Shown here: one piece after another, positions 1 through 21,589 of the stretch
How the letters are laid out: the number at the start of each line of letters is the position of its first letter
How positions within the stretch are numbered: position 1 is the first letter of the stretch
Origin: Oligoflexia bacterium
GTDB taxonomy: Bacteria > Bdellovibrionota > UBA1018
Reading direction: 5' to 3'
NCBI GenBank assembly: GCA_903898645.1
Contig: CAIUGE010000018.1
Location: 1-21,589, forward strand
Length of the DNA: 21,589 bases
Position numbers and translations under genes: made by a program
Notes under the pieces: generated by a model
What the model was told of the DNA's origin: nothing
The model's database searches: none
What the model saw: only the letters and a program-made list of their open reading frames with translations

Positions 1-146
1 TCATTGGCAGCAAGGTAGATGTTGAGGAGGGTTGTTTGATGGGAGCAGTGTGAGTCGAGAGGTTCAAGCACTGTTCTGAGAGAGGCCAGGGGTGAAATTC
101 TTCTGGCCCACTCACCACAAGTATTACAAGTGCACTTTCAAGTACT

Positions 147-776
147 GTGAGTAGTCCTTGGGTACTTAGTTCTTCGAATATCTATTTCAATACTGGGGCA
201 GTTGGGATTGGAAGCTCAGCACCTACGCGTGCCCTGGATGTCAATGGGAGTGTAGCGGTGAGTGGAAGTGTAGCTGCTACAGCTTATGCAGGCATATCAA
301 CATCATTTTCAGGTGTGTCGAATGTAACGATAAACATTGATTTATCGACGTATCAAATGGTGGAAATAATACTGAATGTTGGTTTTAGTGGTGCAAATTA
401 TCCTGATTTACAGTTCAAAGAAAACAGTTCTTCGAATTTTAATTACACGTATGGTGGTATTTTTACTAAATTCAATAATCTGCTCGCTCCTTTGACGGAC
501 AGCACTAATGCACTTATGAAAAATTGTGAGGCCGGTGGTAGTTATCAATTCGGCGGAAGCGCTACAATCCGCATGTATAAGCCGCCAGTGCCTGGAGCAA
601 CTAGCTCGGTGTACCCCATTGAGGCACATGGTACGTATACGTATGGAGGCCTTGGCCCAGCGAGCTTGGCTGTTCTTGCGGCGCACGTTGGATCAACGCC
701 ACTGCCATCAATATATCTTGCGACCTCCAATGGTGCGCTGATGAGCGGAACCTATATCGTTCATAATAATTTATGA
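147..776 (+). CDS. Hypothetical Gly/Ser/Thr-rich protein with a phage-tail-fibre-like motif (NIYFNTGAVGIGSSAPTRALDVNGSVAVSG). GTG start, possibly a remnant of a longer gene.
   Basis: The 209-codon ORF has no in-frame ATG; the frame opens at 96 after a TGA at 93-95, and GTG at 147 is the first usable start. The motif G-x-VGIG-x-x-P-x-x-x-LDV-x-G resembles the repeat found in many phage tail-fibre or collar proteins (recalled, not searched). The shorter ORFs overlapping it on both strands are taken as spurious. Confidence 0.4.
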   Translation: MSSPWVLSSSNIYFNTGAVGIGSSAPTRALDVNGSVAVSGSVAATAYAGISTSFSGVSNVTINIDLSTYQMVEIILNVGFSGANYPDLQFKENSSSNFNYTYGGIFTKFNNLLAPLTDSTNALMKNCEAGGSYQFGGSATIRMYKPPVPGATSSVYPIEAHGTYTYGGLGPASLAVLAAHVGSTPLPSIYLATSNGALMSGTYIVHNNL

Positions 777-876
777 CACAGGCTTGATGACGCATCGCAA
801 TTAACGCGCATAATTAAACCATTCGTATTGATCGGGTTTTGCTATTTCAAAAATAATCCGAGAAGCACTTAGTTCT

Positions 877-2106
877 ATGAGACTTATCATTTTTTTCTTT
901 TTTTGCAGTATGAGGGAAGGGGTCGCGATCTGTTTTCCACCTTGGGCGGGTAATCATATACGTGACGTGCCTGGTATACTGTCGCATGCTGCAGCTCGTC
1001 AGAATTTTAGAACCATGCTAGGCAATTCTTATAATGAACGTGAATTTCAGAGTACGTTGAAAAGATTGCGTGAGATATTTGGGAAGCTTGATGTGGCAGG
1101 GGTGCATGAACTTTGCCCTAACACTCCCGAGGGATGTTGGCTGAGTGGTCCAGCCTTAGTTCAAAAACGAACAGACAAACAAACGCAAAGAAATGTCATA
1201 ACGCCGTGGCCGATATATGTTGGAGTTAAAAACAAAGAAGTAGTTGTCGGCGTCAAGTTGAGCGAGTATCACCATGAAATGGGTGGTCCTGTTAAACAAA
1301 TAGCGCCATTTGGTGCTGGTGGATATAAAAAAGCGTACCATACTATTGTATTTAATAAAGTTAATGGAATTTTTGTGCCTCAAGCGTATGTTGGTTTTGA
1401 GCTCCATCAGAAAGAAGAGAACAAGGAGGCGCTAGTAAGAGAAGCTGCTTTTGCTCAAAAGATGTATGGCAAAGTCATCGTGACTCCTGACGGCTATCTT
1501 GCTCCCCATGCCGGTAGCGAATTGTCTCCATATACTGCATGTGACAAATCAGAGCTTGCCAAAAATTTACAAAAATCAATAGAAACACTTCATGAGTATG
1601 GAGTTGTTCATAATGATTTAAAGCATGAAAATATTTTAGTCAGCAAGGACTGTGTTGTGACAATTATTGATCCTGGTATGGCAAGCAATCGAATAGCAGA
1701 TAAAATGAAAGATTTAAAAATCATGCTTCAGAATCCTAGTTTTAAGAAAAAGCTTCTTTCGAATATTATGTTTGGTGGAACGACTGGGTATATGCACAGC
1801 AAGGTGCCTGAGCTTTCTGAAGCAATAAGGACAATGAAAGAAAATAAGCAAAAAATAGGTCTCAAGCCTCACGAAGAGGTCAAATTACATGACACGATAG
1901 ATGAATTGACTTTCTACTTTGTTTCAAGGTGTAATGACTTCTGGGCTGCAAGACAGATCTATAAGGAAATGGGATGGGCAGTTGAAGAGGGTGCTTTTTT
2001 TGACGCCGAGTGCGATGGGCTGCTTCGAAGTCAGCCTGGAAACACAATGAAAGAAAAAACGCTTAAAAGCCATCCTGCACCAAAAAGGCCTGCCTGGAAG
2101 CCCTAA
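877..2106 (+). CDS. Eukaryotic-like (Hanks-type) protein-kinase-domain protein, atypical (DPG in place of DFG).
   Basis: Catalytic-loop motif HNDLKHENIL (1609-1638) matches HRDLKPENIL. It is followed by IIDPGMA (DPG at 1677-1685, the Mg-binding DFG position) and by GTTGYMHSKVPE, which resembles the GTxxYMAPE activation-segment motif. An upstream Gly-rich FGAGGYKK is a possible P-loop. Alternative start M at 910. Stop TAA at 2104-2106. Confidence 0.6.
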   Translation: MRLIIFFFFCSMREGVAICFPPWAGNHIRDVPGILSHAAARQNFRTMLGNSYNEREFQSTLKRLREIFGKLDVAGVHELCPNTPEGCWLSGPALVQKRTDKQTQRNVITPWPIYVGVKNKEVVVGVKLSEYHHEMGGPVKQIAPFGAGGYKKAYHTIVFNKVNGIFVPQAYVGFELHQKEENKEALVREAAFAQKMYGKVIVTPDGYLAPHAGSELSPYTACDKSELAKNLQKSIETLHEYGVVHNDLKHENILVSKDCVVTIIDPGMASNRIADKMKDLKIMLQNPSFKKKLLSNIMFGGTTGYMHSKVPELSEAIRTMKENKQKIGLKPHEEVKLHDTIDELTFYFVSRCNDFWAARQIYKEMGWAVEEGAFFDAECDGLLRSQPGNTMKEKTLKSHPAPKRPAWKP

Positions 2107-2114
2107 AAGAATAC

Positions 2115-2199
2115 TGGTGCGCGAACGGGGACTCGAACCCCGACACCTTTCGGCATACGCCCCTCAAGCGTACGTGTCTACCAATTCCACCACCCGCGC
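2115..2199 (-). tRNA. tRNA-Leu (anticodon GAG), class II with long variable arm, CCA encoded.
   Basis: The reverse complement folds as a cloverleaf. Acceptor GCGCGGG pairs with TTCGCGC (two G-U pairs). D-arm GTGG/AATTGGTAGA/CAC. Anticodon stem TACGC/GCGTA with loop TTGAGGG gives anticodon GAG. Variable arm is 13 nt. T-arm CGGGG-TTCGAGT-CCCCG, discriminator A, CCA. The layout parallels E. coli tRNA-Leu. Confidence 0.85.
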
Positions 2200-2239
2200 A
2201 AAGGGTATCGAATATGTCTAACCCGATAGACAAACTCTG

Positions 2240-2956
2240 TCAAGAGCTCCCAAGATAAGATTGTCGTAAAAGATCAGATGCCAAAAGCTCTGAGGCTGGA
2301 GCTTCTGCTACAATGGAGCCTGTCTCCAGCACAATGCCTCGATGGGCTATGCGGAGAGCTTGGAGGGCGTTCTGCTCAACAAGGAGTATCGTGACCCCAT
2401 GCTCAGCATTGAGCTGTTGAATAATACGAAAGATTTTCGCAATCATCTGTGGCGCAAGTCCGAGGCTCGGCTCGTCAAGCAAAAGAATGTCGGGATAGGC
2501 CATCAATGCACGGGCCATTGCCAGCATCTGCTGTTCACCTCCAGACAATGTGCCTGCATTTTGAGAGAATCTTTCCTTGAGGCGAGGGAACAGAGCAAGA
2601 ATCCGTTGCTGATCTTCAGTGAAGAGTCCTTTGCGACGATTACTCCATGTGCCAAGCTCAAGATTATCGGCTACTGTGAGATTAAGAAAAATGCCTCGGC
2701 CTTCAGGGACGTGGCTCATGCCAATTCGGGCTATCTGATGCGTTTTTAAGCCTAGGATGGGTTTGCCATCAAATACCACCTTGCCGGCGCTCGGTTGAAT
2801 GAGTCCTGAGAGTGCTCGTAAAATGCTCGTTTTACCAGCACCGTTTGACCCAATAAGCGTGACAATATGTCCACGTTTGATAGAGAAGCTGACCTGGCGA
2901 ATAGCACAGATGGCGCCATAATGGATGCTCAGATTTTCAACATCAAGATGGATCAT
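2240..2956 (-). CDS. livF: Branched-chain amino-acid ABC transporter, ATP-binding protein LivF.
   Basis: Walker A GSNGAGKT, signature LSGGEQQML, Walker B LLLDEP. N-terminal MIHLDVENLSIHYG is typical of LivF. ATGA start/stop overlap with the upstream gene. Confidence 0.9.
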   Translation of the reverse strand: MIHLDVENLSIHYGAICAIRQVSFSIKRGHIVTLIGSNGAGKTSILRALSGLIQPSAGKVVFDGKPILGLKTHQIARIGMSHVPEGRGIFLNLTVADNLELGTWSNRRKGLFTEDQQRILALFPRLKERFSQNAGTLSGGEQQMLAMARALMAYPDILLLDEPSLGLAPQMIAKIFRIIQQLNAEHGVTILLVEQNALQALRIAHRGIVLETGSIVAEAPASELLASDLLRQSYLGSS

Positions 2957-3741
2957 GGCTCACTCCCTAAATATGCTTCGATGACACGAGGGTTCTTTTG
3001 AATTTCGTGGGGTGTGCCTTCGGCAATTTTTACTCCATAATCAAGGACTATGATCCTTTCGCAGACATTCATCACAAGATGCATATCATGCTCAATCACG
3101 AGTATGGTCATCGCATGCTCTTTTTGTAAGAAGCGGATGAGGTTGATGAGTGTTTCTGTTTCGGCTGGGTTGAGTCCTGCTGCAGGCTCGTCAAGTAGAA
3201 GAAGGCGAGCACCTGTTGCCATGGCTCTTGCGATTTCTAGTCTCCGCTGATCTCCATAAGGAAGGTTTTTGGCAAGCATATGTATTCGGGTTTCTAAATG
3301 AAAAAGTTCAAGGAGCTTTTTTGCTTGAGCGACCTGCAAGGCTGCATACCGTCGAGATCGAGGAGATCCAAAAATCCATTCGAGTGCGAGGATGTTATTG
3401 TTGCCGTCAGATGCAACAAGGATATTGTCTAGTACGGAAAGCTCCCTGAAGAGTCGGATGTTTTGAAAGGTTCTTGCGACATGGAGTTTTCTCGTAATGC
3501 AGCTTGGCGATTTTCCAATCAGTGCTTGCCCAAAAACATGGATAGAGCCTGCTGTGGGGCGGTACACGCCTGTGAGCATATTAAAAATCGTTGTCTTACC
3601 TGCTCCATTAGGACCAATGAGTCCATAGATTACCTGAGGTGGAATGGTTATTTGAAGATCACGAACAGCACGGAGCCCGCCAAAGGCAATACTTAGATTT
3701 TGGATTTCAAGGGCCTTCATGATCGCCCCCGTTTGCGCCAT
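2953..3741 (-). CDS. livG: Branched-chain amino-acid ABC transporter, ATP-binding protein LivG.
   Basis: Walker A GPNGAGKTT, LLLDEPAAGLNP, and the LivG-typical MLTGVYRPTAG motif. Overlaps livM by 25 nt. Confidence 0.9.
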   Translation of the reverse strand: MAQTGAIMKALEIQNLSIAFGGLRAVRDLQITIPPQVIYGLIGPNGAGKTTIFNMLTGVYRPTAGSIHVFGQALIGKSPSCITRKLHVARTFQNIRLFRELSVLDNILVASDGNNNILALEWIFGSPRSRRYAALQVAQAKKLLELFHLETRIHMLAKNLPYGDQRRLEIARAMATGARLLLLDEPAAGLNPAETETLINLIRFLQKEHAMTILVIEHDMHLVMNVCERIIVLDYGVKIAEGTPHEIQKNPRVIEAYLGSEP

Positions 3742-4631
3742 TTGGAGCTCAAAATGCCTTCTGGGGAAAGGAGCATGAGACTAATAAGCATGATGGCATA
3801 GATGATCATACGGAAATCTATGCGAGTAATGTCTTGGAGAGGACGGAGGGCTTCTCGCATAAAGGTAAGGAGGAAGGCTGCGATAATCGAGCCTCGGATG
3901 TTTCCCATCCCGCCAAGTACGACGATAATGATGATTTCAAAACTCCGGTTAAAGTCGAAAATCTGAGGATTCAGGTATCTCAGGGTGTGAGCAAAAAGTG
4001 CACCGGCACAGCCTGCGAAAAAAGCACCTATCACAAATGCCTGGAGCTTAGCATGAGTTGTGTCGACCCCCATGGCCTCAGCTGCCACTTCGTCTTCACG
4101 GACTGCAAGGAATGCGCGTCCATAGGGAGATCGTAAAATACGTTCTATAGAAAAAAGAGTAATAACCATGCATCCAAAGACCCATGAAAAATTCGACAAA
4201 TGCGCGATATTAGGCAGCCCTCTTGCACCTCCAATGACATTGATGTTGAGTAGAACAACACGGATAATTTCTCCAAATCCAAGCGTCACGATGGCAAGGT
4301 AATCGCCTCTGAGTCTCAGAGATGGCAGGCCAACGATGAGGCCTGCAAAAGCAGCGACACATCCGGCAGTTAGGATAGCAAGTGGAAAGAGGCCTGTCTG
4401 TATAGGCAATGAGAGCGTTATTAAGGCGGCAATATAGCCGCCAATTGACATAAAGCCTGCATGGCCCATAGAAAATTGACCTGTACAACCATTCACAAGA
4501 TTGAGACTCATAGCGAGGATGGCGTTGATCCCTGCATAAAGTAAGATAGATACAATATAGGAATCAACAGATGGGATAATAAAATACCCAATGAGCCATA
4601 TCGCGCCGAGCGCCACGATGAGTTTTTTCAT
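3717..4631 (-). CDS. livM: Branched-chain amino-acid ABC transporter permease LivM.
   Basis: Polytopic hydrophobic 304-aa protein between livH and livG. Its composition matches LivM-family permeases. ATGA overlap with the livH stop. Confidence 0.8.
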   Translation of the reverse strand: MKKLIVALGAIWLIGYFIIPSVDSYIVSILLYAGINAILAMSLNLVNGCTGQFSMGHAGFMSIGGYIAALITLSLPIQTGLFPLAILTAGCVAAFAGLIVGLPSLRLRGDYLAIVTLGFGEIIRVVLLNINVIGGARGLPNIAHLSNFSWVFGCMVITLFSIERILRSPYGRAFLAVREDEVAAEAMGVDTTHAKLQAFVIGAFFAGCAGALFAHTLRYLNPQIFDFNRSFEIIIIVVLGGMGNIRGSIIAAFLLTFMREALRPLQDITRIDFRMIIYAIMLISLMLLSPEGILSSKWRKRGRS

Positions 4632-5530
4632 ACCTTTTCCGTTGCCTTGGTTCCAAGAAGGCCTGTTGGCTTGAAAAGCAGTATCAAAATAAGAAGCCCA
4701 AAGGCGAGTGCATCCTTGTAGGTAGGTGCCCAGTACCCAACAAGAAACTCTTCAGCAAGTCCGAGAAGCATGGCTCCTACTACGGCTCCTGTGATATTGC
4801 CAATGCCCCCAAGGACGGCAGAAATAAATGCCTTGAGTCCTGGCATGACGCCCATCAACGGCTCTATTTTTGGGTAGGCAAGACCGACGAGAACACCGGC
4901 TGCGCCAGCTAAGGCTGAGCCCAGCATAAAGGTGAGTGAGATAACGCGATCGGTAGGGATGCCCATCAGAGCTGCGAGCTCATGATTGAAGCTCACAGCC
5001 CGCATTGCGCGCCCCGTGCGTGTTTTCATGATGATTGTTTGAAGGATGATCATAAGCCCGAGCGAGATAACAAAGACAATGATTTGGATCGGGTTTATTG
5101 TCAGTTCACCAACATGGATCATGCCTGATGGCCGGTAGAGTTGAGGGAAAAATTTGGCATCAGAGCCGAAGAAGAGCTGGCCCGAGAATTGAAGGAGCAG
5201 GGAAACGCCAACAGATGTAATAAGTACATTGATACGAGGGGCATGGCGCAGGGGGCGGTAGGCACAGCGCTCAATAATGTAGCCAGCAAGAGCGCAGCCT
5301 GTCATTGCCGCTCCTAGGGCAATCAGGAGGGAGCTGATTCCAGGATTGTCGTCCAAATGGAGCCATTGCGAGGTATAAAATCCGATAAAGGCACCCAGCA
5401 TGTAGAGGTCTCCGTGGGCGAAGTTGATCAGCTGCAAAACACCAAAGACCATCGTGTAGCCAAGAGCTATAAGAGCATAGATACTGCCAAGCGATAGACC
5501 ATTGATCACATGCTGAACAAATTCAACCAT
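4628..5530 (-). CDS. livH: Branched-chain amino-acid ABC transporter permease LivH.
   Basis: The N-terminus MVEFVQHVINGLSLGSIYALIALGYTMVFGVLQLINFAHGDLYMLGAF closely parallels E. coli LivH (…GSTYALIAIGYTMVYGIIGMINFAHGEVYMIGSY). Confidence 0.9.
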   Translation of the reverse strand: MVEFVQHVINGLSLGSIYALIALGYTMVFGVLQLINFAHGDLYMLGAFIGFYTSQWLHLDDNPGISSLLIALGAAMTGCALAGYIIERCAYRPLRHAPRINVLITSVGVSLLLQFSGQLFFGSDAKFFPQLYRPSGMIHVGELTINPIQIIVFVISLGLMIILQTIIMKTRTGRAMRAVSFNHELAALMGIPTDRVISLTFMLGSALAGAAGVLVGLAYPKIEPLMGVMPGLKAFISAVLGGIGNITGAVVGAMLLGLAEEFLVGYWAPTYKDALAFGLLILILLFKPTGLLGTKATEKV

Positions 5531-5642
5531 TCACGTATTCTCCCAAAGAAACATGTGCCTACCATTTTCTTGGTTTAAAAGCACGGTCCAATTTTGCCTT
5601 TAAGCATTGACCCTGCTAGGCCTGGTGGTAGTCTTCTTGGTC
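5531..5642. promoter_or_regulatory. Divergent intergenic region, presumed to hold promoters for livHMGF (leftward) and the xer-like gene (rightward).
   Basis: Only a 112-nt gap separates the divergently transcribed livH and the ORF starting at 5643. No sigma motifs could be confirmed by eye. Confidence 0.3.
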
Positions 5643-6464
5643 ATGAGTAAGAAAATTCCAATGAGGCTAGCTATCAAGAGTTTTCAGGGGTTTTTGGAGG
5701 GTACCGGGCGTTCTGCGAATACGTGTCGCAATTATGTGCTCGATCTTGAGGCTTTCGCTGAGTTCTGCCCAACGATTGACCAGATCACAGACGGCGTCAT
5801 TGCTCTTTTCCGGGAAGCACTCAAAGCACAAGGTCTTGGTGCTAATACAAGGCGTCGCAAGCTTTTGACACTTTCGCTTTTTTTTAAATATCTTGCGCGG
5901 CGCAAAAAGATTGACCTTTTGTTCGCAAGAAAAATGCCAGCGCCACATAAAGTAGAGCGTATCCCAGAGACAGTACCGCTTGCTGATTTTAAAGCGGCAG
6001 TTCTCCAATTGCCACAAGGTCCTGTACGTCTCCTTCTTTGGGTGATGATTGAAACGGGCTGTCTTGTTAGTGAGCTGATTAAACTTCATCGTAATGACTG
6101 GGCCGTGCCTATTCTTGTGATTGATAAAGGGTGCTCTCGTGAGCGTACCTTGGTGCTTTCAGATAACATGTTGAGTAGTGAGCTTGAGTCCATGCCTCAA
6201 GGCAGTCTGTTTCCTGGGCGTACGTCTGTCGGATGTATGTCTGCGCGTGCTGTTGAGCTGGTTCTTGCAGACCTCTCTCCCCAACTTATTGGACATCATG
6301 TAACGCCTCGCGTTTTGCGCCATTCTGTTGTGCGTTTTTGGTTTGAGCAAGGGGTGGGTCAGGATGAGATTAAAAGGCGGCTTGGCTTGAAAAGTAACTA
6401 TGCTTTCAAAGCGTATGGCGCTCTTTTAGATCCAACTTTTAAAGAGCATCCAAGCCCGAAATGA
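5643..6464 (+). CDS. Xer-like tyrosine recombinase paralogue with degenerate catalytic residues (possibly inactive or variant).
   Basis: N-terminal SAM-like domain (FLEGTGRSANTCRNYVLDLEAF, compare LSxNTLxAYRRDL). In the C-terminal catalytic region ETGCLVSEL has Cys where the conserved Arg of GLRxSEL sits (TGT at 6060-6062). RVLRHS has Arg at the first His position of HxLRHS. The Tyr-containing KAYGALL aligns with QIYTHL. The ATG at 5643 is preferred over the TTG at 5607 given in the track. Confidence 0.6.
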   Translation: MSKKIPMRLAIKSFQGFLEGTGRSANTCRNYVLDLEAFAEFCPTIDQITDGVIALFREALKAQGLGANTRRRKLLTLSLFFKYLARRKKIDLLFARKMPAPHKVERIPETVPLADFKAAVLQLPQGPVRLLLWVMIETGCLVSELIKLHRNDWAVPILVIDKGCSRERTLVLSDNMLSSELESMPQGSLFPGRTSVGCMSARAVELVLADLSPQLIGHHVTPRVLRHSVVRFWFEQGVGQDEIKRRLGLKSNYAFKAYGALLDPTFKEHPSPK

Positions 6465-7715
6465 CTCAGAGGGGAGCTTGAGTGCAGCGAGGATTGGGTA
6501 AAAAAGTATAAAAAGACTGATGCAGAGACCGAGGTAGACTTTTCTTGGCCACGTAGCAAAATCTTTGTTACGAAAGAAGACATAGGCGAGGGCTAGGCTG
6601 AGCATCATGCCAGCAGGGTAATAGTAGTAGTAAAACTGAATCCTGCGTGGGATAAAAAACCAGCACCCGTAAAAAAGTACATAAAAGTAGATAATAAAAA
6701 AAGCGCTGCGTGCTCTTTGGTGCACTAACGCGCGCAGACAATAGATAAGCGCTAGCATACCACTCCACATGATTAAGGGGTTGCCGATCATCAGAACGCC
6801 ACGTATCGAATCTTTTCCTTCCTTATCAAAGGAATACCAGATAGGGCGCCTGAGAAGTGGCCAGTCAAGAGGGTAGCTCATGTAGGGGTGATTGCTGATA
6901 ACACGAAGCTGGCCCCCGTACATGGTGATCTGTGCTTGGATAAGCTCCGAGAGGGATCGTGGTCCACCTGGTGTGAGAAAAAGAGGGATGTAGGTGAGTG
7001 CATACACACCAAGAGGCAGAAAGATAAAACAGACCGCAATATCTTGAAAGGTTATCCCTTGCCAGAGTTTTTGACTGTACCAGTCAGTTTGTCTGGGTGT
7101 ATCAAAAAAAACGCGCCACGATTGAAGTGTGCGGACCAAAAGGATAAGACCTAGGATACCAAGCCATGGAATGATCCCAAACCATTTGCATGCTATTGTG
7201 AGCCCAAGCAATATGCCTGTACGTGCCCAGAGGGTTACAGTTGCTGTCTGTGAGGCACCCTCGATTCTCCAGCTATCTGCGAAGAATGCCAGTGCCCAGA
7301 TCAAAAAGCCAATCATATAGCTATCAAGCATCCCGATTCTGGCTTGCACAAAAAGAAGGTTATTTGAAAGGGTGACCACTGCAACAAAAAGAGCAGCCTT
7401 TTTGCTACGGAAGAGATTGAGGGCAAGTGTGTACATGCCAGCAAGGGTAATACCGCCAAAGACAGCACTGAGAAAACGCCATCCAAAGGGTCTGTCGCCA
7501 AAAAGCCAGATGCTGACAGCGAGGATCATTTTACCAAGGGGGGGGTGTTCCCAGTTCTGATTTGTTTTCCATGTAAGGATCTGGTTTGCTGAGGGGACAT
7601 AATGGAATTCATCAAAACTAGCGCCACGCGGAAATTGAATATTGATCAGGAAAAATGCGGTACTGAGAAAAAACAGAATAATGGGGATTTTCAAAGGCGA
7701 GTTTTTCAGGTACAC
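6426..7715 (-). CDS. PMT/ArnT-like GT-C family membrane glycosyltransferase (PMT_2 / GT39/GT83-like).
   Basis: A 429-aa polytopic membrane protein. The first periplasmic loop carries FDEFHY, which resembles the DE motif of dolichyl/undecaprenyl-phosphate-sugar glycosyltransferases. GDRPFGWRFLSAVFG-type segments follow. It overlaps the convergent xer-like gene by 39 nt. Confidence 0.55.
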   Translation of the reverse strand: MYLKNSPLKIPIILFFLSTAFFLINIQFPRGASFDEFHYVPSANQILTWKTNQNWEHPPLGKMILAVSIWLFGDRPFGWRFLSAVFGGITLAGMYTLALNLFRSKKAALFVAVVTLSNNLLFVQARIGMLDSYMIGFLIWALAFFADSWRIEGASQTATVTLWARTGILLGLTIACKWFGIIPWLGILGLILLVRTLQSWRVFFDTPRQTDWYSQKLWQGITFQDIAVCFIFLPLGVYALTYIPLFLTPGGPRSLSELIQAQITMYGGQLRVISNHPYMSYPLDWPLLRRPIWYSFDKEGKDSIRGVLMIGNPLIMWSGMLALIYCLRALVHQRARSAFFIIYFYVLFYGCWFFIPRRIQFYYYYYPAGMMLSLALAYVFFRNKDFATWPRKVYLGLCISLFILFYPILAALKLPSESFRAWMLFKSWI

Positions 7716-7768
7716 CGAATAGAAGACTAGATCGAGTCAACATTTTCGTCAAGAAAGAAGAGTACAAT

Positions 7769-8251
7769 ATGCATTCGAATGATCCATGTCCATGCGGGAG
7801 CTTGAAGAAATATAAACGTTGCTGTGGAAAAAAACCAACGGATGCTCCCGTTGTTGTTGATCCTCAGTCCATGAAGGATGCGGCGCAAAATATGGATCCT
7901 GCGATGATGCAGTCAGTGATGGGTGTGTTGCAAAAGATGCCCAAGGGGCAACAGATTCGGTTTCAACAGCTTTCTCAGAAAATAATGCAGGGGAAAAATG
8001 TGACGCGCGAGCTCGCGGATCTTGAGCGGGGCATGGGTGCTGAAGTAAAGGCGCTTCTCGATGTCCTGAAGATGACTCCTCAGTTCCAGTCTGCTTTAGA
8101 GCCACAGGCAGAGATGAGTGTTGAGCAAGCTCAGGAGATCGTGCGTCAGGCTGTCGAAACAGGGAAAGTTTCTGAAACGGAAGCCAAAGAGCTGCTTGAA
8201 ACAAAAGAGACCACACTCTGGAATCGTATTTTTCCAGGAAAGAAAAAGTAA
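7769..8251 (+). CDS. SEC-C-motif (metal-binding CPCGSxKKYKxCCG) domain protein, YchJ-like.
   Basis: N-terminal DPCPCGSLKKYKRCCGK is a canonical SEC-C Zn-binding motif. The rest is helical and acidic. Stop and start overlap with the next gene as TAATG. Confidence 0.6.
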   Translation: MHSNDPCPCGSLKKYKRCCGKKPTDAPVVVDPQSMKDAAQNMDPAMMQSVMGVLQKMPKGQQIRFQQLSQKIMQGKNVTRELADLERGMGAEVKALLDVLKMTPQFQSALEPQAEMSVEQAQEIVRQAVETGKVSETEAKELLETKETTLWNRIFPGKKK

Positions 8252-8970
8252 TGCAGAACTGGGGGGTGATTCAATTACCAGCGTTGCCGCTCAGTGCTGG
8301 TTTTTGTGAGCCGCAGGCATCTGATTTTCTTGAGCATGGTATGCGACTTGTGGAAGAAGCTCGCCTGTGTGCTGGATTTGATGGGCTGTGGATCGAGAAC
8401 TACAGCGATGCTCCTTTTGGTCCTCTCCATCCTGCGGCTATTGCTGCCTGCTCTATGCTTGTTGCAGCTCTCCGTGAAACCTTTGATCAGCAATTGGGCC
8501 TTTGGATCCACGGTGATGAGCATGCGGCTCTCGGTATTGCTTCAGTAACAGGATGCACAGCAATACGTATAAGTGTTCCATCGGCTTCTTTAGTACGCAC
8601 ACGTACACAACTTGGGGCTCGAAGTGTTCAGTTTTTTGCAGATATAGTGACGCGCCCTTGGAGTCGAACAGAACAGGAGCGTCTTGTTGTGACTATTGAA
8701 GAGCTCTATTTTCGTTTTCAGGCTGATGCCATCGTTGTACGGGGTCCTGGCTTAGGTCGTGAACCTCATGATGCATCTTTGGAGTGCATCTCTGAAATAG
8801 CTCGTCGGTACGGTATTCCAGTTTTTCTTGGCAGTGGGGCACAAAAGGATCGATTGCCCGTCTTTGCTCCGTTAGTAGATGGGGTTTTTTGGGATGGGGC
8901 ACTTCGTAAAAAAGGAGAGCTTGGTGCTCCTCTTGATCGAGCTCGGGTACGGCGTATACTTAAAACATGA
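8251..8970 (+). CDS. BtpA/SgcQ-family (TIM-barrel) protein.
   Basis: VIQLPALPLSAG … GFDGLWIENYSDAPFG matches the BtpA-family signatures (HLxPLPGSP … IENFGDxPF), as recalled. RBS AGGAAAG upstream. Confidence 0.55.
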   Translation: MQNWGVIQLPALPLSAGFCEPQASDFLEHGMRLVEEARLCAGFDGLWIENYSDAPFGPLHPAAIAACSMLVAALRETFDQQLGLWIHGDEHAALGIASVTGCTAIRISVPSASLVRTRTQLGARSVQFFADIVTRPWSRTEQERLVVTIEELYFRFQADAIVVRGPGLGREPHDASLECISEIARRYGIPVFLGSGAQKDRLPVFAPLVDGVFWDGALRKKGELGAPLDRARVRRILKT

Positions 8971-10154
8971 AGACCCTTGGTCAACTTCTTCTCCGGCGGT
9001 TATCTCGTAAGCCAAAAGGGCAGACAGACAAAGGGCGAACGCCAGCTTCACAGAAGAAGAAAAAACGGTCTTCTAAAAAAATCCAGCTTTCAGTTCCTAG
9101 TCCTCAGGCACAGACGGCGCTTACCCTGGTACCCGCTTTCCGCACACAGCAAGAGCAGTCGTCGCAGACCTTGGTTACAGGCGATCTGATACGGCCGCAC
9201 GATGATCTCAAGAAATGTATTGAGGCGTTTTTGTGCGATCAGCGCTCTCCGCATACCCGTAAGGCTTATGGGAAGGATCTGAAGCGCTTTGTGCGCTTTC
9301 TTCGTATGCGTCAGCACGCCTTTGGGCTCGAACAATTGACGCGCAGTATTGTGATTGCTTACAAAGAGTACCTTTTGGCAGACGGCCTCCAGGATACGAG
9401 TGTTGATCGGCATTTGGCGACGCTCAAGAGCTTTTTCTCATGGCTTGTAGATGATGGGATTTTGATGAAAAGTCCGGCTGATGGGGTGCGCTTTCTTAAT
9501 CCCAAGCGACTTTCGACAACTAACGGATTTACAGATGAAGAGGTAGTTCGTGTGCTGCAAGCACCTAATTTGCACGCACGGTCAGGCGCTATGCACTATG
9601 CTATACTTATGGTGCTTTTTTACTGTGGCTTACGGCGCAGCGAGGTGACGCAGCTACGAGTCTCGAGCATTGGCCTTGAAAAGGGCAAGCACCATGTGCT
9701 TCGGGTGCGAGGTAAGGGCAACCAGGAGCGGATGCTGGTGCTTTTACCTACTGTATACCATGCGATTTGTTACTATCTGACGCTCTCAAGGCGGACGCCC
9801 AAGCCAGATGAGTTTTTGTTTGCACCTATCAGAAATAATCGCACCAAGGTGCTTGCGAAGGGGATAGACCCATCTATGGTATTTTACATTGTTACCAAGT
9901 ATGCGAAAAAAGCTGGCATCCAAACGCGTGTATCACCCCATTCCTGTCGAGCAACGGCAATATCTAACGCTCGCGATCATCATGTGCCAGATCGCGCGAT
10001 CCAAGAGTTTGCTGGTTGGGCATCACCTGATATGATTACACATTATGATAAGCGCCGAACCTTGATTGAAAATGCAGCAGCCTGGAGTATCCTCTATGGG
10101 AGAAATGAAAGAGATCTTCCAACGATTCGTGAAGAAAGCGACACGCCAGCATGA
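8967..10154 (+). CDS. Site-specific tyrosine recombinase, XerC/XerD family (intact catalytic residues), with an unusual Lys/Ser-rich ~80-aa N-terminal extension.
   Basis: Core-binding domain motif HTRKAYGKDLKRF. Catalytic motifs: GLRRSEV (Arg I), RGKGNQERMLVL (Lys), HSCRAT (HxxR), GWASPDMITHYDKRR (Trp and Tyr). ATGA overlap with the btpA-like stop. Confidence 0.8.
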   Translation: MKTLGQLLLRRLSRKPKGQTDKGRTPASQKKKKRSSKKIQLSVPSPQAQTALTLVPAFRTQQEQSSQTLVTGDLIRPHDDLKKCIEAFLCDQRSPHTRKAYGKDLKRFVRFLRMRQHAFGLEQLTRSIVIAYKEYLLADGLQDTSVDRHLATLKSFFSWLVDDGILMKSPADGVRFLNPKRLSTTNGFTDEEVVRVLQAPNLHARSGAMHYAILMVLFYCGLRRSEVTQLRVSSIGLEKGKHHVLRVRGKGNQERMLVLLPTVYHAICYYLTLSRRTPKPDEFLFAPIRNNRTKVLAKGIDPSMVFYIVTKYAKKAGIQTRVSPHSCRATAISNARDHHVPDRAIQEFAGWASPDMITHYDKRRTLIENAAAWSILYGRNERDLPTIREESDTPA

Positions 10155-11326
10155 ATGATCTTGTAAGTATCACAGTCCTTGGCTTTTTTTCTGGTCTCCC
10201 GCTTGCTCTCTTAAGCGGAACCATGCAGGCTTGGCTTACAGGTGCGCATGTTGATTTGACAACGATTAGCATCTTTTCGCTACTTCATATATTTTATGCC
10301 ATCAAGTTTTTCTGGGCTCCTGTTGTCGAAACGCATCAAAGACGATGGCAGATCCTGTCACAGCTCACATTGAGTTTTGGTCTTTTTATGCTTGCGAGTA
10401 TTGGTCCTGAGAGGCGCTGGGCATTTGTGGCAGCAGCATGTCTTGTCGCTTTTGCCAGTGCGACGCAGGATATTGTCATTGATGCTTATAGGTCCTATGT
10501 ACTAAAACCCCAGGACTACGGAACCGGTTCTGCTTGGGCTCAGGTGGGTTATCGCCTTGGGATGCTTGTGTCAGGCGCAGGGGCTATGATGCTTGCTGAG
10601 TATTTTAGTTGGTCGCAGATATATATATTCATGGGCTGTGTGATGCTGGGGGGGGTTCTGGCGACGCTTTGTTCGCGTGAGCCTGAGTCGCGCCGGAGCA
10701 TTCGGCCACACAGCATGCTTGAGCCATTTTTTGACATCATGAAGCGCAAGCATGCCTTCAGTTTGATGAGCTTCATTCTTCTCTATAAAAGTGACGTTGT
10801 TCTCACAGTTGCTCTTATGACGCCGTTTTTTCTTCATCTTGGCTTTGGATCTGCTGAAATTGGTATAGCTGTAAAAGGTTTTGGACTCGCTGCGACACTC
10901 CTTGGTGGCCTTGTGGGGGGCATGGGGATGGCGCGTCTTGGTTTACGGCGCGCGCTTGTGCTTTTTGGGATCCTACAGAGCCTCTCTGGGCTGAGTTTTT
11001 ATTTCCTCGCACTCTATGGCAAAATAACATGGCTTTTTTATTGTACGATTGCTCTTGAGAGTTTTTGTAGTGGTATGGGGAGTGCAACATATGCTGCCTT
11101 TTTGCTGTCTATTTGTACTCCAGCCTATGCAGCGACGCAGTTTGCCCTCGTGAGTAGCGGTATGGCTGTGACACGTACTGTCTTAGGTGCCTCCGCTGGA
11201 TTTTTAGTTACAAAACTCGATTGGCCGTGGTTTTACCTGTTCGCTATGGTGCTTGGATTGCCCGCTTTGGGGCTCCTTATGTATTTGCCATCATGGGAAG
11301 CGGCAGCAATCAAGAGGCCATTATAA
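10151..11326 (+). CDS. ampG: AmpG-family muropeptide MFS permease.
   Basis: The N-terminus LGFFSGLPLALLSGTMQAWLTG … KFFWAPVVE matches the conserved AmpG signature (LGFSSGLPxxLxxxTLQAWxT … KxLWAP). Multiple TM segments. ATGA overlap with the recombinase stop. At 391 aa it is slightly short for AmpG. Confidence 0.65.
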   Translation: MNDLVSITVLGFFSGLPLALLSGTMQAWLTGAHVDLTTISIFSLLHIFYAIKFFWAPVVETHQRRWQILSQLTLSFGLFMLASIGPERRWAFVAAACLVAFASATQDIVIDAYRSYVLKPQDYGTGSAWAQVGYRLGMLVSGAGAMMLAEYFSWSQIYIFMGCVMLGGVLATLCSREPESRRSIRPHSMLEPFFDIMKRKHAFSLMSFILLYKSDVVLTVALMTPFFLHLGFGSAEIGIAVKGFGLAATLLGGLVGGMGMARLGLRRALVLFGILQSLSGLSFYFLALYGKITWLFYCTIALESFCSGMGSATYAAFLLSICTPAYAATQFALVSSGMAVTRTVLGASAGFLVTKLDWPWFYLFAMVLGLPALGLLMYLPSWEAAAIKRPL

Positions 11327-11333
11327 GGAGATT

Positions 11334-11912
11334 ATGCTTATGAAAAATTTATTGTGGTGCTGGGTTTTTTTACTGCCTGCTTATGGGCATAAGGGTGTTC
11401 AGAATGAGCAAGGAGTGCCATCTGGTGAGCCAGGGCAATCTCCTGAGAGGTCAGGATCTTTTGGTGGATCACGGCGGGGGTCTGATAAAGAGTGTCAGTC
11501 TCATATAGGGTTTGGTTTTGTGTCATCTGTCATCGTTCTGTCAGATGGTTGGAGTACAGGTGTATTAGGAGATGAGTCATTTGGAGACCATCCGATGACA
11601 GTCGCTGAGTTTAGTGGTCATTGGAGCCCTAAGGCATTTATTAAGGTTTATAGTCAGCAAGAGTGTGAGGATTTTTTGAACGATGAGCGTTCGAGGGGCA
11701 TTCAGAAATTACGTATTCAATTAAAATTCAAAGTCATGTCCGTATTGCCCTTTGGGAATCTTCAAGAACTCATCTGCTTGGACTTGGGTGATAATGATCT
11801 GGATGTTTCAGATATGAAGTATTTTGAAGAGATTAATCACACAAATGTGACGCGACTGAAATTTAGATATAACGATTCATTGACGCAGACCTATTTAGAT
11901 AGTGTGTTTTGA
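11334..11912 (+). CDS. Secreted hypothetical protein (signal peptide MLMKNLLWCWVFLLPAYG) with one leucine-rich-repeat-like unit near the C-terminus.
   Basis: In-frame ATG at 11334 with GGAG 4 nt upstream, immediately after the ampG stop. The track's longer start at 11253 overlaps ampG and lacks an RBS. The LRR-like segment LPFGNLQELICLDLGDNDL fits LxxLxxLxLxxNxL. Confidence 0.5.
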   Translation: MLMKNLLWCWVFLLPAYGHKGVQNEQGVPSGEPGQSPERSGSFGGSRRGSDKECQSHIGFGFVSSVIVLSDGWSTGVLGDESFGDHPMTVAEFSGHWSPKAFIKVYSQQECEDFLNDERSRGIQKLRIQLKFKVMSVLPFGNLQELICLDLGDNDLDVSDMKYFEEINHTNVTRLKFRYNDSLTQTYLDSVF

Positions 11913-11945
11913 GTACCTCTACCGAGGTAGAGGTACTCAAAACAT
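11903..11945. terminator. Bidirectional intrinsic terminator: ~18-bp perfect stem with CGAG loop between convergent genes.
   Basis: GTTTTGAGTACCTCTAC (11906-11922), loop CGAG, GTAGAGGTACTCAAAAC (11927-11943). Flanking T/A pairs extend it. The stem overlaps both convergent stop codons (TGA at 11910-11912 on the plus strand and the minus-strand stop at 11945-11947). U-runs flank it on both strands (TTTT / AAAA). Confidence 0.8.
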
Positions 11946-13351
11946 CACGCTTCGTTTTTTTCTTCTGGCATGAGAGAGCCTAAGTACTTTGGTAGTTCGA
12001 GTCCTACATTTTGAGCGACGTCCTGCAGTGGAGGTATTGCTCGAACGAGACCACGAACTGCATTTGACAGAGCGTTTGCGCCATCGGTGCCTTGGCCGCT
12101 ATCCCAAATAGTGAATTTGTCGATCTTGAGGTGCTTCATCGCTTCTGTTTGAGCGCGAACAAGCTCTGGCATCTGTTCGATCGTCAATAGTGTTGGTAGT
12201 TTTTCAGCTGCAACGTGGATAAGGTTTTTGTACCCATTCGCTTTTGCATCCAGCAAAGCTTGGATACCAGTTGCTTCTGCTCGTTTTCGCATCAAAAGAC
12301 CTTCAGATTCAGCATGTGCAATTTTTAGAATTCTCGCTGACTCTGCATCGGCTTGAGTCTCGACACGGCGTCGCTCTGCATCGGCTTGAATCTGAATACG
12401 CTTTGCTTCTACTTCCTGGGTTGCGAGTGTTTCTTTTTCAAGACGCGCAACTTCTTGCTCCTTTTGTGCACGAAGTACTGCTGTATCAGCTTCAGCATTG
12501 GCAACTTCACTTTTTTGTTTTGCCTCTGCCTGTCTTACCTGCAGGTTAGCTGTGTATTCTGCAACTTCTGCTTTTGAGCGGTTTTCGCCTTTGACAGCGT
12601 CAGCATCAAGAGACGCAAGACTAACACGCTGCATCGCAATTGCTTGTGACTTGCCGACTTCTGTTTGAGCTTTTTGCTCAGCAACGGTCGTTTCTCGTTC
12701 ACGGTAGGCTTGTGCGACGCCGACCGCGCCGATTTTTTCTTGCACTGCCACTTCAATGTTTGCTCTATTGACAGCTTCGGATGCAGCCTTTTTACCTATG
12801 GCAAGAATGTAACCTGCATCATCATTCAGGTCTTTGATATTCACGTTGATCACGTGGAGGCCAATTTTCTGGAGCTCTGTATCTACGTTACTGTTGACGA
12901 GATCGACAAGCTTTTCTCGGTGCTGATTGATCTCCTCGATTCTCATGGTTGCGAGTGCTTGGCGGAATTGGCCTAAAATGATCTCAGATGCCTGGAGTTG
13001 AACACCTGCTTCACTGAGCCCTAAAAGACGCTCTGCAGCATTCATAAGAACTTCTGGGTCTGTTGATATCCCGATGGTGAAGGTAGACGGGACATGAACG
13101 CGGATATTCTCCTTTGAGAGAGCTCCTTTGAGGTCGATATCAAGAGCCATTGGGTCCAAGCTCAGATAACTGTAGTCCTGAAGGATAGGGATGATGATGG
13201 CGCCGCCACCATGAATACATTTTGCTGTTCTGTTTCCACCAATGTTCCCGAAAACAACAAGCACCCTGTTCGAGGGGCACCGCTTATAGCAGGATACAAC
13301 GAAGAGAAAGATCGCAGCGAAGAAACCACCAAATACTATTAATAATGTCAT
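11945..13351 (-). CDS. Flotillin / SPFH (band-7) domain protein, FloT/YqiK-like.
   Basis: N-terminal TM segment, then an SPFH core (VVFGNIGGNRTAKCIHGGGAIIIPILQDYSYLSLDPMALDIDLKGALSKENIRVHV). A long Ala/Glu/Lys/Gln-rich coiled coil follows (EAKQKSEVANAEADTAVLRAQKEQE…), typical of flotillins. RBS AAGGAG 7 nt upstream of the ATG. Confidence 0.85.
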   Translation of the reverse strand: MTLLIVFGGFFAAIFLFVVSCYKRCPSNRVLVVFGNIGGNRTAKCIHGGGAIIIPILQDYSYLSLDPMALDIDLKGALSKENIRVHVPSTFTIGISTDPEVLMNAAERLLGLSEAGVQLQASEIILGQFRQALATMRIEEINQHREKLVDLVNSNVDTELQKIGLHVINVNIKDLNDDAGYILAIGKKAASEAVNRANIEVAVQEKIGAVGVAQAYRERETTVAEQKAQTEVGKSQAIAMQRVSLASLDADAVKGENRSKAEVAEYTANLQVRQAEAKQKSEVANAEADTAVLRAQKEQEVARLEKETLATQEVEAKRIQIQADAERRRVETQADAESARILKIAHAESEGLLMRKRAEATGIQALLDAKANGYKNLIHVAAEKLPTLLTIEQMPELVRAQTEAMKHLKIDKFTIWDSGQGTDGANALSNAVRGLVRAIPPLQDVAQNVGLELPKYLGSLMPEEKNEA

Positions 13352-13792
13352 AAGATCTCCTTTGTCGGGAGGGTTATTAGCATGGAGTCAGTACGTATGC
13401 AAGAAAATTCTTCATTATTGTGCCATGCTGACAGCTTCCATGGATGATGTGGTAATTGGGCCGATAAAGCATTGGGGTCTTTTGAGGGACTTCTTTGTCG
13501 TTGTTGGATATCGATTTTAACATCAGAGAAGTTGGCGTCTCCTTGCATTATGTAATTCATCTGCTCGACCATGTTGCTTCAATACATGCTGACGTTTGAT
13601 CTTAGGAGTCGATGGTGTAATAAATTGTGTAGTTTTTTACATCTTCCCTCTGTCCAAGAAACATCGTCATGAGGCAAAAGAGAAGTTTCAGGCTGTACTT
13701 TAAAAAATAATCGCAAGGATATTCGTGAATCATCCATCAGTCTCTTGCGAGAGTTTTTTCGATGCACGGGGGGTATGACATAAAGCATTAGT

Positions 13793-13890
13793 GAGAGAAT
13801 CAGATTCATAAATGGGTCTCTTTGGTCGCATGAGTAGAGATGTGGAGGGTTTTGTAAAACTTAAACTCAACTGAAAAAGGGACGCACTTA
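13793..13890 (+). repeat. Copy A of a ~100-nt repeat containing a conserved 20-codon mini-ORF (13812-13874: MGLFGRMSRDVEGFVKLKLN).
   Basis: About 80% nucleotide identity to the reverse complement of 21445-21550. Shared blocks are ATGGGTCTCTTTGGYCGCATGA, GATGTGG, TAAAACTTA, TCAACTRAAAAWGGGAC, and upstream AGAATCAG. It lies 89 nt upstream of the 530-aa ORF. Confidence 0.6.
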
Positions 13891-13962
13891 TGTGTTCGGG
13901 TTGTTGGGTTTCATTGAACTCAACTATAGACAAAGTGCCTTTGGCAGGGTAAGATCGCGCCC

Positions 13963-15555
13963 ATGTATATGGGTTGGTATTTCTTAAGTGTTGTTTGTTT
14001 TTTTTCGTCCATTCCAAAATGGAGCCTTGGGTCGGGTGTCTCTGAAAAGGTGTCTTTAGATGAAGAAAAAAAAATTTCCCTTGAGCCTCGCGAAATATTG
14101 ACCCAAGTGCTTACGTTTCGTCGTTGTGATGAATTTTACATCGACTCTTTATATGGCATAATGCGTCATTACAGTAAGCTGGAAGAAGAGCTTCCGTTGG
14201 ATAAGGGCCTTCGCGTTGCGTTTTTTTCAAAACATTTTCGACAAAGAAGTTTTCGTGGAGATAGTACTCGTCTTGCAGCCCTTCGTGCAATCAATAGTGA
14301 CCTTGCTCTTTTAAAAGAGGTTCTTTTTAAGAAGAAGAGTGCATTAGACCTTCAGGAGGCGTACTATTCTTTTGAAGATATAATGAATGATTTAAAAAAA
14401 ACAGATTCAGAAATTAACGCTTCTTGGAACAAAGATCATCCTCTTTATATTTATTCTAACTATAATTTACTAAAAAGTCTTATTAGTTCATTCAAAAAAG
14501 AATATAAAGAAAATCTTCTTTACGACGACATTAAAATTCATGATAATTGCAAATGCGACGACTGCACCAAAATGCTTAAATTTTATATTGTACAATTAAA
14601 AACGGATGTTCGTAATTATTTGTTAGCATCTTTGCATGCAAAAATTAAACCTCTTGAAGCCCTTCTAAATACTTCTGATTCCGATCGATTTTCAAATACA
14701 GCATTCTTTAAGGAAAATGCTCCCTGTTTCGAATTTCTTGATTCTATGCCAAGAGCGTTGACTCGGCCACTTGAACCAGCGCTCATTTTAAAACCGCCAG
14801 TCGTCGTGCATAGGCGTGAAGCGCAAAGCGTTCCAGACAGCGTGCCCCCTGCTATAGAAAACTCCGATAAGCAGGACAGAAGTGGTGAACAGTGTTCATT
14901 AGAGGATGATTTTTTTGAAGTTGATGAGTTGGCGTTTGAGGAAGGGCAGTCCTCAGAATCTGAGGATGATATTTATAGTGTAAAAAAAGATCCTCAGTCA
15001 AAAGTAAAAAAGAAGCATAAACCATCTAGAAGGAAGGCAGCAGTAAGAGACTCTCAAAGAGTTAACGCGGATCGACGAGTGAGGGCTGGGTCGCAAAAAG
15101 ATGTCGAGGCGTATCAGAGTATAGCAGAATCTAGTCAGTCTCATTATGAACTTGTGTCGCCGTCGATTTTTCTTCCGGCACGTAGTATTGAGGTATTGAA
15201 GCATCTTGAAGTCAAGCCTTACTTGAGGCATGTTTTGATTAGTGACTATCTTAAGCTTCTTGATGACTTCATTCGATTTAATCTTGTTTGTAATAAAGGA
15301 CGATTAATTCAATCGTATTTTCAATGTAAAGCGCGGCTAGGGTCAGAATATTCTGACATACTACATCTTAATGGCGGTGAAGGTGAGTCAATTCGTATTG
15401 TCGGGACTCATGGGGTAGCAACGCAGCTCGTATTCCATTATCCTCACAGGGATTCAAAAGACGATATCCCTAAAGAGTACTTGCATTTTTTTATTCGACC
15501 ATTCAAAGAGCTTGGTGTTCAGTCTGACGCTATTACCGTTATTGATGATCGATAA
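13963..15555 (+). CDS. Hypothetical protein (530 aa) with an AT-rich middle section and an acidic-then-basic low-complexity linker. No recognisable domain.
   Basis: Long ORF with an ATG start. The linker region reads SLEDDFFEVDELAFEEGQSSESEDD…KKKHKPSRRKAAVRD. The C-terminal ~130 aa is not low-complexity (…ILHLNGGEGESIRIVGTHGVATQLVFHYPHRD…). Local AT enrichment at about 14340-14720. Confidence 0.5.
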   Translation: MYMGWYFLSVVCFFSSIPKWSLGSGVSEKVSLDEEKKISLEPREILTQVLTFRRCDEFYIDSLYGIMRHYSKLEEELPLDKGLRVAFFSKHFRQRSFRGDSTRLAALRAINSDLALLKEVLFKKKSALDLQEAYYSFEDIMNDLKKTDSEINASWNKDHPLYIYSNYNLLKSLISSFKKEYKENLLYDDIKIHDNCKCDDCTKMLKFYIVQLKTDVRNYLLASLHAKIKPLEALLNTSDSDRFSNTAFFKENAPCFEFLDSMPRALTRPLEPALILKPPVVVHRREAQSVPDSVPPAIENSDKQDRSGEQCSLEDDFFEVDELAFEEGQSSESEDDIYSVKKDPQSKVKKKHKPSRRKAAVRDSQRVNADRRVRAGSQKDVEAYQSIAESSQSHYELVSPSIFLPARSIEVLKHLEVKPYLRHVLISDYLKLLDDFIRFNLVCNKGRLIQSYFQCKARLGSEYSDILHLNGGEGESIRIVGTHGVATQLVFHYPHRDSKDDIPKEYLHFFIRPFKELGVQSDAITVIDDR

Positions 15556-15591
15556 AAATAGGTTAGAATTTTGTTCAAGAAAAGAATAAAT

Positions 15592-17229
15592 ATGATTCAA
15601 GAATTAGACGTTTTAGCTAAAGATATTAAGAAGATACGAATTTGGGATGCGCTTGTTTGGATTTTTGTTATTTTGCCAGTTATTACTGGAGGTGTATGGT
15701 ACTATTCTTCAAAACTCAAAATTGAGCTTGTTGATCCCGAAGTTACCGTTATCATTTTGGTTTTTGTGGCTTTTATATGGAAAGTTCCTTTGCAAAAGAG
15801 TTGGATATTTTTAATTCTGAAGAAGATGGGATTCTGCTGGAAAAAAAACATTAATAAAATGCCTGGGCTATTGTGGGCAGCAACAGCCGGTGTGAGTATT
15901 GTTCTTGGTTTTGCCTCTTTGAGGCGGCATTGGGCAATACATAGCTCGGCTTTTGACCTTGGTATTTTTACCAACACAATCTGGAATTTGACTCATGGCG
16001 GAGGTTATATAAGCTCACTGAAAGGTGGTCTTAATCTTTTTACTGACCATCAGTCTCCTTTGTTTTGGTTATTGGTACCATTTTTTACGCTGCTACCAAG
16101 ACCAGAGACATTGCTCGTTTTGCAGGCAATAGGATTGGCAGTAGGTGGTCCAGCAACTTATTGGTTAGGGAGGCAGTACGGCCTCGGTCAACGTAGTGCC
16201 ATACTACCTCTTTTGTATTGGGGTTACCTTCCTATGCGCGATGCAAATCTCTTTGATTTTCATCCAGAGGTATTCATGCTGCCTCTGTTTCTTTGGGCCA
16301 TTGTTGTGGCGCATAAAAAAAGCTTTTGGTCGGTACCTTTGTTTCTTGCAGCGCTTGGTGCAAAAGAATCTGCTCCCGCTGTTGCTTGTGGTATTGGGCT
16401 CGCTTGGATGTTTGGTGCAGCGCCTCGCGGTATGAAAAAAATGGGCGTTATGCTTTGCATTTTTTCAATGGTGCTGTTTGTTTTTGATACACAATGGGTG
16501 CCTCGCCACTTTGGTGCGCAGGACTATGCATACATGTCTCATTACAGTGATCTTGGTCATAATGTCTTTGAAATCATTTTGTCTCCTTTTATCTACCCAA
16601 AGTTATTTATAGATAGATTTTTTGGTCTTGCACAGTTCAGGTTCTTCTTCGGCACATTAGCTCCCCTCGGGTTGTTGCCTCTTCTGGGTTGGCCTGCATT
16701 TTTAGCTGCTATCCCTGGATACTGTATAATGTTTTTGAGTCACTCGAAGTTAGTTTTTGGTTTTCATTATGGCATTGAATGCTCGGTAGGTCTTTTTTGG
16801 GCACTGGCCCCCGCCCTGAAACGTTGGTTCTCTCTTCCGTGGATTATCTTTTGGTTCTTTGCTTTTATTGGGCGTAGCGAAATGTATGCTATAAGGTACC
16901 ATACTCCGGATACGCATGCTGTATGGTTTCGTCAAGTATTTCTTCCATGTGTTGATCCTCAGCTTTCAATTGTTGCAAGCGATGCTTTGGTTCCACATCT
17001 TTCAACTCGTCATTGGATAGGGGTCTTGCCGCATTTTGAGATCCCAGGCTCATGGGCGGCATGTGTTATTGTTGATACAGCATTTGCTAACTGGCCACTC
17101 GGCATTGAAAATGTCAAGAAATTACAATTCGAAGGATATACAAGAGAATACTCTTGTGGTTCTTTGACTGTGCTTCATCGTGATGCGTCGTGTTTGCGTT
17201 GCCAACCTCAGTGTGATGATGGTTCGTGA
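15592..17229 (+). CDS. Polytopic membrane protein, DUF2079-like (uncharacterised, possibly GT-C-related).
   Basis: At least 10 hydrophobic helices. The motifs SAFDLGIFTNTIWNLTHGGG, FTDHQSPLFWLLVPFF and LLVLQAIGLAVGGPATYW resemble my recollection of the DUF2079 family. The ATG at 15592 is preferred over the TTG at 15571. Confidence 0.5.
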   Translation: MIQELDVLAKDIKKIRIWDALVWIFVILPVITGGVWYYSSKLKIELVDPEVTVIILVFVAFIWKVPLQKSWIFLILKKMGFCWKKNINKMPGLLWAATAGVSIVLGFASLRRHWAIHSSAFDLGIFTNTIWNLTHGGGYISSLKGGLNLFTDHQSPLFWLLVPFFTLLPRPETLLVLQAIGLAVGGPATYWLGRQYGLGQRSAILPLLYWGYLPMRDANLFDFHPEVFMLPLFLWAIVVAHKKSFWSVPLFLAALGAKESAPAVACGIGLAWMFGAAPRGMKKMGVMLCIFSMVLFVFDTQWVPRHFGAQDYAYMSHYSDLGHNVFEIILSPFIYPKLFIDRFFGLAQFRFFFGTLAPLGLLPLLGWPAFLAAIPGYCIMFLSHSKLVFGFHYGIECSVGLFWALAPALKRWFSLPWIIFWFFAFIGRSEMYAIRYHTPDTHAVWFRQVFLPCVDPQLSIVASDALVPHLSTRHWIGVLPHFEIPGSWAACVIVDTAFANWPLGIENVKKLQFEGYTREYSCGSLTVLHRDASCLRCQPQCDDGS

Positions 17230-17244
17230 TCAGGAAGGCTTTTT

Positions 17245-17820
17245 ATGACTGAACCCATTCGATGCGCTTGGTGTCTCTCTGATCCTCTGTATATTCAGTA
17301 CCATGATGAGCAGTGGGGTGTCCCGGTCCATGAAGACAGGAAGCTCTTTGAGTTTCTCGTCTTAGAAGGAGCGCAGGCTGGACTGAGTTGGCTCACTGTT
17401 TTGAAAAAACGTCAAGGTTACAAAAAAGCATTTCTTGATTTTAATGTACATGCTCTAGCGAAACTTGGCGAAAATGATATCCAAGAACTGCTTTTGAATG
17501 ACGGCATTATCCGTCATCAAGGTAAAATAAGGTCTGTGATAAAAAACGCTCAAGCTTTTATCAAAGTGCAAGAAGAGTATGGTTCCTTTGATGTCTATAG
17601 CTGGAGGTTCGTTGGTGGCAAGCCGATTGTTCATTCCTTGCGAAGGCTTGAGGATATGCCCAGTGTGAGTAAAGAATCTGAAGCCTTCAGTAGAGACCTT
17701 AAACGACGAGGGTTCGTTTTTGTTGGACCAACTATTATGTATGCCTATATGCAAGCTGTTGGCATGGTGAACGATCATCTAGTTTCATGCATGAGATTTC
17801 GAACATCTTTCGAAAAGTAA
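17245..17820 (+). CDS. tag: DNA-3-methyladenine glycosylase I (Tag).
   Basis: RCAWCLSDPLYIQYHDEQWGVPVHEDRKLFEFLVLEGAQAGLSWLTVLKKRQGYKKAF matches the Tag signature (RCxWC…YHDxEWGxP…LFExLxLEGFQAGLSWxTIL). RBS AGGAAGG 9 nt upstream. Confidence 0.9.
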   Translation: MTEPIRCAWCLSDPLYIQYHDEQWGVPVHEDRKLFEFLVLEGAQAGLSWLTVLKKRQGYKKAFLDFNVHALAKLGENDIQELLLNDGIIRHQGKIRSVIKNAQAFIKVQEEYGSFDVYSWRFVGGKPIVHSLRRLEDMPSVSKESEAFSRDLKRRGFVFVGPTIMYAYMQAVGMVNDHLVSCMRFRTSFEK

Positions 17821-18321
17821 AATTTATAGCAAATATTGGCTTGTTGCGTTTGCCATTTGAAGACAGGCTCCATCAAGGTGTTATGTCGGCTTCGGCGCGG
17901 TCTATAGTAGTTGTGGGATGGGCCTGCTGTGAGTGCGTGGTAGCTCCATACACAGCAACCATGCCTATTGATCGTAAAACGTCTTAAGTCCCCGTCTGGA
18001 GTTCTGAGGCTAACTTGTTAAAAAAGGAAGACAAAATTCGAAAGATATGAACTTTTTGAGTATTTTTGTTCAAAATCGCGACGACAAAGAATTTTTACGA
18101 GTTAACTCGACGAGTCATTCCTGAATGTGACCCTCCCAGAGCGAATGACGCACTCTCATAGAGAATCGCTGCTAAAAAAGCGATCTCATTGCTCATAAAC
18201 ATTTTTTGTGGTAGAGCTCCTCGCATGAAGCATCTGAAGGGGAGGGGGGAAGTTTTTTGTTTATGAATGTTTCGTGAAAAAAGGAGTCTGCTGGTTTGAG
18301 ATGCTTTTTGAAAGGCAAAAT

Positions 18322-18927
18322 ATGCAGCTACTTAAAGGTCTTGTTCTGTGGAGTTGTATTGGTAATTATGCATTCGCCGTTTGTGAACACGAGAGAAGTG
18401 AGTACAAGGAATTTTATGATCTCCATGAGAAATTGTGCGCTGCATCTCAGGTTTGTAATATAGCAGGGAACGCGCTGGGAATTGGCTTTGCGATTCCCAC
18501 ATTCGGTCTGAGTTTTGTCCTTGGGGGTTTGGTGGGAGGCGTCCCTGGGTTAGCAGTTCACAATGCGCGCCGGATCAGAGATGAAAAAAAAGTAAATCTT
18601 GATCGTTGTGAAGCCCTTGCTGAGCAGGAGCGACAAGCGCGTCAGAATCAATTACAGCTTGATCTAGCTGCACAACAGCAGAGAGAAGTGCGGGTAGATA
18701 CTGTGCAAAAAAAATACGATCAGCAAATGATTCAAGCCGGAACTCAGTACCGAGATGCAGTTCAGCCTCTGATTCAGGGAATGGTAGATGAGGGCATCGA
18801 TACAACATTGCCTGAAGCGATTGAGGTTATTGCAGGGGCGAAAAATGATCTCACGACTGCCCTTAATCGTCAATTAGAGGAAATCAATAGTCATCGTCGT
18901 AGCGAGTTAGACCAGGCATCATTATGA
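18322..18927 (+). CDS. Membrane-anchored coiled-coil protein. It has an N-terminal signal-peptide-like segment, a ~42-aa bilobed hydrophobic domain (Inc-like) and a Gln/Glu/Arg-rich coiled coil.
   Basis: Preferred start ATG at 18322 (MQLLKGLVLWSCIGNYAFA…); the track's GTG at 18274 and the ATG at 18301 are alternatives. Hydrophobic block CAASQVCNIAGNALGIGFAIPTFGLSFVLGGLVGGVPGLAV (~18436-18560). Coiled coil EQERQARQNQLQLDLAAQQQREVRVDTVQKKYDQQ. The stop overlaps the next start as ATGA. Confidence 0.5.
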   Translation: MQLLKGLVLWSCIGNYAFAVCEHERSEYKEFYDLHEKLCAASQVCNIAGNALGIGFAIPTFGLSFVLGGLVGGVPGLAVHNARRIRDEKKVNLDRCEALAEQERQARQNQLQLDLAAQQQREVRVDTVQKKYDQQMIQAGTQYRDAVQPLIQGMVDEGIDTTLPEAIEVIAGAKNDLTTALNRQLEEINSHRRSELDQASL

Positions 18928-20663
18928 GTTTTGCAAAAGGTCTTATGCTTGCTCTCGTGGTGGCTCATGGCACCTGTGCTGCTGGAAATGAGGACCGTCC
19001 GCCTGTTGGGTGGTTGGAGGCGAGCATAGGTGGGCCATCAGCGCCCTCTGCTTCTTTTCAGAGTTTGGGTAATAGTGACATTAGTGCACTCTTTGGCGTC
19101 GGGCCGGATATAGCCGGCCCGCTCTTGCGTCATAGCCAAAACGCTGTTGCACGTGCAGAGAATAGTGAGCGGCAGATTCAACAGAGCATTGATGAGAGCG
19201 CTCGGCGTACAGAAGACAGGGGGCGTAGCGTAGCTGCACTGACTGATGAGATGCAAGGTCTCATCAGTCAATCAGTTGAGGATATGTTGCAAGCAAGAAG
19301 ACTGAACCGGGCAGTGGTTGATTTGAGTCAGGCGCCTTTTGTTGCAGAAGCAGATCTGCCTTACCAATTCCATTCGCCAGCCGGAGAATTTCATGAAGAA
19401 GTAGTTCAGCTTTATAGGGATTTTTATCAGATTGAGCCTCGATTTGGTAAGCAACAAAAAGCAAAAGAGATAGGGCTGATAGCAGTTGAAGAGGCTGATC
19501 ATGAATTTTTTCTAGGTGACAGAGCAAGTGCTGAGGCTTTTAAGGAGCTCAGCATAGGTTTGCTCGATGTGGCGGTTGGACTTGATCCTGTGACTGGGTT
19601 TGGCCGATCTGCCTATGAGCTTTTGTATGGAATAAATTTGATCACAGGTGCAAAGCTTGGTACCCTTGAGCGCAGTCTCGCATTTGTAGGGGTTGCGACA
19701 GCGGGTGGTTCGAAATCCATCACCCAGACCAGTAAGGTCATGTGGCGCATTTTTGAGCGCACAGGTCACCTTCTGCAAGATCGTCATGCAGTCCAGATAG
19801 CGATACAAGCAGGAGAGCGTCTCGTTGAGCGTGCGGGTCACTTGCTTGGCGCATGGCGAAGAAATTACAAGATAACGGCCATAGAGGATGCGGTTGCGGG
19901 GAATGCATTATTTCCTCACTCTCCGCCACCATTTCAGCCTGATACGCAGGTTGTGTTTTTCGAAACAGTGAAAGACAAGGTAGCAGCTGTCATGGGCACC
20001 GCTGCTGATGGAACCACAGGTACTTTTGCGCTGGACATTTTAACAGCAGGAAGAGTTGCGGTTGGTCCAGTAGCTGACGCCGGGTCTGCGGCTGATTATG
20101 TATTCCATAAAACTGAGGAACCTTTGACTATTGATGCTACTGCTGCATTTCAGCCTGATACTGGTGTTGGCACCTTGGGTCAGCCTGCGTTGGACCAGAA
20201 AGCGAAGGAGCTTCAGCAGGACCCTGGGTATCAGGCTTCTGGTGCTGGTATAGGCATGGGTACGACAGGAGATGCTCCGGTTGGTTCAGCGGCGGACGTC
20301 GGTTCTACTGCTGGACACGTGCTTCGTAAAGTGCCGGAACCAGTAGCTACGGATTCTGCTGGGCAGGCGGATGCAGTTAAGCCAACCTTTGAGCCTAACC
20401 CGAAGCACGGAGCAGGTCAGAAAGGCAGAGCAAACCCTGCACCTACTAATCCGCAAGAGACACTTGATAACTCAGTGAGAGTATCCGAAAATTCCTCGAG
20501 AAAAGTTGGGGCCGATAAGGCTACTGGGGAGTTTGACGTTTTTGATGAGCACGCGGCTGGGAAGTTCCACGGACATTCTAGGGTCTGGGAAGAGTTAACG
20601 GAAGCGATGAAGTCAGCGTTAATAAAAGAAAAAATCACTAACCATAAAGGCAAGATTCTATGA
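18924..20663 (+). CDS. Large secreted hypothetical protein (579 aa). It has a Sec-type signal peptide, an RHS-like DPxTG motif, Gly/Ala/Thr-rich internally repetitive region and a His-rich C-terminal ~85-aa module. Candidate toxin or effector.
   Basis: N-terminus MSFAKGLMLALVVAHGTCAAG. LDPVTGFGRS (DPVTGFGR at 19584-19607) resembles the DPxTGRF motif of RHS/polymorphic-toxin cores. Internal 16-nt direct repeat CATTTCAGCCTGATAC at about 19930-19945 and 20146-20161 (both encode FQPDT). C-terminal module from about 20403: KHGAGQKGRA…GEFDVFDEHAAGKFHGHSRVWEEL. ATGA overlaps on both sides. Confidence 0.55.
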   Translation: MSFAKGLMLALVVAHGTCAAGNEDRPPVGWLEASIGGPSAPSASFQSLGNSDISALFGVGPDIAGPLLRHSQNAVARAENSERQIQQSIDESARRTEDRGRSVAALTDEMQGLISQSVEDMLQARRLNRAVVDLSQAPFVAEADLPYQFHSPAGEFHEEVVQLYRDFYQIEPRFGKQQKAKEIGLIAVEEADHEFFLGDRASAEAFKELSIGLLDVAVGLDPVTGFGRSAYELLYGINLITGAKLGTLERSLAFVGVATAGGSKSITQTSKVMWRIFERTGHLLQDRHAVQIAIQAGERLVERAGHLLGAWRRNYKITAIEDAVAGNALFPHSPPPFQPDTQVVFFETVKDKVAAVMGTAADGTTGTFALDILTAGRVAVGPVADAGSAADYVFHKTEEPLTIDATAAFQPDTGVGTLGQPALDQKAKELQQDPGYQASGAGIGMGTTGDAPVGSAADVGSTAGHVLRKVPEPVATDSAGQADAVKPTFEPNPKHGAGQKGRANPAPTNPQETLDNSVRVSENSSRKVGADKATGEFDVFDEHAAGKFHGHSRVWEELTEAMKSALIKEKITNHKGKIL

Positions 20664-21004
20664 GTAACCAGTATGAAAAGCCTGGCGTCCTTTCCAAAGA
20701 AGAGACTCTCAGTATCCTGAATGGTAATAATACAGTGGAACAAAAGGTACATGCTCTTGTTGGATCAGTTAATGCCATTGAGGACCATGCGTGGTTGCAA
20801 GAGCTATGTTTGAGCTATGTAAACCACAAAGATAAGTGGATAGCAGGAGCAGCGATAAACGGATTGGGAGACATAGCTAGGATCTTTGGTCAGCTTGACT
20901 TGAAGCTAGTGTTGGACAAGCTTAATACCACTAAGTCAGAACGAAAAGACCTAGCAGGTAAGATCGAAGATGCCATAGATGATATTAAAACTTTCGTAAA
21001 GTAG
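20660..21004 (+). CDS. Small soluble hypothetical protein (114 aa), translationally coupled to the preceding large protein. Candidate immunity or chaperone partner.
   Basis: Its ATG overlaps the upstream stop (ATGA). No TM segment or signal peptide, mildly acidic, no recognisable motif. Confidence 0.45.
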   Translation: MSNQYEKPGVLSKEETLSILNGNNTVEQKVHALVGSVNAIEDHAWLQELCLSYVNHKDKWIAGAAINGLGDIARIFGQLDLKLVLDKLNTTKSERKDLAGKIEDAIDDIKTFVK

Positions 21005-21444
21005 GTATGCTCTATGGGTTTTGATTTTTGGTTCAGTCCTTGTAAGGTCTAACTTTCTCCGTATGTTCCGCAGTAAAATGCCCGTATGAGAGCATGAGGA
21101 CGTTCTCGTTTTTGGCGTGCTTTGCACGAACCCATGCATCAGCGAACGTACATCCTCTTGCCAGTGTCGCTGGCCACTGGAGATGGCAAGCAAGCTAAGA
21201 CTGGTCGTCAATGACATATGTCGCAGTCCAGATTTACCTGGAAGCGTGATGGAAGTCCAAGTGACAGAGTCTTCTCGAATATTCGACTTCGAAAGACCAC
21301 ACCTCATGGCTTTGGATTCGCGCCTCTGCTGCAAGCCGTCCAGGTTCAAGCGGTGAGCGCACTCTAGGCTTTTTTTAAGCCTTGGATTTTTACATAACGC
21401 AAAATCGTTATGTAGGAAGGTAGAGTTCCATAACTCGGATTATT

Positions 21445-21550
21445 TTAAGGGAGCATGTCCCATTTTTAGTTGATGCTAAGTTTTATAGTAGCTCCCACAT
21501 CCATATTCATGCGGCCAAAGAGACCCATTCCTGATTCTGTCTTTCTCTCT
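21445..21550 (-). repeat. Copy B (inverted) of the ~100-nt repeat with mini-ORF 21466-21528 (MGLFGRMNMDVGATIKLSIN).
   Basis: The reverse complement of 21466-21528 reads ATGGGTCTCTTTGGCCGCATGAATATGGATGTGGGAGCTACTATAAAACTTAGCATCAACTAA. That is 51 of 63 nt identical to copy A, with a matching upstream AGAATCAG block and downstream AAAWGGGAC. Confidence 0.6.
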
Positions 21551-21589
21551 CCAGCTCGATATTTTCGATCACCTCTTTGATTTGTCGGA

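Follow-up and report, generated by a model that had tools for sequence, protein, structure and literature searches.

Non-catalytic relatives of the tyrosine recombinases

Non-catalytic tyrosine-recombinase proteins are already known, the described examples being the streptococcal XerD-like proteins, YopR and TnsF. The first of these, YnbA, is a conserved chromosomal Xer-like protein of streptococci and lactococci with a short C-terminus and a R-H-R-Y tetrad that is missing two of its residues. Dimers are not resolved by YnbA, the same genome encoding an active XerS, and it neither bound its dif site nor had any effect on XerS (PMC1914069). YopR (MrpR), the master repressor of the Bacillus phage SPbeta, has the CB and CAT fold with most of the catalytic residues lost, and binds DNA with no recombinase activity (bioRxiv 10.1101/2022.10.21.513154). 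TnsF, the target selector of Tn6022-like Tn7 elements, has a tyrosine-recombinase domain that is inactivated and was recruited for sequence-specific recognition and bending of DNA (PMC10293859). Finally, XerD of Bacillus subtilis is presented in two reports as a sequence-specific unloader of SMC that works at XDS sites (PMC12322038, PMC11840125).

The gene considered here, which we call XerL, lies within a 21,589-nucleotide stretch of DNA from an Oligoflexia bacterium, the whole of which is referred to as the window (Table 1). What is it that sets XerL apart from the systems above? With XerC and XerD it has in common a two-domain architecture and a chromosomal location, but Arg-I, His-II and His-III are replaced. 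The XerC and XerD equivalog models, TIGR02224 (cut-off 335.15 bits) and TIGR02225 (cut-off 329.6 bits), give it scores of 59.8 and 60.2, while Xer2, an active-type recombinase encoded nearby, reaches 129 and 119 bits, also under the cut-offs; for both proteins the two scores are nearly equal and allow no assignment to either XerC or XerD. The loss of tetrad residues (Arg-I and His-II) and the shortened C-terminus are shared with YnbA, as a resemblance rather than a demonstrated descent. The corresponding model, NF002685, is covered end to end by XerL at 45.3 bits against 15.8 for Xer2, a score that leaves XerL outside the family, whose cut-off is 178. YnbA also comes from a different phylum, and XerL has its own neighbourhood of liv, PMT, SEC-C, BtpA and Xer2 genes near dif. 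The loss of catalysis in XerL was probably independent. YopR differs in being phage-encoded and much further removed from Xer, having less than 25% identity to recombinases, whereas XerL belongs to the chromosomal core and its sequence is clearly similar to Xer. In TnsF, which is found inside a transposon, there are zinc fingers at the N-terminus and the CB domains are duplicated, whereas XerL has neither zinc fingers nor duplicated CB domains and no Tn7 genes were found near it.

A sister degenerate family is present within the same phylum, in cultured Halobacteriovorax and in other Halobacteriovoraceae (e.g. H. marinus BIY24_09460; P0299, P0266 and P0166). It has the NS/TRRRR and PRGVE motifs in common with XerL, has His-II changed to Lys or Arg and His-III to Val or Leu, and keeps Arg-II and the Tyr; Arg-I, however, is Lys rather than the Leu or Gln of XerL, and identity is only 22-25%. 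In the one locus of this family that was inspected (L065, on the contig with P0166) the gene adjoins rnc-era-der and there is no Xer2 within 8 kb.

Fold and active-site residues of XerL

The N-terminal region of XerL qualifies as a member of PF02899 in Pfam (43.5 bits, cut-off 22.3), and three residues of this domain, N68, R71 and R72, are invariant across the family. The C-terminal region remains sub-threshold for PF00589 (16.5 bits against a gathering threshold of 27.1). Nonetheless, a profile of the XerL family finds the solved structures of XerD (1a0p, E 1.4e-22, the best match) and XerA (4a8e, E 3.5e-22), and the AF2 model of XerL, with a pLDDT of 89.7, is matched by Foldseek to XerA, lambda Int, IntI4, XerH and Cre, with a probability of 1.00 for XerA, lambda Int, XerH and Cre. 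By profile and predicted structure, XerL is therefore a two-domain tyrosine-recombinase fold, the C-terminal domain belonging by its fold despite the PF00589 score, and the XerC/D-type domain architecture that the original prediction had noted is borne out.

Table 1. Features at and around XerL (positions count from the first nucleotide of the window; tallies are over 56 family members)
Feature	Position	Strand	Basis
liv-type branched-chain amino-acid ABC transporter genes, divergent, conserved upstream neighbour	2240–5530	−	ORFs; BPD_transp_2/ABC_tran
Weak promoter-like TTGACC-N17-TAGTCT, ending 6 nt before the ATG	5607–5642	+	predicted from sequence
XerL (Xer-like ORF, degenerate tyrosine-recombinase paralogue), 273 aa	5643–6464	+	ORF list and translation
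N-terminal core-binding (SAM-like) domain, residues 12–88	5676–5906	+	PF02899 above cut-off
NTRRRK family motif, N-terminal domain	5844–5861	+	
C-terminal catalytic-type domain, residues 129–258, non-canonical pocket	6027–6416	+	PF00589 sub-threshold; fold by profile, AF2 and Foldseek
Cys140 codon, residue preceding the Arg-I position	6060–6062	+	
Leu141 codon (CTT), Arg-I position	6063–6065	+	alignments to XerA/XerD; L40, Q12, S2, R2
Arg223 codon, His-II position	6309–6311	+	alignments; R54, K2
Arg226 codon, Arg-II kept	6318–6320	+	56/56
Leu249 codon, His/Trp-III position	6387–6389	+	alignments; L55, V1
Tyr258 codon, nucleophile position	6414–6416	+	Y41, F13, R1, L1
XerL/PMT convergent 3' overlap, 39 nt	6426–6464		ORF coordinates
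PMT-type GT-C glycosyltransferase, convergent neighbour	6426–7715	−	PF02366, PF16192, PF13231; synteny
SEC-C motif protein	7769–8251	+	Pfam; synteny
BtpA-family protein	8251–8970	+	Pfam; synteny
Xer2, recombinase with full catalytic set R, K, H, R, W, Y, 395 aa	8967–10154	+	PF00589, 80 bits

Three independent alignments with XerA and XerD as references gave the residue equivalences; the numbering follows E. coli XerD, in a sequence whose key segments agree with the 1a0p alignment. The active-site Arg had initially been read as replaced by Cys, with the caveat that an alignment by hand might be out by one. This is indeed the case at Arg-I, where ETGCLVSEL of XerL pairs with GAGLRVSEL and YATGLRVSEL such that Cys140 stands opposite the Leu of G-L-R and it is Leu141 that occupies the catalytic position; the shift does not restore the residue, and both the catalytic Arg and the catalytic His are still missing. 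The reading of the first His of HxLRHS as Arg was correct, TPRVLRHS pairing with TPHQLRHS and SPHVLRHA to place Arg223 at His-II, as was that of a retained nucleophile region, with Tyr258 aligned to the nucleophile Tyr. A further loss, which had previously gone unmentioned, is that of His/Trp-III, where LGLK in place of LGHS leaves Leu249. K162 is probably the retained Lys of the beta-hairpin, the exact column depending upon the alignment, and Glu144 is retained in the pocket. The catalytic residues of the window copy thus read L141, K162 (probable), R223, R226, L249 and Y258, with three of the six replaced, and on these alignments XerL is without the full R-K-H-R-H/W plus Tyr set of the tyrosine-recombinase enzymes. 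Beyond the nucleophile position the tail extends for 15 residues (family median 14), compared to 19 in E. coli XerD.

Family conservation and chromosomal setting

The original prediction had held that substitutions shared by orthologues would imply function, and that unique ones, or canonical orthologues alongside frame decay, would point to a pseudogene. Orthologues share them family-wide, and more than 50 species-level genomes encode a full-length member. The 56 homologues aligned follow the pattern L/Q – K – R – R – L, with Leu or Gln at Arg-I in 52, Lys in 51, Arg at His-II in 54 and Leu at His-III in 55, and an exhaustive HMM search found the signature in around 100 further representatives at 50% identity. 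The nucleophile is Phe in 13 of the homologues and Phe, Leu or Arg in 15, from which it follows that the Tyr is dispensable within the family; Tyr253, by comparison, is conserved in more than 90%. The proteins are strongly basic, with a median pI of 10.2 and a net charge of around +22. Of the 56 residues conserved across the family, 49 are retained in the window copy. It is also the shortest member and among the more divergent, having a 5-residue deletion and being without the near-invariant Arg-Asn pair that opens the RNRxLLW motif. On the alignments, the substitutions are family-defining and not a product of decay.

The XerL family is under purifying selection. Estimates of dN/dS came from between-species pairs, the sole unsaturated one being L047/L055, for which XerL has a value of 0.093 at a dS of 0.80, comparable to that of its neighbours (0.074 for PMT and 0.064 for BtpA). 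The identical protein (P0001) is present in the public collection, and four other contigs carry XerL with 100% identical DNA, which makes them uninformative for dN/dS at the population level. Protein identity between related loci is 32-43%, which, together with the spread at the species level, excludes the loci being copies of one recently spread element. No curated model of, or paper on, the family was found.

Dozens of species-level genomes of the Bdellovibrionota share the block liv / XerL / PMT / SEC-C / BtpA / Xer2 in synteny, the XerL clade consisting of uncultured Bdellovibrio-related bacteria, and in most loci XerL is divergent from the liv operon (the BPD_transp_2 and ABC_tran annotations of the window's liv genes come from identical genes on L001/L002). 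The overlap with the convergent GT-C gene is exactly as first described; the same arrangement is found in 33 of 43 orthologous loci and is ancestral. The intact recombinase 2.5 kb downstream was also correctly recognised: Xer2 has all six canonical residues and a basic N-terminal extension of around 80 aa, and its nearest homologues are unnamed proteins of MAGs. Of the 33 loci with at least 6 kb of downstream sequence, 19 have Xer2 and 14 do not. Xer2 and XerL are not co-transcribed, and the PMT gene that separates them is on the opposite strand.

Upstream of XerL, a near-consensus TTGAC-N17-TAATAT is found in many orthologues at the place of the weak promoter-like element of the window, which a scan for consensus promoters did not call and from which a possibly leaderless mRNA would arise. 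In around 17 orthologous loci the near-consensus promoter is bracketed, at a fixed spacing of 46 bp, by an inverted repeat, (TC)GTTGAC ... GTCAACGA, the downstream arm of which shows DNA-level conservation across the 5' end of XerL.

In 9 related loci a conserved dif-like site, GTCTGATAA-GAAATA-TTATGTyAAC, is located 4-10 kb downstream of XerL. The dif site of the clade is AGGTCTGATAA-GAAATA-TTATGTTAACC, with a classical XerC arm and XerD arm, and in one locus it lies 206 bp past Xer2. The dif-like site is absent from the window, which covers -5.6 to +15 kb of XerL, where the core of the HD100 dif, the consensus of the clade and the degenerate pattern GATAA-N6-TTATG gave nothing above chance. 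At 21391-21418 there is a perfect palindrome of 9 bp with a right side like a XerD arm but a 10-bp spacer; it is conserved in none of the orthologous loci compared and is noted only in passing. The linkage between XerL and dif may be only a matter of inherited gene order.

Possible roles for XerL

We put at around 0.6 the probability that XerL derives from a Xer-type tyrosine recombinase by vertical inheritance, has lost catalysis, and binds and bends a specific site without cutting and rejoining it. The suggestion of a dead regulatory or architectural paralogue, made when the gene was first noted, is supported by the family-wide non-canonical residues, the Phe nucleophile in 13 of 56 members, the dN/dS of about 0.09 and the synteny. 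Both DNA-clamping domains would be kept, together with a positively charged pocket formed by Glu144, probably Lys162, Arg223 and Arg226; since Arg-I and both His are missing, DNA held in this pocket would be bound and bent, rather than cut and rejoined. Such a protein could have originated early in the Bdellovibrionota, through the duplication of an Xer gene and a subsequent loss of catalysis. It may act as a partner or regulator of an active Xer, as an organiser of the terminus or as a repressor. If its place is in terminus biology, at dif-like sites of the Xer type, it could assist the adjacent active recombinase as a partner without catalysis, or regulate it, a partner being unnecessary should the same genomes also have canonical XerC and XerD; alternatively, it could be a catalysis-independent terminus factor, in the manner of SMC unloading by B. 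subtilis XerD, although a link to SMC is drawn purely by analogy. A more specific version, which we offer only tentatively, is that the Xer jobs are split, with Xer2 resolving dimers at dif and XerL binding dif or dif-like half-sites to organise the terminus, for instance through the gating of recombination or the unloading of SMC complexes.

Could XerL instead be the decaying integrase of an old mobile element, as was also proposed at the outset? The PF00589 score under its threshold, the short window copy with its 5-residue deletion and a tRNA-Leu gene 3.4 kb upstream are what might suggest this, but the reading frame is intact, full-length orthologues have identical substitutions, selection is purifying, and the neighbours are housekeeping genes in a conserved chromosomal position, with the liv operon standing between XerL and the tRNA-Leu gene. 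No phage, ICE or other mobile-element genes were found near XerL, the only phage-family match is to the generic phrog_1 model, and XerL, unlike a phage or ICE integrase, neither sits at the edge of a mobile element nor is patchily distributed, being syntenic in dozens of species. Conservation and selection refute a pseudogene. An active recombinase with a rewired pocket, in which Arg223 replaces Arg-I and the nucleophile is either Tyr258 or the more conserved Tyr253, would draw on the retained Glu144, Lys, Arg226 and Tyr258 and on the new Arg conserved at His-II; type IB topoisomerases have Lys at the equivalent of His-II and are active. Against this, 15 of 56 members have Phe, Leu or Arg in the nucleophile column, two of the three replaced pocket residues have become aliphatic Leu, and neither a tyrosine recombinase nor a type IB topoisomerase is known to be active without Arg-I. 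Streptococcal YnbA, which is likewise minus two tetrad residues, did not recombine (PMC1914069), and activity in XerL seems to us quite improbable.

XerL might also use its recombinase fold to repress transcription or to regulate its own gene, acting on its own promoter and perhaps on the liv operon or PMT. There is a precedent in YopR, where a tyrosine-recombinase fold without catalytic residues represses (bioRxiv 10.1101/2022.10.21.513154). The divergent liv operon and the inverted repeat, a candidate operator with its conserved downstream arm, would suit such a role, as would the occurrence of GTCAACGA at 12 XerL starts and, in the window, an imperfect palindrome centred on the ATG. However, the window copy is without GTCAACGA, the half-sites are 46 bp apart from start to start, leaving around 38 bp between the 8-bp arms where a recombinase core has a spacer of 6-8 bp, the upstream arm coincides with the -35 box, such that part of the repeat may be just promoter, and the divergence from liv may be merely inherited. 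As a general binding site for XerL, GTCAACGA was discarded, there being 31 occurrences where around 23 are expected in 760 kb and no enrichment apart from the 12 copies at XerL starts. Repression of this kind is a minority reading, and a catalytically inactive site-binding derivative of Xer is preferred.

Dead recombinase look-alikes have so far been scattered cases, whereas XerL is a whole family under long selection, its fixed block including an active Xer and in several genomes also a classical dif, and a related dead family is found in cultured Halobacteriovorax. It thereby offers a natural system in which to ask what Xer proteins do beyond the cutting of DNA, and could help to explain how chromosomes are segregated in predators that divide from multi-chromosome filaments. 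Were the division of labour between Xer2 and XerL to be true, Xer proteins would have an ancient function that is independent of catalysis, can be separated from it and could be tested in a predator in culture. In automatic annotation, XerL proteins are called 'site-specific recombinase XerD' or 'integrase', labels that are probably wrong with regard to activity.

The catalytic pocket of XerL

The XerL open reading frame is uninterrupted in both the ORF list and its translation, which runs to 273 aa. The exact protein is found in public collections as P0001 and is encoded on four other metagenome contigs that match the window at 100% DNA identity. With Pfam, the N-terminus matches the SAM-like core-binding domain (PF02899) at 43.5 bits, above threshold, and the C-terminus matches Phage_integrase (PF00589) below it, at 16.5 bits against 27.1; the NCBIfam XerD and XerC models return about 60 bits each, against cut-offs of about 330. 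Despite the sub-threshold match, the C-terminal recombinase fold is clear in the predicted structure, an AlphaFold2 model made from an alignment of 56 family members (mean pLDDT 89.7), with which Foldseek recovers XerA, lambda integrase, IntI4, XerH and Cre, all at probability 1.00. In profile-to-PDB searches a profile of the 56 members finds E. coli XerD (1a0p, E 1.4e-22) and also archaeal XerA (4a8e, 5hxy). The 401-aa PDB chain 9i5v_14, unrelated to the window, bears the deposited name 'Ribosome-associated translation inhibitor RaiA'. About 270 of its residues align like those of a canonical Xer-type recombinase, RRSE, HVLRHS and LGH motifs included; the chain may be a fusion, or its label may be odd.

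What remains of the catalytic pocket within this fold? Residue equivalences come from three independent and concordant alignments, namely phmmer against XerA, MAFFT with E. coli XerD and Xer2 (the canonical recombinase of the window), and profile-to-PDB; the numbering uses an E. coli XerD sequence, the key segments of which agree with the 1a0p alignment. Since ETGCLVSEL pairs with GAGLRVSEL and YATGLRVSEL, the Arg-I position is Leu141 and Cys140 stands opposite the preceding Leu. The original prediction, an Arg to Cys change, was right about the loss of the arginine and one residue off in naming its replacement, and the corrected alignment does not restore an Arg to the position. The predicted His to Arg change holds, as TPRVLRHS pairs with TPHQLRHS and SPHVLRHA and places Arg223 at His-II. 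LGLK pairs with LGHS, and hence His/Trp-III (His-III) is Leu249, a replacement overlooked at first reading. Arg-II (R226) and the Glu of the RxSE motif (E144) are retained, the beta-hairpin Lys is probably K162, although the exact column varies with the alignment, and Tyr258 occupies the nucleophile column, in keeping with the tyrosine region described earlier.

Features of the window and related loci, with pocket residues across the XerL family
Feature	Location	Strand	Remarks
XerL	5643-6464	+	
Xer2	8967-10154	+	catalytically complete; Trp in His-III position
tRNA-Leu(GAG)	2115-2199	-	directly downstream of liv operon; only tRNA gene
Imperfect palindrome	5620-5667		centred on XerL start codon
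579-aa protein	18924-20663	+	
Small ORF	20660-21004		
9-bp inverted repeat	21391-21418	- (as read)	intergenic; 170 nt from contig end
Promoter/repeat examples	L012:2187-2240, L016:3115-3170, L057:1227-1285, L031:8005-8062		
dif-like sites	L008:19090, L009:20609, L017:7922, L027:13739, L031:17982, L033:14342, L036:17509, L044:7890, L058:14596		
P0166 (sister family)	L065:8001-8951		
Arg-I, 56 members			L40, Q12, S2, R2
Lys, 56 members			K51
His-II, 56 members			R54, K2
Arg-II, 56 members			R56
His-III, 56 members			L55, V1
Nucleophile, 56 members			Y41, F13, R1, L1

Family conservation and gene neighbourhood

Searched by word index, 5.8 billion proteins yielded 55 XerL homologues with 31-43% identity, the named sources being Oligoflexia, Bdellovibrionales and Bacteriovoracia MAGs; 1.84 billion representatives, searched exhaustively by HMM, yielded 204 proteins at E ≤ 1e-30. 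The signature [L/Q]-K-R-R-L is the prevailing pattern of the 56 members and persists to about 170 bits among the HMM matches, and the substitutions are therefore defining traits of the family and not unique to this copy. A quarter of members do without the nucleophile, strong evidence against covalent catalysis. Orthologous ORFs from 50 species-level genome loci are all full-length, and between loci L047 and L055, the sole pair with unsaturated synonymous divergence (dS 0.80), dN/dS is 0.093 for XerL, beside 0.074 for the adjacent PMT gene (encoding a GT-C glycosyltransferase) and 0.064 for BtpA. Family-wide substitution, intact frames and this ratio together support the earlier suggestion of a catalytically dead paralogue. 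The window protein, shorter than any other member, is also somewhat more divergent (median identity to the others 38%, against 44% over all pairs); it is without the near-invariant Arg-Asn (R-N) pair that opens the RNRxLLW motif, and of the 56 residues with at least 90% conservation among the other members it keeps 49 (member range 41-56). The family is strongly basic (median pI 10.2, net charge about +22) with an NTRRRK motif conserved in the core-binding domain, features that fit retention of a predicted DNA-binding capacity. A description of the family was looked for in papers and curated models and none was found; members are labelled 'site-specific recombinase XerD' or 'integrase' in their sources.

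The gene order runs from a branched-chain amino-acid (liv-type) ABC transporter (−) through XerL (+), PMT (−), a SEC-C protein (+) and BtpA (+) to Xer2 (+). This order is found again in distant relatives and in dozens of the 56 loci from one-genome-per-species contigs, which are labelled nearly always as Bdellovibrionota (Oligoflexia, Bacteriovoracaceae, Bdellovibrionia). Of the 33 loci that reach at least 6 kb downstream, 19 have Xer2. The 39-nt convergent overlap with the GT-C gene is present as described and is not peculiar to the window, since the two 3′ ends overlap in 33 of 43 loci. Elsewhere in the window the genes are of housekeeping type (a kinase-like protein, an MFS transporter, a flotillin-like protein, DUF2079 and a methyladenine glycosylase), no phage or conjugation genes are present, and the tRNA-Leu lies 3.4 kb from XerL on the far side of the liv operon with no integrase-type junction associated. 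The other alternative first raised, a decaying integrase of an old mobile element, is excluded by the conserved block, these neighbours, the lack of mobile-element genes and the distance to the tRNA.

Xer2 bears out the intact second recombinase noted downstream. It carries an N-terminal extension of about 80 aa rich in Lys, Arg and Ser, the length of which differs widely between orthologues (337-575 aa in total), and it scores far under the XerC and XerD equivalog cut-offs. Overlaps of 4 nt with btpA and 4 nt with the downstream MFS gene suggest a SEC-C/BtpA/Xer2/MFS operon.

Possible roles of a probable non-catalytic Xer protein

With a probability of roughly 85%, XerL is a non-catalytic, Xer-derived protein, predicted to bind and bend DNA sequence-specifically and kept by selection. 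An active enzyme with a rewired pocket is improbable, since three pocket residues are lost and 13 members have Phe in the nucleophile column. The DNA-binding protein would, in the favoured scheme, act at Xer-type sites in terminus biology, either as an accessory partner or regulator of active Xer2 or as a catalysis-independent factor. A purely catalytic partnership is unlikely, because two dead subunits in a heterotetramer would leave it stalled at a Holliday junction under XerCD mechanics. XerD of B. subtilis is described as unloading SMC complexes in a sequence-specific manner at XDS sites of the terminus (PMC12322038, PMC11840125).

The main rival, by analogy, is that XerL would be a YopR-like repressor. 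In its favour, about 17 orthologous loci carry a near-consensus promoter, GTTGAC-N17-TAATAT, some 7 nt ahead of the start codon, a placement that may make the mRNA leaderless, and an inverted repeat, (TC)GTTGAC … GTCAACGA, flanks this promoter on both sides at a fixed spacing of 46 bp and may be an operator. The downstream arm is conserved as DNA even where a 1-nt insertion alters the encoded peptide, and the 8-mer, which 12 loci have at the start of XerL, is not enriched elsewhere. However, XerL of the window has no flanking-repeat element and only a weak promoter-like TTGACC-N17-TAGTCT. The palindrome at its start codon, TTCTT-GG-TCATGA-GT-AAGAA, belongs to a 27-nt inverted repeat that is 70% complementary.

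As a functional analogue, the streptococcal/lactococcal XerD-like protein YnbA comes closest; it is without two R-H-R-Y tetrad residues and the extreme C-terminus, showed no recombination and did not bind difSL (PMC1914069). XerL covers the YnbA model NF002685 end to end, yet at 45 bits falls short of the cut-off (178) and so is not a member; catalysis was probably lost independently. Co-option of a dead recombinase fold has precedents in TnsF (PMC10293859) and YopR (bioRxiv 10.1101/2022.10.21.513154). A sister degenerate family exists in the phylum, with signature K-[R/K]-[K/R]-R-V (Arg-I to Lys, His-II to Lys/Arg, His-III to Val/Leu), in Halobacteriovorax marinus (P0299), Halobacteriovorax sp. 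HLS (P0266) and many Halobacteriovoraceae MAGs, cultured strains included; at the one locus examined, its member P0166 adjoins rnc-era-der. Cultured B. bacteriovorus HD100 reportedly has conventional xerC and xerD (Bd3064, Bd2300) (PMC11318664). One possibility is that catalytic and non-catalytic Xer roles are divided between paralogues in this phylum, a split that, if real, is open to test in cultured Halobacteriovorax.

dif-like sites and other repeats

Related loci were scanned with the dif of B. bacteriovorus HD100, TCTTCTGATAAGTTATATTATGTAACGG (PMC2731167). In nine species-level loci a dif-like site resembling the HD100 dif, (R)GTCTGATAA-GAAATA-TTATGTyAAC, is strongly conserved (0-2 mismatches over 20 nt) at a distance of 4-10 kb downstream from the XerL orthologue. 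Its layout is classical and asymmetric, with XerC and XerD arms, the right one being in essence the universal XerD arm. The site lies 206 bp past Xer2 in L033 and, in L008 (the one locus compared with gene calls), between two called genes; Xer2 falls outside the fetched stretch in five or six of the nine. Several relatives therefore have the XerL block close to dif, and there presumably near the terminus. In the window no dif-like site occurs from −5.6 to +15 kb of XerL.

Near the contig end lies an inverted repeat, perfect over 9 bp and with 6 nt at its centre, that reads TACATAACG-ATTTTG-CGTTATGTA and is followed by AAAAAT. It has no counterpart in any related locus; its right side is like an XerD arm (TTATGTAAAAA), a dif reading would require a 10-bp spacer, and a diverged dif, a terminator hairpin and chance are all possible explanations. 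Finally, the 579-aa protein, with a weak sub-threshold match to Pre-toxin TG (PF14449), and the small ORF that overlaps it by 4 nt may form a polymorphic toxin/immunity pair.

Follow-up and report, generated by a model that had tools for sequence, protein, structure and literature searches.

The window, a whole contig of 21,589 nt, contains two diverged, oppositely oriented copies of a non-coding element of about 90 bases. Coding signal is absent from the repeat, and the peptide that a short open reading frame in each copy could specify is unsupported. The sole positive signal is a small strand-specific RNA shape of about 82 nt that the copies may share; it is suggestive only. The best reading of the repeat is a lineage-restricted structured intergenic repeat: the arms appear to be diverged copies of a short intergenic element of 82–94 nt, constrained as a strand-specific nucleic-acid fold and not as a peptide, an interpretation that we favour tentatively.

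Two diverged inverted copies in non-coding DNA

A repeat search of the window identified an inverted pair with arms of 94 nt each, copy A and copy B, spaced 7573 nt apart (Table 1). The pair was also recovered by blastn of the window against itself at an E value of 1.3e-13; the sole other significant non-self match was a 40-nt palindrome at 11905–11944. The earlier note had described such inverted repeats as about 80% identical over some 100 nt. The pair itself stands, and an ungapped comparison sets its figures at 72 of 94 identical positions, or 77%, with no gaps. The best-kept block aligns 13811–13833 on the plus strand with 21507–21529 on the minus strand, is identical at 22 of 23 positions and spans the start of a 20-codon mini-ORF; the core ATGGGTCTCTTTGGNCGCATGA occurs exactly twice in the window and not once in 100 shuffles. 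Within the repeat the mini-ORF is flanked by 22 nt upstream (15 identical) and 9 nt downstream (8 identical), flanks that had been noted before at sizes of about 20 and 13 nt.

No significant similarity was found beyond the 94 nt on either flank, at the DNA or the protein level, and the similarity breaks off sharply at corresponding positions of the two copies, suggestive of a defined unit. A covariance model run over the 21.6-kb contig returned two copies, scoring 118 bits at 13790–13890 (copy A) and 119 bits at 21450–21550 (copy B). The copies lie on opposite strands, each within a non-coding stretch of ~600 nt. Since only 39 nt separate copy B from the end of the contig, the bracketing of the intervening block is in part a consequence of the contig's limits. 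A weak inverted partial copy at 13653–13683 was considered as a partner of the core and set aside, the duplex energy between the two being no better than that of shuffles (P 0.50).

Table 1. Coordinates of the repeat copies, their mini-ORFs and predicted folds, and the features between them.
Feature	Position	Strand	Basis or content
Copy A	13790–13883	+	sequence similarity, repeat search, blastn, covariance model
Copy B	21457–21550	-	sequence similarity, repeat search, blastn, covariance model
Mini-ORF A	13812–13874	+	MGLFGRMSRDVEGFVKLKLN, 20 codons and TGA; preceded by an in-frame TAA
Mini-ORF B	21528–21466	-	MGLFGRMNMDVGATIKLSIN, 20 codons and TAA
Predicted 82-nt fold, copy A	13809–13890	+	RNAalifold consensus; minimum free energy (MFE) fold of same architecture
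Predicted 82-nt fold, copy B	21450–21531	-	RNAalifold consensus; MFE fold of same architecture
530-aa gene	13963–15555	+	real gene
DUF2079 membrane protein	15571–17229	+	Pfam, NCBIfam
Tag glycosylase	17245–17820	+	Pfam, NCBIfam
Three-gene cassette	18274–21004	+	217-aa, 579-aa (weak PT-TG match) and 114-aa genes; Pfam, NCBIfam
Terminator-like hairpin and T-run	21366–21382	+	between cassette and copy B

The six genes of the enclosed block match, in the Pfam scan, the content ascribed to it earlier (a 530-aa hypothetical, a DUF2079 protein, tag and a three-gene cassette). The 530-aa gene begins 88 nt downstream of mini-ORF A on the same strand, a position reported correctly before with a distance of 89 nt. 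In a word-based search the 530-aa protein matched itself alone; a full HMMER search returned five remote homologues that have the C-terminal 130–220 residues in common, and no Pfam domain was found in the protein or in these five.

Further copies were sought with a degenerate pattern covering both arms, ATGGGNYTNTTYGGNMGNATGNNNNNNGAYGT. The pattern gave no match in GTDB species genomes or in viral contigs and one chance match, inside a GC-rich ORF, in JGI metagenomes, and blastn of the repeat against plasmids and phages returned nothing; the survey of other genomes proposed in the earlier note yielded no additional copy in any of these genome, metagenomic, viral, plasmid and phage data sets. 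Profile searches of the window and of 95 fetched loci, by nhmmer, by covariance model and by a regular expression for the peptide, recovered the two known copies alone. Neither synteny nor the element was detected at the closest flotillin relatives (74–60% identity) or at 80 Tag loci, and the Tag sequences were uninformative for phylogeny. In relatives flotillin is preceded by an NfeD-like gene, and the 610-nt gap upstream of flotillin was considered as a decayed form of that NfeD-like gene, an idea dropped when tblastn gave no match.

A predicted RNA fold and the structured-repeat reading

The RNAalifold consensus contains 24 pairs, all of which can form in both copies. The predicted closing stem of copy A pairs 13809–13825 with 13871–13890 and is followed inward by a hairpin (13826–13831 with 13840–13845) and then by a third, copy-specific hairpin; in copy B the stem pairs 21531–21515 with 21469–21450 and the hairpin 21514–21509 with 21500–21495. 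The stem spans the start and the stop of the mini-ORF and surrounds the conserved hairpin. The third hairpin differs in sequence between the copies and is out of register. The two copies carry different bases at ten of the 48 paired positions, with pairing kept throughout. In six pairs one side alone has undergone a transition (e.g. U-A to U-G), and in two pairs both sides have changed in compensation (U-A to G-C and A-U to G-C), these two falling just outside the region of sequence similarity. When the partners were slid by 1–3 columns, just 31–59% of cells paired.

The consensus energy on the sense strand was -14.6 kcal/mol, compared with -7.5 +/- 2.5 in column shuffles that preserve conservation (z -2.8, P 0.009), figures drawn from only two sequences, too few for a statistical test of covariation, for which RNAalifold selects the best-fitting structure. 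The 82-nt core gave z -2.9 (P 0.005), against z +0.5 for the consensus of the antisense strand. The real pair shared its structure better than neutrally mutated copies did (P 0.02–0.05 with random sites, 0.003–0.055 with the observed sites), and the consensus was stable when the boundaries of the folded region were varied. Folded singly, each 82-mer has an MFE structure of the same three-way architecture, at -18.9 kcal/mol (z -1.93) for copy A and -17.8 kcal/mol (z -0.93) for copy B; the stability of the 121-mers is unremarkable (z -0.7 and -0.4). Core closing-stem pairs of copy A have probabilities of 0.83–0.99. In a 101-nt context copy B prefers to pair with a GA-rich upstream tract, leaving the closing stem a probability of ~0.09, and copy A refolds too in a 201-nt context. 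A structured RNA, one of the alternatives raised in the earlier note, is modestly supported by this shared, strand-specific fold, every change between the two sequences keeping its pair.

Rfam gave no match to the repeat at gathering score over the whole window, and none of relevance at E <= 10 in either repeat region; no promoter or terminator tied to copy A or copy B was found. A group II intron was considered and lacks Rfam support. An attC-like site was likewise set aside, its R'' motif fitting copy A alone on manual inspection.

Under the structured-repeat reading, the closing stem would pair the start region of the mini-ORF (UAAAUGGGUCUCUUUGG) with its stop region (CUGAAAAAGGGACGCACUUA) and would enclose a conserved 6-bp hairpin, with three of the differences in its loop, as well as the third, copy-variable hairpin. 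The 20-codon ORF would be incidental; at most it would serve as an upstream ORF with poor initiation, its AUG and stop being buried in the stem. The element would belong to the broad class of small structured intergenic repeats, and we infer that it would be transcribed together with its neighbours, acting at the RNA level to influence their mRNA. Copy A would exert its effect in the 530-aa gene's 5' region and copy B on the 3' side of an unseen transcription unit on the minus strand, and the flanking of the 7.5-kb block by the two copies would be a coincidence.

Comparable small structured intergenic repeats of about 80–130 nt include the ERIC, Correia and Rickettsia palindromic elements. The pneumococcal BOX, RUP and SPRITE repeats are small, intergenic, diverged and self-complementary, occur in either orientation, form stem-loops in co-transcribed RNA, have a narrow lineage range and carry chance ORFs on both strands (PMC3049150). 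The element resembles all of these in its size class of ~80–130 nt, intergenic position, opposite orientations, divergence, predicted stem-loop, narrow lineage range and chance ORFs. BOX-, RUP- and ERIC-like repeats have many dispersed copies per genome; two copies of this element are known, counted on one 21.6-kb contig. Its fold, unlike theirs, depends on G-U pairs and is strand-specific, and it has no sequence kinship with any described family. Unlike MITE-type repeats, it has neither a terminal inverted repeat nor a target-site duplication. Multi-copy small regulatory RNA paralogues of the Qrr and OmrA/B types offer another parallel, in units of ~90 nt with one almost invariant block of ~23 nt and a more variable remainder; here, however, no promoter or intrinsic terminator lies at the copies and no Rfam match was obtained. 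If the fold is real, the element would be new, either as a structured intergenic repeat restricted to its lineage or as a cis-acting RNA, in a bacterium with almost no sequenced relatives. It could then seed an RNA family as further genomes of the lineage become available, and would open no new mechanism.

The copies may instead be a neutral relic of an old duplication, DNA that was copied once, has no function and shares a fold by coincidence; we consider this somewhat unlikely. A candidate source is the 3' end, together with the downstream region, of a gene that appears to start outside the contig and to run into copy B (frame ...RQIKEVIENIELERERQNQEWVSLAA and stop). Two frames of copy B are open to the contig end, that of mini-ORF B and another ending ...EWVSLAA and stop, and the corresponding frame in copy A retains ...ENQIHKWVSLVA and stop straight after two stop codons. 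Codon-usage scoring of the 26-codon frame gave a log-likelihood difference of +0.5; the partial ORFs at the contig end had no exact match, and a homology search with the concatenated candidate frames found no relative. A relic is consistent with the equal conservation of all six reading frames (17–19 identical residues of 30–31 in each), with a neutral model in which start, open frame and stop are retained in 23–29% of trials, with the failure of the searches above to find another copy or relative, and with the unexceptional stability of the single-sequence folds. The sharp similarity ends at matching positions argue against it by suggesting a defined unit, as do the ten differing paired positions, which all preserve pairing on one strand only, and the structure shared better than in neutral copies.

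The mini-ORF as a possible gene or leader

The 20-codon ORF reported for each copy is present as described. Between the copies, 13 of the 60 coding bases differ, at codon positions 1, 2 and 3 in numbers of 3, 6 and 4, and the stop differs once (TGA and TAA); the spread over codon positions given in the earlier note holds, and its count of 12 becomes 13 plus one in the stop. Eight of the 20 residues are changed, and one change is synonymous. That these substitutions argue against purifying selection on a peptide was well judged, the six frames being equal and the neutral model sufficient. Peptide similarity likewise does not exceed neutral expectation (P about 0.11). A well-spaced Shine-Dalgarno sequence is absent for mini-ORF A, and mini-ORF B has AGGA just 1 nt before its ATG. 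Neither peptide matched a Pfam family in hmmscan at E <= 10, and neither was found within other proteins in a database of 5.8 billion protein sequences. The N-terminus loosely resembles the N-terminal helix of PspA/Vipp1 (IM30); the resemblance was dropped, no match to the PspA_IM30 profile being found for either peptide.

It is improbable that the mini-ORFs are a pair of paralogues encoding a protein of 20 residues that starts with MGLFGRM. They share the start codon, the length and the position of the stop, which passed between TGA and TAA without loss; the first seven residues and a DV..KL..N pattern are common to both, the V to I and L to I changes are conservative, and the frame scores slightly above zero for codon usage (+0.8 and +1.2). 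Against such genes stand the eight amino-acid changes to one synonymous change, their distribution over codon positions, a similarity above neither the other five frames nor the neutral model, the poor ribosome-binding signals, the lack of any Pfam match or database relative, and the location of AUG and stop inside the predicted closing stem.

More doubtful still is the proposal that mini-ORF A serves the 530-aa gene as an upstream-ORF leader that attenuates its translation: translation of the mini-ORF, or stalling on it, would reshape the RNA and govern initiation at 13963. Copy A lies close upstream of that gene and is co-oriented with it, and the mini-ORF is embedded in predicted structure. 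In a 201-nt fold (-54.9 kcal/mol, z -2.0) the start region of the gene is paired with the element's 5' half, and two candidate start codons of the gene fall within a small hairpin at 13959–13974. The leader alternative of the earlier note fits copy A by position and fits copy A alone, since copy B has no same-strand gene within 445 nt downstream, only unconvincing ORFs, and faces the terminator. Neither the peptide nor its codons are conserved, and no alternative-hairpin scheme is common to the copies, pairing with a downstream start region being confined to copy A. A promoter-like site at 13927–13955, if real, would place copy A outside the mRNA (one such site compared with 1.8 expected by chance). 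The leader of ermC, a leader-peptide attenuator, has 19 codons. Copy A resembles attenuators of this type in having an ORF of ~20 codons within RNA structure shortly upstream of a gene; it departs from them in its partner copy with no downstream gene, in the lack of shared mutually exclusive hairpins and in the unconserved peptide, and the 530-aa gene falls outside the regulated classes known for such leaders.

A bolder combination, to which we give very little credence, holds that an undescribed strand-specific three-way-junction RNA motif and a translated 20-codon ORF together form a dual-function riboregulator bordering a strain-variable gene islet, with antisense coupling. Sense RNA of copy A would pair, in trans or in cis, with plus-strand read-through across copy B, and this pairing (72 of 94 positions complementary, 22 of 23 in the core) might couple expression or processing of the enclosed operon.

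The mobile or invertible segment question

Least probable of all, to the point of near dismissal, is that the 7.5-kb segment is transposable or site-specifically invertible, with the copies as its terminal inverted repeats. This alternative of the earlier note is unsupported, given the lack of a recombinase or a target-site duplication, the 77% identity and the single orientation seen. Two inverted copies around several kilobases of genes do recall invertible segments and composite transposons. The left part of the block has a lower G+C content (38–40%, against 45–50%), the block holds a gene with remote relatives only and a toxin-like cassette, the 23-nt core is nearly identical in the copies, and three contigs of other assemblies end at 21476, inside copy B. 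A transposase between the repeats is expected for an IS or composite transposon, although a MITE needs none; Pfam and NCBIfam searches found no transposase, integrase, recombinase or invertase in or beside the block (13.3–21.6 kb). The outer flanks, ...TAAAGCATT and CCAGCTCGA..., have nothing in common that could represent a target-site duplication. The outermost bases of a transposon are expected to be the best conserved, as sites of transposase binding and cleavage, whereas the outermost 22 nt here are the least conserved (15 of 22) and the best block is internal. The strand specificity of the fold signal is unlike a duplex DNA site, and ordinary chromosomal genes (DUF2079, tag) are aboard. 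The inversion that the earlier note had suggested looking for did not appear: each of the eight further contigs of this population, which come from at least four assemblies, is collinear with the window and lacks an inverted junction. Junction coverage in this comparison is thin, copy A being spanned by a single contig and copy B by none.

In practice these results are mainly of negative value: on the present evidence the inverted repeats and the mini-ORF around this block, striking as they look, should not be taken for an invertible switch, a mobile element or a gene for a small protein. Two tyrosine-recombinase-like genes, which would favour mobility, lie 3.6–8 kb to the left of the block at 5607–6464 and 8967–10154, the latter sitting between btpA and an MFS gene.

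Extent and distribution of the inverted repeat

Copies A and B, the two arms of an inverted repeat on opposite strands, align without gaps with 72 of 94 positions identical (77%) and are separated by 7573 nt. They constitute the single significant inverted repeat of the window, with an E value of 1.3e-13 by self-blastn; apart from self matches, the contig has just one further significant hit, a 40-nt palindrome (11905-11944). The core ATGGGTCTCTTTGGNCGCATGA occurs exactly twice in the window, compared with no occurrence in 100 shuffles. The repeat proposed in the earlier note is therefore real and non-random, with its figures adjusted from ~80% identity and ~100 nt to 77% and 94 nt. Similarity in either flank was not above that of shuffles (P 0.39 and 0.31) and tblastx of the copies with their surroundings found none past ~110 nt, indicating that the repeat unit is sharply bounded. 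Conservation within it is lowest in the outermost 22 nt.

Coordinates of the repeat arms, their predicted pairings and neighboring features
Feature	Position	Strand	Remarks
Copy A	13790-13883	+	Inverted-repeat arm, 94 nt
Copy B	21457-21550	-	Inverted-repeat arm, 94 nt; starts 39 nt from contig end
Predicted closing stem, copy A	13809-13825 with 13871-13890	+	RNAalifold
Predicted closing stem, copy B	21531-21515 with 21469-21450	-	RNAalifold
Predicted inner 6-bp hairpin, copy A	13826-13831 with 13840-13845	+	RNAalifold; enclosed by closing stem
Tyrosine-recombinase-like gene 1	5607-6464		Pfam: N-terminal SAM-like domain only
Tyrosine-recombinase-like gene 2	8967-10154		Full length; between btpA and MFS (AmpG-like) transporter gene
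Flotillin gene	11945-13351	-	Left of copy A
530-aa gene	13963-15555	+	Right of copy A
Three-gene cassette	18274-21004		217-aa, 579-aa and overlapping 114-aa genes
Terminator-like hairpin	21366-21382	+	Copy B lies beyond it

Further copies in other genomes, for which the earlier note had suggested a search, were not found in genomes, viral contigs, plasmids or phages. A degenerate pattern covering both copies had no match in 185,579 species genomes or in viral contigs and one chance match in JGI metagenomes, and blastn of the copies against plasmids and phages was equally silent. Rfam gave no match at gathering score, nor any at E <= 10 over either copy region. A covariance model built from copies A and B (R1), run with filters off, retrieved only these two in the window (next best, 13 bits) and had no hit across 1.39 Mb of fetched loci. 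For this effectively unsampled organism, no synteny was seen with the loci of the nearest flotillin relatives (74-60% identity) or of 80 Tag relatives.

A predicted fold shared by the two sense strands

RNAalifold analysis of the two sense strands predicted a closing stem (alignment columns 20-36 with 82-101) that spans the AUG and stop of the mini-ORF, the 20-codon ORF within each copy. Neither copy breaks any of the 24 consensus pairs. Of the eight pairs that differ between A and B, six carry a transition on one side that leaves pairing intact, and two, located just past the end of sequence similarity, have changed on both sides (U-A to G-C and A-U to G-C). The loop of the inner hairpin holds three of the A/B differences. 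Shifting the partners by 1-3 columns reduced pairing to 31-59% of cells. With two sequences only, and RNAalifold both choosing and scoring the structure, the consensus energy was -14.6 kcal/mol, versus a mean of -7.5 (sd 2.5) when columns were shuffled with the conservation pattern kept (z -2.8, P 0.009). The 82-nt core gave z -2.9 (P 0.005) and the antisense strand z +0.5. Structure sharing in the real pair exceeded that with neutrally mutated A or B copies, whether substitutions fell at random sites (P 0.02-0.05) or at the observed sites (P 0.003-0.055).

Folded alone, the 82-mers of copy A (-18.9 kcal/mol, z -1.9) and copy B (-17.8 kcal/mol, z -0.9) adopt the same three-way architecture with ordinary stability; their third hairpins are not in register. 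In longer context, UCUCUUU of copy B preferentially pairs with an upstream GA-rich tract, and copy A in 201 nt refolds so that its 5' half pairs with the start region of the 530-aa gene (13959-13974). The predicted shared fold is suggestive, and a modest strand-specific structural signal remains. The structured RNA, one of the alternatives in the earlier note, gains modest support from the difference between sense and antisense strands and is weakened by the two-sequence sample and the ordinary stability of single copies.

On the best-supported reading, which is tentative, copies A and B are a short structured intergenic repeat whose constraint acts on the RNA of the mini-ORF strand. Copy A would then be part of the 530-aa gene's 5' region, and copy B would lie on the 3' side of a putative minus-strand unit. 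Small interspersed repeats of other bacteria are lineage-restricted, contain incidental ORFs and fold extensively within co-transcribed RNA (PMC3049150); the A/B repeat is comparable in kind. If this reading is true, the element adds to structured intergenic repeats of an already known type. The most eye-catching interpretations of the repeat are not supported.

Rival readings: relic, peptide, leader or mobile segment

The window is the entire contig, and two reading frames at copy B stay open up to its end. A functionless duplication relic, possibly of the 3' end of a gene running into copy B, would agree with the ordinary stability of the single copies and leaves the strand-specific fold signal to chance; it is somewhat unlikely.

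The mini-ORF is present in both arms, as claimed, with 13 coding differences, against the 12 counted earlier, and one more in the stop codon. The coding differences are spread over codon positions 1, 2 and 3 (3/6/4), as had been described; 8 of the 20 residues differ and a single change is synonymous. All six frames of the aligned 94 nt are equally conserved (17-19 identities of 30-31 each), so the mini-ORF frame is not special. In simulated neutral divergence with the substitution number and transition share of the real pair, start, open frame and stop were all kept in 23-29% of copies, and the observed BLOSUM similarity was reached in 11%. Chance accounts for the conserved mini-ORF as well as selection does, which upholds the earlier argument against purifying selection on a peptide. 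No ribosome-binding site precedes mini-ORF A, and in mini-ORF B AGGA lies just 1 nt ahead of the ATG; the argument is weak because several contig genes also have no clear site. The peptides, whose start loosely recalls the PspA/IM30 N-terminus, have no Pfam match, PspA/IM30 included, and no protein in a large protein database matches any frame of the repeat. The data give no positive support for a conserved peptide, with translation neither required nor excluded, and a true 20-residue protein is unlikely. Still more doubtful is a role as upstream-ORF leader for the 530-aa gene: copy A, upstream of that gene, suits it, but copy B does not.

It is very improbable that the copies terminate a mobile or invertible block, a reading also raised earlier. 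None of the six enclosed genes, which include ordinary chromosomal functions, codes for a transposase, an integrase or an invertase; no target-site duplication is seen at the outer ends; and 77% arm identity is far from that of active terminal repeats or recombination sites. The strand-specific fold signal also counts against this reading. Several assemblies supply eight further contigs of this population; all are collinear with the window and contain no inverted junction. Both tyrosine-recombinase-like genes lie 3.6-8 kb left of the repeat, and nothing ties either to it. Three contigs end at exactly 21476, within copy B, which could reflect an assembly-graph branch from strain variation or another copy. 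These stops are not evidence of mobility: this population has low coverage and its contigs are broken at many positions, and the contig across copy A is unbroken.

Gene context of the two copies

A 610-nt non-coding gap between the flotillin and 530-aa genes contains copy A, and copy B falls in a 585-nt stretch with no called gene. The 530-aa gene is followed by genes for a DUF2079 membrane protein and Tag glycosylase, and by the cassette. A word-based search with the 530-aa protein returned only itself, whereas a full HMMER search against 1.84 billion representative proteins yielded no close relatives but five remote homologues (E 6e-10 to 2e-4), none with a Pfam domain. The ORF is a real gene of unassigned function; the stretch common to all, its C-terminal 130-220 residues, is, judged from sequence, an undescribed domain family. 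Its start codon candidates, 13963 and 13969, lie inside a small palindrome, GCCCATGTATATGGGT (13959-13974).

In the cassette, the 217-aa protein is a membrane and coiled-coil protein with weak, sub-threshold NCBIfam matches, and the 579-aa and 114-aa proteins have none; the 579-aa protein has a weak pre-toxin TG (PT-TG) match under cutoff. This arrangement is reminiscent of a polymorphic toxin paired with an immunity gene. The flanks of this 3.1-kb toxin-like cassette may be variable in the population, since other assemblies of the population are interrupted at 17867-18052 and resume at 17980-18421, one fetched contig (L001) departs at its head from the window left of ~18366, and three contigs stop at 21476.

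The closest flotillin relative (74% identity) occupies 6384-7820 of a 14-kb Logan contig (L010), among many small unassigned genes, a SNF2-type helicase and a lytic transglycosylase, a context that looks phage-like. The 11905-11944 palindrome is 95% self-complementary. It separates the flotillin gene from a 192-aa ORF convergent with it and probably serves as a terminator in both directions. At its left end the window starts within a group II intron (1-116; Rfam Intron_gpII, domains V-VI, 41-116, + strand, 50 bits). An ORF that may be the 3' exon follows at 147-776. If present in several copies, such an intron would account for the contig ending there.

Follow-up and report, generated by a model that had tools for sequence, protein, structure and literature searches.

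Do three overlapping genes of an Oligoflexia bacterium encode a secreted toxin and its antidote, and what would then be the role of the membrane protein encoded ahead of them? The genes lie in a stretch of 21,589 nucleotides (positions 1 to 21,589 of contig CAIUGE010000018.1), hereafter the window. As had been predicted, three ORFs are present on the + strand, at 18322-18927, 18924-20663 and 20660-21004, and reading of both junctions gave an ATGA overlap each time. Their products, P1, P2 and P3, are 201, 579 and 114 aa long, and the same products come out of independent gene calls on other assemblies; an alternative GTG start for P1 exists at 18274. Because all three have homologues elsewhere, we consider them to be real genes. 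Relatives of P1 and P2 are found in Oligoflexia and Pseudobdellovibrio MAGs and on freshwater-type metagenome contigs.

In the original prediction, the secreted toxin was of the polymorphic type, had a motif like that of PT-TG and a separate C-terminal module, and was followed by an immunity protein; homology searches bore this out. Homology, linkage and a sequence breakpoint, obtained by sequence and fold comparison, support the toxin-immunity reading. We consider it quite probable that the cassette serves bacterial competition as a polymorphic toxin system dependent on Sec, made of a toxin, an immunity protein and a membrane partner.

Architecture of the putative toxin

P2 (18924..20663, + strand) is a putative Sec-signal polymorphic toxin, as judged from its ORF, Pfam matches and homologues. 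The Sec-like signal peptide foreseen for it occupies residues 1-20 (18924..18983), with a predicted cleavage between GTCAA and GNED, and every full-length homologue aligned opens in a comparable way, with an n-region, an h-region and a small-residue site. It is followed by a constant, family-specific and helical N-domain (residues 21-345, 18984..19958) which ends with PPFQPDTQVV. Identity to homologues is 35-47% over residues ~1-351, with divergence afterwards. An AF2 model of P2 also has helices in the N-domain, at a confidence so low (pLDDT 34.5) that the model is unusable.

The N-domain contains a PT-TG pre-toxin domain (residues 214-260, 19563..19703) with the invariant block G219-LDPVTGFGRSA-230. 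The match of P2 to Pfam PF14449 over these residues (22.0 bits, E=1.6e-4) is below the gathering cut-off of 23.5, and the aligned homologues (P0002, P0004 and the proteins of L009 and L010) all pass it, with 32.2, 27.9, 29.6 and 48.6 bits. The block, GLDPVTGFGRSA, is invariant in the P2 family alignment A1. A DPVTGFGR motif near residue 220, initially likened to RHS proteins, is thus found at 221-228, where it represents the motif of PT-TG rather than that of an RHS core. The Gly/Ala/Thr-rich linker was also recovered, at about residues 350-484; the segment 19959..20375 comprises, from tblastn, composition and internal repeats, a remnant of the usual C-terminal domain of the family (to about residue 379), then the low-complexity linker itself.

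The statement that the architecture is not that of a canonical RHS, CdiA or LXG protein holds. Among Pfam models, no match to RHS_repeat, RHS, haemagglutinin, LXG, WXG, TPS, VENN or DUF1020/MAFB-N was detected in P2. Three known classes were rejected on these grounds: two-partner secretion of the CdiB/CdiA type, whose domains P2 lacks and for which no CdiB-type domain was found in the other large ORFs of the window that were scanned; the Rhs/YD-repeat class, whose repeats exist in other carriers of the same toxin domain; and the LXG/WXG type VII class, P2 having a Sec-type N-terminus. The closest category is that of the "PT-TG toxin" and "PT-TG singleton" groups (PF14449), where the PT-TG block precedes a C-terminal toxin and no known trafficking domain is present (a 2026 survey, PMC13483458). 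That survey noted that PT-TG toxins occur in diderm bacteria by an export route that is not known. The well-studied PT-TG proteins are LXG/WXG type VII substrates of monoderms, unlike P2 with its Sec signal and upstream membrane partner. Such a partner is not mentioned in the accessible portion of the survey.

A C-terminal domain and its predicted immunity protein

The His-rich module of about 85 residues announced for the end of P2 is present, with a length of ~95 aa (CT, residues 485-579, 20376..20660), and opens with F489-E-P-N-P-K-H-G496. Sequence homology ties it to the CdiA-CT toxin from Cupriavidus taiwanensis, for which a structure has been solved (PDB 5T87_E; phmmer E=1.1e-15, profile E=2e-18, also E=2.6e-14), with ~45% identity between residues 506-576 and this chain and a phmmer match over 71 of 76 residues. 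No Pfam model covers the CT. The family comprises 732 representative proteins at E<=1e-3; among the 150 matches listed, the domain is located at the C-terminal end or within ~45 residues of it, in proteins of 97-2130 aa that include Rhs, VgrG-PAAR and PT-TG proteins. It also occurs in Rickettsia genomes, and the toxin and immunity protein of 5T87 correspond to CDD cd20695 (CdiA-CT_5T87E_Ct) and cd20694 (CdiI_Ct-like), respectively (PMC9111745).

Positions conserved in at least 90% of the family are all retained in P2 (H495, P507, L514, S517, R526, D531, H549, G550, H551, W555, L558, L566 and G576), except that K527 replaces the family R; R553, 89% conserved in the family, is kept as well. The invariant H495, R526, D531 and H549-G-H551, with R553, suggest an acid-base catalysis such as that of an RNase. 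In the accessible literature, we found no biochemical activity reported for the 5T87 toxin family.

P3 (20660..21004, + strand) is predicted to be a HEAT-like immunity protein that resides in the cytoplasm and belongs to the CdiI (5T87_A) type. It is small, as proposed, with no hydrophobic segment, and its best structural match is 5T87_A, of the same fold and length. A profile built from 6 homologues also has 5T87_A as top PDB match (E=0.0057), weak but full-length (residues 1-112 to 1-112), in agreement with the fold result. The CT and P3 thus each have a homologue in the same solved complex, the CT in its toxin chain and P3 in its immunity chain, and the assignment of P3 as an immunity protein is upheld by fold and profile, its match being the toxin's own immunity protein. 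P3 most likely binds and blocks the CT, as a cognate CdiI-type immunity protein would. The other option that had been left open, an effector with its chaperone, is disfavoured, since P3 matches an immunity protein and not a chaperone fold.

The order toxin then immunity gene is that of CdiA-CT/CdiI in C. taiwanensis LMG 19424 (PDB 5T87). Unlike that Cdi system, P2 has no two-partner-secretion domain, haemagglutinin repeat or VENN motif and is accompanied by no CdiB; delivery is here proposed to take place via the Sec signal, the PT-TG N-domain and the P1 partner. As P3 and CdiI share only ~20% identity, cross-protection is unlikely. The pair also resembles the Rickettsia rCRCT-3a/rCRCA-3a modules, whose toxins were modelled on 5T87_E; those modules, situated close to recombination hotspots, are remnants of small size or in a degraded state (PMC9111745). 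For the Rickettsia antidote, no match to CdiI could be made (PMC9111745), whereas P3 clearly matches 5T87_A. This link supports the immunity assignment in Rickettsia, made previously by gene proximity only. So far, no clearer connection of a small HEAT-like protein with the CdiI fold of 5T87 has been made by computation.

Polymorphism and probable recombinant origin of the P2 allele

Polymorphism of the C-terminal module, co-varying with the downstream gene, was among the checks proposed for the toxin reading, and it was found in relatives. In three near-identical loci (L020, L021 and L023), P1 is 98.6-100% identical and residues 1-315 of P2 are 97-98% identical, but from residue 316 on the P2 proteins share 46-52% identity, and the products of the downstream gene 41%. 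Similarly, P2 and P0002-P0004 have only residues 1-~350 in common, PT-TG included. Downstream of the usual CT of the P2 family come small ORFs, of the DUF7957 type or others; the 5T87-type CT, in the loci examined, always has a P3 homologue next downstream. This pair was met on other scaffolds: on a CdiA-like protein with haemagglutinin repeats and a PT-VENN-like region, again with an ATGA overlap (L011), on a 223-aa protein (L012/L013), and as an orphan fragment with no start (L014). In the relatives, a genome carries several paralogous loci as well as spare immunity genes. A breakpoint between a constant front and a variable CT, a co-varying immunity gene, and CTs on unrelated scaffolds or as orphans are among the traits by which polymorphic toxins are recognised (Zhang et al. 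2012, PMC3482391), and these three were found here. Judging from these sequence comparisons, the CT and P3 appear to form a mobile cassette shared between CdiA-like and PT-TG scaffolds.

How the cassette came to P2 may be read from the junction. A tblastn search of the window with the usual CT of the family gave an alignment at 19821-20060 only. At the end of the constant N-domain, a 16-nt sequence, CATTTCAGCCTGATAC (19930..19945, + strand, encoding FQPDT), is repeated exactly and in direct orientation inside the linker (20146..20161, + strand); we estimate the chance expectation of such an exact 16-nt pair in 3.8 kb to be ~0.002. The repeat may be a recombination scar. The P2 allele most likely is a recombinant, in which a 5T87-type CT/immunity cassette has replaced the usual CT and its DUF7957-type immunity gene.

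Because the chimera retains a stump of the old CT, the window allele could be less efficient or inactive. At the extreme, the cassette would be a decaying recombinant in which P2 delivers no working toxin and only P3 is under selection. The ~35 residues of the usual CT kept ahead of the Gly/Ala/Thr linker, the direct repeat flanking part of this stump and linker region, and the existence of a truncated paralogue (P0003) and of the orphan CT fragment L014 in related loci are all compatible with decay. We nevertheless regard it as very unlikely: none of the three ORFs is interrupted, each ATGA overlap is preserved, every family-invariant residue of the CT is kept, and the identical 579-aa protein is present in several independent assemblies. 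Moreover, flexible linkers ahead of CT domains are common in polymorphic toxins.

P1, a proposed membrane partner of the toxin N-domain

P1 (18322..18927, + strand), from its ORF and homologue loci, is predicted to be an exported, membrane-associated partner protein. The signal-like segment noticed at its N-terminus was confirmed and has the features of a cleavable Sec-type signal peptide (residues 1-19, 18322..18378), with a predicted cut between AFA and VCE. In the family alignment, A17-F18-A19 and C21 are invariant in 10 of 10 members; cleavage after AFA is what the AXA motif predicts. The hydrophobic block split by PTFG was likewise recovered, as a Gly/Ala-rich segment at residues ~45-79 (18454..18558) containing IPTFG and a GxxxGxxxG zipper (G68xxxG72xxxG76). 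Beyond the zipper, the family alignment has a conserved N81-x-x-R84-I85-R86-D87-E88-K89, then an invariant C96. The tail is indeed rich in Q, E and R (17, 11 and 10 among 116 residues), but the coiled coil attributed to it received no support from a crude heptad test, a/d enrichment being not above that of shuffles (p = 0.39-0.69).

The family is small, with only 10 clusters. No relatives were found in Pfam, NCBIfam, PHROG, PADLOC or PDB, and P1 has neither a lipobox nor similarity to MafA. In every locus examined, a P1 homologue lies directly 5′ of a P2-type gene, overlapping it or at most 50 nt away, and the gene downstream of P1 homologues always shares at least the N-terminal part of P2. 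P1 therefore appears, from these loci, to be a constant, non-polymorphic component that accompanies the P2 N-domain.

The layout of P1 had been compared to that of chlamydial Inc proteins, which also have a hydrophobic block of ~35-40 residues, then a polar helical tail. The analogy is not supported: unlike Inc proteins, P1 has a cleavable Sec-type signal, an invariant AFA site and a Gly/Ala-rich, zipper-like segment, and all its homologues are outside Chlamydiae, linked to toxin genes in Bdellovibrionota MAGs (Oligoflexia, Pseudobdellovibrio) or environmental contigs. A related reading is that of a host-directed module of an intracellular bacterium, where an Inc-like inclusion-membrane protein (P1) would go with an effector secreted against a eukaryotic host (P2) and the chaperone of that effector (P3). 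The superficial likeness of the ~35 aa block to a bilobed Inc domain and the presence of the CT family in Rickettsia (PMC9111745) speak for such a module. Against it, the relatives of P1 and P2 are not chlamydial but come from the MAGs and freshwater-type contigs cited above, both proteins have Sec-type cleavable signals and not type III signals, P3 matches an immunity protein and not a chaperone fold, and the CT family is borne by antibacterial scaffolds (CdiA-like, Rhs, VgrG-PAAR). We hold this explanation to be extremely improbable.

In its organisation, the cassette is closest to the mafA-mafB-mafI loci of Neisseria (PMC5349182; PMC3482391, section 37). Both begin with an exported, non-polymorphic, lineage-restricted accessory gene, continue with a toxin in which a signal peptide and a constant, lineage-specific N-domain precede a variable CT, and end with a cytoplasmic immunity gene; the two also have in common that a genome contains several paralogous loci together with spare immunity genes. 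There is, however, no sequence relationship: P2 has PT-TG instead of DUF1020/MAFB-N, and P1, unlike the MafA lipoprotein, is predicted to be cut between AFA and VC, has no lipobox, and combines a glycine-zipper segment with a polar tail. The lineages differ as well, the relatives here being in Bdellovibrionota. Membership in the Maf class was rejected, as neither DUF1020 nor a MafA lipoprotein is present and only gene organisation is common.

Taken together with the toxin-immunity pair, these features lead us to propose the following mechanism. The signal peptide would carry P2 across the inner membrane, and the ~325-aa constant N-domain with its PT-TG motif would serve trafficking or presentation. 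After the flexible linker, the ~95-aa CT would be the lethal part, active inside the target cell, with P3 binding and blocking it in the producer and its kin. P1 would be exported and held in a membrane via its glycine-zipper segment and, by analogy with the MafA-MafB pair of Neisseria, would most likely tether P2 to the envelope or aid its crossing.

A different role for P1, with the toxin-immunity pair unchanged, would be to give a second kind of protection, for instance by shielding the producer at the membrane from a membrane-active P2 N-domain, or to let periplasmic P2 escape, as a holin-like release factor. Glycine-zipper segments are typical of oligomerising or channel-forming membrane proteins, P1 is strictly linked to the constant N-domain and not to the variable CT, and one P1-P2 pair is within a phage-like region, all of which would suit such a role. 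We think it unlikely, however, as P1 resembles none of the holin, spanin or immunity families, no endolysin adjoins it, and the invariant AFA site and polar 115-aa tail would be less expected in a small holin than in a scaffold or anchor.

Returning to P1 as an anchor or export aid, a tentative extension is that an undescribed two-component route, made of P1 and the N-terminal ~100-350 residues of P2, serves the presentation or release of Sec-exported polymorphic toxins in Bdellovibrionota-type diderms. We regard this as conceivable and put it forward with little confidence. P1 would then be a glycine-zipper membrane protein, which the invariant Cys21 and Cys96 may staple, and would oligomerise into an anchor or conduit that serves the P2 N-domain specifically.

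The locus had been called a possibly undescribed system. For the toxin-immunity pair this is not so: polymorphic toxins are already known, and the CT and antidote belong to the 5T87 family (cd20695/cd20694), with a solved structure. It does stand for the delivery half, in which a Sec signal is combined with a PT-TG N-domain peculiar to the P2 family and with a membrane partner strictly linked to that domain, the partner being of a P1 family with ~10 known sequences and no annotated relatives. This combination is new and undescribed. The cassette is a natural example of a CT/immunity pair moving between CdiA-like and PT-TG scaffolds, and a compact candidate for PT-TG toxin export in diderms, parallel to the unexplained pairing of MafA with MafB. 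If true, the two-component route would give a concrete answer to how PT-TG toxins exit diderm cells, and it might tie these toxins to predation or phage-borne spread.

The three-gene cassette and its surroundings

The cassette consists of three consecutive plus-strand ORFs, coding for the proteins P1 (18322-18927, 201 aa counted from the ATG), P2 (18924-20663, 579 aa) and P3 (20660-21004, 114 aa). At both junctions, P1/P2 and P2/P3, the stop codon overlaps the start codon of the next gene in an ATGA, as the original prediction had it, and the same 201/579/114-aa trio was present in the gene calls of three other assemblies with an identical P2. Homologues were found elsewhere for P1, P2 and P3 alike, and the three are therefore genes, not chance ORFs. 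No convincing promoter was detected upstream of P1, where the scan yielded fewer sites than shuffled sequences did.

The remainder of the window is ordinary chromosome, with a Liv-type ABC transporter, Xer-type recombinases, a PMT-family glycosyltransferase, flotillin, a DUF2079 membrane protein and a Tag glycosylase. A group II intron was matched by Rfam (RF00029, 50 bits compared to a gathering score of 40) at its very start (41-116, plus strand), and the adjoining ORF (147-776) gave no Pfam hit. The two genes for Xer/phage-integrase-type recombinases (5607-6464 and 8967-10154, plus strand) lie less than 4 kb apart, the catalytic-domain match of the first being weak. Between 13500 and 16000 the GC content goes down to 0.375-0.40, compared to 0.44-0.50 elsewhere; a 530-aa ORF in this stretch (13963-15555), next to the DUF2079 membrane protein, had no Pfam hit. 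Finally, position 21476, 472 nt past the P3 stop, is the exact end of contigs in two other assemblies, and the coordinates of a third imply the same end, which suggests a repeat or mobile-element boundary. The final ~110 nt of the window (21476-21589) could encode, on the minus strand, the C-terminal end of an ORF, terminating in RQIKEVIENIELERERQNQEWVSLAA and a stop.

The C-terminal module of P2 and its neighbour P3

In a PDB sequence search, P2 residues 506-576 matched chain E of 5T87, the ‘CdiA toxin’ of Cupriavidus taiwanensis. The E value was 2.6e-14 with the whole protein as query, 1.1e-15 with the module by itself (∼45% identity) and 2e-18 with a profile of four sequences. The separate C-terminal toxin module that had been suspected in P2 is thus borne out by homology. 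No Pfam model hit this C-terminal domain (CT, residues 485-579), even at E≤10. At E≤1e-3 its family numbers 732 representatives. In the 150 of them that were listed, 97 to 2130 aa long, the match lies at the C-terminal end or within ∼45 residues of it; Rhs proteins, a VgrG-PAAR fusion and a further PT-TG protein are among the long members. The window keeps every position that is at least 90% conserved in these 150 (H495, P507, L514, S517, R526, D531, H549-G-H551, W555, L558, L566 and G576), with K527 replacing R, so that the module looks intact from its sequence. The literature accessible to us, where 5T87 appears as a modelling target, gave no biochemical activity for this toxin family, and a structural review of CDI does not cover it. 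The constellation of His, Arg and Asp residues suggests that CT might act by acid-base catalysis, for example as an RNase.

The gene downstream encodes a protein whose AlphaFold model is confident (pLDDT 91.6) and contains six helices. The best PDB sequence hit of a profile built on six P3 homologues was chain A of 5T87, the immunity protein of the same structure, with an end-to-end alignment (E=0.0057). P2 and P3, encoded side by side, therefore match the two chains of a single solved complex of toxin and immunity protein. The putative toxin and its immunity protein belong to the 5T87 CdiA-CT/CdiI family, which supports the toxin-immunity interpretation first proposed for the locus. A similarity of P3 to the caspase-1 CARD (E=0.005) was superseded by the fold result, and a hit to RTP1_C1 merely reflects its HEAT-like fold. 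The same toxin family is found in the Rickettsia rCRCT-3a/rCRCA-3a modules, in which a TOG/HEAT domain served as a weak template for the model of the rCRCA-3a antidote (PMC9111745). The findings on P3 favour the idea that toxins of the 5T87 type have small HEAT-like proteins as their immunity partners.

Two linkages and the breakpoint between them

Homologous loci were then compared. At one of them (L011), CT and P3 are found at the end of a 400-aa ORF with a weak PT-VENN match, itself placed after a 1398-aa haemagglutinin-repeat protein; compared to the window, CT is 80% and P3 65% identical, and the ATGA overlap is seen again. In two other loci (L012/L013) CT and P3 end a 223-aa protein, and in L014 the P3 homologue is preceded by a start-less CT fragment. 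These cases show that CT and P3 move together across scaffolds, the first of two independent linkages behind the polymorphic-toxin logic.

The second is shown by P1 and the N-terminal domain of P2, which also move together: wherever upstream DNA was available (L003, L009, L005/L006, L015, L016 and L020-L024), the gene immediately before the P2-type one encodes a P1 homologue. P2 homologues have only residues 1-∼350 in common with the window protein, and most carry a different CT, the usual one of the family (‘WVRVH...G.IQY’), with small ORFs of the DUF7957 type or of other kinds after it. Among the near-identical loci L020, L021 and L023, identity is 98.6-100% for P1 and 97-98% for P2 residues 1-315; from residue 316 on, it drops to 46-52%, and the downstream gene is 41% identical. 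This is a textbook breakpoint, and the polymorphism of the P2 C-terminus, together with a differing downstream gene, agrees with the initial proposal. The usual CT (e. g. L021 1516-1905, ∼130 aa, ‘WVRVH...G.(I/V)QY’), for which no relatives were found in Pfam or PDB, is itself an uncharacterised toxin domain.

The window allele itself is a recombinant. Its P2 retains ∼35 residues from the start of the usual CT, up to about residue 379, followed by the Gly/Ala/Thr linker and then by the 5T87-type module, from F489-EPNPKHG onwards. A 16-nt exact direct repeat, CATTTCAGCCTGATAC, is present at 19930-19945 and 20146-20161, 216 nt apart, each copy encoding FQPDT. Since the first copy marks the end of the conserved N-domain, the repeat may be the recombination scar of a cassette swap. 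No displaced CT or immunity gene was found in the 585 nt left between P3 and the contig end.

P2 relatives were located in an Oligoflexia MAG, with three paralogues, one of them truncated (380 aa) and without P1, and in a Pseudobdellovibrio MAG. The stretches of interest in the former are L003 7405-8590, L004 7385-7678 and L009 7262-7543. In L003 a series of small ORFs comes after the toxin gene; they fall into two putative immunity families unrelated to each other, of which one is DUF7957-like and the other also occurs in L009. In L005 (5411-7293; also L006), the P1-P2 pair has phage genes around it (large terminase, ParB-methyltransferase, RecU, AAA_24), and on its strand no recognisable immunity gene comes next. 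When metagenome and viral contigs were scanned for protein patterns from the P2 alignment, there were no matches; a DNA pattern for the P1 motif recovered 5 metagenome loci and none in viral contigs. Lastly, in L018 (379-2061; also L019), the protein encoded ahead of a different secreted protein has just the N-terminal 40% of P1, and the secreted one has only its first ∼80 mature residues in common with a P2 homologue (E=7e-6). This hints that the co-dependent parts are the N-half of P1 and the N-terminal ∼100 residues of P2, and suggests a wider family of pairs made of a P1-like partner and a secreted client.

P1, the constant domain of P2 and a proposed mechanism

A Sec-type signal peptide is predicted at the start of P2 and of all its full-length homologues. 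The Pfam pre-toxin domain PT-TG aligned to P2 residues 214-260 with 22.0 bits, just below the 23.5-bit cut-off; the scores of the aligned homologues range from 27.9 to 48.6 bits, with GLDPVTGFGRSA as an invariant block, so that the assignment holds by homology. Of the RHS/polymorphic-toxin-like motif noted in the original prediction, the polymorphic-toxin part is retained, as a PT-TG block, but not the relation to an Rhs system. Elsewhere the N-domain matched no known family, and the AF2 model of full-length P2, made from 4 sequences, was too poor to be used (pLDDT 34.5).

The P1 family is small, with 10 clusters among 5.8 billion proteins. Searches of Pfam, NCBIfam, PHROGs, PADLOC and PDB sequences gave sub-threshold hits only; those to HpsJ_fam, DUF4407, DUF1269 and WipB were each seen in one of the 10 family members, and were treated as chance. 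Conservation in the family covers a signal peptide with an invariant AFA at its end, the likewise invariant C21 after it, a short acidic stub, a hydrophobic segment of 24-36 residues rich in Gly and Ala (G68xxxG72xxxG76 in the window), the motif N81-x-x-R84-I85-R86-D87-E88-K89 ... N92-L93 ... C96, and a polar tail of ∼105 aa. Heptad a/d enrichment in the tail was not significant compared to 2000 shuffles, in a crude test, so that the coiled coil first attributed to P1 is unproven; the analogy with Inc proteins fails on lineage and on signal type. Cys21 (18382-18384) and Cys96 (18607-18609), on either side of the hydrophobic segment, are invariant in all 10 members. A disulphide between the two would make the segment a hairpin with both ends in the periplasm.

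In the mechanism we propose, co-translation of P1, P2 and P3, which is established, would be followed by Sec export of P1 and P2, as their signal peptides suggest. Membrane-held P1 would then bind the constant N-domain of P2, and either anchor it at the envelope or aid its outward passage; strict linkage, non-polymorphism and the MafA-MafB precedent argue for such a partner role, the same having been proposed for MAFA and MAFB-N by Zhang et al. (PMC3482391, section 37; PMC5349182). CT would enter the cytoplasm of a neighbour and poison the cell, as the use of this module on CdiA, Rhs and VgrG-PAAR scaffolds suggests, and cytoplasmic P3 would neutralise it in the producer and its kin, as expected from homology with the 5T87 complex.

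Neisseria Maf works alike, but the window system is not a member of it, as it lacks DUF1020 and P1 is not a lipoprotein. Nor did the domain search reveal a CDI, Rhs or LXG system, confirming that P2 is not a canonical RHS, CdiA or LXG protein. The system falls into the ‘PT-TG toxin/singleton’ group, which a 2026 survey reports from diderm bacteria without an identified export route (PMC13483458). The toxic tip and its antidote are already known as a family, and the delivery half, made of P1 and the PT-TG N-domain, represents a variant specific to the lineage and so far undescribed.
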